NCBI GenBank assembly: GCA_963836205.1
Contig: CAWIIV010000006.1
Coordinates: 384,001 to 448,000, forward strand
Source of the DNA: an uncultured Acidimicrobiia bacterium
GTDB taxonomy: Bacteria; Actinomycetota; Acidimicrobiia; Acidimicrobiales; AC-14
Length of the DNA: 64,000 nt
Direction: 5' to 3'
Shown here piece by piece: positions 1-64,000 of the stretch (the first letter of the stretch is position 1; each line of letters begins with the position of its first letter). Both the position numbers and the translations under genes were made by a program. Under the pieces are notes generated by a model that made no database searches, was not told where the DNA came from, and saw only the letters and a program-made list of their open reading frames with translations.

Positions 1-53
1 CGGACCCCACGTGGAGTACCTGTAGGAGCCCGGCGCCGGCCCTCCGTGGGTCC

Positions 54-1706
54 CTACGAACGGCTCGAACGCTTGGCGACGTGGTCGCGGTTGGCGTCGG
101 CGGGGGGGAGTTGCTTCGCCCGGGGCTGCTTGGGCGCACGGGCCGCCTTGGTGGGCCGGTCGGCATTCGACTGAGACCCCTTGGTGCCGCCCGGTGGGGC
201 AGGCTCGATGGGGTCGTAGCCGTACTTGCCGCCGTAGGCGGACTCGGGTCCGGCCCCGTTGAGGATGGCACCCACCAGGGGAGCGTTGACCTGGCGCAGC
301 TGCTCGACGGCGAGGATGACGTCGCGGGTCGACGTGCGGTCGACGGCGCACACGATGAAGGTGACGTCGACCAGGCCGGCGATGATCATGGCGTCGCTCA
401 CCGGCAGCACGGGCGGGGAGTCGATGAGCACGATCTCGGCCTCGGCCCGCAGCGAGGCCAGCACCTCCCGGGCTCGGCGGGAGGAGAGCAGCTCGGACGG
501 GTTGGGCGGGAGCGGCCCCGAGGCGAGGACGTAGAGGCGGTCCTGGTCGGGGACCTGCTGGAGGGCGGCGCTGAGGGGCACCTTGCCCAGGAGCACCGAC
601 GTGAACCCGATGTCGTTCGTCATGCCGAAGAACTCGTGCAGCCGGGGTCGACGCAGGTCGCAGCACACCAGGGCCACCTGCTGGCCGGCCCGGGCCAGGG
701 CCACGCCCAGGTTGGCGAGGGTGGTGGTCTTGCCGTCGCCGGCCGTCGGGCTGGTGACCTGGATCATGGTCACCCCCTCGTTGGGGAGGAACTGCACCGC
801 CGTGCGCAGGGTCCGGTAGGCCTCGGTGGCCGGCGAGCGGGGGGTGGTGAGCGACACCACGGTGGGCCGTCCCATCGAGCTGAGGCTGCTCCCCACGGTG
901 GGGATGGCGCCGAGGACGGGCAGGCCGGACGCCCGTTCGAGCTGGTCCTTGTTGCGCAGGGAGTCGTCGAGCCGCTCCAGCAGGAGGGCGATGGCCACCG
1001 CCAGGCCGAGGCCCACGAGGCCGGCCATCAGCCCCGCCCGTCCCGGGCGGGGCGACACCGGGGAGGTGGGCAGGGCCGCCGGGGTGACCACCTGGGCCGC
1101 CCCGCTCTTGACCGCCCGCAGCACCTGGACCCGGTCGAGCTGCTGGCGCAGGGCCGTCTGCTGGGCGACCAGCGAGTCGCGGGCGTCGCCCTGGGCGGCG
1201 TCGACCTGGCCCTGGAGCTCGGTGATCCGCTTCTGGATCTCGGCCGCGGCCGTGTTGACGGCCTCGTCGGTCTGGCGGTGGCGAACGGTGACATAGCCGT
1301 CGGCGTAGGCGTTGGCGGTGGTGGCCGCCCGTTCGGCGCTGCCGCTGCGGGCCTTGATGGCGATCACGTCGGCGTCGCCGGCCGGGGAGGCCGACACCGA
1401 TGGCGCCTCGCCGATCGACGTCCGCACCGCGTCCTTCACTGTCGGGCTGGTGAGGATGCGGATCTCGGTCTCCACCAGCCGCTGTGGGTCGGTGCGAGGC
1501 CGGGAGTTGGGGTCGAGGGCGAGCTCGACGCCGCTGCTCTGCACCAGGACCTCGGCCGTGGCCTCGTAGACCGTCGGCCGGGAGGACGAGATCACCATCG
1601 AGAACCCGACGATGACCAGGACGGCGAGCACCACCGCCACCCGCCTCCGCCACACGCCCCGGAGGTATTGTCCGGCCTTACCCTCTCCCTTGGCGGCGGC
1701 GGGCAT
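54..1706 (-). CDS. Polysaccharide chain-length regulator / tyrosine autokinase (Wzc, CpsC-CpsD fusion)
   Basis: N-terminal TM plus YEATAEVLV (Wzz-like), second TM, EAYRTLRT, Walker A SPTAGDGKTT, DLRRP, PPNPSELL, LIDSPP, Tyr-containing tail; start uncertain (1706 ATG or 1736 TTG). Confidence 0.9.
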   Translation of the reverse strand: MPAAAKGEGKAGQYLRGVWRRRVAVVLAVLVIVGFSMVISSSRPTVYEATAEVLVQSSGVELALDPNSRPRTDPQRLVETEIRILTSPTVKDAVRTSIGEAPSVSASPAGDADVIAIKARSGSAERAATTANAYADGYVTVRHRQTDEAVNTAAAEIQKRITELQGQVDAAQGDARDSLVAQQTALRQQLDRVQVLRAVKSGAAQVVTPAALPTSPVSPRPGRAGLMAGLVGLGLAVAIALLLERLDDSLRNKDQLERASGLPVLGAIPTVGSSLSSMGRPTVVSLTTPRSPATEAYRTLRTAVQFLPNEGVTMIQVTSPTAGDGKTTTLANLGVALARAGQQVALVCCDLRRPRLHEFFGMTNDIGFTSVLLGKVPLSAALQQVPDQDRLYVLASGPLPPNPSELLSSRRAREVLASLRAEAEIVLIDSPPVLPVSDAMIIAGLVDVTFIVCAVDRTSTRDVILAVEQLRQVNAPLVGAILNGAGPESAYGGKYGYDPIEPAPPGGTKGSQSNADRPTKAARAPKQPRAKQLPPADANRDHVAKRSSRS

Positions 1707-1939
1707 CAGAGAGATGGTACCGACCGATGGCGGCAAACTCGTTGCCGCCCTGGCTACGGGCGTGGCGGTGCCGGTCCCGGCCGTACCTCACCGTCCTCGA
1801 ACGGAGCTGACGGCGTCGGTCGCTGACGGAGGCAGGGGCCGGGCCCGCGGCCGACGTCGTCCCTCGACGGCACGCCGAACGCACTTCGGGAGCCTGCCCG
1901 ACGGTGGAGAATCTCCCTCGCGACGGACGGGCCCGACCG

Positions 1940-2485
1940 TCAGCCGGCCACGATCGTCGCCGCCAGGGCCATCCGATGATCCTTGGCCCAGGGCGGTCCC
2001 AGCCTTGCCCGGGGGCCGTGGAGCACCTCGTCGGCCCGGTCACCGAGGATGCTCGTCGCCTGGCTTTCTACGTCCTTGGCGTTGAACAGATGGATGTCCC
2101 AGCCGCGGGCACGTGCCTGCTCGGCCAGCACCTGCCGGTACATGACGGAGTCGGCACGGGCCTCGTGGGGTGGGCGCCGTTGGACGGTGATGTCGTCGGG
2201 GAAGTCGAGCGGCCAAGCCCGCAGCGACATCGACACGATCGGTTCGGGCACTGCGGTTGCCAGCTCGTCGAGCGCAGCTGACGTCGCCCGCACCGCCGAC
2301 GCTCGCACCTTCACGACCAGCGCCGCGGTGGCGGCGTCGTCGAGAGGCTTGCCTTCGTGGTGGATCGGCGCCGTCGCCATGCCGGGTTCGATCAGCTCGA
2401 TCCTCCGGCGGTCCACGACCTTGTAATCGGTCGATGCAGTCACAACCACGGCCCATCCGAGATGATGTGCGATCCCCACGCGCAT
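1940..2485 (-). CDS. Conserved hypothetical protein, possible RNase H-like fold
   Basis: 181-aa ATG-initiated ORF with normal codon usage; begins RVGIAHHLGWAVVV, ends GPPWAKDHRMALAA. Confidence 0.7.
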   Translation of the reverse strand: MRVGIAHHLGWAVVVTASTDYKVVDRRRIELIEPGMATAPIHHEGKPLDDAATAALVVKVRASAVRATSAALDELATAVPEPIVSMSLRAWPLDFPDDITVQRRPPHEARADSVMYRQVLAEQARARGWDIHLFNAKDVESQATSILGDRADEVLHGPRARLGPPWAKDHRMALAATIVAG

Positions 2486-2582
2486 GCCATCGAGTATTCC
2501 GCGGCCCAGACCACCGTGCTCAAGCGTGACCGCGGTCGCCCTGACGTGACCTGACCTGCCAGTTCTGTGTCGTGGCGGGTCG

Positions 2583-3449
2583 TCACCCGGTCATGGCGTC
2601 GAGCAGGACTGCGGCCATGCCCTGCATCCCGAGGGCGTTGGGGTGGACCGGCGCGGCCGGCGAGAGGGGGACGACGGGCTCGACCCACCTGATCCCCGGC
2701 AGCTGGCACGCATCGTGTCCCAGGCTGGGCCCGTAGACGTCGACAGAGCTGACGCCCGCCGCAGCCGCCTGGGCGGCAAGCATCGTGTTCAGCTCCTTCT
2801 CCTTGTCCCGGAGGTACGGAGCGTCACCGGGGGTGAACGGCATCACCGGCCAGCAGCCGGGCTGCACCTCCGGGAGGATCGCGGGGTAGCCCACGACGAA
2901 GACCCGTGCCTGAGGCGACCGGCGGGCGATCTCGTTGAGGGCGGCGGCGACCTTCGGGGCCGTCGCCGCGATGCGCCGGCTGATCTCGTCGACTCCACCC
3001 CCGGTGTAGAGGTCGCGGCACGGTGTCCCCAGAGGCAGGAGTGCCACGCACCGTCGGAGGATCTCGGAGAAGCCGATGTCGTTGCCGCCGATCTGCAGGC
3101 TGACAATGCCGACCGCGGCGTCGAGGGCGTCCAACTGCGGGGGGTTGGACCCGCCGTGGACTGGCTGCGCCGAGCTGAGGTCGACGGTGTCGGCGCCGCT
3201 GCAGCTGCGGTCACGCAGCACCGAGGCCCGGACACCCGCGACCAGGTGGGGATAGTTGTGGTCGGACCGCCAGCATCCCGGTGGGTCGGGCAGCTGGTTG
3301 GGAATCAGGGGCCCTGCCGTGTACGAGTCGCCCATGGCCACGTAGGACTCGGGGACAGCGGCCCGAACGGCCGGCACGTCCAGGCCGGCGGCCAGGATCG
3401 CCGCCGAGGCGGTCAACAGCAGGCGGGTGACAGCGGACCTCGAAAGCAT
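2583..3449 (-). CDS. Secreted SGNH/GDSL lipase/esterase
   Basis: Signal peptide, GDSY block I, IGGNDIGF block III, C-terminal HPN. Confidence 0.9.
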   Translation of the reverse strand: MLSRSAVTRLLLTASAAILAAGLDVPAVRAAVPESYVAMGDSYTAGPLIPNQLPDPPGCWRSDHNYPHLVAGVRASVLRDRSCSGADTVDLSSAQPVHGGSNPPQLDALDAAVGIVSLQIGGNDIGFSEILRRCVALLPLGTPCRDLYTGGGVDEISRRIAATAPKVAAALNEIARRSPQARVFVVGYPAILPEVQPGCWPVMPFTPGDAPYLRDKEKELNTMLAAQAAAAGVSSVDVYGPSLGHDACQLPGIRWVEPVVPLSPAAPVHPNALGMQGMAAVLLDAMTG

Positions 3450-3549
3450 CGTGGGAACCTCCTGAGCGCCAGACCCCTACCCCGGTGACGGGAAATCACC
3501 GCAACTGCGGGAGACGCTGTCCACGCTCCGTTCGATGTCGACCGCGGCG

Positions 3550-3670
3550 CGTGGGGCCGCTCGAAGCCGTCGAGGAGCAGGTCGAGGGTGCATCGAGCCG
3601 TGCCGACGACCGAGTCGTTGTCGTGGGCGGCAGCCCATGGCGATCTCCGTGATGTGCGCGATACCGCCCT
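3550..3670 (-). pseudogene. Remnant of TetR/AcrR C-terminal domain
   Basis: Frameshifted pieces HITEIAM / AAHDNDSVVG / LDLLLDGFER resemble the ends of actinobacterial TetR proteins; no HTH or start seen. Confidence 0.5.
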
Positions 3671-4067
3671 GCCCCTCGCCCCCAGCAGCGGCGGTCCGGG
3701 CTCCTTGGTCCCGAAATCCTTGCCCATCGCCGGCGAGAACTGCACTTGTCCGGCCCGAGTGCTGGGACACGTCGCGTTCGGAGTGCTCCACCGCTGATCA
3801 GGTCCTCGCAGCCAATGTTGTGGGGTGGAAAGCGCATTAGGCAACCGATCCCATCCCACTACCCCGAGGGCAAGGCTGCACCCGTGCGCAGAAGTGAGGC
3901 GCAGGGCACGAGGCAAATGGGCTCGTCTACGACAGGTTCCTGGGTGGGGCATGAAGCTGGCGGAACGGATGTTCTCGAATATTGGGACCGGCAGACGAAC
4001 TCGAAGACTCGACGCCCGCTTCCGTCGAGCCAGGCGGCACCGCTGATCGCCTATCACCGAGATCGGG

Positions 4068-4111
4068 CGCCGGGGTGACCGCCCCACTGCGCCGGGGTGA
4101 CCGCCCTACTG
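4068..4111. repeat. 22-bp tandem duplication in a non-coding, degenerate region
   Basis: cgccggggtgaccgccc(c/t)actg x2. Confidence 0.85.
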
Positions 4112-4756
4112 TCCACCAACGCCGCCACTCCTTCCGAGGGATTCGAGCGGGACCGCGGCCAGTCGACTCGCTTGCTCCGCTCGAACCGCCGGGTCAACGG
4201 GGACGAGGCCGAACTCGTCGAGATCATGCACGACGGCCAGTGGCCGACACACACCCACGGTGGCCAGCAGCGTTCCTCCGCCGACGACAATTCCACGGGG
4301 AGCGAGCACCTCCTCGGCGCCCAAACTTGCCGGAGGCGGGTCGACCCTTCTCCTCCTCCAGTGGGCGCATCACGGAGGAGCTACTTCGGCTGAACCTTCT
4401 CCCGCTCGAATCTTCGGCCGGCAGGTGCACCGCCTCCATCATTCGGGCCGGCGACGGCCGTAGGCATCCGGGAAGTTGCAGGCAAACCTGGGCGTCCACA
4501 CCTGCTGGCCGGCGAGCTCCATGTCCAGACGCGGATCGCCTCGTCGTACGTGATCGGACATTCGTCATTGTCTCCGACCCCGTCGCCGTGCCGCCCCGTT
4601 TGAGCCCGGAGATCGGCGAGGACGACGGGGCGTCGCCAGCTCGACTTTGCCTGGCCTCGCTTCGGTGGTTTCCCAGGAGCAGCACCAGGACCCGGGGACG
4701 CGGCAACTGATGTGCCTTGATCACTTGAGGCGAAGGTGGGGCAGTACGATTGCGGC

Positions 4757-6631
4757 ATGGGGCTTTGCCACGAGTTCGGCTCCCAGATCCGCTCGGGTTG
4801 CGACCACCCGATGCGAGCCGGCGCTTCCGCCTGCTCGTGTGCCGAGTGCGGGGTGGTCTGCCGGGGGCTGTTCGACGGATGCCCCGACGTCTGGGCCCGG
4901 GGGCCACGGCCGGTCGCCATCTCCGCCACCCGGGCGGGGGTCACCGCCCCGGCAACACCTCCCGTCACGGCCCCGACCGGCGGCGCAACCGTCACGCCTA
5001 TCCAATCGACCCGCACCGAGGAGGCCAAAGCCGTCCGTAGCGGCGCCGCAGTGGCGGCCATCGGGCCGGCCACGGTCCGAGCCGGCACGGCCAACGGGGC
5101 CGCTGGAGGCGACCGGGCCGGCGGGCGGGCGGGCGAGGGCGCCGGCTCCCGGGGGGGCGAGACGGGCTCGGCCCCAGGCGATCCGCGGCTGGAAGTGTTC
5201 AAGTGGTTCGAGGAGGCGTTCGAGGGCGTCCGTCTCGAGCTCCAGACACTGATCGCGAGCATGACCCATCAGCAGGCGATGCTGGCTGAGCTCCTCGACA
5301 GCCGGCAGGCCGAGCTGCGACTGGCCCTGGTGGCGGAGTCGCTCCCCGACATCGTCGCCGACGCGGTGCGGGCGGCCATGGACGACCACACCACCAGCCT
5401 GACCCAGGCCTACGACCAGTCCCACGACCGCTTCCGCGACGATGTCGAGAGCGTCCGCACCGCCACCGAGGGCACCGTCGACTCGCTGCGGGAGTCGTTC
5501 GGGAAGCTGGCGTCGGTCATCGCGGTGCACGACGAGGAGGCGGAGGCGCGGGAGTCGGTGCGGCTCGGCACCCTCAAGGGCAGCGTGACGAGGCAGATCA
5601 CCCCGATCACCGACGCGTTGGGAAAGCTGTCGAACAAGCTGGACGAGATCGGCTCCCGGCTCGACGCGGCCAGCCGGCCCGCACCGGCGGCCGCGGCGGG
5701 CCCGGTGGCTGCCGCCCGCCCGGCCCTGGCCCCGTCGCGGGCCCCGGGGGCGCGCACCGCCCCGGCCGCCCGGCCTCCCGCTGCCGGGCCCGCCGGTCGG
5801 GCGGCCCCGTCGGCGTGGGCGCCCCAGGTCGCGGCCGGACCGGTCGTCGCCCGCCGGGTCACGTCCAACCGGGCGGCAGCCGTCGCTGAGCCCGACGACA
5901 TCGACGACATCGACGCCGACGACATCGACGACGCCGACACCGACGACGAGCCGGCCCCCGCCGCACGCACGGCCAGGCAACCGGCCCAGGCGGCACGCAC
6001 CGCCAGGCCACCGGCCGCCGCCCCGCGTCCACCGGCCCAGCGTCCACCGGCCGCCGCCCCGCGTCCACCAGCTGCCGCCCGGGCGGGGTCCGGCCCCGCC
6101 AAGCGGGCGACCGCCACCGGCCCCGTGTCCCGCCGACGCCTACCGGTACCGGTACCGGAGCCGGAGGTCGAACCGGAGGTCGAGGAGGTCGAGGCCGTGG
6201 TCGCTCCGCCCCGGCCCCGGCGCATCAGCACCCCTCGAGCCACCATCGGCGCCCGCACCGCCGCTGGCAGCGGTGTCCGCCCGCCGGCCAACGGGTCGAA
6301 CGGGCCGGTGAGCGCCCCATCGCCCGCCCTCGGCCGGCCGTCGACGGCGCGGGTGACGGCCCCTCGGGCGTTCCAGCCGACCCCGCCGGAGCCCACCCCT
6401 GCGCCGACCGCCCGGCCCGGCGCCCGCCGCCGGGCTCAAGTGGCCCCCTTCCGGTCTCTTGCCGACGACGGCGATGACGAGCCGGTGGTCACCTACGAGC
6501 TTGAGGACGACACCGGAGGCCTGTTCGACATCGACGACGACGACGCCGGCTGGGCTCCCCCCGCCTGGGTGTCGGAGGTGGCCGCCAAGCGAACCCCGCC
6601 CGGCGGCGGAAGGTCCCGCCCAACGCGCTGA
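4757..6631 (+). CDS. Hypothetical protein: Cys-rich N-terminal domain, coiled-coil core, long disordered tail
   Basis: CHEFG..CDHPM..CSCAECGVVC..GCPDVW; helical segment FEEAFEG...LDEIGSRLD; Pro/Ala/Arg tail with acidic patches. Confidence 0.8.
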   Translation: MGLCHEFGSQIRSGCDHPMRAGASACSCAECGVVCRGLFDGCPDVWARGPRPVAISATRAGVTAPATPPVTAPTGGATVTPIQSTRTEEAKAVRSGAAVAAIGPATVRAGTANGAAGGDRAGGRAGEGAGSRGGETGSAPGDPRLEVFKWFEEAFEGVRLELQTLIASMTHQQAMLAELLDSRQAELRLALVAESLPDIVADAVRAAMDDHTTSLTQAYDQSHDRFRDDVESVRTATEGTVDSLRESFGKLASVIAVHDEEAEARESVRLGTLKGSVTRQITPITDALGKLSNKLDEIGSRLDAASRPAPAAAAGPVAAARPALAPSRAPGARTAPAARPPAAGPAGRAAPSAWAPQVAAGPVVARRVTSNRAAAVAEPDDIDDIDADDIDDADTDDEPAPAARTARQPAQAARTARPPAAAPRPPAQRPPAAAPRPPAAARAGSGPAKRATATGPVSRRRLPVPVPEPEVEPEVEEVEAVVAPPRPRRISTPRATIGARTAAGSGVRPPANGSNGPVSAPSPALGRPSTARVTAPRAFQPTPPEPTPAPTARPGARRRAQVAPFRSLADDGDDEPVVTYELEDDTGGLFDIDDDDAGWAPPAWVSEVAAKRTPPGGGRSRPTR

Positions 6632-6760
6632 CCGACGTGACGGCGTAGAGCTCCGAGCATCCAACGCGCCGCCCGGATCATACGATCGACGTGATGGTCG
6701 TGATCCGCCGGGTTTTCGGCGGGGCGGGCACCGACATCGTCGCCGGTCCCGGCGCTCCGA

Positions 6761-6945
6761 TTCAGGACGATTCGGTGATCCGAAGGCTTCGTGTACGAGG
6801 GTCGTCGTGGTATCGGGCTGCCGACTCACGACAATTGGAGTGATACGAATGCTTCGTGCACCGAAATCGTCGTGATCTGGCGCGATTCGGGGCGATTCAC
6901 GACTATTGAGGTGATCCGAATGCCTCGTGCGCCCAAATCGTCGTT
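6761..6945. repeat. Three degenerate ~50-bp repeats (REP-like), intergenic between convergent genes
   Basis: Units at 6761, 6825 and 6896; consensus (T)TCACGAC-N6/7-GTGATCCGAATGCTTCGTGC-N-AATCGTCGTG. Confidence 0.85.
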
Positions 6946-6981
6946 GGGGACCCGTTCCGGTCCGAACGCCGGCGGTCGCCG

Positions 6982-7659
6982 TCAGCGGCGCAGGGCCTGC
7001 ACGACCTCGGACCACGGCACTCGGCCCTCGCGTAGGAGACGGGGCTCGAAGCCGGTGCAGTCGACCACCGTCGACGGGCTGCCGGTGCACGTCCCTCCGT
7101 CGAGCACGAGCGGTAGGGCGTCCCCGAACACCTTGGCCACCTCGGCCGCGGTCGTGAGGGTCGGCTCACGGTGGACGTTGGCACTCGTCGTGGCCAGGGG
7201 CCCCACCGCCCGGCACAGGGCCAGGGCGACGGGGTGGTCGGGGCAGCGCACGCCGATGGTGGCGTCGTCGTCGCCCAGGTCGGCGCCCAGGTCGACCCGG
7301 GCCGGGAGCACGATCGTGAGGGCACCCGGCCAGAAACGGGCCATCAGCGTCAGCGCCGTGCTCGGGACGGCGGTGGCCAGCCCCAGCGCCTGATCGGTCG
7401 ACGCCACCAGCACGGGCAGGTTCTCGTCCCGGGGCCGGCGCTTCAGCTCGAAGACCCTGTCGGAGGCACCGGGGAGGAAGGGGTCGACGGCCAGCCCGTA
7501 GACGGTGTCGGTGGGCAGGCCGATGGGAAGGCCGTGGGCCAGCACCTCCACCGCCCGGGCCAGGGCGACGGACGACAGGCCTTCGCCGGGCAGGTCGCCG
7601 GACGACCCGCCGTCAGGCGAGGGCTCCGACTCGCCGACACCATCGGTGGGCACGATCAC
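6982..7659 (-). CDS. tsaC: L-threonylcarbamoyladenylate synthase (YrdC/Sua5)
   Basis: PTDTVYGL, KRRP, FWPGALT, TSAN motifs; follows prmC. Confidence 0.92.
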   Translation of the reverse strand: MIVPTDGVGESEPSPDGGSSGDLPGEGLSSVALARAVEVLAHGLPIGLPTDTVYGLAVDPFLPGASDRVFELKRRPRDENLPVLVASTDQALGLATAVPSTALTLMARFWPGALTIVLPARVDLGADLGDDDATIGVRCPDHPVALALCRAVGPLATTSANVHREPTLTTAAEVAKVFGDALPLVLDGGTCTGSPSTVVDCTGFEPRLLREGRVPWSEVVQALRR

Positions 7660-8525
7660 CCGCGGTACCTACCCACCAGGACCCGGGGCCTGTCGGCCAG
7701 GTCGGGCCGCACCTCGACGTCGTCGAACCCGGCGCCCGTCGCCAGCGCCGCCGCCGCCTCCGCCTGGTGGGGGGCGAGCTCCACCACCACCGTCCCCGGG
7801 CGCGCCAGCCAACCGGCGGCCCCGGTGACGACGGCGTCGATCCCCTCCAGACCGGTGGGCCCCGCCACCAGCGCCCCTGTCGGCTCCCAGTCGGCCACCT
7901 CGGCCGGCAGTACCTCGTCCACGGCCACGTAGGGCGGGTTCGACACCACCAGGTCGAGCTGGCCCCGCAGCTTCTCCGGCAACGGCTCGAACCACGACCC
8001 CGTCAGCAGCCGGACCCGCGGCCCCACCAGGCTCCCCGCCCCGGCCAGGTTGGCCCGGGCCACCGCCACCGCCTCGGCCGACACGTCGGTGGCCCACACC
8101 CGGGCCCGCGCCACCTCGTCGGCCACGGCCAGGGCGATGGCGCCCGACCCGGTACCGATGTCGGCGACCAGCGGCGGCGTGCGTCGATCCCGGGGCACCA
8201 GCCGCCGAAGCTCGTCGATGGCCACCTCGGCGACCACCTCCGTCTCCGGCCGGGGGATCAGCACCCGCCGGTCGACCAGCAGGTCGAGTCGCCGGAACCC
8301 CCACCGGCCGAGGACGTACTGCAACGGCTCCCCCCGGCGCCGCCGATCGACTATCGCGTCGGCGTAGGCCGCGGCCCGGGCCGGGGCGACCGAGTCGAGC
8401 TCGCCCACGAGCTGGGCTCGATCGAGTCCGGACGCCTCCTCCAGCACCCGCCACGCCTCGCCCGCCGCCGGCAGCGCCGTCCGCACCCGGCCCAGGACGT
8501 CGCGCCAGGTCTCCTCCTCCGTCAC
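7656..8525 (-). CDS. prmC: Release factor glutamine methyltransferase
   Basis: GEPLQY, LIPRPETE, DIGTGSGAIA, VSNPPY. Confidence 0.95.
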   Translation of the reverse strand: MTEEETWRDVLGRVRTALPAAGEAWRVLEEASGLDRAQLVGELDSVAPARAAAYADAIVDRRRRGEPLQYVLGRWGFRRLDLLVDRRVLIPRPETEVVAEVAIDELRRLVPRDRRTPPLVADIGTGSGAIALAVADEVARARVWATDVSAEAVAVARANLAGAGSLVGPRVRLLTGSWFEPLPEKLRGQLDLVVSNPPYVAVDEVLPAEVADWEPTGALVAGPTGLEGIDAVVTGAAGWLARPGTVVVELAPHQAEAAAALATGAGFDDVEVRPDLADRPRVLVGRYRG

Positions 8526-8559
8526 CCCCGGGCAGTGGCAGCCCGAGCGGCGGCGGCCG

Positions 8560-9630
8560 TCACGCCCCGCCCTCGAGCTGGCGGGCCCGCTCGTCGGCCA
8601 GCAGCCCGTCGACCAGCGTGTCGAGGTCGCCCTCGAGCACCCGGCCCAGGTTGTGGTCCTTGAGCTCGCCGGCCAACCGGTGGTCGGTGACCCGGTTGTC
8701 GCGGTAGTTGTAGGTCCGGATCTTCTCCGACCGCCCCCCGCCGCCCACCTGGCCCCGGCGGATGTCGGACATCTCCGCCGCCACCTTGTCCTGCTCCGCC
8801 TTCAGCAGCCGGGCCCGCAGCACGATCAGCGCCTTGGCCCGGTTCTGGATCTGGCTCTTCTCGTCCTGCATGGCCACCACGATCCCGGTGGGAAGGTGGG
8901 TGATCCGCACCGCCGAGTCGGTGGTGTTCACCGATTGCCCGCCCGGGCCGGTGGAGCGGTAGACGTCGATCTTGAGGTCGTTGGGGTCGAGGTGGACGTC
9001 GACCTCCTCCGCCTCCGGCAGCACCGTGACGGTGGCCGACGACGTGTGGATCCGGCCTTGGGACTCGGTGACGGGCACCCTTTGCACCCGGTGGGGGCCG
9101 CCCTCGTGCTTCATGCGGCTCCACACGTCGTCGCCCTTGACCAGGAAGGTGACCTCGTTGAACCCACCCCGGTCGGACGGGTCGGCCCCCAGCACCTCCA
9201 GCTTCCACCCGTGGCGCTCGGCGTAGTGGGTGTACATGTCGAAAAGGTCCTTGGCGAAGAGGTTTGCCTCCTCCCCGCCCTCGGCCCCCCGGATCTCGAC
9301 GATCACGTTCTTGCCGTCGTTGGGGTCGCGGGGCTGGAGGAGCACCCGCAGTTCCTCGTCGAGCTCGGCCACCTTGGCCTCGGACTCCTCGATCTGGCTG
9401 CGGACGAAGTCGCGGTCGGCCCCGGACGAGTCGACGAGCATGCCCTTGGCCGCCTCCAGGTCGTCGGCGTGGGTCCGCAGCTCCCGGAAGGCGAGCACCA
9501 CCGGCTCCAGCTCCTTGAACCTCCGGGAGACCTCGGCGTAGGCCTTGTGGTCGCGCAGGACCTCAGGGTCGCCCAGCCGGCCCATGATCGCCTCGTACTC
9601 CGCTTCCAGCAGCTTCAGGCGCTCGAGCAT
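8560..9630 (-). CDS. prfA: Peptide chain release factor 1
   Basis: HRVQRVPVTES (PVT motif), GGQSVN, KIRTYN; start at MLERLK. Confidence 0.97.
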   Translation of the reverse strand: MLERLKLLEAEYEAIMGRLGDPEVLRDHKAYAEVSRRFKELEPVVLAFRELRTHADDLEAAKGMLVDSSGADRDFVRSQIEESEAKVAELDEELRVLLQPRDPNDGKNVIVEIRGAEGGEEANLFAKDLFDMYTHYAERHGWKLEVLGADPSDRGGFNEVTFLVKGDDVWSRMKHEGGPHRVQRVPVTESQGRIHTSSATVTVLPEAEEVDVHLDPNDLKIDVYRSTGPGGQSVNTTDSAVRITHLPTGIVVAMQDEKSQIQNRAKALIVLRARLLKAEQDKVAAEMSDIRRGQVGGGGRSEKIRTYNYRDNRVTDHRLAGELKDHNLGRVLEGDLDTLVDGLLADERARQLEGGA

Positions 9631-9698
9631 CCCGATCCAGGCTACCGGCGGCCGGTGCCAGTCCGATCCGGGGCCCCGTGCGCCAAGCGGACGGGGGG

Positions 9699-9947
9699 CT
9701 ACTTCTTCTTGGCCGCGGCCGCGCCCGCGGCGCCGGCCTTGGCGCCGGCCCGGTTGCCGTAGCGGCGCTCGAAGCGCTCCACCCGGCCGCCGGTGTCGAC
9801 CAGCTTCTGCTTGCCGGTGAAGAACGGGTGGCACTCGTTGCAGAGCTCGACCCGCAGTTCGTCGCGGGTGGAGCGGGTGACGAAGGTGTTGCCGCACGAG
9901 CAGCGGACGGAGGCGGCCTCGTACTTGGGGTGGATATCGGTTCTCAC
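9699..9947 (-). CDS. rpmE: 50S ribosomal protein L31 (Zn-binding type)
   Basis: [22 protein letters not shown]; GTG start. Confidence 0.96.
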
Positions 9948-9985
9948 GGCTGCATTCTCCCTTAGACGGACCTGGTTCCCCAAAA

Positions 9986-11938
9986 TCAGGCAGCGGGGGA
10001 CGGGGCCTTGGCGATCTCGGCCAGGAACTCGTCGTTGCTCTTGGTGGTGCGGATCTTGTCCATCAACAACTCGAGGCCCGCTCCTGATTCCAGGCCGTTG
10101 AGCACCCGCCGCAGCTTCCAGATCTGCTGGAGCTGGCCCCGGTCGAAGAGCAGCTCCTCGTGGCGGGTGGAGGAGGCGTTGACCTCCAGCGCCGGGTAGA
10201 TGCGGCGCTCGGCCAGCTTGCGGTCGAGGCGCAGCTCCATGTTGCCGGTGCCCTTGAACTCCTCGAAGATGACCTCGTCCATCTTGGACCCGGTCTCGAT
10301 GAGGGCGGTGGCCAGGATGGTGAGGGAGCCGCCCTCCTCCAGGTTGCGGGCCGACCCGAAGAACTTCTTGGGCGGGTAGAGCGCGTCGGTGGCCAGGCCG
10401 CCCGACATGATGCGCCCGCTGGCGGGGGCGGCCAGGTTGTAGGCCCGGGCCAGGCGGGTGATCCCGTCGAGGACGATCACCACGTCGCGACCCATCTCCA
10501 CCAGCCGCTTGGCCCGCTCGGAGGCGAGCTCGGCCACCTGGGTGTGCTCGTCGGACGGGCGGTCGAAGGTGGATGCCACCACCTCGCCCTTCACCGACCG
10601 GCGCATGTCGGTGACCTCCTCCGGACGCTCGTCGACCAGCAGCACCATGAGGTGGACGTCGGGGTTGTTGGCCTCGATGGAGTGGGCGATCTGCTTGAGG
10701 ACGGTTGTCTTGCCCGCCTTGGGCGGCGAGACGATCAGGCCTCGCTGGCCCTTGCCGATGGGCGAGATGAGGTCGACGATGCGGGCGACCATGTTGTTGG
10801 AGTCGCCCGGGATCTCCAGCCGGAGCTTCTCGTCGGGGAACAGGGGGGTGAGGTCCTCGAAGCGGGGCCGGTTGCGGGCGTCCTCGACGGTCATGTCGTT
10901 CACCGTGTCGATGCGGAGCAGGGCCGGGTACTTCTCGGTGCTGCCCGCGGGCCGGGCCGCGCCCTTGATGACGTCGCCCTTGCGCAGGCCGAAGCGGCGG
11001 ACCTGGCTGAGCGACACGTAGACGTCACGCGCTCCGGCCAGGTAGCCGTTGGTGCGCAGGAAGCCGTAGCCCTCGTCGCGGAGGTCGAGGAGGCCGTCGG
11101 CGGGGACGGGCTCGCCCGAGTAGGCGACTTCCTGGCCGCCCTGACCCTGGACGCGGTCGGGCTGGAGCTCGCGCTCGCCCCGGTCGCGCCCCCGCCGGCG
11201 CCGGCTGCGACGGTTGCCGGGGTCGCCGGGAGGACCGTCGAACTGCTGCGACTGGTTGTTGCCCCCTCCCCCACGGGGGCTGTTGTTGTCGGTACGAGGG
11301 CCGCGGTCTTCCCGCGGGGCACGGTCCTCACGCGGGCCGCGGTCGCGCTGCTGGCGGTCACCGCCACCACCGCCGCCGCCGCCGCCACTCGAACCGCCGC
11401 CGCCACCCGAAGCGCCGCCGCCGGAGCTCCGGTCGGTGGCCGGGGCGGGGGTGGACGTGTCCGCCGTCTCGCCCTCGGAGGCCTCGGCCGCCGGCGCTTC
11501 GGCCGCGGACGCACTCGCGGCCGGGCGGGCCGCGTCGCCAGTGGCGGGGGCCGCCTCCGCCTCGGCCGTGCCGCCGAAGAGCGTGCCCCCGGCGTCGCCG
11601 TTGGCCGCGTTGTCGCCGGAGGATGGGACCGGGGCCGCGTCGGCCTGGCCCTCGGCCGCCGCCGTGGCGCCGTTGCCGGCGGGTGCGTCCGCCGGCGGAG
11701 CCGGGGGCGCGGCTGCCGCCGCGGCCGCGGACGCCTTGGTGGCGCGGGTGCGCCGGGGGCGTTCGGGTGCCTCGCTGCCGGTCTCGATCCCCGCTTGCCG
11801 GAGGATCGAGTCGATCAGGGTCGCCTTCGACGCCCGCGACGCGGGCTTGACGCCCATGGCCTCGGCGATGACGGCCAGTTCCTCGCGTTCCTTGCCCTCG
11901 AGAACGGATCGCTCGAGCGCCTGGGGCGCAATACTCAT
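9986..11938 (-). CDS. rho: Transcription termination factor Rho with N-terminal insertion
   Basis: [38 protein letters not shown]. Confidence 0.97.
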
Positions 11939-13113
11939 GGTGCCTCCCCGCTCGGTGCCATCAGGCACCGTGCGTGTTCGTCTGGTTGAAATGACTGGAT
12001 GAAGCGATGGGGGGGATTTCTTCCCCCTGGGCCCCCGGCAGGCGGGCGATGCCGTCGGTGCCGGAGGACGGGTGCGTAGCGGCTGTTTGCTCGGCACCCG
12101 CTTCGTTGAAACCGGGTTGCCCAGAACCGGGTTGCCCAGAACCGGGTTGCCCAGAACCGGGTTGCCCAGAACCGGGTGCCATGTGGCTCGGAACTGGTTT
12201 GTTCGGGGACGGCTCTGAACGCCTGGCCCACCACCAGGTCGATGACCTGCGACAACGTGGCGTCGAGGTTGTAGGACGGGACGATGGCCACGTTGTGCTG
12301 CAAGGCCAGCGACCGGACGTAGCGGTTGATCTTACGGATGTTCTTGAACGAGTCGAGGTAGCGCTCGGCGGGGCGGTTGCGGAAGTCGTGCGAACGCTGG
12401 AGGAAGTGGCTGCGGTGCAGCTCGGCCTCGTCGACCGTCACCACCATCGGTACCACCACCGCCTTGTCCTCGAAGCGGGCGAGGTCGAGAAACCCGGGGA
12501 CGACGTGGGCGCCCTCGATGATGAGGTCGGTACCCTCCGACACCGCCCGGCTGACCAGGGCCTCGATGCCGACGGCGACGGCCGACACCTGCTCGCGGAA
12601 GCCGATGATCACCGCGTCGGCGCTTCGGGGCAGGGGGTGGCGCACCAGGCGGGCGGCGTCGAACGACGAGGTGTGCAGGCTGGGAAAGAGGTCCTCGGTG
12701 AACATCGCCCGCATGACCTCCCGCACCGCGTCGGTGGGGATGACCCGGGTGATGCCCAGCCGGCTGGCCAGCATGGTGGCGATGGTGGACTTGCCCACGC
12801 CGGTGGCCCCGCCCAGCAGGATCACCAGCGGCAGGTCGAGGCGCTGCACCAGCTGCCACTTGGAGAACGACTCCGCGTAGCGTTCGCCCACCTCCGAGCG
12901 GAGGACCTCGTGGGCCAGTTGGTTGAGCTCGAGCTTGGAGATAGTGGCGACGCCCTGCTCGTCGAGGCGCTCCTCGATGACCTCGGCCACGTGGAAGGCG
13001 CGGCCCGGCGCGAGCCCGGTGGCCATGATGGCGGAGGCCATGAGTCCCTTGGAGTACGGAAACTCGTACTCCCGGTCTCCCACGACCATGTGGCGGGACG
13101 CCACTGCTTTCAC
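11935..13113 (-). CDS. 2-phosphoglycerate kinase (ATP-cone plus P-loop kinase)
   Basis: PYSKGLMA ATP-cone, GGATGVGKST, TDAVREVMR, LHTSSF, IIEGAHVVPG; adjacent to cDPG synthetase. Confidence 0.88.
   Translation of the reverse strand: MKAVASRHMVVGDREYEFPYSKGLMASAIMATGLAPGRAFHVAEVIEERLDEQGVATISKLELNQLAHEVLRSEVGERYAESFSKWQLVQRLDLPLVILLGGATGVGKSTIATMLASRLGITRVIPTDAVREVMRAMFTEDLFPSLHTSSFDAARLVRHPLPRSADAVIIGFREQVSAVAVGIEALVSRAVSEGTDLIIEGAHVVPGFLDLARFEDKAVVVPMVVTVDEAELHRSHFLQRSHDFRNRPAERYLDSFKNIRKINRYVRSLALQHNVAIVPSYNLDATLSQVIDLVVGQAFRAVPEQTSSEPHGTRFWATRFWATRFWATRFWATRFQRSGCRANSRYAPVLRHRRHRPPAGGPGGRNPPHRFIQSFQPDEHARCLMAPSGEAP
12110..12177. repeat. 15-bp tandem repeat in the 2PGK 3' extension
   Basis: aaccgggttgcccag x4 plus a partial copy. 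Confidence 0.95.
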
Positions 13114-13200
13114 GATTGTCCCTGTGCCTTCGGCAGCCGGACCGACAGGGGTGTCAGTTGGGTGCCAGTTGAGATGCTGGTTGATGTGTCGTGTACTGCA

Positions 13201-13318
13201 CGATTCCCGTCAGGACGATTGCCGTCAGTGCGATTCCCGTCAGGACGATGCGTCAGTGCGATTGCCGTCAGTGCGATTGCGGTCAGGGCGATTGCGGTCA
13301 GGGCGATTGCCGTCAGGG
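13201..13318. repeat. 15-bp tandem repeat (8 units) containing the cDPGS stop codon
   Basis: cgatt(g/c)c(c/g)gtcag(gg/tg/ga) x8, one unit 13 bp. Confidence 0.93.
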
Positions 13319-14710
13319 CGATGACGAGAAGCGCTCGACGGCCAGGTCGGCTATCCCGACAGCCAGGTCGTCGAACGTGCCGTCACCCCCGGTGGATACA
13401 ACTCGGTTGTCGCAAAACGTGATCTCCATTCCTCGCCCCAGCGCTGTTTTCGCTGCGAGGTCCACCGCCGCCGCTTTCAACTCCACCAGCAGGACATCGG
13501 CTGCGGGTGCCGTCGCCAGGTCGGCCGCCAACTCGGGCCGGCGAGCCAGGTGGTGGGAAACCCCGACCACGGTGCATCCGTGTGCTTGTTCGAGGTGGTC
13601 CACCAACACCTTGCTGGCGGACGCCGGCGCGGTGGTGACAAAGAAGACCCGGCGACCAGAAATCGGTTCGAGGGGAAAGGGCCGAAACACGGTGTGGACA
13701 ACCCGGACCCCAGGCACCAACTTCCGGACGCTTTCCTCAAGGAACCCAGAACCCGAGCTCGCGGTGCTGGTTCCCGTCGGAACGCCGGCGCCCCAGACGG
13801 GGAACGATGGCTCCACCATGGTAACCACAATCAGATCGCTCAGCAACAACCGGTAGGCACCGAGATACCCCGTGACCAACTCCGGATCGACGGACGCCGG
13901 CATCACGCAGATGGTGGCGTCGGCGTGGACCGGTGGAACCGAGGCTCCGCTTCCCTCGAACACCAGCAACCGCTCGGATCTTCCCTCGGCCGCGGCCACG
14001 CCTGCGGCGAAGGTGCTGGAGAACGGCGCCCCCGCCAGGCCCCCGCCGCAGCGACGGGTGCCGACAGTGGCCACACCGGCCACCAGGGCGTCCTCCAGGT
14101 GGTCGGACGCGGCGTGGCGGCCGGACGCGGCGAGGGCGACGAGGCCGGCGGCGGACAGGTCGAACGACGCAGGGTCGACCACCTCCGGCTCCGGCGGGCC
14201 GCCCCGGCCCATGGCCACCACCACCGGCGGGGTGCCCCGGGCCGCCAGGAGCCGGGCCAGGGAGGCCGACACCGCCGTCTTGCCGGTGCGCTTGCCGGTG
14301 CCGATGACGGCGATCGACGGCTTGGTCGCGATGCGGGGGCGGGGCGGCGGGTCGAACCGGAAGTCGGCCCCCAGGTAGGGGATGCCGGCCACGAGCGTGC
14401 GGGCGGCGAGTCCCATGCGCTGGCGGGCGTCGACCACAGGCTCGTCCGACAGGTCGACGACGAGGTCGGGGGCGAAGCGGTCGAGGCCGGCCCGGAGGGC
14501 GCCCACCAGGCCGTCGCCCCGCACCACGGGAATGCCCAGGCCCAGGTCGGCGGCCGGGTCGGCGGCCAGCTTCTCCCCCCCGCCCAGCAGGACGGCGCCC
14601 ACCACCTCGGCGCCGGGGATGCGTTCGGGAAGCTGGGCGATGGCGGCCCGCACGACGGGCGGGTAGTGCTCGCCGTCGATCAGGACAAGAGTCCGCAATT
14701 CGCTACTCAT
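13313..14710 (-). CDS. cpgS: Cyclic 2,3-diphosphoglycerate synthetase
   Basis: LIDGEHYPPVV, GTGKRTGKTAVS, AMGRGGPPEP, HAASDHLEDA, RRCGGGLAG, EGSGAS, ELKAAAVD. Confidence 0.9.
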   Translation of the reverse strand: MSSELRTLVLIDGEHYPPVVRAAIAQLPERIPGAEVVGAVLLGGGEKLAADPAADLGLGIPVVRGDGLVGALRAGLDRFAPDLVVDLSDEPVVDARQRMGLAARTLVAGIPYLGADFRFDPPPRPRIATKPSIAVIGTGKRTGKTAVSASLARLLAARGTPPVVVAMGRGGPPEPEVVDPASFDLSAAGLVALAASGRHAASDHLEDALVAGVATVGTRRCGGGLAGAPFSSTFAAGVAAAEGRSERLLVFEGSGASVPPVHADATICVMPASVDPELVTGYLGAYRLLLSDLIVVTMVEPSFPVWGAGVPTGTSTASSGSGFLEESVRKLVPGVRVVHTVFRPFPLEPISGRRVFFVTTAPASASKVLVDHLEQAHGCTVVGVSHHLARRPELAADLATAPAADVLLVELKAAAVDLAAKTALGRGMEITFCDNRVVSTGGDGTFDDLAVGIADLAVERFSSSP

Positions 14711-14736
14711 CTCGGGCCGAGCCCGGGCTCAGGGGG

Positions 14737-15894
14737 TCAGGCGTTCGGCGCCCGTCCCACCAGCCGGCTCATGAGCCGGTGGCCGGGAACGGGGGTTGCG
14801 GTGGCGGTGCCCGCTTCGCTGTAGGTGCCGCCGGGGCCGTCGACGGCGGAGTCGACGAGCAGGTAGGGGACGGAGTCCGACGTGTGGGTGCGGAGGGCGA
14901 CCGGTGTCGGATGGTCGGGCAGGAGCAGCAGCCGCCACGGGCCGAGGGCGTCGAGGCCCTCGACCAGGGGGCCGATGATGCGCCGGTCCCAGTTCTCCAG
15001 GGCCTCGATCTTGGCCTCGAGGTTGCCGGCGTGGCCGGCTTCGTCGCTGGCCTCCACGTGGATGAGGAACAGGTCGTCGCCGGCGGCCAGGGCTTCCAGG
15101 CAGGCGTCGCGCTTGCCCTCGTAGTTGGTGTCGTACCAGCCGGTGATGCCCTCCACCTCGGCCGCGGGGATGCCGGTGAGGGCGCCCAGGCCCCGGATGA
15201 GGTCGACGGCCGACACCAGCCCGGCCCGCAGGCCGTAGGCGTCCTCGAACGAGGGCAGGACCGGCTGCGGCCCCTGCCCCCACAGCCAGATCTGGGTGGC
15301 CTCGAGGTCGGAGGGGCCCACGATGGCCCGGGATGCGTCCATCAGGGCCTGGAGCTTCGGCGCGGCGGGGCCGGTGGGCCACACCGCGGGCTTGCCGGTG
15401 AGGTCGTGGGGCGGGAAGCAGTCGGCGTCGGCCCACGTATCGGGCGTGACGAGGATGTGGCGGTACTGCACGCCGGGGTGGAACGTGATCTCGTCGGTGC
15501 CGAGCTCGGCCTGGAGGGTGGCGACGACGGCCGCCGCCTCCTCGGTGGACGGGTGGCCGCCGGAGAAGTCGACCATGGTGCCGTCGTCGCTGACGGTGGC
15601 CAGGTTGCACCGGTAGGCGATCTGGTCGGGGCGCAGGCGCAGGCCCATGGCCGCGGCCTCGATGGGCGCCCGCCCGGTGTGGTGGACGGCGGGGTCGTAG
15701 CCGAGGATCGACAGGTTGCCCACGTCGCTGCCCGGCGGCATGCCCGCGGGGATCGTCGCCGCCCGCCCCACCTCGGCCCGGGCCGCCAGCTTGGCCAGGT
15801 GCGGCATGTGGGCCACTTCCAACGGCGTGCGCCCCCCGAGCTCGGGAATCGGGTCGTCGGCCGCCCCGTCGGGAACACACACCACGTACTTCAT
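14737..15894 (-). CDS. apgM: Archaeal-type cofactor-independent phosphoglycerate mutase family (ApgM / proposed homoserine kinase)
   Basis: PDGAAD, TPLE, PGSDVGNLSILGYDP, HVEASDEAGH, PDHPTP. Confidence 0.88.
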   Translation of the reverse strand: MKYVVCVPDGAADDPIPELGGRTPLEVAHMPHLAKLAARAEVGRAATIPAGMPPGSDVGNLSILGYDPAVHHTGRAPIEAAAMGLRLRPDQIAYRCNLATVSDDGTMVDFSGGHPSTEEAAAVVATLQAELGTDEITFHPGVQYRHILVTPDTWADADCFPPHDLTGKPAVWPTGPAAPKLQALMDASRAIVGPSDLEATQIWLWGQGPQPVLPSFEDAYGLRAGLVSAVDLIRGLGALTGIPAAEVEGITGWYDTNYEGKRDACLEALAAGDDLFLIHVEASDEAGHAGNLEAKIEALENWDRRIIGPLVEGLDALGPWRLLLLPDHPTPVALRTHTSDSVPYLLVDSAVDGPGGTYSEAGTATATPVPGHRLMSRLVGRAPNA

Positions 15895-15945
15895 GGCCCG
15901 GATCGTAACCGGGAGGGTCGCCGCAACCTGCGTCTCCCCCTACGG

Positions 15946-16039
15946 TTTCGTGCGCTCGAATCGTGGTGATCCGGGGCCGGATCGGCCATTTCACGACGTT
16001 CTGCGTGATCCGAATGTTCGGCGACGCGAGATCGTCGTG
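15946..16039. repeat. One and a half copies of the 50-bp element seen at 6761-6945
   Basis: ttcacgacgttctgcgtgatccgaatgttcggcgacgcgagatcgtcgtg at 15990-16039, half copy at 15946-15969. Confidence 0.8.
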
Positions 16040-16104
16040 GGCCACGGCGGCGGGGCGGCCGGCGACCCCTGGCGGGCGGCCAGCGTCGGTACGCTCGGGC
16101 GGCG

Positions 16105-17348
16105 ATGGCTCTCCGCCGGCTGACCGTCTTCCTCGTCGCCTCCGCGTTGGCCCTCGTGGGCACCGCCTGCGGCGGCGAAGACGACGACGCCCCGCCCTCC
16201 GCCACCACGGCCACCACGACCGCGCCCGTCGGGCCCCGACTCCACCGGCGCCCCGCCCGACGCCGACCACCACCTCCCCGCAGCCGCAGCCGGGCCCCCA
16301 GCCGCTCGACTCGATCTCGTTGCAGCTGACCGAGGTGGCCGACCTTTCCCAGCCCGTCGACATGGCCGTGCGGGCGGGTGACGCCCGGCTCTACGTGGTG
16401 GAGAAGGTCGGGAGGGTCCGGGCCGTGGGCGATGGCGGGGTGGCCGGCACCGTCCTCGACCTCACCGGGCAGGTTTCCACCGGCAGCGAGCAGGGCCTGC
16501 TCGGGCTGGCCTTCTCCCCCGACGGCGGCCACCTCTACGTCAACTACACCGACACCTCGGGCGACACCCGCATCGTGGAGTACGCCTTCTCCGGCGACCG
16601 GGCCGACCCGTCCACCGCCCGGGAGCTGCTCAGGATCGACCAGCCCTACGCCAACCACAACGGTGGCGACATCGTCTTCGGCCCCGACGGAAACCTGTGG
16701 ATCGCGATGGGCGACGGTGGCAGCGGCAACGATCCCGAGAACCGGGCCCAGAACCTCGGCACCCTCCTCGGCAAGCTGCTGCGCATCGACCCCGTCCCCT
16801 CCGGCGGGCAGCCCTACACGATCCCGTCCGGCAACCCCTTCGTGGGCCGGGACGGGCCCCGGCGCGAGATCTGGGCCTACGGGCTGCGCAACCCGTGGCG
16901 GTTCTCCTTCGACCGGGAGACCGGCGACCTGTGGATGGGCGACGTCGGCCAGAACGCGGTGGAGGAGGTCGACTTCGCCCCCGCCTCGTCGACGGGGGGT
17001 GAGAACTACGGCTGGCCCGGGATGGAGGGCACCCGGTCGAACAAGGGCGGTCGCCCCGCGGGCGCGGTCGACCCGATCCTCGACTACCGCCAGTCCGACG
17101 GGGGCTGCTCCGTCGTCGGCGGCTACGTCTACCGCGGGACGGCGATTCCGGCCCTGGCCGGCGCCTACCTCTACGGCGACTACTGCGCGGGCGACGTCCT
17201 CGCCCTCCGCCAGTCGGGCGGCACCGTCACCGAGCAGGCCGACCTCGGCCTCGACGTCGCCAGCCTGTCGTCCTTCGGCCAGGACGGGGCCGGGGAGCTC
17301 TACGCCCTGTCCCTCGACGGCCCGCTGTACCGAATCGACCCCGCCTAG
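16105..17348 (+). CDS. PQQ-dependent sugar dehydrogenase (GSDH/YliI family) lipoprotein, frameshift near 16232
   Basis: Lipoprotein signal ..LVGTAC in one frame; EQGLLGLAFSP, NHNGG, GLRNPWR, SFGQD in another. Confidence 0.85.
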
Positions 17349-17365
17349 AGAGCACCCGCTGTTCA

Positions 17366-17406
17366 TGGGCACGAAAAGGGGCGTCTGGCACCCCTTTGCA
17401 TGCCCA
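17366..17406. terminator. Stem-loop between convergent genes
   Basis: tgggca..aaagggg / ccccttt..tgccca. Confidence 0.55.
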
Positions 17407-17426
17407 CGGACCGTCGTGCGACGCGG

Positions 17427-18476
17427 CTACAGCCCCAGTTCGGCCCGCACCGCGCCGATGTCGGCGTCGACCGGAGAGGGCACCGCGATCTCGGCGATGG
17501 CGCGGTCGGGGTCCTTCAGGCCGTGGCCGGTGAGCGTGCACACCACCGTCCGCACCCCGTCGCCCACGCCCACCTTCAACAGCCCGGCCACCGACGCGGC
17601 CGACGCCGGCTCGCAGAACACCGACTCGGTCGAGGCCAGGAAGCGGTAGGCGTCGAGGATCTCCTCGTCGGTCACGGCGTGGATACCGCCGCCCGACTCC
17701 GACGCGGCCGCCGTGGCCCCATACCACGAGGCCGGGTTGCCGATGCGGATGGCGGTGGCGATGGTGTCGGGGTTGTCGACGACGTGGCCGAGGACGATGG
17801 GCGCCGCCCCCGCGGCCTGGAACCCGAACATGGCCGGCAGCTTGGTGGACTTCCCGGCGTCCTGGTACTCCCGGAAGCCCTTCCAGTAGGCGGAGATGTT
17901 GCCGGCGTTGCCCACCGGCACGCAGTGCATGTCGGGCGCGTCCCCCAACACGTCGACGATCTCGAAGGCGGCCGTCTTCTGGCCGTCGATCCGGTAGGGG
18001 TTGATGGAGTTGACGATGGTGACGGGCGCCGTCTCGCCCAGGGCCCGGACCACGTCGAGGGCCTGGTCGAAGTTGCCCCGCACCTGGAGGACCCGGGCCC
18101 CGTGGATGAGGGCCTGGGCCAGCTTGCCCAGGGCGATGTAGCCCTCCGGGATGAGAACCGCGCAGGTCAGGCCGGCCCGGGTGGAGTAGGCCGCGGCCGA
18201 GGCCGACGTGTTGCCGGTGGACGCGCACACCACCGCCTTGGCCCCGTCCTCCACCGCCTTGGAGATGGCCAGCGTCATGCCCCGGTCCTTGAACGAGCCG
18301 GTGGGGTTGGCCCCCTCCACCTTGAGCCACACCTCCGCACCCACCCGCTCCGACAACCGGGGGGCGGGCACCAGCGGGGTCGCCCCCTCCAGGAGGGTGA
18401 TGACGGGCGTGGCCGTCGTGACCGGCAGGTACTCCCGGTACTCCTCGATCAACCCTCGCCAGCCGGGTCGCGCCAT
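17427..18476 (-). CDS. thrC: Threonine synthase
   Basis: [33 protein letters not shown]. Confidence 0.96.
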
Positions 18477-18480
18477 CCCG

Positions 18481-19788
18481 TTATTCGGGCCCGATGACCC
18501 GGAGGAGCGAGCCCACCCGGTCGACGACGTCGAGCTCCCGCAGGTCGGCCACCGTGGCCTGCATCGCCTTCTCCCGGGCGGTGTGGGTGACCAGCATCAG
18601 CCGGGCCTCGTCGCCCATCCCCAGCTGGAGGACCTGGACGATCGACACCTCGTGGCGGGAGAAGGCGTGGGCCACCCGTTCGAGCACGCCCGGCTTGTCG
18701 GCCACGTCGAGGGACAGGTAGTACTGCGATGCCAGCTCGTCCATGGGGCGCAACCGGGCGGTGGCCAGGCCCGCGACTCCGGCGGATGCCGACGTGCCCT
18801 GGCGGCGGTTGGCGGCGGCGTCGACCACGTCGCCCAGGACGGCCGACGCGGTGGGCCGCCCGCCGGCGCCCCGTCCGTAGAACATCAGCTCGCCCGCGGC
18901 CTCGCCCTGCACGAACACCGCGTTGTAGGCCTCCCGCACCGCGGCCAGGGGATGGTCGACCGGGACCATGGCCGGGTGGACCCGTACCGACACCTGGTCG
19001 CCGCCCGAGCCGGGTACCGAGTCGGCCACCGCCAGCAGCTTGACCACGTAGCCCAGGCGGGCGGCCATGGCGATGTCGACGGTGGTGACGCCGGTGATGC
19101 CCTCCCGGTAGACGTCGTCGGCCCGGACGTCGATGCCGAAGGCGACGCTGGCGATGATGGCGGCCTTGGCCGCGGCGTCGAAGCCCTCGACGTCGGCCGT
19201 GGGATCGCGCTCGGCGTAGCCCAGGGCCTGGGCCTCGGCCAGGGCGTCGGCGAAGGAGTCGCCCCCCTCGGTCATGCGGGTGAGGATGAAGTTGGTGGTG
19301 CCGTTGACGATGCCGATGACCCGGTTGATGCGGTCGCCGGCGAGGGACTCCCGCAGCGGCCGCATGAGGGGGATGGCGCCGCAGACGGCGGCCTCGAACA
19401 GCAGGTCGACGCCCGACTTCACCGCCGCGTCGAACAGCTCGGCGCCGTGGGTGGCGAGCAGCTCCTTGTTGGCGGTGACCACCGGCTTGCCGGCCTCGAG
19501 GGCGGTGAGGATGAGGGTGCGGGCCGGCTCGACGCCGCCCATGACCTCCACCACCAGGTCGACGTCGGGGTCGGCGACCACTCCGGCGGCATCGGCGGTG
19601 AGGATCCCGGGCGCGAGGTCGACTCCCCGGGGGCGGGTGACGTCGTTCACCGCCACCCGGGCGATCTCCAGCCGCAGCCCGGTGCGAGCCTCCACCGCGT
19701 CGCCGTTGTCGGCCACCAGCTGCACCAGCGCGGCCCCGACGTTGCCGCAGCCCAGGAGCCCGATGCGGACCGTGGCGTTGCCGTTCAT
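18481..19788 (-). CDS. hom: Homoserine dehydrogenase with ACT domain
   Basis: [39 protein letters not shown]. Confidence 0.96.
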
Positions 19789-19799
19789 GGCCCCCAACG

Positions 19800-21074
19800 C
19801 TACTGGTCGAGGCGAAGGAGGTCGGCCGTCGTCTCCCGCCGAACCACCTCCCGGACCACCCCGTCGCGGACGAAGACCACCGCCGGCCGGGGCACCTTGT
19901 TGTAGTTGGACGCCATTGCATGCCCGTAGGCGCCGGTCACAGGGGTGCAGATGATGTCGCCGACAGCCAGGTCGGCCGGGACCTGGGCGTCGCGCACCAC
20001 CACGTCGCCCGACTCGCAGTGCTTGCCCACCACCGTGACGGTGCGGGGACGGGCGGCGTCGGTGGCCCGGGGCAGGAAGGCCTCGTAACCGCTGCCGTAG
20101 AGCACGGGCCGGGGGTTGTCGCTCATGCCCCCGTCGACGGCCACGTAGGTGCGCACGCCGGGGACGTCCTTCACCGTGCCGACCCTGTAGAGGGTGAGGC
20201 CGCCGGCAGCGGCGATGGCCCGTCCCGGCTCGGCCGTGACCCGGGACGCGATCCCCGCGGCCAGGCACGCCTCCTGGAGCACCTTGGCCCACTGGCTGAT
20301 CGTGGGCGCGTCCTCGCCGTCGACGTAGGCCACGCCCAGGCCCCCGCCCAGGCACAGCTCGGGCAGCCCGAGGGGGGCCACGAAGTCGGCCAGCACCTCC
20401 ACCGCCTTCTCGAACGAGTGGAGCAGGAAGATCTGGCTGCCGATGTGGGCGTGCACGCCCACCAGCTCGAACGCGGGCGAGTCGGCGATGCGGTCGACGG
20501 CGAGGGCGGCGTCGCCGCTGGCCAGGCCGAATCCGAACTTGGAGTCGACCTGGCCGGTCATGACGTACTCGTGGGTGTGGGCCTCGACGCCCGGCGTCAC
20601 CCGCACCATCACCCGGGTGGGACGGCCGTCGTCGGCGTGGATCGCCTCCAGCCGGCGGATCTCGTCGAACGAGTCGACCACCACCTTGACGCCGAGGTGG
20701 TGGGCACGGGACAGCTCGTCGTACGACTTGTTGTTGCCGTGGAGGACGATCCGATCGGACGGCACGCCTGCGGTGAGGGCCACGTGCAGCTCGCCGCCGG
20801 TGGCCACGTCGACGTGCATGCCCTCCTCGTGGACGAGCCGGGCCATGGCCAGGCAGAGGAAGGCCTTCGACCCGTAGGCCACGCCGTCGCCGAACGAGGC
20901 CACCGCCTCCCGGCAGCGGGCCCGCAGGTGCTCCTCGTCGTAGACGAACAGGGGCGTGCCGACCTCGTCGGCCAGGGAGACCAGGTCGACGCCACCCACG
21001 CGGAGCCCGCCGCCGGGGCCGACGGTGGCGGTGTCGGGCAGGAGGTGGCGGGGAAGGGGGCCAACCCCGATCAC
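19800..21074 (-). CDS. lysA: Diaminopimelate decarboxylase
   Basis: GTPLFVYDE, YGSKAF, HGNNKS, HIGSQ, EPGR, HCESGD. Confidence 0.96.
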   Translation of the reverse strand: MIGVGPLPRHLLPDTATVGPGGGLRVGGVDLVSLADEVGTPLFVYDEEHLRARCREAVASFGDGVAYGSKAFLCLAMARLVHEEGMHVDVATGGELHVALTAGVPSDRIVLHGNNKSYDELSRAHHLGVKVVVDSFDEIRRLEAIHADDGRPTRVMVRVTPGVEAHTHEYVMTGQVDSKFGFGLASGDAALAVDRIADSPAFELVGVHAHIGSQIFLLHSFEKAVEVLADFVAPLGLPELCLGGGLGVAYVDGEDAPTISQWAKVLQEACLAAGIASRVTAEPGRAIAAAGGLTLYRVGTVKDVPGVRTYVAVDGGMSDNPRPVLYGSGYEAFLPRATDAARPRTVTVVGKHCESGDVVVRDAQVPADLAVGDIICTPVTGAYGHAMASNYNKVPRPAVVFVRDGVVREVVRRETTADLLRLDQ

Positions 21075-21084
21075 GAGAGGCCCG

Positions 21085-22689
21085 TCACATCGACTTGGGG
21101 GCGCTGACCCCCAGCAGGTCGAGGCCGATGGCGAGGCCGATGCGGGTGGCCTCCACCAGCCACAGCCGGGCCTGGGTCAGCTCGGGGCTGACCCCCTCCC
21201 CCATCACGTAGCAGTCGTAGTAGAAGCCGTGGAAGCGGCCGGCCAGCTCTCGGGCCCAGGTGGTGACCTTGTGCGGGGCCCGGGTGCGGCAGCCGTCGAC
21301 CACCGCCGCCGGCAGCTGGCCCAGGCTGCGGAGGACGTCGAGCTCGCGGGGGTGGGTGAGCAGGCCGATGTCGACGGTGTCGAACGGCCGCCGCTCGATC
21401 CCCCGGGACGCGGCCGTGGTCGCGATCGAGTGGATGCGGGCGTGGGCGTACTGGACGTAATAGACGGGGTTCTCCAGCGAGCGCATGACGACCGCGGCCA
21501 GGTCGAAGCTCTGGCGGTTGTCGATGGACTGGAGCAGGAACGTGAGCCGGGCCACGTCGGCGCCGACCTCGTCGAGCACCTCGGCCAGCTCGATGAACTC
21601 CCCGCTGCGCTTGCCCATGCGCACGATCTCACCCGCCCGCAACAGCGTCACCAGCTGGCCGAGGATGATCTCCAGCCGGTCGGGGTCGTAGCCCAGGGCC
21701 TGCATGCCGACCTTGAGCCGGGCCACGTGGCCGTGGTGGTCGGCGCCCCAGATGTCGATGAGACGGTCGAAGCCGCGCTCGAACTTGTCGCGGTGGTAGG
21801 CGATGTCGCCCAGCAGGTAGGTGGGGTCGCCACCGGTCTTGACCAGGACCTCGTCCTTGGCCAGGCCGAAGGCGGTGGCCCGCAGCCACACCGCGCCGTC
21901 GGCCTCGTAGGTGTTCCCCCGGGCGGTGAGGTCGGCCAGGGCGGCCTCGATCGCCCCCGAGGCCACCATCGAGCGCTCGCTGAACCAGGTGTCGAAGCTG
22001 ACGTTGATCCGGGCCAGCGCGCCCCGCAGGTCGGCCAGCACCCGCTCCTCGCCCCATTGGCGGGGGTCGGCGTCGGCCGGCATCTCCGCCGCCCACTCGG
22101 CCACGTACTGGCCCCGGTACCCGTCGTCCGGCACCGGCCGGCCGTCGCGGAGGGCGGCCAGCGACTCGGTGAACAACTCGATCTGCCGGCCCCGGTCGTT
22201 GATGTAGTACTCACGGTGGACCTGGTAGCCGCACCGGTCGAGGATCCGGCAAAGGGAGTCGCCGTAGGCCGCCCACCGCCCGCCCCCGGCGTGGAGAGGC
22301 CCGGTGGGGTTGGCGCTGACGAACTCGACGTTGACCCGCTCCCCGCCGCCGACGTCGGACCGGGCGTAGTCGTCGACGCCGGCCTCCACCACCTGGCGCA
22401 GGACCTCGTGGAGCCAGGCGTCGTCGAGGCGGAAGTTCACGAAGCCGGGGCCGGCCACGCTGACCGCGGCCACGTAGGGGGGCGGGTCGGCCGTGAGGCG
22501 GGCGACGATGCCGTCGGCCAGCTCCCGCGGCCGGCGGTGGGTGGCTCCGGCCAGGGCCAGGGCGACGTTCGACGACCAGTCGCCGTGCTCGGGACGGGCG
22601 GGGCGCTCGATGGAGATGGTGGGCGGTGGCTCGATACCGTCGGCCACCAGGGCGGCGCGCACGGACTCGGCCAGGAGCTCCCTAATCAA
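21085..22689 (-). CDS. argS: Arginine--tRNA ligase
   Basis: EFVSANPTGPLHAG, WGADHHG, MGKRSG, NPVYYVQYAHAR. Confidence 0.97.
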   Translation of the reverse strand: MIRELLAESVRAALVADGIEPPPTISIERPARPEHGDWSSNVALALAGATHRRPRELADGIVARLTADPPPYVAAVSVAGPGFVNFRLDDAWLHEVLRQVVEAGVDDYARSDVGGGERVNVEFVSANPTGPLHAGGGRWAAYGDSLCRILDRCGYQVHREYYINDRGRQIELFTESLAALRDGRPVPDDGYRGQYVAEWAAEMPADADPRQWGEERVLADLRGALARINVSFDTWFSERSMVASGAIEAALADLTARGNTYEADGAVWLRATAFGLAKDEVLVKTGGDPTYLLGDIAYHRDKFERGFDRLIDIWGADHHGHVARLKVGMQALGYDPDRLEIILGQLVTLLRAGEIVRMGKRSGEFIELAEVLDEVGADVARLTFLLQSIDNRQSFDLAAVVMRSLENPVYYVQYAHARIHSIATTAASRGIERRPFDTVDIGLLTHPRELDVLRSLGQLPAAVVDGCRTRAPHKVTTWARELAGRFHGFYYDCYVMGEGVSPELTQARLWLVEATRIGLAIGLDLLGVSAPKSM

Positions 22690-22709
22690 TGCGACGGATC
22701 ACGTGGGGC

Positions 22710-23090
22710 CTACCGGCGGGGCTTGCCCATGACCGCGTTGAGGCGGTCGATGAGCTGGATCGGGTCGAACGGCTTGGTGATGTAGTCGTCGGCGCCCATG
22801 TCGAGGCCGTGCTCGACCTCGGACTTCTGGGCCTTGGCCGACAGCAGGATGACGGGTAGGTCCTCGGTGCGGGGGTCGCTCTTGAGGTCGGACAGGAGCT
22901 GGAGGCCGTCGCGCCGGGGCATCATGATGTCGGAGATCACCACGTCGGGCTGGAGCTCCTGGGCCAGGGCGAACCCCTCGTCGCCGTCGTGGGCGCACAC
23001 CACGTCGAAGCCCTCGATCTCGAAGTTCACCCGCAGGAGCTCGAGGATCACCGGGTCGTCGTCGATCACCAGTACGGTCAGCTTGCCCAC
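22710..23090 (-). CDS. Single-domain response regulator
   Basis: VIDDD, SDIMMP, LSA, YITKPF; no output domain. Confidence 0.92.
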   Translation of the reverse strand: MGKLTVLVIDDDPVILELLRVNFEIEGFDVVCAHDGDEGFALAQELQPDVVISDIMMPRRDGLQLLSDLKSDPRTEDLPVILLSAKAQKSEVEHGLDMGADDYITKPFDPIQLIDRLNAVMGKPRR

Positions 23091-23169
23091 CCCGACGATG
23101 GTATCGGGGCACCACTCCCGTCCCGGCTGGCGGGGTACGATCGAAAGCTGCCGCCCTCGTAGCGAAGGG

Positions 23170-23241
23170 GCCCTCGTAGCTCAGGGGATAGAGCACCGCC
23201 CTCCGGAGGCGGGTGCGTAGGTTCGAATCCTACCGGGGGCA
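23170..23241 (+). tRNA. tRNA-Arg(CCG)
   Basis: GCCCTCG/CGGGGGC acceptor stem, ccgcc-ctCCGga-ggcgg anticodon arm, GTTCGAATC; CCA not encoded. Confidence 0.96.
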
Positions 23242-23354
23242 CGCTCCGGACCTGCCTGTTCGCGGGTCCGGAAGTGATCCTCCCGCGGCGTTTGCGTCCG
23301 CCCCCCGGGCTGCGCCGGACGGTACGCGCTCGGCGCCCTGGAAGACTCACGCAC

Positions 23355-24185
23355 ATGCGCGTGCGGTTCTGCGGGGTGCGGGGTTCGACGTCGGCGCCGG
23401 GGGCCGAGTTCGTCCGCTACGGGGGCCACACCTCGTGCGTGGCCCTGGCCCACGACGGCGCCCGTCCGAGCCTCGTCCTCGACGGCGGCACCGGCCTCCA
23501 GAACCTGACCCGCCACCTCGACGGGCACCCGTTCCAGGGAACGATCCTCCTCGGCCACCTCCACTGGGACCACACCCACGGGCTGCCGTTCTTCGCCGCC
23601 GGCGTCCAGCCGGGCAGCGAGGTCACGGTCGTCATGCCCGCCCAGGGCGACCCCGAAGAGGTGCTGGCCCGGGCCTTCTCGCCGCCCCACTTCCCGGTCA
23701 CGGCCGCCGAGCTCACCGGGAGCTGGCGGATCACGTCCTGCGACGTGGGCGACCACGTCCTCGAGGGGTTCCGGGTGGTGGCGGCCGAGATCCCCCACAA
23801 GGGCGGCCGCACGTTCGGGTTCCGGATCACCGACGGCGCCGCCACCATCGCCTACCTGTCCGACCACAGCCCGGTCACGATGGGCGAGGGTCCCTACGGC
23901 CTGGGCGCCTACCACCCGGCGGCCATGTACCTGGCCCGGGGCGCCGACGTCCTCATCCACGACGCCCAGCACACGGCGGCCGAGTTCCCCTCGGTGAGCT
24001 TCCTCGGCCACGCCGCCGTCGAGTACGCGGTGGGCCTGGCCGAGGCGGCCGGCGTCCGCACCCTGGTGCTCTTCCACCACGACCCGTGCCGCACCGACGA
24101 CCAGCTCGACGCCGTCGTCGCCGCCCACCAGGGCGGATCGGTCGAAGTCGTCGCCGCCGCCGAGGGGATGGTCCTCGACCTCTGA
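23355..24185 (+). CDS. MBL-fold metallo-hydrolase
   Basis: GVRGS, YGGHTSC, HLHWDH, LIHDAQ, FHHDP. Confidence 0.92.
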   Translation: MRVRFCGVRGSTSAPGAEFVRYGGHTSCVALAHDGARPSLVLDGGTGLQNLTRHLDGHPFQGTILLGHLHWDHTHGLPFFAAGVQPGSEVTVVMPAQGDPEEVLARAFSPPHFPVTAAELTGSWRITSCDVGDHVLEGFRVVAAEIPHKGGRTFGFRITDGAATIAYLSDHSPVTMGEGPYGLGAYHPAAMYLARGADVLIHDAQHTAAEFPSVSFLGHAAVEYAVGLAEAAGVRTLVLFHHDPCRTDDQLDAVVAAHQGGSVEVVAAAEGMVLDL

Positions 24186-24190
24186 CAGGC

Positions 24191-24233
24191 TTCTGGAGGA
24201 AAAACGACACCTGATGTGGCATTTCCTCCAGAA
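24191..24233. terminator. Inverted repeat between convergent genes
   Basis: ttctggaggaaa ... tttcctccagaa. Confidence 0.55.
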
Positions 24234-24241
24234 CCCGCCGC

Positions 24242-25672
24242 TCAGCGGAGGTGCTGAAGGGCGGACTGGGCCGCCCACCAGCCGCACATGCCGTGGACGC
24301 CAGCCCCCGGCGGCGTGGACGCCGAGCAGAGGAAGGCGTTCATCCCCTCGATCGGCAGGCGGTAGGGGTCGAGGGCCAGGCGGGGCCGGGCGACCAGCTG
24401 GAGTCCGCCGTGGGAGCCGCCGGCCACGTCGCCGCCGACGTTGTTGGCGTTGTGGCGCTCGAGGTCGGCCGGGAACATGGTGTGGCGGGCGAGGACGAGG
24501 TCGCGGAAGCCGGGGGCGAAGCGCTCGATCTGGGCCTCGATGGCGGCGGTCATGTCGACGGTGGACCCGTGGGGGACGTGGCAGTAGGCCCAGAACGTGT
24601 GCTGGCCGGCGGGGGCCCGGGTCTCGTCGAAGCAGCTGGGCTGGGCGGTGAGGACGAAGGGGCGCTCCGGGTGGCGGCCCTGGGCCACGTCCCGCTCGGC
24701 TGCCGTGACTTCGTCGAGGGTGCCTCCGACGTGCACCGACCCGGCCCGGGCGCACCCTTCCGCGGCCCACGGCACCGGCCCGGACAGCGCGTAGTCGACC
24801 TTGAACGAGCCCGGTCCGTGGCGGTACCGGGTCAGCCGGCGGCGCTGGAGGCGGTGCAGCCGGAGGCCGGCGATGGCCGCCACCTGCCGGGGGTTGAGGT
24901 CGAACAGCACGGTCCGAGCCGGGGGCAGGTCGGCCAGCGACGTCACCCGCTGCCCGGTGACCACCTCGCCCCCCAGGGAGCGCAGGTAGGAGACGAGGGC
25001 GTCGGCGAGTCGCTGGGACCCCCCTCTGGCCGCAGGCCAGCCCACGGCGTGGCCGGAGGCGGTGAACGTCAGCCCGAACGACGAGGTGAGCGGGGCCCCG
25101 AGGTCGAGGATGGCGTGGGCCGCCATGCCCGCGAACAGGCCCCGGGCGGCATCGCCCTCGAACGCCCTCCGGGCGAGCGTCCGGGCCGGCCACAGGGCCT
25201 TCGACCCGAAGCGGGCGAGTGTCACCGGGTGACGGGGAAGGCGGATCATCGGACCGAGCACGGAGGAGGCGACGTCGTCCCACCGGTCGACGAACGGCTC
25301 CACCAGGCGGCGCCAGGCCCGGGCGTCGACACCGAGCCCGTCGGCCGTCGCCGCCAGCGAGCGCTCCAGCACGGCCGCGCGCCCGCCGGGCAGGGGATGG
25401 GCGGCCGGCGCCTCGGGATGGACCCACTCCAGGCCGTGGTCGGCGAGGGGGAGGTCGGCGAAGACGGGCGACGACACCCCGAGGGGGTGGATGGCGGAGC
25501 AGACGTCGTGGACGAAGCCGGGCAGGGTCAGGGCCGCCGACCGGCAGCCGCCACCAGGCCCGTCCTCCGCCTCCAGCACCAGCACCGAGCACCCGGCCCG
25601 GGCGAGGGTCACCGCGGCCGCCAGCCCGTTGGGGCCGGCCCCGACCACGACCGCGTCCGGCCCGTTGCTCAC
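24242..25672 (-). CDS. Phytoene dehydrogenase-like FAD-dependent oxidoreductase
   Basis: GAGPNGL, GFVHDVCSAIHP, CSASTPPGAGVHGMCG. Confidence 0.9.
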   Translation of the reverse strand: MSNGPDAVVVGAGPNGLAAAVTLARAGCSVLVLEAEDGPGGGCRSAALTLPGFVHDVCSAIHPLGVSSPVFADLPLADHGLEWVHPEAPAAHPLPGGRAAVLERSLAATADGLGVDARAWRRLVEPFVDRWDDVASSVLGPMIRLPRHPVTLARFGSKALWPARTLARRAFEGDAARGLFAGMAAHAILDLGAPLTSSFGLTFTASGHAVGWPAARGGSQRLADALVSYLRSLGGEVVTGQRVTSLADLPPARTVLFDLNPRQVAAIAGLRLHRLQRRRLTRYRHGPGSFKVDYALSGPVPWAAEGCARAGSVHVGGTLDEVTAAERDVAQGRHPERPFVLTAQPSCFDETRAPAGQHTFWAYCHVPHGSTVDMTAAIEAQIERFAPGFRDLVLARHTMFPADLERHNANNVGGDVAGGSHGGLQLVARPRLALDPYRLPIEGMNAFLCSASTPPGAGVHGMCGWWAAQSALQHLR

Positions 25673-25821
25673 GCGGGCGATTTCCGGCTGACCTCAGCGC
25701 CGTCGGACACCCGCAGGTTCTGAACCCCGACGAACGCTACCGGGCTCATCGCGACCAGCCTTTCACCCTCCAGCGCGCCGCCCGTCGGCAGCCGGCCGCC
25801 GATGACGACCGCTGCGGGGCG

Positions 25822-27940
<2,119 letters not shown>

Positions 27941-28119
27941 GGTACCCCCGACCCCACCGACCTCATGCCCGACGGTCGAACTCCTCGCCGGGACGACGCC
28001 AGCCGAGGGGTGTCCGGCCGTCGCCGGTCATGACGTCGGCCCGCGCCGTGGTCCGGCGTGGCCACCTCGCCGACGTGGGCCTTTCGTCGGGACGGGTCCG
28101 TCGGGCATGATGACCGGCC

Positions 28120-31100
28120 ATGGCGGGCGGTCTCAGCCCTCGCGGCGCGGCTCACCACCCGGCCCGAGCCGGTCGGGGACCGTCGCGGGGGCGCGCCCTG
28201 GCCGCCTCGCTCGCCATCCTGGCCGCCGTCGTCGGCGGGGTGAACCCGCCGCCCGCGAGCGCGGCGACCTTCGTGGTCACCACCACCGCCGACGCCGGGC
28301 CAGGGTCGCTGCGCCAGGCCATCGCCGACGCCAATGCCACCCCCGGCGCCGACACCATCTCGTTCGACATCGTCGGCGTGGCGCCGGAGATCGTCCTGCT
28401 GTCGCCGTTGGACGCCATCACCGACACCGTCGTCGTCGACGGCACCACGCAACCGGGCTTCGCCGGCACCCCGGTCGTCGCCCTCAGTGAGGCCGCCGGC
28501 GTGTTCCCGTTCGACGGGCTGACCATCCAGGCCGACGATTCCATCGTGCGGAGCCTGGCCGTCGGCGGCGGCTTTTTCCACGGCATCGTCGTCTCGGCCA
28601 GCAACGTCACCATCGAGGGCAACCACGTCGGGGTCGACGGGTCCGGCACCGTGGCCGCTCCGAACTTCACGGGCATCCTGGCCGATGTCGGGCGAGGCAG
28701 TCTCTTCTCCGGCAACGTCGTCTCCGGCAACTTCCGGGACGGCTTCGAGGTGGCCGGCCCCGCCAACGTCCTCGTGGCCAACTTCGTCGGCACCGACCGC
28801 GACGGCACCGCCGCCATCCCGAACGGGGAGAACGGCATCCGGCTGGCGTCGAGCCTGCGCAACCAGGTGGGCGGCACCGACCCCGCCGATCGCAACGTGA
28901 TCTCGGGCAACGTCGAGGCCGGGGTCAGGGACCAGTTCGACTTCTTCGCGGTTGCCGGCAACGTGATCGAGGGGAACTTCGTCGGCACCGACGTGACCGG
29001 CTCGGTCGCCATCCCCAACGACGTGGGCGTCCGGGTCTTCAACAGCGTCGGCACCATCGGCGGGACCGCCGGCGGGGCGGGGAACCTCGTCTCCGGCAAC
29101 GCCACCCGCGGCATCGACCTCCTGTTCGACCCAGGCGGCACGGGGGTCGTGGTCCAGGGCAACCGGGTCGGCACCGATGTGACGGGCGGGGCCCCGCTCG
29201 GCAACGGCACCGAGGGTGTGGTGATCGCCGGCGGTTCCAACCATCAGATCGGGGGGACGGCCGCGGGTGCCGGCAACGTCATCTCGGGGAACGGCGGCCA
29301 CGGGGTCGAGATGGGCTGCGACCGGGTGACCGATTCGGCGACGATCGAGGGCAACCGCATCGGGACGGGGGCCGACGGGGCCTCCGCCCTCGCCAACGGC
29401 GGCGACGGCGTCCGGGTCTCGTGTTCCGAGCTGACGGTGGTCGGTGGGACTGAGGCCGGGGCGGGGAACGACATCGCGTTCAACGATGGAAACGGGGTGG
29501 CGGCGACCGCGGCGGACGGGACGCACACCATCCGCGGCAACAGCATCCACGACAACGGGCTGCTGGGCATCGACCTCGGAGGGGACGGGATCTCGGCGAA
29601 CGACCCGTCCGACGCCGACGTCGGCCCGAACCAGCTGCAGAACTTTCCCGTCCTCGCGGGGGCGTTGGCGTCGGGGGGCACGACGGCCGTGGCGGGCACG
29701 CTCCAGAGCGCGCCGGCCACCACCTTCACGATCGACGTCTACGCCAACTCCGCCTGCGACCTGTCGGGCAACGGGGAAGGGGAGACCCCGGTCGGCTCGA
29801 CCACGGTGATCACCAACGGGGGCCAGGGCAACTTCAGCGCCAGCTTCCCGACCGTGCCGGGCCAGGCCGTGATCACCGCGGTCGCCGTCGACCCGGCCGG
29901 CAACAGCTCCGAGTTCTCGAACTGCGTCACCGCCACCGCACCACCGAACGGATCGGGGCCCCCGATCGGTGGCCCCCCGCCGACGACGACTCCGCCGACC
30001 ACGACACCCCCGCCGACCACGACACCCCCGCCGACCACGACACCCCCGCCGACCACGACACCCCCGCCGACCACGACACCGCCGAGCAGCCCGCCCGTCA
30101 CGACCATCCCCGGCCTCACCGCGACCCCTCCGACGGTGCCGGACGGGGCCGCCCTCGGTTCCCAGCCGACGGGCGAGGACCCGATACCCGGGACGGTGCC
30201 GATCGTGGTCGTCGGCACCGACACCCCCTCGACGCCCCCCGGCGGCACACCCCCCGGCGGGACACCGCCCGGCGGCCCCGGCGCCCCCGGTAGCCCGAGT
30301 GGTCCCGGCTCGACGACCGGATCCACCGGCAGCGGCCCGCAGCCGACGATCAACCGCGACCAGGGCCCTCCCGGCGTCGGGTTGGAGGTCGCAGGCACCG
30401 GCTACGCCGGCTGCCGCGAGGTCGTCATCCGCTTCGACGACGTCCGGATCGGCTCGGATCGCCCCGACGACGCCGGCGCCTTCCGTGCCCGCCACCTGGC
30501 CGTTCCCGGCGACTCCAGCGTCGGGAGCCACCTCCTGGGCATCGACTGCCCGGGGTCGCCCGCCATGGAGCGGGGGGTGATGACCTTCGACGTCACGCGG
30601 GCATCGATCCATCGCACCGCGTTCACGACCTCGCTCGCACGTACCGACCAGGTGCCGTGGCGGCTGCCGATCATGCTCGGGAGCGTCCTTTTGGCGTTCC
30701 TCCTGATCGTGCTCCTCGCCTTCCCGGCTGACATCTTCAACAGCACCTACGAGGCCAACCAGGAGGAGGTCCGGGGTTGGTTCCGGCGCCCCCGGGAGGC
30801 GGTGGCATCGGCGACGTCCGCCCGCCGGAGGCTCTCGATCGCCGGGTTCCTCGTCGCGGGTGCCCTCCTCTACGGATTCCTCAGCCCCGGGTTCGGCCCG
30901 AACCGCTCGTCGCTCGCCCTCTTCGTCGGCCTGGCCGGGGCGATGGTGGTCGCCTGCATCGGCTTCCAGGGGCCGGCGAGCTTCTACGTCCACCGCCGCT
31001 ACGGCGAGTGGGGACGGCTGGTGCTCGTGCCGGGCAGCCTGTTGGTGGCCGTGGTCTGCGTCGCCCTGTCCCGGCTGCTGCACTTCCAGCCCGGCTACCT

Positions 31101-31569
31101 CTACGGCCTCCTGGCCGGCCTCGCCTTCCGGCGGCAGCTGACCGGCAGCGACGAGGGCCGGGCCAACGCGGCCACGGCCGTGGCCATGCTCGTCGTGGGC
31201 GTGGGCGCGTGGGCGCTCCGTGACCCCGTCGCCGCGGCCGCGGCCGAACCGGGAGCGCCCTTCGCCACCTTCGCCCTGGAGGCGTTCCTGAGCGCGGTCT
31301 TCCTCCTCACCATCGAGAGCGTCTTCGTCAGCCTCCTGCCCCTCCGCTTCCTCGACGGGAGCAAGGTCTGGGGGTGGAACCGGTTGGCGTGGCTGGCGCT
31401 GTCCACCCTGGCCGGCTTCGTGGTCGTCCACGTCCTGCTCCGTCCCGGCAGCGGCTACGTGGGCCACACGAGCGGCGCGGCGTTGGCCGCGGTGGTTGCC
31501 CTCTACCTCGTCTTCGCCACGGTCTCGGTGTCGTTCTGGGCGTACTTCCGGTTCCGGCCCGCCCGCTGA
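28120..31569 (+). CDS. Large surface protein: parallel beta-helix repeats, Pro/Thr linker, Ig-like segment, polytopic FGLLP-like membrane domain
   Basis: Signal peptide, DAGPGSLRQAI, repeated GN(F/R)VGTD and NVISGN, LGIDL..N.LQNFP, PPTTT repeats, many C-terminal TMs with SLLPLRFLDG. Confidence 0.8.
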   Translation: MAGGLSPRGAAHHPARAGRGPSRGRALAASLAILAAVVGGVNPPPASAATFVVTTTADAGPGSLRQAIADANATPGADTISFDIVGVAPEIVLLSPLDAITDTVVVDGTTQPGFAGTPVVALSEAAGVFPFDGLTIQADDSIVRSLAVGGGFFHGIVVSASNVTIEGNHVGVDGSGTVAAPNFTGILADVGRGSLFSGNVVSGNFRDGFEVAGPANVLVANFVGTDRDGTAAIPNGENGIRLASSLRNQVGGTDPADRNVISGNVEAGVRDQFDFFAVAGNVIEGNFVGTDVTGSVAIPNDVGVRVFNSVGTIGGTAGGAGNLVSGNATRGIDLLFDPGGTGVVVQGNRVGTDVTGGAPLGNGTEGVVIAGGSNHQIGGTAAGAGNVISGNGGHGVEMGCDRVTDSATIEGNRIGTGADGASALANGGDGVRVSCSELTVVGGTEAGAGNDIAFNDGNGVAATAADGTHTIRGNSIHDNGLLGIDLGGDGISANDPSDADVGPNQLQNFPVLAGALASGGTTAVAGTLQSAPATTFTIDVYANSACDLSGNGEGETPVGSTTVITNGGQGNFSASFPTVPGQAVITAVAVDPAGNSSEFSNCVTATAPPNGSGPPIGGPPPTTTPPTTTPPPTTTPPPTTTPPPTTTPPPTTTPPSSPPVTTIPGLTATPPTVPDGAALGSQPTGEDPIPGTVPIVVVGTDTPSTPPGGTPPGGTPPGGPGAPGSPSGPGSTTGSTGSGPQPTINRDQGPPGVGLEVAGTGYAGCREVVIRFDDVRIGSDRPDDAGAFRARHLAVPGDSSVGSHLLGIDCPGSPAMERGVMTFDVTRASIHRTAFTTSLARTDQVPWRLPIMLGSVLLAFLLIVLLAFPADIFNSTYEANQEEVRGWFRRPREAVASATSARRRLSIAGFLVAGALLYGFLSPGFGPNRSSLALFVGLAGAMVVACIGFQGPASFYVHRRYGEWGRLVLVPGSLLVAVVCVALSRLLHFQPGYLYGLLAGLAFRRQLTGSDEGRANAATAVAMLVVGVGAWALRDPVAAAAAEPGAPFATFALEAFLSAVFLLTIESVFVSLLPLRFLDGSKVWGWNRLAWLALSTLAGFVVVHVLLRPGSGYVGHTSGAALAAVVALYLVFATVSVSFWAYFRFRPAR

Positions 31570-31642
31570 CAGCTCCCGCCGTCCGCTACTCCGAACCCCC
31601 CGTCCCGTCGGGGGGCGAGAGGGTCACGAGTATCGTGGGGGG

Positions 31643-32524
31643 ATGGCCCGGTTCGGCGCGGTGGTCACCGCCATGGTTACTCCGTTCGACGTCGAGGGCT
31701 CTCTCGACCTCGACGGCGCCGCCGCGCTCGCCCGCTGGTTGGCCGACCACGGCAGTGACGGGCTGGTCGTCACCGGCACCACCGGCGAGGGCTCGGTGCT
31801 TACCGACGAGGAGAAGCTCGAACTCTGGCGGGCCGTGTCCGAGGCCGTCACCATCCCCGTCGTGGCCGGCGCGGGCAGCAACGACACCGCCCATTCGGTC
31901 GACCTCACCCGCCAGGCGGCCGCCGCCGGCGCGGCCGGTGTGCTCGCGGTCACGCCCTATTACAACCGGCCGTCGCAGTCCGGCATCGAGGCCCATTTCC
32001 GGGCCGTCGCCGCCGCCACCAGCCTGCCCGTCCTGATCTACGACATCCCCGTCCGCACCGGGCGCAAGGTGTCCCACGACGTGCTCCTCCGCCTCGCCAC
32101 CGACGTCCCCAACATCGTCGGGGTCAAGGACGCCGCCTCCGACGTGGCCGCCTCCGCCCGCCTGGTGGTGGCCACGCCCGAGCGCTTCGAGCTCTACAGC
32201 GGCAACGACGACCTCACCCTCGCCCTCCTGGCGGTGGGCGCGGTAGGCGTGGTCGGCGTCGCCACCCACTGGGCCGGGCCCCAGATGTCGGAAATGATCA
32301 CGGCCTTCGCCAAGGGAGACACCCAGCGGGCCCGGGAGGTCAACGCCACCTTGTTCGAGTCCTTCGCCTTCGAGTCGTCCGACGCCGCGCCCAACCCCAT
32401 CCCGTCCAAGGCCATGATGCGGGTGCTCGGCCTCGCGGTCGGCGAGTGCCGGTTGCCGATGGGCCCGGCCCCGGCCGGCGTCGACGACCATGCCCGCCGG
32501 GTGCTGGCCGGTCTGAGCCGTTGA
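31643..32524 (+). CDS. dapA: 4-hydroxy-tetrahydrodipicolinate synthase
   Basis: MVTPF, GTTGEG, VTPYYNRP, YDIP, GVKDA. Confidence 0.96.
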   Translation: MARFGAVVTAMVTPFDVEGSLDLDGAAALARWLADHGSDGLVVTGTTGEGSVLTDEEKLELWRAVSEAVTIPVVAGAGSNDTAHSVDLTRQAAAAGAAGVLAVTPYYNRPSQSGIEAHFRAVAAATSLPVLIYDIPVRTGRKVSHDVLLRLATDVPNIVGVKDAASDVAASARLVVATPERFELYSGNDDLTLALLAVGAVGVVGVATHWAGPQMSEMITAFAKGDTQRAREVNATLFESFAFESSDAAPNPIPSKAMMRVLGLAVGECRLPMGPAPAGVDDHARRVLAGLSR

Positions 32525-34200
32525 CCGCTCCCGTCCGGCCCGTTCCCCCGGTCAGAATCGTCTTCCTCGGGGGGCTGGGGGAGATCGGTCGCAACTGCGC
32601 CATCGTCGAGCAGGACGACCGCCTCATGATCCTCGACTGCGGGTTGATGTTCCCCGACGCGGAGATGCTCGGCGTCGACCTGGTCCTGCCCGACTTCACC
32701 TGGCTGCGGGAGAACGCCCACCGGGTCGAGGCCTGCATCATCACCCACGGCCACGAGGACCACATGGGCGGCCTGTCCTACCTGCTGCGCGACCTGTCGT
32801 TCCCGATCTACGGGTCGCACCTCACCCTGGGCCTGGCCCGGAACCGCATCGAGGAAGCGGGGCTCCTCCACCGCACCGAGCTCATCCCCGTGGTCGACGG
32901 CGAGCGGCGGCGGATCGGCCCCTTCGACTGCGAGTTCATCCCCGTCACCCACTCGGTGCCCCACGGCTTCGCCACCGCCTTCCACACCCCCCAGGGCGTG
33001 ATCCTGCACTCGGGCGACTTCAAGATCGACCTCACGCCCGTCGACGGCCGCTGCACCGACCTGGCCCGCATCGGCGCCCTGGCCGCCGGCCCCGGCATCC
33101 GCCTGCTGCTGGCCGACTCCACCAACGCCGAGGAGCCGGGCCACACCGCCACCGAGAGCTCGGTGGGCAAGGTCCTGCGCACCCTGTTCGCGGAGCACAC
33201 CGACAAGCGGGTCATCACCGCCTGCTTCGCCAGCCACATCCACCGGGTGCAGCAGATCGCCGACGCGGCCGTGGCCAACGGCCGGGTGGTGGCCACCCTG
33301 GGCCGGTCGATGGCCAAGAACGTGGCCCTCGCCCGCCAGATGGGCCTGCTCACCATCCCAGACGACTCCCTGGTCGACATCGAGCGCATCGGCGACCACG
33401 ACCCCCGCCGGGTGTGCGTGATCTCCACCGGCTCCCAGGGCGAGCCCATGTCGGCCCTGTCCCTCATGGCCGCGGGCGAGAACAAGTGGCTCAAGGTGGG
33501 CGACGGCGACGTGATCATCATCAGCGCCCACGCCATCCCCGGCAACGAGTACAGCGTGAACAAGGTGATCGACGGCCTCTACCGCCTGGGAGCGGAAGTG
33601 GTGCACTCGGGGCTGGCCGACGTCCACGTCACCGGCCACGCCAAGAGCGAGGAGCTCAAGACCCTCCTCAGCCTGGCCAAGCCGGCCGCCTTCATCCCCG
33701 TCCACGGCGAGTTCCGCCACCTCACCCACCACGCCCGCCTGGCCATCGAGATGGGCGTGGCCGAGCACAACGTGCTCCTGGCCGAGGACGGCGACGTCAT
33801 CCAACTGTCCGACGAGGGCATCGACTTCGTCGACTCCGTCCCCGCCGGCTACCTCTACGTCGACGGCATCGTGGGCGACGTCGGCCACGGGGTGCTCCGC
33901 GACCGCCGGGTGCTCTCGGAGGAGGGCGTGATCGTGGTGGTGGTCACCGTCGACGTCAAGAGCGGCGAACTGCTGGCCCGCCCCGAGATCATCACCAAGG
34001 GTTGGGTCTTCGCCCCCGAGGCCGAGGCCCTCCTGGAAGAAGCCCGCCAGCGGGTGGTGGAAACGCTCGCCCAGGCGGCCAGCGAGGGCGCCTCCGACAT
34101 CGAGACGCTCAAGCGCCACGTGCGCCAGGCGGTGGGACGGTTCGTCAACGAAAAGACCAGGCGGCGACCTATGATCGTCCCCGTGGTGATGGAGGCCTGA
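32521..34200 (+). CDS. rnj: Ribonuclease J
   Basis: GGLGEIGRN, THGHEDH, HSGDFK, STGSQGEP, HVTGHA, PVHGE. Confidence 0.96.
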   Translation: MTAPVRPVPPVRIVFLGGLGEIGRNCAIVEQDDRLMILDCGLMFPDAEMLGVDLVLPDFTWLRENAHRVEACIITHGHEDHMGGLSYLLRDLSFPIYGSHLTLGLARNRIEEAGLLHRTELIPVVDGERRRIGPFDCEFIPVTHSVPHGFATAFHTPQGVILHSGDFKIDLTPVDGRCTDLARIGALAAGPGIRLLLADSTNAEEPGHTATESSVGKVLRTLFAEHTDKRVITACFASHIHRVQQIADAAVANGRVVATLGRSMAKNVALARQMGLLTIPDDSLVDIERIGDHDPRRVCVISTGSQGEPMSALSLMAAGENKWLKVGDGDVIIISAHAIPGNEYSVNKVIDGLYRLGAEVVHSGLADVHVTGHAKSEELKTLLSLAKPAAFIPVHGEFRHLTHHARLAIEMGVAEHNVLLAEDGDVIQLSDEGIDFVDSVPAGYLYVDGIVGDVGHGVLRDRRVLSEEGVIVVVVTVDVKSGELLARPEIITKGWVFAPEAEALLEEARQRVVETLAQAASEGASDIETLKRHVRQAVGRFVNEKTRRRPMIVPVVMEA

Positions 34201-34550
34201 TGTCCGACTCCCCCCTGTCTGACTCCCCCCTGTCTGACTCGCCGATGAGTGGCGGGCCGATGACGAAGGACGAACTGTCCGACACGCTGCGGGCGATGGC
34301 TCCCGACGAGGGGGAGACGCTCTACATCGAGCGCCGGGGCGACGACTACGCCTGGTCCGAGGGCAACGGCCTGGAGAACGCGGCCACCCTCCCCGACGCC
34401 TGGATCTCCTACACCGGGCGCTGGCCGGCCCACGACGCCGAGAAGTGGCGGGAGTTCTTCGCCGACCTCATCGCCGAGCTGGAGTCGATGACCGGCAACG
34501 CCGACCGCTGCCGCTGGCCCCTCGACGACCCCTGGAGCCACCACCACTGA
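34200..34550 (+). CDS. Hypothetical protein
   Basis: ATG overlaps the rnj stop; SDSPL repeats at the start (alternative start 34260); ends CRWPLDDPWSHHH. Confidence 0.7.
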   Translation: MSDSPLSDSPLSDSPMSGGPMTKDELSDTLRAMAPDEGETLYIERRGDDYAWSEGNGLENAATLPDAWISYTGRWPAHDAEKWREFFADLIAELESMTGNADRCRWPLDDPWSHHH

Positions 34551-34793
34551 GTGATCGGGGGAAGGGCGGGCCTTCCCCCCGAACCCCCTCCCGGGGTGCC
34601 GGCCCGGCGGCCGGCGGGGGGCCATCCGAAGCGGCCGCCTGCGGCGGCGTGGGCGGCCGGCTGGGAAAACCTTGAACCACCAGGGCGCGAAGGTGCTGGT
34701 GGGCGGGTTGTTTCGGCGGGGACAGGTCTCCCTTGCCGGGTTGGGGGCTTGTAGATACACTGCCCGCACACAGCAGCCCGGGGGAGGCCAATA

Positions 34794-35048
34794 TTGGAAG
34801 CTGACAGTCTGGCAGGTTGGTACGTCGGCTACGTCATAGCAGCCGTCGTAATCGTTTTGGTGGTTGCTCTCGTGGCCATCATCCTGTCTCTCGTACGGCG
34901 CATCGGGCAGCAGGCCGGAGCGGTCGTCGACGTGCTCGACGATGTCCGCAAGAACACGACGTCGATTCCGGCAGTCGCCACGCTCAACCAGGCGCTGCTC
35001 TCCGTCGTCAACCACGCCGCTACCGCCCGTAAGGCCCTAGGAGGCTAA
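34794..35048 (+). CDS. Small single-TM protein 1 (hydrogenase-associated)
   Basis: GGGGGAGG RBS, TTG start, TM helix followed by amphipathic heptad helix. Confidence 0.8.
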   Translation: MEADSLAGWYVGYVIAAVVIVLVVALVAIILSLVRRIGQQAGAVVDVLDDVRKNTTSIPAVATLNQALLSVVNHAATARKALGG

Positions 35049-35050
35049 GA

Positions 35051-35326
35051 ATGGTTTTCGGACTCGCATCGGAACACGAGCTGTTCTGGTGGATCACGTT
35101 GGGCCTGGGGGCGGTCGTCATCTCGGCCGTGATCCTGCTCCTGTTCCTGCTCCTCCAGTACGTGAAGGACGTCGGCCGCGGTGTCCAGGCCATCTGGGAC
35201 ATGGCCAGCCGGGTCGCGGCCCAGACGGTGTGCACCTGGATGCTCCCGACCACGGTCGAGATGTGCAAGGCCCTCCGCGAGGAGCTCGGCCTCCACGTCA
35301 AGCTGCTCACGCCGGCCGGAAAGTAG
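35051..35326 (+). CDS. Small single-TM protein 2 (hydrogenase-associated)
   Basis: AGGAGG RBS, FWWITLGLGAVV.. TM followed by amphipathic helix. Confidence 0.8.
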   Translation: MVFGLASEHELFWWITLGLGAVVISAVILLLFLLLQYVKDVGRGVQAIWDMASRVAAQTVCTWMLPTTVEMCKALREELGLHVKLLTPAGK

Positions 35327-35338
35327 GGGGAGACTGAC

Positions 35339-35596
35339 ATGATCGCTCTGCAAGTCGTACTTACCTGCGTCGAGATCGTTCTCCTCGCCGGCGTCCTCGT
35401 CTACTTCCTCCGGGCCATCGACGCCCAGCTGGTGGGCGTCGTCGACAACCTGGTCAAGATCTCCAAGGGCGTGAAGGCGGTCGAGGACCACTGCGCCATC
35501 ATCGGCCCAGGTGCCGACCAGGTGAACCGCATCCTCGGCGAGGCCGCTGGTGGCCTCACCCAGGCGTGCGTGCTGGCCGAGGGCCTCAGCGCCTAA
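35339..35596 (+). CDS. Small single-TM protein 3 (hydrogenase-associated)
   Basis: GGGGAG RBS, LTCVEIVLLAGVLVYFL TM, KISKGVKAVEDH..IGPG. Confidence 0.8.
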   Translation: MIALQVVLTCVEIVLLAGVLVYFLRAIDAQLVGVVDNLVKISKGVKAVEDHCAIIGPGADQVNRILGEAAGGLTQACVLAEGLSA

Positions 35597-35631
35597 AGCC
35601 ACAACCCATCGAAGGGGACTCGTTCCCCGGA

Positions 35632-35665
35632 CAAGAGCGGCGCCGGTTCTCCGGCGCCGCTCTTG
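35632..35665 (+). terminator. Perfect 15-bp stem terminator after the TM1-3 operon
   Basis: caagagcggcgccgg-ttct-ccggcgccgctcttg followed by ccttt. Confidence 0.75.
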
Positions 35666-35716
35666 CCTTTCAGGACCGGCTGCTTTTCAGGACCGGCTGC
35701 TTTTCAGGACCGGCGG
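35666..35716. repeat. 17-bp tandem repeat x3 containing a stop codon
   Basis: c(c/t)tttcaggaccggc(tg/gg). Confidence 0.9.
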
Positions 35717-36198
35717 AGGGCCAGGACGAGGGCCCCGGCCGCCAACACCGCCGTCCCGACGTCGGAGAGGGTGCCTCCGAGCACGAAGCCGAGGGAGTCG
35801 TCGGCGTCGGCGGCGATCATGACGTCGACCACCACGACGGCCGCGCCCACCGCCACCAGCCAGCCCGCGGCCACGCCCACCATGAGCCGGGCCGTGGCCG
35901 CCAGGGCGGCCGAGCCCGCGGCCAGCACCGCGCCCACTGCCAGGGCGGCTCCCACCGCGATCCCTCCCCCACCTCCACCGGCGAAGGAGAAGCCGCTGAG
36001 GCCGACGATCTTGGCCCGCAGCTTCCAGGAGTCGTCGTCCCCTGAGATCCCGTCGAGGGTGAGGCCGGAGATCAGGGCTCCGGCCAGCACCAGCAGGCAG
36101 GCGGTGGCGATCACCAACGCCACCGTGGGGTTGGCGTCACGGCCGGAGGCGCCGCCCGCAGGTCGGTCGGGCGACCAGGGTTGATAGGTGCCGCTCAC
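35704..36198 (-). CDS. Hypothetical integral membrane protein (~4 TM)
   Basis: AAGGAG RBS, GTG start, four hydrophobic segments. Confidence 0.65.
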   Translation of the reverse strand: MSGTYQPWSPDRPAGGASGRDANPTVALVIATACLLVLAGALISGLTLDGISGDDDSWKLRAKIVGLSGFSFAGGGGGGIAVGAALAVGAVLAAGSAALAATARLMVGVAAGWLVAVGAAVVVVDVMIAADADDSLGFVLGGTLSDVGTAVLAAGALVLALRRS

Positions 36199-36543
36199 GC
36201 CGGGCTCCTTCGTCGGGAGGTAGAGGCCCGCGGAGTGTGACACAGCGGCAGCGGCCGACACGCGGGGCCGGCGCCCCCCAACTACCAGAACGGTCCCCGG
36301 CGCCGCGCCAGAGGGCTCTCAGAGGGCCGTGGCGGGCCGTGGCGGGGCCGGGCCGAGAGGTACGGGCTCGCCGGCGCCGTTCTCCCGTTTGGACCCGGAC
36401 GCGCCACTGCGCCGAGCGTCGGCTCGGCGCAGCAAGGTGGACCGAAGGCCGCGGCCGCCAGCGGGGATGAACGCCAACGACGAATGCCCGTCCCGCGTGC
36501 CGGCGATCCGGCACCCGGGACGGGCATTTCGCCCGGTCAGGCT

Positions 36544-36957
36544 TTAGCGACCCTTGGCGCGGGCGACAGCCGCGGCCATCTTGGACGCACCCGGGGCGAC
36601 AGACCCGGAGGCCGGAGCCGCCGCTGCGCCGCGGGGTCGAGCAGCACCGCGGGCCGGGGCCGGGGGCGGGGCCTTGTGCGGGGACGGCTTGCCGGCGGCC
36701 TTGGCCGCAAGCGCCGCGCCGACGAGCTCGAGGAGGCCCTCGAGGTCGTCGTCGATACCCAGCACGTCACCGGCGATTCCACCGACGACCCGGTTGACGG
36801 GGTCGGTCTGGCGCTTGATGTTCTGCACCGCCTCGACGATGGTGTCGAGGGCGGAGGTGACGACCTTCAGGCCAGCGGCGATCGCAATGAGGTGGTAGGC
36901 GATGGCCAGAACGATCACGGCGACCACGATCAGCGTGGCCACAGTTTCGGGTCCCAT
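36544..36957 (-). CDS. Small single-TM protein 5 with Ala/Pro/Lys tail (hydrogenase-associated)
   Basis: AAGGAG RBS; TM followed by LKVVTSALDTIVEAVQNIKRQTDPV. Confidence 0.8.
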   Translation of the reverse strand: MGPETVATLIVVAVIVLAIAYHLIAIAAGLKVVTSALDTIVEAVQNIKRQTDPVNRVVGGIAGDVLGIDDDLEGLLELVGAALAAKAAGKPSPHKAPPPAPARGAARPRGAAAAPASGSVAPGASKMAAAVARAKGR

Positions 36958-37002
36958 GGAACTCCTTCTTGTTCTCGGGTTGCCGGGTAACTACAGAGAG
37001 GG

Positions 37003-37251
37003 CTACAGCGCCCGGAGCAGGGCCGCGCCGTACCTGCCCACCAAGCGGCGGGCCGCAGTGGACAACTCGTTGGTCTTGACCAGCTTGGGCACCGCGTCGA
37101 GCCGCCGGCTGATGCCGCCCGCACCGGAGATGATCTCGCCGGCCAGCCCCTGGATCGTCTTGATGCGCCCCAGAACGCTTGCCGCGCTCTTCGCCACTAC
37201 CAGACCGGCAAGCAACATGACGACGATGCCCACCCACCACAAAACAACCAT
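37003..37251 (-). CDS. Small single-TM protein 4 (hydrogenase-associated)
   Basis: GAAAGG RBS; LWWVGIVV TM followed by IKTIQGLAGEIISG..LDAVPKLVKT. Confidence 0.8.
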   Translation of the reverse strand: MVVLWWVGIVVMLLAGLVVAKSAASVLGRIKTIQGLAGEIISGAGGISRRLDAVPKLVKTNELSTAARRLVGRYGAALLRAL

Positions 37252-37498
37252 CTACCTTTCCCCCTTGTCTCGGTCCACGGCCGGATTCCGTCGGCGCCGG
37301 CTCTGATCCTGGGATCAGACGGTGCCGCCGAAGCGGCCCTGCTGTACCTCATCTGCCGGCCGTCTCCCGGAGGAGCCAGCCGGTACCACGTCGACCTTCG
37401 CCCCGCTGTTCGCGGCGGATGCAGGGAGGACGGTAGACGGCCCGAGCCACACGTGTCGAGTGGCAAACGCAAAGTCACCCCCACGACCCTGCAACCGA

Positions 37499-37593
37499 CC
37501 CCGAAAACCTGGACCGGAGGCCCCGAAAACCTGCCACTGAGGCCCGGAAACCTGCACCTGAACCCAGGAAACCTGCACCTGAACCCAGGAAAG
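37499..37593. repeat. Phased 21-22 bp direct repeats with (G/A)AAACCTG core
   Basis: Units at 37499, 37521, 37543, 37564 and a partial one at 37585. Confidence 0.88.
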
Positions 37594-37710
37594 CAGAGGG
37601 GGCCGGCCCCGCGGCCGACCCCTTCCCGTGCAATCTTCCATCGGCGAGCCCACGTGCGCCGTGACTCCCAGGGGCGCCGACCTCGCTCAACTCAAGCCGC
37701 CGGGTTCAAC

Positions 37711-37923
37711 TCACGCGCGCCGGAGGCCCTCGAGGGCGCCCCTGCCGGACTTCAACAGCTGGCTGGCCATGGGGATGGCGCCGTTCATGGCACCGCTGAG
37801 GGCCTTGGTGACCTCGCCCGACGAGGCCATGCCGGTGACGGCCCGCTTCACGTTGCCCAGGCTCTCAGAGCCGGACTTGGCGCCGACGAACCAGCCGACG
37901 GCAACCCCGATCAGAACGCCCAT
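37711..37923 (-). CDS. Small membrane-associated hypothetical protein, coupled to hypC
   Basis: GGAGG RBS; MGVLIGVAVGWFVGAKSG followed by amphipathic helices. Confidence 0.75.
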   Translation of the reverse strand: MGVLIGVAVGWFVGAKSGSESLGNVKRAVTGMASSGEVTKALSGAMNGAIPMASQLLKSGRGALEGLRRA

Positions 37924-38204
37924 TTCGAAACCTCCGAAGGTTCGTCGAATCCATCGAACTCGTCTTGGGCGTCGTCAGACGGCCCCCGCATCATCACCAG
38001 GCCACGCATGGCGTTCTCAGCTTCGGCGGCGTCGATCTTCTGCATGGCGAAGCCGACGTGGATGAGGACCCACTCGCCCGGCACGACGCCGCCCTCGATG
38101 AGGCCGGTGTTGACGTTGCGCTTCTCCCCCATGACGTCGATCGTCGCCAGGTCAGAGTGCTCTGGCACCAGCTCGACAACCTTCCCGGGAATCCCGAGGC
38201 ACAT
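37911..38204 (-). CDS. hypC: Hydrogenase maturation chaperone HypC
   Basis: MCLGIPG, WVLIHVGFA. Confidence 0.95.
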   Translation of the reverse strand: MCLGIPGKVVELVPEHSDLATIDVMGEKRNVNTGLIEGGVVPGEWVLIHVGFAMQKIDAAEAENAMRGLVMMRGPSDDAQDEFDGFDEPSEVSKWAF

Positions 38205-38405
38205 CGTGGTTCCTCCTTCACGGGCTCGGTGCGATGACGCGGTGCGACGCCAACGCAGTTCCCAAGCCCCAGCGACGAAACGACCCCGACATCGTCCAAG
38301 TCAGTGTCGACTTCGGTCGGTGAGGATCGATCATCCCCACCGACCGCAGACGATGTCGGCAACAGCACCGGTACGCAGGCGACTCACGTCCCCCGCGTAC
38401 CCCAC

Positions 38406-38525
38406 TCACATGTGACGAATACGGCGGTACCGGTTCATATCCGGGATCGACCGGAGGAACATGAACAGGAATCCGAGAACGAGCAGGGCCAGCACGATAA
38501 GTGCAACGATGCCAACAATGTTCAC
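38406..38525 (-). CDS. 39-aa DUF6893-like micropeptide (absent from the ORF track)
   Basis: GTG start; NIVGIVALIVLALLVLGFLFMFLRSIPDMNRYRRIRHM, paralogous to the upstream ORF. Confidence 0.8.
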   Translation of the reverse strand: MNIVGIVALIVLALLVLGFLFMFLRSIPDMNRYRRIRHM

Positions 38526-38531
38526 GTCAGC

Positions 38532-38636
38532 TCACATCTCCCGAATCTTGAGGTAGCGCTGGATGTCGGGGAGGGAGTTGACGACCATCCCTGCCACCAC
38601 TGCCACGACCAGGCTCTTTACCAACTTACCGAGCAT
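38532..38636 (-). CDS. 34-aa DUF6893-like micropeptide
   Basis: AAGGAG RBS; MLGKLVKSLVVAVVAGMVVNSLPDIQRYLKIREM. Confidence 0.82.
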   Translation of the reverse strand: MLGKLVKSLVVAVVAGMVVNSLPDIQRYLKIREM

Positions 38637-38637
38637 T

Positions 38638-39138
38638 TCAGCTCTCCTTTCCGGCAACAAGTGCCGACATCTCTTGCTGGAGCAGTTCTCCCACCACCTG
38701 TACCGCCTTGTCAACAGCCACCGCTACTGCCGGAGAGAGACCCATTCGCTCCTCCAGCTCGGCTGGTTCACAACCGACCACCAACAGCCGCCTGACCTCT
38801 CCACCGAGGTCGGCGAGCAAAGCCAACACTGCCAACGGATGCATCTCGTGTGCATCGACATCAACCTCGTCTCGATCGAAATCGAGGTCGGGCTCGAAAA
38901 GATACACCGTACCGGGCTCGTCGCCCCGGGGAAGTGCGTCGAGCAGGATTACCAGGTCGTAGTCGTTGTCCCGCAGGTCGTAGGCCAGGTGGAGGCCCCG
39001 TATCCCGTAGTCGATGACTGACACCCCTTCGGGCACCGGTTCGTGACTCAACCGCAGCGCCAGCTCGACGCCGAAGGCGTCGTCGGCCAGGAAGATGTTG
39101 CCGATACCGGCAACGAGGATGTTGGGTCGGGCCGTCAC
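38638..39138 (-). CDS. Hydrogenase maturation endopeptidase
   Basis: AGIGNIFLADDAFG, DYGIRGLHLAY, LLDA, DAHEMHP, VGCEP. Confidence 0.93.
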   Translation of the reverse strand: MTARPNILVAGIGNIFLADDAFGVELALRLSHEPVPEGVSVIDYGIRGLHLAYDLRDNDYDLVILLDALPRGDEPGTVYLFEPDLDFDRDEVDVDAHEMHPLAVLALLADLGGEVRRLLVVGCEPAELEERMGLSPAVAVAVDKAVQVVGELLQQEMSALVAGKES

Positions 39139-39163
39139 CGTGCACTCATTGGGACAGGCGCAC

Positions 39164-40684
39164 TCATTGGGACAGGACCTCGACCTCGTGGATCCGGAAG
39201 TAGCGGAACCGGCCGATCCAGCTCGGGAGCTCGGTCGCAGCCGGGTCGTCGTCGACGGAGACCGCCAGGTGGATGTCGCCGTCGATGTCGTGGAAGACGC
39301 CCTCCACGGTGGCTGTGAGGCCCACCAGGAACATGTCCTGGGCATCGGAGCGGTTGCCGGGGTGGAGGCGCACCTTGGCCCCCTTGCCCACCTGCACGCC
39401 GCTCAGCCGGGTGGTGTCCTCGAACGGCTTGTAGCGGGCGTCGGTCTCGGCGTCGAGGCGGACGTTGCCGATGAGGCCGTCGGCGTCGGTGCTGAAGGTG
39501 GGGAAGTCGTCGCCGTTCCCAGCCAGGCCGCCACCAAACTCGTTGGCGAAATCGGAGCCGAACGGGGCCATGTCGCCCGTGCCGAGCCCGGAGTCGACCT
39601 CGTCGTCGTCCTCGTCGTCGTCGTCGTCGACCACGGCGTTGCCGGGGAGGGGGATGGAGCGCAGCGACCGGATGGCGCCGTGGAGCTTCTCCATCATCTC
39701 CGGGGGCATGTTCTCGACCCGGTCCATGATGGCGGCCGACCGGGGGTCGGTGCCGCGGGCCTCGGCCCGCTCCTCCTCGGTCAAGGTGTTGACGAAGAGG
39801 TGGAGCATCTCGTCGACCTCGGTGGCGTCGTAGAAGTCGCCTTCGCTCTCAGGAGCGATCTCCGGGTAGTCGGACAGGGTGATCGGCGACGACAGGATCG
39901 TGTTGCGGTGGTCTTCGTCGCCGATGAGGCACGGCCAGGTGCCGGCGTTGACGCAGCCGGCGACGGCCGGCTTGGCGAACTCGGGCGGGTCGGCCAGGGA
40001 GATGAACGAGCCGTTGCGCACCTCGAGGAGGGTGTGGACGGCCGCCATGCAGTAGCGGACGAACTCCTCCCGGGCCGCCCCGTGCTTGGCCCAGTCGGTG
40101 AGGTTCTCGATGACGACCCGGACCTTGACGATCGAGAACGGGCTGTCGTCGCGCTCGGCGCTGACCCGGGCCACGGCCGTGAGGGGCACCGTCTCCCGGA
40201 TCATGCGGCCGACGAGGGTGCCTTCCTTGTCGGTGATGTCCTCGGTGGAGTGGGAGGCGGGGAAGTCGAGGGGCATGTCGCGGCCATGGGCGACGAGATC
40301 GGCCAGCGGCACCTCGGCCAGGTCGATCTCCTCCTCGATGGCCTCCTGCCAGTCGGTGATGATGCGGTCGTCGACGGTGAGCGACGCCACCGGCCGGAAG
40401 TAGCGGTCGCCCGCATCGGTCTCGACCAGCGCCTCGACGCTGCGGGACTGCACCCGCAGGAAGCGCAGCTTGACGTCGAGGACGGGCTCCCGGCTGGAGT
40501 CGACCAGGACCTCGGTCTGCATCGACCACCGCTCACCGGGGTCGAGCTCGGCCACCGACTTGGGGGCGACCACGCCGAACTGCCAGCGGACCTGGCTCTT
40601 GAGGCTCTTGGCCCGGTACGGGAACAGGACGTAGCCCTCGTAGAGGACGGCGTCGGCCACCCTGCGGGCGTCGGCCAGGCTCAC
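39164..40684 (-). CDS. Conserved group 1h hydrogenase-cluster hypothetical protein
   Basis: VADAVLYEGYVLFPYR, RWQFG, LSSPITLSDYPEIAPESEGDFYDATEVDE, DAQDMF. Confidence 0.85.
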   Translation of the reverse strand: MSLADARRVADAVLYEGYVLFPYRAKSLKSQVRWQFGVVAPKSVAELDPGERWSMQTEVLVDSSREPVLDVKLRFLRVQSRSVEALVETDAGDRYFRPVASLTVDDRIITDWQEAIEEEIDLAEVPLADLVAHGRDMPLDFPASHSTEDITDKEGTLVGRMIRETVPLTAVARVSAERDDSPFSIVKVRVVIENLTDWAKHGAAREEFVRYCMAAVHTLLEVRNGSFISLADPPEFAKPAVAGCVNAGTWPCLIGDEDHRNTILSSPITLSDYPEIAPESEGDFYDATEVDEMLHLFVNTLTEEERAEARGTDPRSAAIMDRVENMPPEMMEKLHGAIRSLRSIPLPGNAVVDDDDDEDDDEVDSGLGTGDMAPFGSDFANEFGGGLAGNGDDFPTFSTDADGLIGNVRLDAETDARYKPFEDTTRLSGVQVGKGAKVRLHPGNRSDAQDMFLVGLTATVEGVFHDIDGDIHLAVSVDDDPAATELPSWIGRFRYFRIHEVEVLSQ

Positions 40685-40694
40685 GAGCCAAACC

Positions 40695-41441
40695 TCACGA
40701 GGAGGCCCCGTTGCCGGTGGCGCCGTTGGAGGGCGCCCCGACCTCGGCGCCCTCGGCGGCCTTGGCCGCCTTGGGCTCGGGCGCACCGGACGCGTCCATC
40801 AGCCCGTTGGGCAGGTCGGCCTCGCCCAGGAGGACGTCGAACGTGCGCTCCCAGGAGGTGAGGCCCCGGATGGTGCGGAAGCGCTCCAGCTTGTCCATGG
40901 TGGCCCGCTCGAAGCGGATCCAGGCCTGGCCCGGGAAGTAGATGTCCATCACCGCTCGCCAGATGCCCGAGGGCAGGCCGAAGCGGGCCTCCTTGTTCCA
41001 CGGCACCGGCTCGATGGAGAAGCCGGACTCCCCCTTGGAGATGATGGTGCCGTTGAACAGCAGGTTGACGGGCACGTCGCCCGTCTCGATGGCGTGCAGG
41101 AACTTGGTGGAGGCCAGCTCCCAGTCGTAGGTGAGCGGCACCTGGATGTCGATCTCGACGCTGTCGGTGAACTGGGTGACCATGGTGCCCACCGTCGACC
41201 AGAAGAAGGGCTTGAGCGTCTGCCCCCAGCGCTCGCGCTCTCCGAACTGGGCGAGGAGGCGCTGCTCCTCCTCCGGCTCGTAGCGGCGGCGCTGGGGCTC
41301 GATCATGATCTGGGTGCGGAGGGCGACGGCGTAGATGCTGTCGCCGCTCGTCTCCGAGATGCGCACCTTGAACGTGATCGTCGGTGCGGCGCAGAAGCGC
41401 TCGGGCGCGACGCCGACGACCTCGAACTCGAGATCGCTCAC
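40695..41441 (-). CDS. DUF6084-like hydrogenase-cluster protein
   Basis: ALRTQIMIEPQRRRY, FGERERWGQTLKP, LLFNGT, VPWNKEA. Confidence 0.8.
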   Translation of the reverse strand: MSDLEFEVVGVAPERFCAAPTITFKVRISETSGDSIYAVALRTQIMIEPQRRRYEPEEEQRLLAQFGERERWGQTLKPFFWSTVGTMVTQFTDSVEIDIQVPLTYDWELASTKFLHAIETGDVPVNLLFNGTIISKGESGFSIEPVPWNKEARFGLPSGIWRAVMDIYFPGQAWIRFERATMDKLERFRTIRGLTSWERTFDVLLGEADLPNGLMDASGAPEPKAAKAAEGAEVGAPSNGATGNGASS

Positions 41442-42145
41442 GTTTGGCTCGTGACAGCCGGCTGTGCTCGCCCTCGGACTCGAGTGAAGAAGTCGGCCAT
41501 GGCCTGGTGGGCCTCGGTGCCGCCGTCGAAGCCCCGCCACAGGCGGCGGAGGTACCCCACCAGCTCGTAGCAGGCGTCGATGGGCACGATGAAGGACTCG
41601 TCGGGCCCGGAGCGGTCGCCCACCCGCACCAGCAGGGCCTCGATGTCGGCCTGCATGGTGGTGAGCACGGGGTTGGACTCGGCCATCTCCGCCCAGGTGT
41701 CGACGGGCAGGAGGGACTCGGTGGCGCCGGCGGGGCTGGGGTAGAAGGCCACCAGCTGCTCGGCCTCGGAGTTGAAGAAGAAGAACGCGGTGCTGACCGG
41801 GATCTGCAGGTTGTCCCACTGGTTGGGGGTCAGGGCCACCTTGTCCATCGACACGTAGCGGTCGGGGACGGCCTTGTAACGCCCGCCTCCCGCCCCACCG
41901 GAGGTGAAGAGCAGGTAGCACGGGCGGCAGGCGCAGAGCAGGCTGCGGCTCTCGATGTTGACGATGTGCGGGTGTTCGTCGGGGACGTCGACCGCGCACA
42001 TCTCGCACTTCTCACCGGGTCGGGGGCGAGGCTTCGGTTGCAGCAGCTTCTCGATGGCTGCGAACGGCCGGGCCTCTTCCTTCTCGCCCCCCTCGGGGTT
42101 GAGCGCCCGGAACGAGCCGAGCCGTAGAAAGTCAGGATTCGACAT
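41438..42145 (-). CDS. DUF5947-like hydrogenase-cluster protein
   Basis: CEMC..H.H..CACRPC, FYPSPAGATESLL, PIDACYELVG, WRGFDGG. Confidence 0.82.
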   Translation of the reverse strand: MSNPDFLRLGSFRALNPEGGEKEEARPFAAIEKLLQPKPRPRPGEKCEMCAVDVPDEHPHIVNIESRSLLCACRPCYLLFTSGGAGGGRYKAVPDRYVSMDKVALTPNQWDNLQIPVSTAFFFFNSEAEQLVAFYPSPAGATESLLPVDTWAEMAESNPVLTTMQADIEALLVRVGDRSGPDESFIVPIDACYELVGYLRRLWRGFDGGTEAHQAMADFFTRVRGRAQPAVTSQT

Positions 42146-42150
42146 GCGGG

Positions 42151-42720
42151 TTACCGGTTCGCAGCGACAGGTTTGACGCTGAGCTGGATCGGGGCCGAAG
42201 CGGGCAACGGCGCGGCCACAGGTGCGGTCGGGTCGACGTAGCCCTCCACCTGGATGTCGGTGATCTCGGGTGCAGCCTCGTGGATCGCCTGCTCGACGGA
42301 GAGCTTGAGGGTGACCGACGACGACGGACAGCCGTCGCAGCTCCCCAGGAGGCGAACTCGCACGATTCCCTCGTTGGCGAGTATGTCGAGCAACTCGACG
42401 TCGCCACCGTGGGACTCAAGGTAGGGCCGCACCGAGTCGAGGGCCTTCTCCACACGGGTGGGAAGGTCGTCGGGGTGCAGGCCGTGGAGGACGAGCAGGC
42501 TGCTCACCAGCTCGTCATGGACGATTTCTGCGATGAGTGGAGTGGCCTCGGCGTCGACGAGGATCTCGAGGATCCGGTCGAGAGCACCGCCGTAGAGCTG
42601 TGCTACCAAGCCAAGTGCTTCCTCGGCCAGAGCCCAGGTCGCCGGCTGTGCCGACGACCTGAGCTCGCTGACCAAGTACTCAATGCGGTCACCGACCGCA
42701 CGAAGGTTCGTTGCGCTGAT
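42151..42720 (-). CDS. NifU/Nfu-like Fe-S protein; probable ATC start at 42720 (next conventional start TTG at 42675)
   Basis: LLVLHGLHP, VRPYLESHGGDVEL, GSCDGCPSS; frame open up to the hhyL stop with RBS GGGGAG. Confidence 0.88.
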   Translation of the reverse strand: MSATNLRAVGDRIEYLVSELRSSAQPATWALAEEALGLVAQLYGGALDRILEILVDAEATPLIAEIVHDELVSSLLVLHGLHPDDLPTRVEKALDSVRPYLESHGGDVELLDILANEGIVRVRLLGSCDGCPSSSVTLKLSVEQAIHEAAPEITDIQVEGYVDPTAPVAAPLPASAPIQLSVKPVAANR

Positions 42721-42723
42721 GAT

Positions 42724-44502
42724 TTACTCCCCGGTGTTGACCATGGTGGGCGAGTGCAGCTTCTTGACCATCTTGCCCTTGCCCAGGTACATGTGCACAC
42801 CACAGGGCAGGCAGGGGTCGAAGCTACGCACGGCACGCATGATGTCGATGCCCTTGAAGTTCTCACGGCTGTTCTCTTCGAAGATCGGCGTGTTCTGCAC
42901 CGCGTCCTCGTAGGGGCCGGGAGTGCCGTAGATGTCACGCGGGTTGGCGTTCCACGGCGTCGGGGGGTACGGGTGGTAGTTGGCGATCTTGCCACCACGG
43001 ATGACCATGTGGTGGGAGAGAACGCCACGGACGGCCTCGGTGAAACCGCAACCGATCGCCTCGTCGGGGACCGTGAACGGCTCCCAGGTCTTGGTGTGGC
43101 CGGCGCGGACTTCCTCGAGAGCCTTCTCGACGAAGTACATGCCACAGCCAGCCGCGTAGGCCTGGAAGTAGGTGCGGGCCCGGTGACGCTCGATCGTGTT
43201 GGACCACTTCGGCACGTGCCACTCGAAGCTCGCCTCAGGCTTGAGGGCGGTCTTCGGGAGGTTGATGATGATGGAGTTGCCGGTTGCCTTGACCCAGCCG
43301 ATGTCGACCAGACCGGACAGCGCGATGGCCATCATCCGGGCGAAAGCACCACCACCGGTGTCGGTGGCGAGGTGGTCGCGTCCGTCGTACCAACGGGGAG
43401 CCATGACCCAGCTGTACTTGCCGTCGAAGTTGCGCTTCTGCGGCTGCGGGATCGTGTGCTGGTTCCACGGGTGGTTGCGGTCAACCGCGTTGCCCAGGGG
43501 GTCACGGTCGACGAACATCTCCTGGCCTTCCCAGCTCTCGTAGTACGAGTGGCCGAGCAGGATGCGGAGACCGAGGTTGATGTCGACCAGGTCGTTCGTG
43601 ACCAGCTTGCCGTCGACGACGATACCGGGGGTGACGAACATCGCACGTCCCCACTCGGTCATGTCGCGGTAACGGAAGTTGCACACGTTCGGGTCCTGGA
43701 AGGCGCCCCAGCAGATGGTGAGGATACGGCGCTGGCCGTTGGCCTCGTAGCCGGGCATGGCCTCGTACACGAAGTCGAAGAGGTCGTCGTGGATCGGGAC
43801 GATCTTCTTCATGAACTCGCAGTAGCGCATCAGGCGCGCCATGTAGTCCGTGATGAGCTGGATGGAAGCCGTGGTGCCCATACCACCCGGGTACAGGGTG
43901 GACGGGTGCACGTGGCGACCCTCCATGAGGCAGAACATCTCACGCGTGTAGCGGCTGACCTGCAGCGCCTCACGGTAGAGGTCACCCGAGAACGGGTTGA
44001 GGGACCGCATGATGTCACCGATGGTGGCGTAGCCATGCTCGGCGGCACCGGGGGCCTCGGTGTCGTTCGCGAGGTCCAGGACGCCGGGGTTGGTCTCCGC
44101 GAACATCTTCTCGCAGAAGTCAACGCCGACCAGGTTCTCCTGGAAGATGTTGTGGTCGAACATGTACTCGGCTGCCTCGCCGAGGTTCAGGATCCACTCA
44201 CCCAGGTGCGGGGGCTGCACGTCGTACGCCATCTGCTGGCAGTAGCACGAGCACACGCAGTGGTTGTCACCACAGATACCGCAGATGCGGCTGGTGATGA
44301 AGTGGGCGTCCCGGGGGTCCTTGCCCTTCATGAAGATCGAGTAGCCACGGAAGATCGAGGAGGTGCTGTGACACTCGACGACCTTGCCCTGGGCGAAGTC
44401 GATCTTGGTGTAGATGCCCAGGGAGCCCACGATCCGGGTGACCGGGTCCCATGCCATCTCGACGAGGTCGCTGCCGCCTCGAGTCCTTGCCCTAGCTGCC
44501 AT
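42724..44502 (-). CDS. hhyL: Group 1h [NiFe]-hydrogenase large subunit
   Basis: WDPVTRIVGSLG, L1 TSRICGICGDNH, EAVRGVLSHH, L2 SFDPCLPCGVH plus cleavable tail. Confidence 0.96.
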   Translation of the reverse strand: MAARARTRGGSDLVEMAWDPVTRIVGSLGIYTKIDFAQGKVVECHSTSSIFRGYSIFMKGKDPRDAHFITSRICGICGDNHCVCSCYCQQMAYDVQPPHLGEWILNLGEAAEYMFDHNIFQENLVGVDFCEKMFAETNPGVLDLANDTEAPGAAEHGYATIGDIMRSLNPFSGDLYREALQVSRYTREMFCLMEGRHVHPSTLYPGGMGTTASIQLITDYMARLMRYCEFMKKIVPIHDDLFDFVYEAMPGYEANGQRRILTICWGAFQDPNVCNFRYRDMTEWGRAMFVTPGIVVDGKLVTNDLVDINLGLRILLGHSYYESWEGQEMFVDRDPLGNAVDRNHPWNQHTIPQPQKRNFDGKYSWVMAPRWYDGRDHLATDTGGGAFARMMAIALSGLVDIGWVKATGNSIIINLPKTALKPEASFEWHVPKWSNTIERHRARTYFQAYAAGCGMYFVEKALEEVRAGHTKTWEPFTVPDEAIGCGFTEAVRGVLSHHMVIRGGKIANYHPYPPTPWNANPRDIYGTPGPYEDAVQNTPIFEENSRENFKGIDIMRAVRSFDPCLPCGVHMYLGKGKMVKKLHSPTMVNTGE

Positions 44503-44553
44503 ATGTATGTCCTCTCTTAGGAGTCTGGTTGTCGTTCTTGACGAAGTTGCTGA

Positions 44554-45600
44554 CTAGCGCCAGGTGGGCGTGTAGCCGGTGAGGAGCTTGGTGCCCTTTG
44601 CACGCCACTTCGGCTCCTTGTCGACGGTCTTGCCGGTGACCTCGCGGAGGCCACGGATGACCGAGCCGTAGAGGCCGGAAGCCGCGGTGGAAACCTTGCC
44701 GCCCGGGGGCTCGTCCATGAAGGGCATGAACTTGTCGGGGAAGCCAGGCATGGTGCAGCCGATGCAGATACCACCGACGTTCGGGCAACCGCCCACACCG
44801 TTGGTCCAGCCACGCTTGGGGACGTTGCACTTGACGACGGGGCCCCAGCATCCGAGCTTCACGATGCACTTCGGGGAGCCGTACTCAGTGGCGAAGTCGC
44901 CCTGCTCGTAGTAGCCGGCCCGGTCACAGCCCTGGTGGACGGTGTTGCCGAACAGCCACGCGGGACGCAGCGCGTCGTCGAGCGGGATAAGCGGAGCCTG
45001 GCCAGTGGCCATGTAGAGCAGGTACAGGATCGTCTCGGACAGGTTGTCCGGGTGGATCGGGCAGCCGGGAACGTTGACGACCGGAAGACCGGCCTTCGAA
45101 CGCCAGCCCCAGCCGAGGTAGTCGGCGACGCCCATGGCGCCGGTGGGGTTACCCGACATGGCGTGCAGACCGCCGTAGGTGGCACACGTGCCGACGGCGA
45201 GAATGCCGGTGCACACGGGGGCCAGACGGTCGAGCCAGTCGCTCGTGGTCATGGGCTGGTCGGTGGCGGGGTTGTTGCCGAACCCGCACCAGTAGCCCTC
45301 GGACTTGATTGCCTCGTTCGGGATCGAACCCTCGACCACCAGCACGAAGGGCTCCAACTCGCCACGCTCGGCGCGGAAGAACCACTCCAGGAAGTCGTCA
45401 GCGCCACCGACCGGACCGCACTCGAAGTCGATCAACGGCCAGTGAACTGCGATCTTCGGAAGGCCGGGCAGTGCCTGGAGGGCGATCTCCTCGATGCTCG
45501 GCTGCGTTGCACTGGTGAGGGCTACGGAGTCTCCGTCGCAGCTAAGACCGGCCTGAATCCACAAGATGTGGATGACCGGCTCTGCGGATGCTGCTGCCAC
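44554..45600 (-). CDS. hhyS: Group 1h [NiFe]-hydrogenase small subunit
   Basis: GLSCDGDS (Asp-substituted proximal cluster), GTCATYGG, PGCP, HQGCDR, CIGCTMPGFPD; no Tat signal; GTG start after GAGGGG. Confidence 0.95.
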   Translation of the reverse strand: MAAASAEPVIHILWIQAGLSCDGDSVALTSATQPSIEEIALQALPGLPKIAVHWPLIDFECGPVGGADDFLEWFFRAERGELEPFVLVVEGSIPNEAIKSEGYWCGFGNNPATDQPMTTSDWLDRLAPVCTGILAVGTCATYGGLHAMSGNPTGAMGVADYLGWGWRSKAGLPVVNVPGCPIHPDNLSETILYLLYMATGQAPLIPLDDALRPAWLFGNTVHQGCDRAGYYEQGDFATEYGSPKCIVKLGCWGPVVKCNVPKRGWTNGVGGCPNVGGICIGCTMPGFPDKFMPFMDEPPGGKVSTAASGLYGSVIRGLREVTGKTVDKEPKWRAKGTKLLTGYTPTWR

Positions 45601-45860
45601 TATGTGTACCCCCTCTTTCGGGCGCGCGTGCGCCAACTGCCGCTGGGAACCCGCTGCGCTATCGCCAACAGCGTTCTGCCGGTCAGATCTACTCCCTCCG
45701 GCACGGGCTTGTAAATAGGTGTCTTCTGACCGCTACATGGAAGGGCACTAGGTGTTCCACGTCCCCTCCGGCGGGGCACCCTAGCAGAATGTCCCGGAGC
45801 GGGCCGGGGCGGCCACGGACCGGGTTCGGGCCTGTTGCTGGTGTTACTCTTGTTGCCATT

Positions 45861-48372
45861 GTGGCGACCACGACGCCGCGCCCGAAGGCTGCGACGGGCA
45901 AGCCCTCCTCCAAAGTTTCCACCAGAAAATCTCCGTCCGGTGGTGGTTCGCGGCGGGCGGGCGAGCCTTCCAATCGTCCCGCGCCCGGTTCGGCGACCCG
46001 TCGACCGTCCGGCTCGCCGCCGCCGAAGTCGTCCTCGGGGGCCAGAAAGAAGGGCACCGCCGCCGCCCGCGGCACCGGTCCCGTCCTCGGCGGCCACGGT
46101 CCCGACCTCGCCGGCGTCACCCTGGTCACCGGCGGGCTGGTCTGTGGACTGGCTGTGTACGGCGGGCTGGCCGGACCCGCCGGGCGGGCCCTCGCCGACG
46201 GGGCCGGCTCCGCCTTCGGGCTGGGCCGCTTCGGCCTCCCGGTGGCCCTCGTCGCCGCCGGCGGGCTGATCCTGTGGCGGCGGGCGGGCAAGGAGTACGG
46301 GCGGCTGGCCGCGGGGCTCGGACTGATGACGGTGGCCGCCTGCGGGCTGCTCCACGTGTGGACCGGCGGCCCCGGCTTCGGTGCACCGGCGGCGGAGCTC
46401 CGCGACGCCGGCGGCGCGGTGGGGCTGGCCGTGGGCGAGTCGCTGCGGTCGGTGCTGGCCGGGTGGGGCGCGGCGACGGTGCTGCTCGCCGCCTTCGCCA
46501 TCGGCGGGCTGGTGGTCGGTCGCACCACGGTCCGGGCCGCCAGCCGCCACGCGGTGAACCTGGCCCGGGCCGGTCGCCGGGGCGCGACCCGCGCCGGGCG
46601 CTCCCTCTCCACCCTCGCCCCCGCCGACCGCTCGCTCGACGAGCGACGGACGACCTCGACGGGCACGACGACGACCGGCGCCGTCCGGCCGGGCCCCGGG
46701 TGTCGTCGCCGCCGGCCACGGTGCCGACGTTGGTCGTGCCGCCCCTTCCCGACGCCGTGCCGCTCCCGTCCCCGAGGCGGCCGTCGAGCCGGAGCCGCAG
46801 CCGCCGATGGCCACGCCGCCGACCGGGTCGGAGCGGCCGGGGAAGGCGGGCGGGCCCACCGAGCAGCTCGAGATCGACCTCGGCCCGGCGGCGGAGCGCA
46901 GCCCGTGGAAGCTCCCGCCACTGTCGCTGCTCAAGCTGGGCAAGGCCCAGGAGGTCGACCGGCGCCTGGTCGAAGCCGAGGGCCGCACGCTCGAAGCCGC
47001 CCTCGCTGCCCACGGGGTGGAGACCTCGCTCGTCGGCATGACCGTCGGGCCCACCGTCACCCGCTACGAGCTCGCCCTCGGTGCGGGGGTGAAGGTGGCC
47101 CGGGTCACCAACCTCCACAAGGACATCGCCTACGCCATGGCGTCGGCCGACGTCCGCATCCTCGCCCCCATCCCCGGCCGCTCTGCCATCGGCGTCGAGG
47201 TGCCCAACAAGGCCCGCCAGCTCGTCCTCCTGGGCGACATCCTCACGTCGCCCGAGGCGGCCAAGGCCTCCCACCCCCTCGAAGTCGCCCTCGGCCGCGA
47301 CATCGCCGGGCGGCCGGTATTGGCCAACCTGGCCGAGATGCCCCACGTGTTGATCGCGGGAGCCACCGGTGCGGGCAAGTCGTCGTGCATCAACTCGCTC
47401 ATCACGTCGATCCTGGCCCGGTCCACCCCCGACCAGGTGCGGATGATCCTCATCGACCCCAAGCGGGTCGAGCTGGGCCAGTACAACGGCCTCCCCCACC
47501 TGCTCACCCAGGTCGTGGTCAACCCCAAGAAGGCGGCCAACGCCCTGGCCTGGGCGGTGCACGAGATGGAGCGCCGCTACGACCTGCTGGCCGAGGTGGG
47601 CGTGCGCGACGTCACCGGCTACAACGCGGCCTACGACCGGGGCGACCTCAAGCCGAATCCTCATGAGACTGGCCCCGGCAGCGAGGTCACCTACCCCCGG
47701 CTTCCGTTCATCGTGGTGGTGGTCGACGAGCTGAACGACCTCATGATGGTGGCCGCCCGCGACGTGGAGGAGTCGATCTGCCGCATCGCCCAGATGGCCC
47801 GGGCCGTCGGCATCCACCTGGTGATCGCCACCCAACGGCCGTCGGTCGACGTGATCACGGGCGTGATCAAGGCCAACATCCCGTCCCGTCTGGCGTTCGC
47901 GGTGTCGTCGCTGGCCGACAGCCGGGTCATCCTCGACCAGCCGGGGGCGGAGCGGCTCATCGGCCAGGGCGACATGCTGCTGGCCATCGCCTCGTCCAAC
48001 GTCCCTCGGCGGGTGCAGGGGGCGTGGGTGGGCGAGGACGAGGTGCGCAAGCTGGTGGCCCACTGGCGGCGGCAGGCGACGCCCCAGTACGTCGACGGGG
48101 TGGAGGGCGAGGAGGGCGCCGCCGGCGGTGGCGCGGCGGGCGTCGAGGACGACGACGAGGAGCACCTCGACGCGGCCATGGAGCTGGTGGTGCGCTCGCA
48201 GCTGGGGTCGACCTCGATGCTCCAGCGCAAGCTCCGGGTCGGGTTCGCCCGGGCCGGGCGGCTCATGGACCTGCTCGAACGCCGGGGCGTGGTCGGCCCG
48301 TCGGAGGGGTCGAAGGCCAGGGCCGTCCTCATGACGCCCGAGGAGCTCGACGCCCTCCGGGCCCGCCAGTAG
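45861..48372 (+). CDS. ftsK: DNA translocase FtsK, frameshift(s) in the linker at about 46620-46790
   Basis: 4TM N-terminus in one frame; [30 protein letters not shown] and gamma domain [13 protein letters not shown] in another. Confidence 0.93.
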
Positions 48373-48393
48373 CTCTCTGGGGCTGACACGCGC

Positions 48394-48423
48394 CGAGGGC
48401 GCCTCGTCGTTGAGGCGCCCTCG
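48394..48423. terminator. Stem-loop between convergent genes
   Basis: cgagggcgcctc-gtcgtt-gaggcgccctcg. Confidence 0.65.
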
Positions 48424-48445
48424 TGCGGTTGATGGGATGGGTTGG

Positions 48446-48769
48446 TCAGGCGGCGATGCGGCGGGCACCCCCGGAGCGGCGCTCGGTGGCGTCGGTGCGG
48501 CCGGATCCGAGCCAGCCGAGGACCGTCGAACAGACCCCGGCCAGCCCGCCGACGATGGCGCCGGTGGCCACCGTGCCCATCCATGACTCCCGCAGCTGGA
48601 CGCCGAAGCCGACGAAGACCGAGTAGTCGACGGCGACCATGGCCGCGACGGCAAGGGCGAACGTGAGTATCGTTCGTGTTTTGCCGATCGACGGCACCAG
48701 CTCCACCAGCAGGTCGGCGAGCTTCAAGGTCGCCAGACCGAACAGTGCGACAACGGCGAAGTGGTACAT
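48446..48769 (-). CDS. Small membrane protein (3 TM)
   Basis: AGGAGG RBS, hydrophobic segments. Confidence 0.75.
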   Translation of the reverse strand: MYHFAVVALFGLATLKLADLLVELVPSIGKTRTILTFALAVAAMVAVDYSVFVGFGVQLRESWMGTVATGAIVGGLAGVCSTVLGWLGSGRTDATERRSGGARRIAA

Positions 48770-48891
48770 GTTGCGTTCCTCCTAGCGAAGCGCTCGTGTG
48801 CGCTCTTGCACCAAGTTCGACCGCTGGCGACTCGGCGGGGTAACACGTCGTCGGACCAACAAAGGGTCGACCCACGAAAGAGAGAGTGAGC

Positions 48892-49050
48892 ATGGCCACC
48901 TACGAGGCGTACTGCGTGAAATGCCGCGAGAAGCGGGAGTTCGAGGGCGAAGAGGTCGAGCTCAAGAACGGCCGCCGGGCCGCCCAGGGCCTGTGCCCGA
49001 CGTGCGGCACCAAGATGAACCGCATGCTGGGGAAGAAGGCGGAGGCGTAG
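48892..49050 (+). CDS. DUF5679-like small zinc-ribbon protein
   Basis: MATYEAYCVKCREK..KNGR.A..GLCPTCGTKM. Confidence 0.88.
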   Translation: MATYEAYCVKCREKREFEGEEVELKNGRRAAQGLCPTCGTKMNRMLGKKAEA

Positions 49051-49129
49051 GCGCCCGCCACCGCCACCGCCTCCGCCCGCCCCGGCACCCGGGGCCGCCA
49101 TCCGGGGGACCACGGGTACGCTGGACTTC

Positions 49130-50410
49130 GTGACCGCGCCGGCTAGCACGACCGGCCCGGCCGTCCCCGCCCAACGCTTCTGGCTGGAGACCCTCGGCTG
49201 CCCCAAGAACCAGGTCGACTCCGACAAGCTGGTCGGCACGCTGATCGCGGACGGGATGGTGGCGGCCGACCGGCCCGAGAACGCCGACCTGGTGGTGGTC
49301 AACACCTGCGCCTTCATCGAGCCGGCCCGCAAGGAGTCGGTCGACACCATCCTCGCCCTCGACGACGTCCGCCGGGCCGGCTCCCGCCTGGTCGTCACCG
49401 GCTGCATGGCCGAGCGCTACGGCGACGAGCTGGCCGCCGCCCTCCCCGAGGTCGACACCGTCGCCGGCTTCGGGGTTCCGGTGACGCTCGGCCGGGGGCC
49501 GGCGCCGACCGCGGTCGACCTGGCCCGGCTCGACCTGCTGAACCTGCCCCGGCCCAAGTCGGCCGCGCCGTGGGCCTACGTGAAGGTGGCCGAGGGCTGC
49601 GACCGCACGTGCGGCTTCTGTGCCATCCCCTCGTTCCGGGGCAAGCAGCGGTCGCGGTCGGAGGAGTCGATCCTCGACGAGGTCGACCGCCTGGAAGTCG
49701 CCGAGATCGTGCTGGTGGCCCAGGACCTGGCGTCGTACGGCCGCGACGTGGGGCGCAAGGGGGCGATCGTCCCCCTGGTGGAGGCGGTGGCCCGTCGGGT
49801 GCCCCGGGTGCGCCTTCTGTACCTGTACCCGTCCGAGCTCGACGACCGCCTGGTCGACACCATCTGTGCCACCGGCGTCCCCTACTTCGACCTGTCCCTC
49901 CAGCACGTGTCGAAGCCGCTGCTGCGGCGGATGCGGCGCTGGGGCGACGGCGATCGCTTCCTCCGGCGGATCTCGTCCATCCGCGACCGGGAGCCGGAGG
50001 CCGCCTTCCGGTCGTCGTTCATCGTCGGCTACCCGGGCGAGACGGAGGACGACCACGACCTCCTCCTCCGGTTCCTCGACGACGCCCAGCTCGACTGGGC
50101 CGGCTTCTTCGCCTACTCGGCGGAGGACGGCACCTACGCCGCCGGCCTCGACGGGGCGGTCGGCGACGGCGTCGTGGCCGAGCGCATGCGGGAGCTGTCG
50201 GAACTGCAGGACGACATCACCCTTGCCCGCCGCGACGCCCTGGTGGGCTCGAAGATCGAGGTCCTGGTCGACGAGCCCGGTGTCGGCCGCAGCCACCGGG
50301 AGGCGCCCGAGATCGACGGTGTCGTCAACCTGACGGCCGGCCCCGCGCCCGGTACGTTCGTGACCGTGACGGTCACCGGCGCCGCTGGCGTCGACCTCGA
50401 AGCCTTCTAG
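49130..50410 (+). CDS. rimO: Ribosomal protein S12 methylthiotransferase
   Basis: LGCPKNQVDS, VNTCAFI, EGCDRTCGFCAIP, APEIDG. Confidence 0.95.
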   Translation: MTAPASTTGPAVPAQRFWLETLGCPKNQVDSDKLVGTLIADGMVAADRPENADLVVVNTCAFIEPARKESVDTILALDDVRRAGSRLVVTGCMAERYGDELAAALPEVDTVAGFGVPVTLGRGPAPTAVDLARLDLLNLPRPKSAAPWAYVKVAEGCDRTCGFCAIPSFRGKQRSRSEESILDEVDRLEVAEIVLVAQDLASYGRDVGRKGAIVPLVEAVARRVPRVRLLYLYPSELDDRLVDTICATGVPYFDLSLQHVSKPLLRRMRRWGDGDRFLRRISSIRDREPEAAFRSSFIVGYPGETEDDHDLLLRFLDDAQLDWAGFFAYSAEDGTYAAGLDGAVGDGVVAERMRELSELQDDITLARRDALVGSKIEVLVDEPGVGRSHREAPEIDGVVNLTAGPAPGTFVTVTVTGAAGVDLEAF

Positions 50411-50425
50411 GGCGGGGTCGGACCC

Positions 50426-50983
50426 TTGTCCACCTCCTCCTTCGGGCCGTCCGCGCTGGCCACGCCGGCCAACGCCATCACCATGGTGCGGGTCCTGGCC
50501 CTGCCCGTGGTCGTCCTGCTGATCCTCGGCACCGACACCCAGTGGCAGGCGCTGGCGGTGTGGTTCGTGCTGGCGGTGAGCGATCTTGCCGACGGCTGGC
50601 TGGCCCGCCGCCAGGGGGCCACCCGCTCGGGCGCCTTCCTCGACCCCCTGGCCGACAAGGTCCTGGTGTTGGGGGCGATGACCGCGCTGGTGGCCACGGG
50701 CGCCATGTGGTGGGTGCCGGTGACGTTGATCGCCACCCGCGAGGTGGGGGTGAGCGCCTACCGGTCCTATGTCGGGCGGCGGGGGATCTCGGTGCCGGCC
50801 CGGATGTCGGGGAAGGTCAAGACCTGGATGCAGGCCATCGCGGTGGGGCTTGCCATCGCGCCGGTGGAGTCGGACGCCTACCTGGCCTTCGTCGACTTCG
50901 CGGTGTGGCTGGCGGTGGGGATGACGGTGGTCACCGGGGTCCAGTACCTGCTCGAAGGGCGGCACGTCGTCCGTGCGCTCTGA
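50426..50983 (+). CDS. pgsA: CDP-alcohol phosphatidyltransferase
   Basis: DLADGWLARR..GAFLDPLADK. Confidence 0.92.
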   Translation: MSTSSFGPSALATPANAITMVRVLALPVVVLLILGTDTQWQALAVWFVLAVSDLADGWLARRQGATRSGAFLDPLADKVLVLGAMTALVATGAMWWVPVTLIATREVGVSAYRSYVGRRGISVPARMSGKVKTWMQAIAVGLAIAPVESDAYLAFVDFAVWLAVGMTVVTGVQYLLEGRHVVRAL

Positions 50984-52244
50984 GGGGGGGATCGGCACCC
51001 GTTCCTTCTCCTGTTCGGTCCTGGCCGTCGGCACCGAGCTGCTGCTCGGTCAGGTCGTCGACACCAACTCCGCCTTCATCGGCGACCAACTGGCCCGGGC
51101 GGGGATCGACTCCCACCTCCACGTCCACGTGGGCGACAACGTCGAGCGCATCGCGGCCGCCCTGCGGACGTTGCTGGCGGGGAGCGAGGCGGTGATCGTG
51201 TGCGGCGGGCTCGGTCCGACCCAGGACGACATCTCCCGGGAGGCGATCGCGGTCGTGCTGGGAACGGCGTTGGTTCGCGACCCGGGGATGGCCTCGCGGA
51301 TTGCCGACCTGTTCGCCCGAAGGGGACGGGAGATGGCGCCGAGCAACCTGCGCCAGGCCGACCGGCCCGAGGGCGCCCGGTTCGTCCTCCAGGAGCTCGG
51401 CAGCGCGCCCGGGCTGATCTGCCCCGTCAACGGCGGCAAGGTCGTCTACGCGGTGCCGGGCGTGCCCGCCGAGATGCGGGAGATGGTCGGGCGGGCGGTC
51501 ATCCCCGACCTCCAGGCGCGGGCGGGGTCGCGATCGGTGATCGTCAGCCGCATGCTGCGCACGTGGGGCACGGCCGAGTCCACCCTCGCCGAGCTCATCG
51601 GGCCCCGGGTGGAGCGGCAGACCAACCCCACCATCGCCTTCCTGGCGTCGGGGATCGAGGGGATCAAGGTCCGGCTCACGGCCAAGGCCGGGGACCTCGA
51701 CGGGGCGACGGCCCTGCTCGACGCCGAGGAGAAGGAGCTGCGGGCGATCCTCGGGGCCCTGGTGTTCGGCGTCGACGACGAGTCGATGGAGAAGGCGGTG
51801 GGCGACCTGCTGGGGGCGCAGGGGCTGAGGCTGGGCGTGGCCGAGTCGCTCACCGGCGGCCTGGTCGGGTCCCGGCTGGCCGAGGTGCCGGGGTCGAGCG
51901 GGTGGTTCAAAGGGTCGATCGTGGCCTACGACAGCCAGGTGAAGTTCGACCTGCTGGGGGTGCCCGAGGGGCCGGTGGTGAGCCGGGAGGCGGCCGCCGC
52001 CATGGCGTCGGGGGCCCGGCGGGTGCTCGAGGCCGACGTGGGCCTGGGGGTCACCGGTGTGGCCGGGCCCGCGACGCAGGAGGGGAAGCCGGTGGGCACC
52101 GTCTTCACCGCGGTCGACCTCGACGGCGAGGTCGACGTCCAGGAGCTACAGCTGCCGGGCGGGCGGCAGCTGGTGCGGCAGCTGGCCGCCATCTCCCTCG
52201 TCGACCAGCTCCGGCGACGGTTGCTCGACCGGGGCTCGGGCTAG
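50973..52244 (+). CDS. cinA: Competence/damage-inducible protein CinA
   Basis: VGTELLLG, GGLGPTQDD, PGVPAEM, AESLTGG, TGVAGP. Confidence 0.94.
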   Translation: MRSEGGIGTRSFSCSVLAVGTELLLGQVVDTNSAFIGDQLARAGIDSHLHVHVGDNVERIAAALRTLLAGSEAVIVCGGLGPTQDDISREAIAVVLGTALVRDPGMASRIADLFARRGREMAPSNLRQADRPEGARFVLQELGSAPGLICPVNGGKVVYAVPGVPAEMREMVGRAVIPDLQARAGSRSVIVSRMLRTWGTAESTLAELIGPRVERQTNPTIAFLASGIEGIKVRLTAKAGDLDGATALLDAEEKELRAILGALVFGVDDESMEKAVGDLLGAQGLRLGVAESLTGGLVGSRLAEVPGSSGWFKGSIVAYDSQVKFDLLGVPEGPVVSREAAAAMASGARRVLEADVGLGVTGVAGPATQEGKPVGTVFTAVDLDGEVDVQELQLPGGRQLVRQLAAISLVDQLRRRLLDRGSG

Positions 52245-52250
52245 GGGTTC

Positions 52251-52778
52251 TTGGCCCGGCTGTTCGTGGCCGTCTGGCCCCCCGCCGACGTGCTCGACGC
52301 GGTGGCACGGCTCGACCGCCCGCCGGTCGCCGGGGTGCGGTGGACGGGCCGGGAGCACTGGCACGCCACCCTCCGCTTCCTGGGCCCGGTGGACGACGTG
52401 GCCGCGGTCGCCGATGGGCTGCGGGACGGCCTCGGGATCGGCGGCGGCGGGCCCCTGGACGCGGTGGAGGCGGTGCTGGGACCGGCGGTGGGGCGGTTCG
52501 GGCACCGGGTGCTGCACGTGCCGGTGGCAGGTCTGGGCGAGGTGGCCGACCGGGTGGTGGCCCTGACCGAGGGTCTGGGCCGCCCGCCCGAGGACCGGGC
52601 CTTCGCCGGCCACCTGACACTCGCCCGGGTGGCCAAGGGGGCCCGGGTCGACCTGTCCCGGTTGGCGGGCGAAGCGGTGACGGGGCGGTGGACCGTGGAC
52701 GATGTGTGCCTGGTGGAGAGCCACCTGGCCCCCACGGGCGCCCGCTACGAGGTGCTGGAGTCGTTCGCCTTGTCGTGA
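52251..52778 (+). CDS. thpR: RNA 2',3'-cyclic phosphodiesterase (2H family)
   Basis: RLFVAV, HATL and HLTL motifs. Confidence 0.9.
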   Translation: MARLFVAVWPPADVLDAVARLDRPPVAGVRWTGREHWHATLRFLGPVDDVAAVADGLRDGLGIGGGGPLDAVEAVLGPAVGRFGHRVLHVPVAGLGEVADRVVALTEGLGRPPEDRAFAGHLTLARVAKGARVDLSRLAGEAVTGRWTVDDVCLVESHLAPTGARYEVLESFALS

Positions 52779-53326
52779 GCGCCGTGGGCGAGGAGCAGGT
52801 CGATGATCTCGGTGTCGTCGTGAAGGCGGGCCGCCATCAGCGCGGTGAACCCCTCCTGCTGCTCGGCGTCGGGGTCGGCCCCGGCCTCGAGGATGAGGCG
52901 GACGGCCTCCACGTTGCGGGCGGCGGTGGCGGCGTGGAGGGGTTGGACCCGCATGGGATTGCGGGCCACGGCGTGGACGTCGGCGCCGTGGGCGAGGAGG
53001 AACCGGACCGCCTCGGGGTGGCCGAAGAAGGCGGCCAGGCCGACCGGCGTGAAGCCGTCGGACGACCACGCGTTGGCCTGGCCGGGGTCGTCGTCGACCA
53101 GTTGGGCCAGGCGGCCGAGGCGGCCGAGGGCGGCGGCGTCGAAGACGTCGAGGACGGGTTCGGCGGCGAGGATGGCGTCGACGATCTCGGCATGGCCCCG
53201 GTAGCGGGCCCACAGGACGGCGGAGACCCCCGTCGGGCTCCGGGAACCGGCCAAGGAGGGGTCCTGGGCCAGGATCCGGGCCACGGCGGCGGCATTTCCG
53301 GCCTCGATGGCGTCAAAGAGGGCCAT
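52745..53326 (-). CDS. Ankyrin repeat protein
   Basis: GFTPVGLAAFFG, QPLHAA, GFTALMAA. Confidence 0.9.
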   Translation of the reverse strand: MALFDAIEAGNAAAVARILAQDPSLAGSRSPTGVSAVLWARYRGHAEIVDAILAAEPVLDVFDAAALGRLGRLAQLVDDDPGQANAWSSDGFTPVGLAAFFGHPEAVRFLLAHGADVHAVARNPMRVQPLHAATAARNVEAVRLILEAGADPDAEQQEGFTALMAARLHDDTEIIDLLLAHGAHDKANDSSTS

Positions 53327-53348
53327 AGGTTCAGTAGGCTACCTATCT

Positions 53349-53795
53349 ATGTGCCCCCTGGCAACCCCTCCGAGGCCCGATGAGGTCGCCGACCGCCTCC
53401 ATTCGGCCGCGATCCGCCTCCTGCGGCGGGTCCGGCGGGAGGACGAGGCCACAGGGCTCACCGGGGCCCGACTGTCGGCCCTGTCGGTGGTGGTCTTCGG
53501 CGGCCCCCTCACGGTGGGCCAGCTGGCCGCCGCCGAGCAGGTGCGGTCGCCCACGGCCAGCAAGCTGGTGGCCGAGCTGGAGGCGCTGGGCCTGGTGACG
53601 CGGGAGACGTCGGCCACCGACCGGCGGGTGACCGAGGTGCGGGCCACCGCCCGGGGCCGGTGGATGCTCCAGGCCGGGCGCCGGCGACGGGTGGCCGTCC
53701 TTTCCGCCCGCCTGGGCCGGGTCGGTGCCGACGACCTGGCCACGCTCGACCGGGCCGCCGAGATCCTCGAGGACGTTCTCGTCGATCCGGAGTGA
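53349..53795 (+). CDS. MarR family regulator
   Basis: LSALSVV..GPLTVGQLA..SPTASKLV..DRR. Confidence 0.9.
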   Translation: MCPLATPPRPDEVADRLHSAAIRLLRRVRREDEATGLTGARLSALSVVVFGGPLTVGQLAAAEQVRSPTASKLVAELEALGLVTRETSATDRRVTEVRATARGRWMLQAGRRRRVAVLSARLGRVGADDLATLDRAAEILEDVLVDPE

Positions 53796-53811
53796 TTCCG
53801 CGCCGGGATCC

Positions 53812-53841
53812 TTGACCCGAACGTGAGTTCGGAACTACGCT
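53812..53841 (+). promoter_or_regulatory. recA promoter with LexA box
   Basis: TTGACC -35, CGAAC-gtga-GTTCG at 53818-53831, TACGCT -10. Confidence 0.85.
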
Positions 53842-53863
53842 CGTGAAGTTACAGGGCCGAAAG

Positions 53864-53885
53864 TGTCACACCCCCTTCGTAGGGT
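53864..53885 (+). promoter_or_regulatory. Second recA promoter, RecA-NDp/PafBC-like
   Basis: TGTCAC-N10-TA-GGG-T versus consensus TGTCGG-N10-TA-N3-T. Confidence 0.6.
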
Positions 53886-53927
53886 GATTGCCGTCCAGAA
53901 CCGACGACGAGCAGAAGGGAACTACCG

Positions 53928-55049
<1,122 letters not shown>

Positions 55050-55338
55050 GGCCGGGCACGGCGGCCCCCTCCGTCTACGGCGGGCCCCTATATATAAGGA
55101 CAAGGATCCGGCCCGGCGGCAGGTCGAGCCGGGCCGGATCGGTCCTGCGCGGAGCCCTCCGAGGCCGACCCGGGCGAGCCGCCGTACGCCGACGGCGCGG
55201 TGGCCATCGCGCATCTCCCCTTCCCCCTACGGCGGCGGCATGGTAGATCTCTCACCCACCGGTGCGCTGCGCCTGCCAGGGAGGAACCACAGCGGCCGCC
55301 GTCGAACGGTTAGAGACAGTCGCGTCATTGGGGGACAC

Positions 55339-55914
55339 GTGGTCGAGGTCTTGAAGGTCTCCAGCAAGTCCAACCCGAACTCGGTCGCGGGGGCCCTGGC
55401 TGGGGTCCTGCGCCAGACGGGAGCGGTCGAGGTCCAGGTGGTGGGGGCGGGCGCCCTCAACCAGGCCATCAAAGCCATCGCCATCGCCCGGGGCTTCGTC
55501 GCGCCCTCCAACCTCGACCTGGTGTGCATCCCCACGTTCGCCGACATCCTCATCGACGGCCAGAGCCGCACCGCCATCCGCCTGGCCGTCGAAGACCGGG
55601 CCCGGCGCAAGCCGGAGCCGCTGACCGAGGTCCGGGGGGCCGCGACCGACGGGATCGCGGCGACGGCCCCGTCCCCGGCGATGGCGGCGGCCGACGGTCT
55701 GGCCGCCCATGGCCTGGACTCGACCGCGCCGGTGGCGTCCGTGACCACCACGACCGCGGCGACGACCGCCACGCCGGCGCCCACGGTCGTGCTCACCGCC
55801 AACGCCAGCGCCCTCGCCCCCGGATCCGTGGCCGGCCTGGCCGTCGAACCCGCCGTCGGGGTCGTCACCGCCGACATCGAGTCCCCGTCGAGCTCGGAAC
55901 CCGTGCTCACCTGA
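55339..55914 (+). CDS. spoVS: SpoVS-family protein with long low-complexity tail
   Basis: LKVSSKSNPNSVAGALAG, GAGALNQAIKAIAIARGF, CIPTF, RTAI. Confidence 0.92.
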   Translation: MVEVLKVSSKSNPNSVAGALAGVLRQTGAVEVQVVGAGALNQAIKAIAIARGFVAPSNLDLVCIPTFADILIDGQSRTAIRLAVEDRARRKPEPLTEVRGAATDGIAATAPSPAMAAADGLAAHGLDSTAPVASVTTTTAATTATPAPTVVLTANASALAPGSVAGLAVEPAVGVVTADIESPSSSEPVLT

Positions 55915-55966
55915 GCCACCGGCCGCCGGCTCGAGCGGCGACCCGGAACGGTAGGGTGGCCCTCGC

Positions 55967-56046
55967 GGGCGCGTGGTGGAATTGGCAGACACGCTGGCTT
56001 TAGGTGCCAGTGCTTCGGCATGAGAGTTCGAGTCTCTCCGCGCCCA
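55967..56046 (+). tRNA. tRNA-Leu(TAG)
   Basis: GGGCGCG/CGCGCCC acceptor stem, ctggc-ttTAGgt-gccag, variable arm, GTTCGAGTC. Confidence 0.95.
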
Positions 56047-56180
56047 CCCCCGAAGGCGGAAACCGGCCGGAAACCAAGCCGAGGTCGAACCGCTACCTTG
56101 GAGCCAGCCCCGCATCACCGCCCCCCCCGGGCACCGCCCCCCCGGGCACCGCCCCCCGGACACATCGCCAAGGAGCGTGC

Positions 56181-56786
56181 ATGACCTCCGACCTCGTAGT
56201 GCCGCAGTACAACGCCCAGACCTACGTCGGCGACCGGTCGAGCGAGGTGTACTCGCGGCTGCTCAAGGAGCGGATCGTGTTCCTCGGCTCGCAGGTCGAC
56301 GACTCGTCGGCCAACCTCATCTGCGCCCAACTCCTCCTGCTGCAGAGCGAGGATCCCGACCGCGACGTCTACCTCTACATCAACTCCCCCGGCGGATCGG
56401 TGTCGGCCGGCATGGCCATCTACGACACCATGCAGTACATCAGCTGCGACGTCGGCACCATCTGCCTGGGCCTGGCCGCCTCCATGGGCCAGTTCCTCCT
56501 GTGCGCGGGGGCGCCGGGCAAGCGCTACGCCCTCCCCCACTCCCGGGTCCTGATGCACCAGCCGTCGGCCCAGATGCAGGGAACCGCGGTCGACATCGCC
56601 ATCCACGCCAAGGAGATCATCTACACCAAGAAGATCATGGCCGAGCGGATCGCATTCCACACCGGCCAGTCGGTGGAGACGGTGCTCGCCGACTCCGACC
56701 GCGACCGGTGGTTCACGGCCGAGGAAGCCCGTGACTACGGGATCATCGACCACGTGATCGAGCGCTCCCGGCAGGTGGCGGCGTAG
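56181..56786 (+). CDS. clpP: ATP-dependent Clp protease proteolytic subunit
   Basis: [33 protein letters not shown]. Confidence 0.96.
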
Positions 56787-56804
56787 GCCGAAGGTCCGAC
56801 GGCT

Positions 56805-57704
56805 ATGCGGATCGCCGTCACCGGCTCCCACGGACTCATCGGTACCGCTCTCGTCGAGAGCCTCACAGCCGACGGACATCAGGTCACCTCGCTCGTCCGG
56901 GGCGATCCCAAGGGACCCCACGAGCTGCGCTGGTCGCCCTCCACCGGCACCATCGACGCCGCCGGGCTCGAAGGCCACGACGCGGTCGTCCACCTGGCGG
57001 GCGTCGGCATCGGCGACCACCGGTGGACCGACGACCACAAGCGGGCCGTCCTCGACAGCCGGGTGCAGGGGACCTCGCTGCTGGCCACCACCCTGGCCGG
57101 CCTCGATCGCCCGCCGAAGGTGCTGGCCTCCGCCTCCGCCGTCGGGTACTACGGCGACACCGGCTCCCGCGCCGTCACCGAGGCCGACGGCCCCGGCACC
57201 GGTTTCCTGGCCGACGTGGTGCAGCAGTGGGAGGACGCCGCCGCCCCCGCGGCCGAGGCCGGCGTCCGGGTGGCCCGGCTCCGCAGCGGCGTGGTGCTCA
57301 CCGACAAGGGGGGCGCCCTCGACAAGCAGTTGCTCCCGTTCAAGATGGGCCTCGGGGGACGGGTCGGCACCGGCGAGCAGTACCTGAGCTGGATCAGCCT
57401 CGACGACGAGGTGGCCGCCATCCGCCACGTCCTCGACACCCCCTCGATCGAGGGACCGGTGAACCTCACCGCCCCCAACCCGGTGACGAACGCCGAGTTC
57501 ACCAAGGCCCTGGGCACGGTGCTCGGGCGGCCGACGGTGATGCCGGTGCCCAAGCTCGCCCTCAACACCATGTTCGGCAAGGAGATGGTGGCGGAGATGC
57601 TCCTCGCCGGCCAACGGGTGCTCCCGGCCGTCCTCCAGTCGTCCGGCTTCACCTTCGTCGACGAGGAGATCGAAGCCGCCCTCCGGCGCATCCTGGGGAG
57701 GTAG
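56805..57704 (+). CDS. TIGR01777-type NAD-dependent epimerase-like protein
   Basis: TGSHGLIG, HLAG, SASAVGYYG, WISLDD, PNPVTN. Confidence 0.92.
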   Translation: MRIAVTGSHGLIGTALVESLTADGHQVTSLVRGDPKGPHELRWSPSTGTIDAAGLEGHDAVVHLAGVGIGDHRWTDDHKRAVLDSRVQGTSLLATTLAGLDRPPKVLASASAVGYYGDTGSRAVTEADGPGTGFLADVVQQWEDAAAPAAEAGVRVARLRSGVVLTDKGGALDKQLLPFKMGLGGRVGTGEQYLSWISLDDEVAAIRHVLDTPSIEGPVNLTAPNPVTNAEFTKALGTVLGRPTVMPVPKLALNTMFGKEMVAEMLLAGQRVLPAVLQSSGFTFVDEEIEAALRRILGR

Positions 57705-57721
57705 CCGGGCCGAGCGCCGGA

Positions 57722-58402
57722 TCAGGCGGTGGGCACGTCCAGGCTGGCGAGCAACTCCCGGACCCGCCGTTCGATCTCGTCGCGGACGGGGCGGACCTGG
57801 TCGACGGCCTTCCCGAACGGGTCTTCGAGGGTCCAGTCCTCGTAGCGTTTCCCGGGGAACAGGGGGCAGGCGTCGCCGCAGCCCATGCTCACCACCACGT
57901 CGGCGGCCCGGACGATCTCCTCGGTCCACGGCTTGGGGAACTCGTGGGCGATGTCGATGCCCACCTCGGCCATCGCCGCCACCGCGGCCACGTTGATCTC
58001 CGGCCCGGGCGCGGACCCTCCCGACCAGGCGATCGCCCGGTCGCCGGCCAGGTGGTTGAACCAGCCCAGCGCCATCTGCGACCGACCGGCGTTGTGGACA
58101 CAGAGGAAGAGCACCACGGGGACCCCGTCGCCGGCCCGGCTCTCGACGCGGGCCAGCGCCTTCAGGCGCTGGCGGGCGAAGCGCTCGGCCATCAGGGGCA
58201 GGAAGTTGGCCACCGTCGCCTTGCCCGCGAACTGGTCGTAGCTGCCGACGAGGAACAGCTCGATGGTTTCGGCACTGAAGGTGCCGGTGAACTCCTCCGC
58301 CAGCCGGCGGGCGGCGCTGGAGAGCATCGGCCGCTGCTCGACGGGGATCGACGCGACGTCGGACACGGGTGGGGCCTCCTGGGGGCTCGCGGGAAAGGTC
58401 AT
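57722..58402 (-). CDS. arsC: Arsenate reductase (LMW-PTP fold) with N-terminal helical extension
   Basis: FLCVHNAGRSQMA, GCGDACP, LEDP. Confidence 0.92.
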   Translation of the reverse strand: MTFPASPQEAPPVSDVASIPVEQRPMLSSAARRLAEEFTGTFSAETIELFLVGSYDQFAGKATVANFLPLMAERFARQRLKALARVESRAGDGVPVVLFLCVHNAGRSQMALGWFNHLAGDRAIAWSGGSAPGPEINVAAVAAMAEVGIDIAHEFPKPWTEEIVRAADVVVSMGCGDACPLFPGKRYEDWTLEDPFGKAVDQVRPVRDEIERRVRELLASLDVPTA

Positions 58403-59139
58403 CGGGCTCGGCCGGACCCGGTGGGGAGGACGGCGCTGTCGTCCCGGTGCGGCACGACCACGTCGGCCGCGACCGCGGTCACGTCCGGATAGAGGACCTT
58501 GACCGCGCCGACGGCCAGGGCGGTGCCGACGACCTGGGCCGCGACGAAGGGCACCACCGACCCGGGAGCGATGCCGGCGAACGAGTCCGACAGGGTCCGG
58601 GCGAGGGTCACCGCGGGGTTGGCGAAGCTGGTGGAGGAGGCGAAGAAGTAGGCGCCGCCGATGTAGGCCCCGACCGCGAACGGCGCCGCCGCCGAACGCC
58701 CCGACCGCACCACGCCGAAGACGACGAGGAGGAGGCCGAAGGTGGCCACCACCTCGCTCGTCCACAGGGCGCCTGAGCTGCGGGTATGGGTCGACAGCTC
58801 GACGGCCGGCAGGGAGAACATCAGGTTGGCCACCACCGCCCCGATGGCACCGCCGACGAACTGGGCCCCGACGTAGGCGGCCGCCTCTCTGGTCGTCAGC
58901 CCGCCGAAGATCCGGTCGGCGATCGTGACGACCGGGTTGAGATGGGCACCCGAGACCGGGCCGAGGGCGAGGATGATGGCAACCAGGGCCGCCGCGGTGG
59001 CAGCCGCGTTCTCGAACAGCTGCAGCCCGGCGTCGGACGACAGCCGGGAGGCGGCGATGCCGGAGCCGATCACCGCCGCCACCAACAGGGCGGTGCCGAG
59101 GCCCTCGGCCAACATCCGGCGGGCGAGCGGGGGCGTCAT
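58399..59139 (-). CDS. MIP/aquaporin-family channel (arsenite efflux, AqpS-like)
   Basis: SGAHLNPVVT, SFANPAVT; lies between arsR and arsC. Confidence 0.9.
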   Translation of the reverse strand: MTPPLARRMLAEGLGTALLVAAVIGSGIAASRLSSDAGLQLFENAAATAAALVAIILALGPVSGAHLNPVVTIADRIFGGLTTREAAAYVGAQFVGGAIGAVVANLMFSLPAVELSTHTRSSGALWTSEVVATFGLLLVVFGVVRSGRSAAAPFAVGAYIGGAYFFASSTSFANPAVTLARTLSDSFAGIAPGSVVPFVAAQVVGTALAVGAVKVLYPDVTAVAADVVVPHRDDSAVLPTGSGRAR

Positions 59140-59202
59140 CGGTCGGCGCGGCGTTGGGTCAGCACAGGTCGTCGACGTCCGGGAAGATCGCAGCCTCCAT
59201 TG

Positions 59203-59249
59203 ATAGACTGGCGTCGATCAGTTAACCCGACCAATCGAGGATTGTCAAT
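59203..59249. promoter_or_regulatory. Two putative ArsR operator palindromes
   Basis: ATAGA-N6-TCGAT and ATCGA-N6-TCAAT in the divergent intergenic region. Confidence 0.6.
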
Positions 59250-59610
59250 GGGAGACGGGATCGCGACCAACCGGGCTTCGTCCCTGGCGGTGGTGGCCGA
59301 CGACGAGTGCTGCCCGGCGGTGCTGTCGTCCGCCCTCTCCGAGCACCATGCCACCGCCCTCGCCCACGACTTCGCCGCCCTCGCCGACCCGGTCCGGCTC
59401 CGGCTCCTCAGCCTCCTCACGTCCGCCGCCGCCGGCGAGGCGTGCGTGTGCGAGCTCACCGGGCCCTTGGGCCGTTCTCAGCCCACGGTGTCGCACCACC
59501 TGAAGATCCTGGTGGACGCAGGGCTGATCGTCGGCGACAAGCGGGGCCGATGGGTCTGGTACCGGGCCGTCCCCGAACGGCTCACCCAGTTGCGCAGCAT
59601 CCTCGCCTAG
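59248..59610 (+). CDS. arsR: ArsR/SmtB regulator
   Basis: ECCP, ALADPVRL, ACVCEL, SQPTVSHHL, RGRWVWY. Confidence 0.92.
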   Translation: MGDGIATNRASSLAVVADDECCPAVLSSALSEHHATALAHDFAALADPVRLRLLSLLTSAAAGEACVCELTGPLGRSQPTVSHHLKILVDAGLIVGDKRGRWVWYRAVPERLTQLRSILA

Positions 59611-60772
59611 CGAAGGCAGGAGCCGGTGTCGACCGCGCCCCCCGGGGCTGGTCGAGCACGGCGGTGAGCTCGCTGGTGGCCAGGGCGTAGGCAGTGGCGG
59701 GCTGGTCGGGCGCGGTGGCGAAGGCCACGCCCACCACCTCGCCGTTGACGTCGACGAGGGCGCCGCCTGAGTCGCCCGGCGCCAGTTGGGCGGCCAGGAT
59801 GAAGATCTCACGGCGGATGGTGCGCTCGCCGTACAGGTCGCGGCCGAGGGCCTCGATGGCGGCCTCGATGCGGACCGGCGACACCTCGAGCTCCTCCTGG
59901 CCCCCCGGGTGCCCGAAGACGGCGCCGTCGCTGCCCACCACGGCCGTCCCGACGGCGAGGGCGGGCTCGCCCAGGCCGGGCACCGACAGCAGGGCCAGGT
60001 CGCGGTCGGAGTCGAACACCTGCACCGTGGCCGCCAGCCGCCGCCCGTCGGGACGGATGACCGACGGGTTGTCGACCCCCGCTACCACGTGGGCGTTGGT
60101 GACGACCGTCTCCGTGTCGGCGGTGAAGCCGCTCCCGGTGAGGACGCGACCGCAGGCCTGGCCGCTGACCTTCACCGTCGACGCCGCCACCCGGCTCACC
60201 ACGTCGGGCGCCAGGGCGCTGGCCACCGGCGGGGCTCCGGTGCTCGGTGCCGGGCGGAGGCGGGAGAAGACCTCGGGGAAGTTGGCGTCGACGACCTGCT
60301 GGCGCAGGTCCTGGAGGGGTTTGGGGGCGCGGGGGGCGGCGGAGTCGATGGCGCGGGCGACGGTGGAGTTGCGGACCTGCTTGGAGATCTCGCCGGGGAC
60401 GTCGGCCAGCACCGGCAGGAGCAGCCACAGCACGACCAGCACGCCGAGGGCGCCGGCAACCGCGCCGCCCACATGGTCGGCCATGCGCAGCCCGCCGAAG
60501 GGGAGGAGACCGCGCAGGCGGAAGCCCACCATCTCCCCCAGCGCCGCCCCCAGGCTGGCGGTGAGGAGGAAGATGCCGACCGCCATCAGCAGCTTCACCT
60601 GGGGATCGGGCGAGTGCACCAGGTCGAGAACCTTGTGGGAGAACGACGCCGCCAGGGCCAGGCCGAGGAGCCAGCCGATCCATCCCGCCACCCGGGCCAG
60701 GAGCCCGACCCGGTAGCCCCCGAGCGTCGCGCCCACCACCACGGCCGCCACCAGGAGGTCGAACAGGTTCAC
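59582..60772 (-). CDS. marP: MarP-family membrane serine protease
   Basis: CvpA-like TMs, TNAHVV, DLALL, GDSGG. Confidence 0.88.
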   Translation of the reverse strand: MNLFDLLVAAVVVGATLGGYRVGLLARVAGWIGWLLGLALAASFSHKVLDLVHSPDPQVKLLMAVGIFLLTASLGAALGEMVGFRLRGLLPFGGLRMADHVGGAVAGALGVLVVLWLLLPVLADVPGEISKQVRNSTVARAIDSAAPRAPKPLQDLRQQVVDANFPEVFSRLRPAPSTGAPPVASALAPDVVSRVAASTVKVSGQACGRVLTGSGFTADTETVVTNAHVVAGVDNPSVIRPDGRRLAATVQVFDSDRDLALLSVPGLGEPALAVGTAVVGSDGAVFGHPGGQEELEVSPVRIEAAIEALGRDLYGERTIRREIFILAAQLAPGDSGGALVDVNGEVVGVAFATAPDQPATAYALATSELTAVLDQPRGARSTPAPAFARRGCCATG

Positions 60773-60817
60773 TGGGCGTCGAAGCTACGCCACGGGGCGA
60801 TGGATCCGGGACATGGC

Positions 60818-63307
<2,490 letters not shown>

Positions 63308-63327
63308 GGACTTTCTAACCTTTGCCC

Positions 63328-64000
63328 ATGGCTGAGGTGAGGGTGGGGACGAGCGGGTGGTCGTACCCCGAGTGGCTCGGCCGCTTCTACCCCAACGGCA
63401 CGTCCCCGGCCCGGATGCTCGACTTCTACGGACGGCGCTTCGCGACGGTCGAGGCCCACGCCACCTACCGCCGCCTGCCGGCCCCCACCGCCCTCGAGAA
63501 GTGGCGGACCCAGGTGGGCCCAGGGTTCCACTTCGCCTGCAAGGCCCACATGGGGATCAGTCACCGCCGCGACCTCGACGGGGTGGAGGAACGGGTGGCT
63601 GCGTTTCTTACCGCGGTAGTACCGCTGGCCGACAACCTGGGCCCGGTGCTGGTCAGCCTGCCCCACAAGCAGCCCGACCTCGACCGCCTCGACCGGCTGC
63701 TGGCCGCCTTGCCCCGCCCCCCTGCGGGTCCGGTGGCGGCCTTCGAAGTCGGCCCCGCCTGGTACACCAGTGAGGTGATCAGCCGGATCGAGGCCCACGG
63801 GGCAACCCTGGTGGTGGTCGACAACGACAACGAGGGGGAGGAGCGGGCGCCGCTCACGGTGGGGCCGGTGGCCTACGTCCGCCTCCGCCGGGGGCTCTAC
63901 GACCGGGCCGCGCTGGAGGCGTGGGCCGAAAGGCTGGCCAAGGTCCGGGCCGACGGGCGCGACGCGTACGCCTACCTGAAGCACGACGCCGAGGGCGACG
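63328..64000 (+). CDS. DUF72 family protein (truncated by window end)
   Basis: VGTSGWSYPEW..FYP, FATVE, YVRLRR, YLKH. Confidence 0.88.
   Translation, partial: MAEVRVGTSGWSYPEWLGRFYPNGTSPARMLDFYGRRFATVEAHATYRRLPAPTALEKWRTQVGPGFHFACKAHMGISHRRDLDGVEERVAAFLTAVVPLADNLGPVLVSLPHKQPDLDRLDRLLAALPRPPAGPVAAFEVGPAWYTSEVISRIEAHGATLVVVDNDNEGEERAPLTVGPVAYVRLRRGLYDRAALEAWAERLAKVRADGRDAYAYLKHDAEGD

What the first reader, a model, noticed from the sequence alone, without database searches (positions are those of the whole stretch)
34794..37251. Five single-TM helical proteins attached to a group 1h hydrogenase: candidate membrane stalk or quinone link
Seen: five 82-137 aa ORFs with good RBSs in two convergent mini-operons (3+2). 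All have one N-terminal TM followed by a ~50-aa amphipathic heptad helix broken near a Thr/Pro. Established (from memory, to verify): five small TM ORFs are a hallmark of group 1l hydrogenase loci; group 1h enzymes lack a cytochrome b anchor and their electron exit is unresolved; group 2a Huc uses a helical HucM stalk to carry menaquinone. The enzyme here has clear 1h signatures. Inference: a hetero-oligomeric helical tube connecting HhySL to the membrane quinone pool, or a 1l module retained after enzyme replacement.
Basis: partly seen in the sequence, partly recalled or inferred. Interest (0 to 1): 0.88.

Follow-up and report, generated by a model that had tools for sequence, protein, structure and literature searches.

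The report
HylTM-type membrane helices beside 1h hydrogenase
Five small single-pass membrane proteins next to an air-hydrogen-scavenging enzyme are real, conserved genes related to a five-gene set so far described only for a different hydrogenase group, and relatives of the same set also sit beside carbon monoxide dehydrogenases, which points to a shared membrane-coupling device.

Summary
All five ORFs are real genes with Shine-Dalgarno sites, one strong TM helix and an amphipathic helical tail. They match no Pfam or NCBIfam model.

They correspond one-to-one to the five small TM genes that lie between the small- and large-subunit genes in group-1l-type loci, the published HylTM1-5 arrangement. 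The mapping is S1=TM1, S2=TM2, S3=TM3, S5=TM4, S4=TM5. Here the cassette is split 3+2 and lies at the tail of a genuine group 1h operon (5aa5-like). The whole block is inserted between rnj and ftsK. No 1l enzyme and no CoxL were found in this genome, which is 88.6% complete.

The 1h-linked cassettes form one clade within Acidimicrobiales. None of 47 other 1h-bearing Actinomycetota genomes has the cassette near its 1h genes. More distant copies sit in form I CO-dehydrogenase operons.

The most likely function is a membrane stalk or quinone link, but this is inferred and not shown. I rate it a new variant of a known kind.

The parts
34794..35048 (+). S1, 84 aa, single N-terminal TM plus amphipathic helix; orthologue of TM1 of the five-gene cassette
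   Evidence: family alignment A2; best HMM partner is TM1, 37.6 bits; hhalign 94.9%
35051..35326 (+). S2, 91 aa, single TM, W..TLGLG and NT.TTWM motifs; orthologue of TM2
   Evidence: TM2 57.6 bits, hhalign 98.7%; 22 of 41 relatives
35339..35596 (+). S3, 85 aa, single TM, GV.A.E...IGP..N motif; orthologue of TM3
   Evidence: TM3 54.0 bits, hhalign 99.2%
37003..37251 (-). S5, 82 aa, single TM at the very N-terminus (WW motif), PKL...RYG.AL motif; orthologue of TM4
   Evidence: TM4 26.0 bits as best partner, hhalign 96.5%
36544..36957 (-). S4, 137 aa, single TM, helix, then an Ala/Pro-rich tail; orthologue of TM5 and paralogue class of S3
   Evidence: TM5 41.2 bits, hhalign 96.8%; sub-threshold DUF948 match of 14.6 bits
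37599..37622 (-). terminator-like hairpin between the small gene after hypC and S5
   Evidence: 1 site found; 1.8 expected in shuffles, so weak
37711..37923 (-). 70-aa Gly-rich small protein overlapping the hypC stop; conserved after hypC in 1h loci
37911..38204 (-). hypC
   Evidence: PF01455 6.7e-23
38532..38636 (-). 34-aa DUF6893 mini-protein with one hydrophobic helix
   Evidence: PF21833 9.9e-13
38638..39165 (-). hydrogenase maturation protease
   Evidence: PF01750 4.3e-18
39164..40786 (-). 540-aa protein conserved in 1h operons, no Pfam family
40695..41441 (-). DUF6084 protein
   Evidence: PF19562 9.2e-80
41438..42145 (-). DUF5947 protein
   Evidence: PF19372 1.5e-69
42151..42675 (-). NifU-like protein (HhyE-type position in the operon)
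   Evidence: PF01106 1.6e-23; HhyE described in PMC6883350 (passages read)
42724..44502 (-). hhyL, group 1h large subunit
   Evidence: 5aa5_C 1035.7 bits; PF00374
44554..45636 (-). hhyS, group 1h small subunit (likely start at 45600); no Tat-type N-terminus seen, no C-terminal extension
32446..34200 (+). rnj, left border of the inserted block
46807..48372 (+). ftsK (C-terminal part), right border of the inserted block

Best explanation
The five genes encode the Acidimicrobiales version of the HylTM1-5 cassette. This is a set of five paralogous single-pass proteins of two classes: S1/S2/S5 form the 'W...NT' class and S3/S4 the 'GV.A.E...P..N' class. By the positive-inside rule their short N-termini face outward and their 55-60-residue amphipathic helices lie in the cytoplasm. 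I propose that they assemble into one membrane-anchored hetero-oligomeric helical bundle. This bundle would dock the cytosolic, anchor-less HhySL enzyme to the inner face of the membrane and bring its distal FeS cluster close to menaquinone, either by simple tethering or through a hydrophobic lumen. SHOWN: the genes are real; they match the interposed TM genes of 1l-type loci one-to-one; they are genomically linked to hydrogenase operons; they were gained together with the 1h operon as one block; and there is a single 1h-linked clade. INFERRED: the topology, the hetero-oligomer, contact with the enzyme, and any role in quinone access. Rough odds: orthology about 0.9; functional partnership with the hydrogenase about 0.7; membrane tether or electron-exit coupling about 0.5; an actual quinone-conducting tube about 0.2.
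For: (1) Homology and order. Loci L149, L150, L151, L152 and L182 have hylS, five tightly packed or overlapping small TM ORFs, then hylL. Profiles built only from the window-type families find each of those five as best partner on the diagonal (hhalign 94.9-99.2%).

(2) Linkage. Among 41 related genomes, 22 have S2 and all 22 also have a PF00374 match (21 over the cut-off). No genome has S2 without a PF00374 match, 10 have hydrogenase only, and 9 have neither. Where contigs allow, S1-S3 lie 0.5-13 kb from hhyS/L in three different arrangements: convergent at the operon tail, divergent upstream of hhyS, or downstream in the same direction. G018 carries one cassette beside its 1h enzyme and another beside its 1l-type enzyme.

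(3) One block. rnj and ftsK are 0.8-2.8 kb apart in the same-family genomes G011, G012 and G022, which lack the cassette. They are 12.6 kb apart here, with the cassette and the hhy operon between them.

(4) Translational coupling. Stops and starts are adjacent or overlapping in many loci, as expected for subunits made in fixed proportion.

(5) Cassette in CO-dehydrogenase operons. The same five-gene cassette lies in form I CO-dehydrogenase operons in 9 genomes. What the two enzyme types share is being cytosolic or peripheral oxidoreductases that must deliver electrons to membrane quinone.

(6) Physical features fit a stalk: one TM each, a heptad-like amphipathic tail, and K/R immediately after each TM.

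(7) Literature. Group 1h and 2a enzymes lack cytochrome b-type subunits (PMC6883350, passages). AlphaFold modelling of HylTM1-5 as tube-like scaffolds near the distal cluster is in print for group 1l (PMC13554262, passages). Helical tubes that connect oxidoreductases to quinone are established for the unrelated HMP/HucM family (PMC13433803, PMC13524794, PMC10017518).

(8) RNA-library contigs of two studies, at least 90% alike, cover S1-S3 and S4-S5. This is consistent with transcription but does not prove it.
Against: There is no physical or structural evidence of contact with HhySL.

HhyS aligns end to end with the C. necator 1h small subunit and has no extra C-terminal element that could serve as a docking handle.

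Most 1h enzymes do without the cassette. None of the 47 other 1h-bearing genomes in the phylum sample has an S2 hit within 20 kb of its 1h gene, so it cannot be the general electron exit of group 1h.

Some cassettes lie 11-17.5 kb from the enzyme, or have no hydrogenase or cox gene in the fetched stretch: L160, L162, L168, L169, and L084 and L106 with 10-kb flanks.

There are no universally conserved His or Cys residues that could bind a redox cofactor (alignments), so the proteins cannot carry electrons themselves.

The function of HylTM1-5 in group 1l is itself only modelled, not tested.

I could not compare directly with the Hymenobacter roseosalivarius HylTM proteins.
Confidence: 0.5

Rival explanations
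1. The five proteins are membrane-bound assembly or stabilisation factors. They would be needed while the hydrogenase (or CODH) matures or is delivered to the membrane, and would not be part of the working electron path.
For: The cassette often neighbours maturation genes: CooC-like ATPase, hypC and proteases. In this window it sits at the maturation end of the operon, after hypC. Both hydrogenase and CODH need metal-centre maturation.
Against: In 1l-type loci the cassette lies between the two structural genes with overlapping stops and starts, a typical place for structural subunits. Ni-Fe and Mo-Cu maturation pathways share no known membrane step (established knowledge). There are no metal-binding motifs.
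Confidence: 0.15
2. They form a membrane-anchored coiled-coil sensing or regulatory device of the DUF948/YoxC type. It would report membrane state and tune enzyme activity or expression.
For: There are sub-threshold DUF948 matches: S4 at 14.6 bits, and the longer paralogues in L084 at 18-19 bits. JGI labels some TM2 homologues 'uncharacterized protein YoxC'. The S3 profile matches coiled-coil and chemoreceptor chains weakly.
Against: No output domain and no partner regulator are conserved beside the cassette. All DUF948 matches fall below Pfam's cut-off of 37.2 bits. Five co-translated paralogues are unusual for a sensor.
Confidence: 0.1
3. They are generic envelope or membrane-organising proteins that merely travel in the same islands as trace-gas enzymes, with no direct partnership.
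For: Some copies have no enzyme gene in the fetched stretch (L160, L162, L168, L169). 44 of 74 loci show no hydrogenase gene in the flanks held, although 41 of these are cut by a contig end within 10 kb on at least one side.
Against: No genome among the 41 relatives has S2 without a hydrogenase match. There are separate cassettes for separate enzymes within one genome. The cassette is interposed between hylS and hylL. Context labels cluster on the tree: 15 changes against 46.5 in shuffles (kin are not independent).
Confidence: 0.1
4. The ORFs are chance open frames in GC-rich DNA.
For: High-GC DNA yields many spurious ORFs (48 ORFs of at least 50 aa in 4 kb).
Against: Third-position GC is high in all five ORFs I tabulated, 0.84-0.93 for S2-S5 (S1 was not listed by those filters). 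All have SD sites and protein-level conservation down to 34-45% identity across classes and phyla.
Confidence: 0.01

Closest known systems
HylTM1-5 of group 1l [NiFe]-hydrogenase loci (Ortiz et al. preprint 10.1101/2020.08.06.239558; PMC13554262)
   Same: There are five small single-TM proteins. Each matches one of the five ORFs interposed between hylS and hylL in loci with the published arrangement. The internal order TM1-2-3 and TM4-5 is the same. The associated enzyme is a cytosolic high-affinity-type uptake hydrogenase without cytochrome b.
   Different: The partner enzyme is group 1h (5aa5-like; 36-46% identity to the 1l-type large subunits). The cassette is not between the structural genes. 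It is split into two convergent units at the far end of the operon, about 5.5-7.7 kb from hhyL. The comparison was with Actinomycetota and Chloroflexia loci that fit the published definition, not with the Hymenobacter proteins themselves.
HMP / DUF1641 'helical membrane plugin' tubes (HucM of group 2a Huc, ForE, YjlC/Ncp)
   Same: The proposed role is the same: an all-helical scaffold encoded beside a cytosolic oxidoreductase that connects it to the membrane quinone pool. It has been recruited by several enzyme types (PMC13433803, PMC13524794, PMC10017518; passages or listing).
   Different: There is no sequence relation: no DUF1641 match at E<=1. HMP proteins form homotetramers and plug into the membrane without a TM helix (per the papers). 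Here there are five different chains, each with a true N-terminal TM. No structure exists for this cassette.
DUF948 / YoxC family (PF06103)
   Same: The architecture is the same: an N-terminal TM followed by a coiled-coil-like helix. Weak matches exist, and JGI names some homologues YoxC.
   Different: All matches are well below the Pfam cut-off, and the function of DUF948 is itself unknown. No claim of membership is justified.
CoxG, the quinone-extracting lipid-binding protein of Mo-CODH (PMC12202499)
   Same: It addresses the same problem, bringing menaquinone to a soluble trace-gas oxidoreductase. It is encoded directly upstream of the cassette in L156, L172 and L173.
   Different: CoxG has an SRPBCC fold with a C-terminal TM helix and is unrelated in sequence. 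It coexists with the cassette rather than replacing it.

Membership tests
HylTM1-5 cassette (group 1l accessory) | Five small ORFs, each with one predicted TM helix | tested here: met
   one strong hydrophobic segment in each of the five.
HylTM1-5 cassette (group 1l accessory) | Sequence homology, one-to-one, to the five ORFs interposed between hylS and hylL | tested here: met
   Best partner lies on the diagonal for all five; hhalign 94.9-99.2%. The reference loci L149, L150 and L152 fit the published gene order. The Hymenobacter proteins themselves could not be obtained.
HylTM1-5 cassette (group 1l accessory) | Position between the small- and large-subunit genes | tested here: not met
   hhyS and hhyL are adjacent (44554-45636 and 42724-44502). 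The cassette lies at 34794-37251, split 3+2.
HylTM1-5 cassette (group 1l accessory) | Partner enzyme is a group 1l hydrogenase | tested here: not met
   The partner is 1h: 5aa5_C 1035.7 bits. 1l-type large subunits are only 36-46% identical. No 1l-type gene was found in the genome (88.6% complete).
Group 1h [NiFe]-hydrogenase (the enzyme) | Closest solved relative is the C. necator actinobacterial-type (1h) enzyme; typical operon partners | tested here: met
   NifU-like, DUF5947, DUF6084, protease and hypC. HydDB itself was not available.
HMP / DUF1641 (HucM-like) | DUF1641 domain | tested here: not met
   No such match at E<=1 in any of the five.
DUF948 / YoxC (PF06103) | Score over the Pfam gathering cut-off (37.2 bits) | tested here: not met
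   S4 scores 14.6 bits; the others have no match.
Cytochrome b-type hydrogenase anchor | Multi-TM protein with conserved haem-ligating His | tested here: not met
   Each has a single TM; no invariant His in the TM segments; no Pfam match.

The most novel reading that the evidence does not exclude
The five-protein single-pass cassette is an enzyme-independent membrane and quinone coupling device for cytosolic atmospheric trace-gas oxidoreductases. In different lineages it has been recruited by group 1l hydrogenases, by group 1h hydrogenases (this window) and by form I Mo-Cu CO dehydrogenases. It would be a TM-anchored heteropentameric counterpart of the HucM/HMP tube. If so, it supplies the missing electron exit for those Hhy-type enzymes that have it.
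Probability: 0.3. Interest if true: 0.82.

Novelty: new variant of a known kind. Interest (0 to 1): 0.64.

Why it matters
How group 1h hydrogenases, the main biological sink of atmospheric H2, pass electrons to the respiratory chain is unresolved, because they lack a cytochrome b subunit.

A defined five-gene candidate partner that was gained together with a 1h operon makes that question testable in one lineage. Finding the same cassette beside 1l hydrogenases and form I CO dehydrogenases suggests a common solution for coupling soluble trace-gas enzymes to the membrane. That would parallel the recently established HMP/HucM tubes but use unrelated proteins.

It also gives annotators five unannotated families, with no Pfam or NCBIfam model, that flag trace-gas oxidation loci.

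Tried and rejected
1. Complex prediction with S1+S2+S3 and HhyS as partner, all given as alignments: verdict 'no answer' (score 0.00, mark 0.32, controls not run). This is no evidence either way. Only four distinct chains were allowed, so the full five-chain cassette with HhySL could not be tried.

3. I tried to reach the Hymenobacter roseosalivarius HylTM proteins in two ways: a cluster look-up of ten low-GC-looking S2 relatives and a profile search with 1l-type TM2. They returned SAR324/'Deltaproteobacteria', Ktedonobacteraceae, Rubrobacteraceae and unnamed records, but no Hymenobacter.

4. PDB profile searches with S2 and S3 gave only designed coiled coils and chemoreceptor fragments. These reflect composition, not homology.

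5. The ESM Atlas search returned only unannotated Actinomycetota clusters.

6. The 185-aa ORF 35704-36261 (-) between the two units was considered as a sixth member and rejected. It has no SD site and is conserved in only 1 of the loci examined (L050). RNA-library contigs leave that spacer almost uncovered, which by itself proves nothing.

7. Metatranscriptome contigs cannot rank expression or show operon structure. The shares of words held were small (0.07-0.17), so no habitat claim is made.

8. I considered that the cassette serves a CODH in this genome. No CoxL match was found at E<=1e-20.

9. All three were corrected and repeated.
Full report
WHAT IS THERE

The window comes from a 71% GC genome. 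Its nearest public relatives are titled 'uncultured Acidimicrobiia bacterium' MAGs. The five ORFs are at the stated coordinates and form two convergent units: S1-S2-S3 on the plus strand and S5-S4 on the minus strand.

Each ORF has a Shine-Dalgarno-like site and exactly one strong hydrophobic segment near its N-terminus. Each tail shows heptad-like amphipathic periodicity far above shuffled controls. AlphaFold2 models S2 as a long helix, a short break at the conserved NT.TTW motif, and a second helix. It models S3 as one long helix with a confidence dip at the conserved IGP. Lys or Arg directly follows every TM (sequences). By the positive-inside rule this puts the helical tails in the cytoplasm; this is inference.

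None of the five matches a Pfam or NCBIfam model above cut-off. The only hint is a sub-threshold DUF948 match for S4.

SURROUNDINGS

On the minus strand lies a complete group 1h structural and accessory operon:
- hhyS and hhyL, with best solved relatives 5aa5_A and 5aa5_C at 526 and 1036 bits
- a NifU-like protein, DUF5947, DUF6084 and a conserved 540-aa protein
- a maturation protease, a 34-aa DUF6893 mini-protein, hypC and a 70-aa Gly-rich protein

After a 460-bp gap with a weak terminator-like hairpin, S5 and S4 follow on the same strand. S1-S3 converge on them.

The whole 12.6-kb block lies between rnj and ftsK. In three same-family genomes without the cassette (G011, G012, G022), rnj and ftsK are 0.8-2.8 kb apart. 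A fourth genome, G023, shows the same but is unpublished. The cassette and the hydrogenase operon therefore behave as one inserted unit.

The genome is 88.6% complete. It also holds a second 1h-like enzyme (67% identity) on three near-identical short contigs. It shows no 1l-type large subunit and no CoxL.

THE GENES ARE REAL AND LINKED TO HYDROGENASES

S2 is found in 22 of 41 related genomes and PF00374 in 32 of 41. All 22 genomes with S2 have a PF00374 match, 21 of them over the cut-off. G021 has only fragments at contig ends. Ten genomes have hydrogenase without S2 and nine have neither. Related genomes are not independent observations, so I give no test.

Where contigs allow, the S1-S2-S3 triplet lies 0.5-13 kb from hhyS/L, in three arrangements:
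- convergent at the operon tail (own genus, G016, G019)
- divergent directly upstream of hhyS (L036, L069, L080; also L037/L038, which are unpublished genomes)
- about 11-13 kb downstream of a 1l-type enzyme (L034, L035)

G018 has one triplet beside its 1h enzyme and another near its 1l-type enzyme.

Of the 74 loci returned by the pattern-based genome scan:
- 18 show 1h genes, 6 show 1l-type genes, and 6 show only hydrogenase accessory genes within the flanks held.
- 44 show none.
- 41 of those 44 are cut by a contig end within 10 kb on at least one side.
- Of the three with full flanks, one (L108) has a 1l-type enzyme 17.5 kb away on the same contig. The other two genomes have hydrogenases on other contigs.

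WHAT THE GENES ARE

A Chloroflexia contig (L116) has S2- and S3-like genes between the small- and large-subunit genes. In a sample of 401 Actinomycetota genomes the S2 profile hits 33.

Five of these genomes (L149, L150, L151, L152, L182) show hylS, five overlapping small single-TM ORFs, then hylL. This is the arrangement published as the hallmark of group 1l, with the ORFs named HylTM1-5 (preprint 10.1101/2020.08.06.239558, passages read). The large subunits of these loci are 36-46% identical to the window's HhyL. A separate 1h mode sits at 58-80%.

Profile-profile comparison and HMMs built only from the window-type families pair S1 with TM1, S2 with TM2, S3 with TM3, S5 with TM4 and S4 with TM5. 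The same comparisons show two paralogue classes: S1/S2/S5 and S3/S4.

Transcription order in the window (S1,S2,S3 and S5,S4) keeps the cassette order, cut once. I could not obtain the Hymenobacter roseosalivarius proteins. The equation with 'HylTM1-5' therefore rests on the published gene-order definition, not on a direct alignment.

HOW SPECIAL THE 1h ASSOCIATION IS

In the phylum sample, 47 genomes other than G000 have a large subunit at least 58% identical to the window's (counted by hand from the table). Ten of them also have an S2 hit. In none is that hit within 20 kb of the 1h gene. The hits lie beside 1l-type or cox genes, or on other contigs.

I built a quick maximum-likelihood tree of concatenated S2+S3 with 107 distinct rows. 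Rows from unpublished genomes and one row under 70 residues were dropped. All 18 rows whose nearest enzyme is 1h fall in one clade of 21 rows with SH-aLRT 100. That clade sits inside a 67-row Acidimicrobiales clade whose other members are 1l-linked or have no enzyme in the flank. Rooting is at the midpoint only.

This fits a single recruitment of the cassette to a 1h operon within Acidimicrobiales.

AN UNEXPECTED CONTEXT

More distant copies of the full five-gene cassette lie inside CO-dehydrogenase operons. There are two layouts:
- coxM-S-L, xdhC/coxI, coxG, then S5-S4-S1-S2-S3, facing coxE/coxD (L156, L172, L173)
- S1-S2-S3-S5-S4 upstream of coxMSL (L157, L158, L159, L167, L170, L171)

This covers nine genomes. 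Eight of the nine CoxL genes carry AYRCSFR, which I recall as the form I signature. The ninth CoxL is cut by the end of the fetched stretch. G421, G427, G339, G251 and G418 show no HhyL-like gene at E<=1e-30.

I found no paper that mentions this. The searches were 'HylTM' (21 papers hold the string, 15 were listed, and only 2 of those are hydrogenase work); 'carbon monoxide dehydrogenase' plus 'small transmembrane proteins' (1 paper, the Ortiz preprint); and passages of the CoxG paper PMC12202499.

MECHANISM

What 1h and 1l hydrogenases and form I CODH have in common is that they are cytosolic or peripheral trace-gas oxidoreductases that must reduce membrane menaquinone without a cytochrome b-type subunit. 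This is stated in PMC6883350, PMC12202499 and PMC10017518 (listing).

A 2026 paper models HylTM1-5 as intertwined tube-like scaffolds that hold the 1l enzyme at the membrane near the distal cluster (PMC13554262). For the unrelated HMP/DUF1641 family (HucM, YjlC/Ncp, ForE), helical tubes that carry quinone to docked enzymes have been solved experimentally.

I therefore consider a membrane-anchored hetero-oligomeric stalk that tethers HhySL and gives it access to quinone the most likely function. Every step beyond homology and gene linkage is inference.

Several observations count against it as a general solution:
- Most 1h enzymes lack the cassette.
- HhyS has no extra docking element relative to the C. 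necator enzyme.
- Some cassettes are far from any enzyme gene.
- No conserved cofactor ligands exist.

The rival readings are maturation or stabilisation factors, a DUF948/YoxC-like sensor, and hitch-hiking envelope proteins. They are listed with odds in the Rival explanations section.

EXPRESSION

Contigs from four RNA-library runs of two studies, at least 90% alike, lie on S1-S3 and on S4-S5 as well as on hhySL. Such libraries can contain DNA, and contigs cannot show strand or transcript ends. This is only consistent with expression.

VERDICT

The stalk or quinone function is unproven.

The finding is a new variant of a known kind, namely a 1l-type TM cassette attached to a 1h enzyme and split 3+2. 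The additional lead is that the cassette is shared with CO dehydrogenases.

Claims resting on unpublished genomes: none exclusively. L037/L038 (= L088/L093), L174, L176, L179 and G023 only add instances to patterns that are also seen in public records.

Noticed in passing
L156 7843-9246; L172 about 5040-6400; L173 about 50-1500; L157, L158, L159, L167, L170, L171: The same five-gene small-TM cassette lies inside form I CO-dehydrogenase (coxMSL, coxG, coxD/E) operons in nine Actinomycetota genomes. Five of them have no HhyL-like gene at E<=1e-30.
   Followed up: partly
G000 contigs C3 1228-5543 (L183), C4, C5: A second 1h-like hydrogenase (large subunit 67% identical, small and large subunit genes adjacent) is followed 19 bp later by a PAS-HisKA-HATPase histidine kinase. 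This recalls H2-sensing hydrogenase/kinase pairs. It is present on three ~99% identical 10-kb stretches of three short contigs, and homologues occur throughout the genus.
   Followed up: partly
window 38532-38636 (-) and 37711-37923 (-): There are two further tiny hydrophobic proteins in the 1h operon: a 34-aa DUF6893 protein after the protease and a 70-aa Gly-rich protein overlapping the hypC stop. Both are conserved in related 1h loci.
   Followed up: partly
window 35704-36261 (-): A 185-aa Gly/Ala-rich multi-hydrophobic ORF with gene-like codon bias lies in the spacer between the two units. It has no SD site and was matched in only one other locus (L050). The spacer length varies from 0.3 to 3.4 kb among relatives.
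   Followed up: partly
L084 13219-15387 (-); similar in L034, L035, L082, L091, L102, L103, L108: Three longer (209-254 aa) single-TM proteins with weak S4/S5-like and DUF948-like matches lie between S1-S3 and S4-S5 in one Acidimicrobiales clade. A CooC-like ATPase and a NuoF-like gene are nearby.
   Followed up: partly
window 42724-44502 (-), N-terminal third of HhyL: The stretch after the first CxxC motif reads CGDNHCVCSCYCQQ, with four extra Cys. The genome's second 1h-like enzyme has CGDNHATASVYAQQ at the same place.
   Followed up: no
window 39164-40786 (-): A 540-aa protein with an acidic low-complexity stretch and no Pfam family is conserved in every 1h locus examined, at 46-96% identity.
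   Followed up: no
window 32446-48372: The classic dapA-rnj-ftsK neighbourhood is interrupted by the 12.6-kb hydrogenase-plus-cassette block in this genus. The block has slightly lower GC (0.64-0.70) than its flanks (0.71-0.75).
   Followed up: partly
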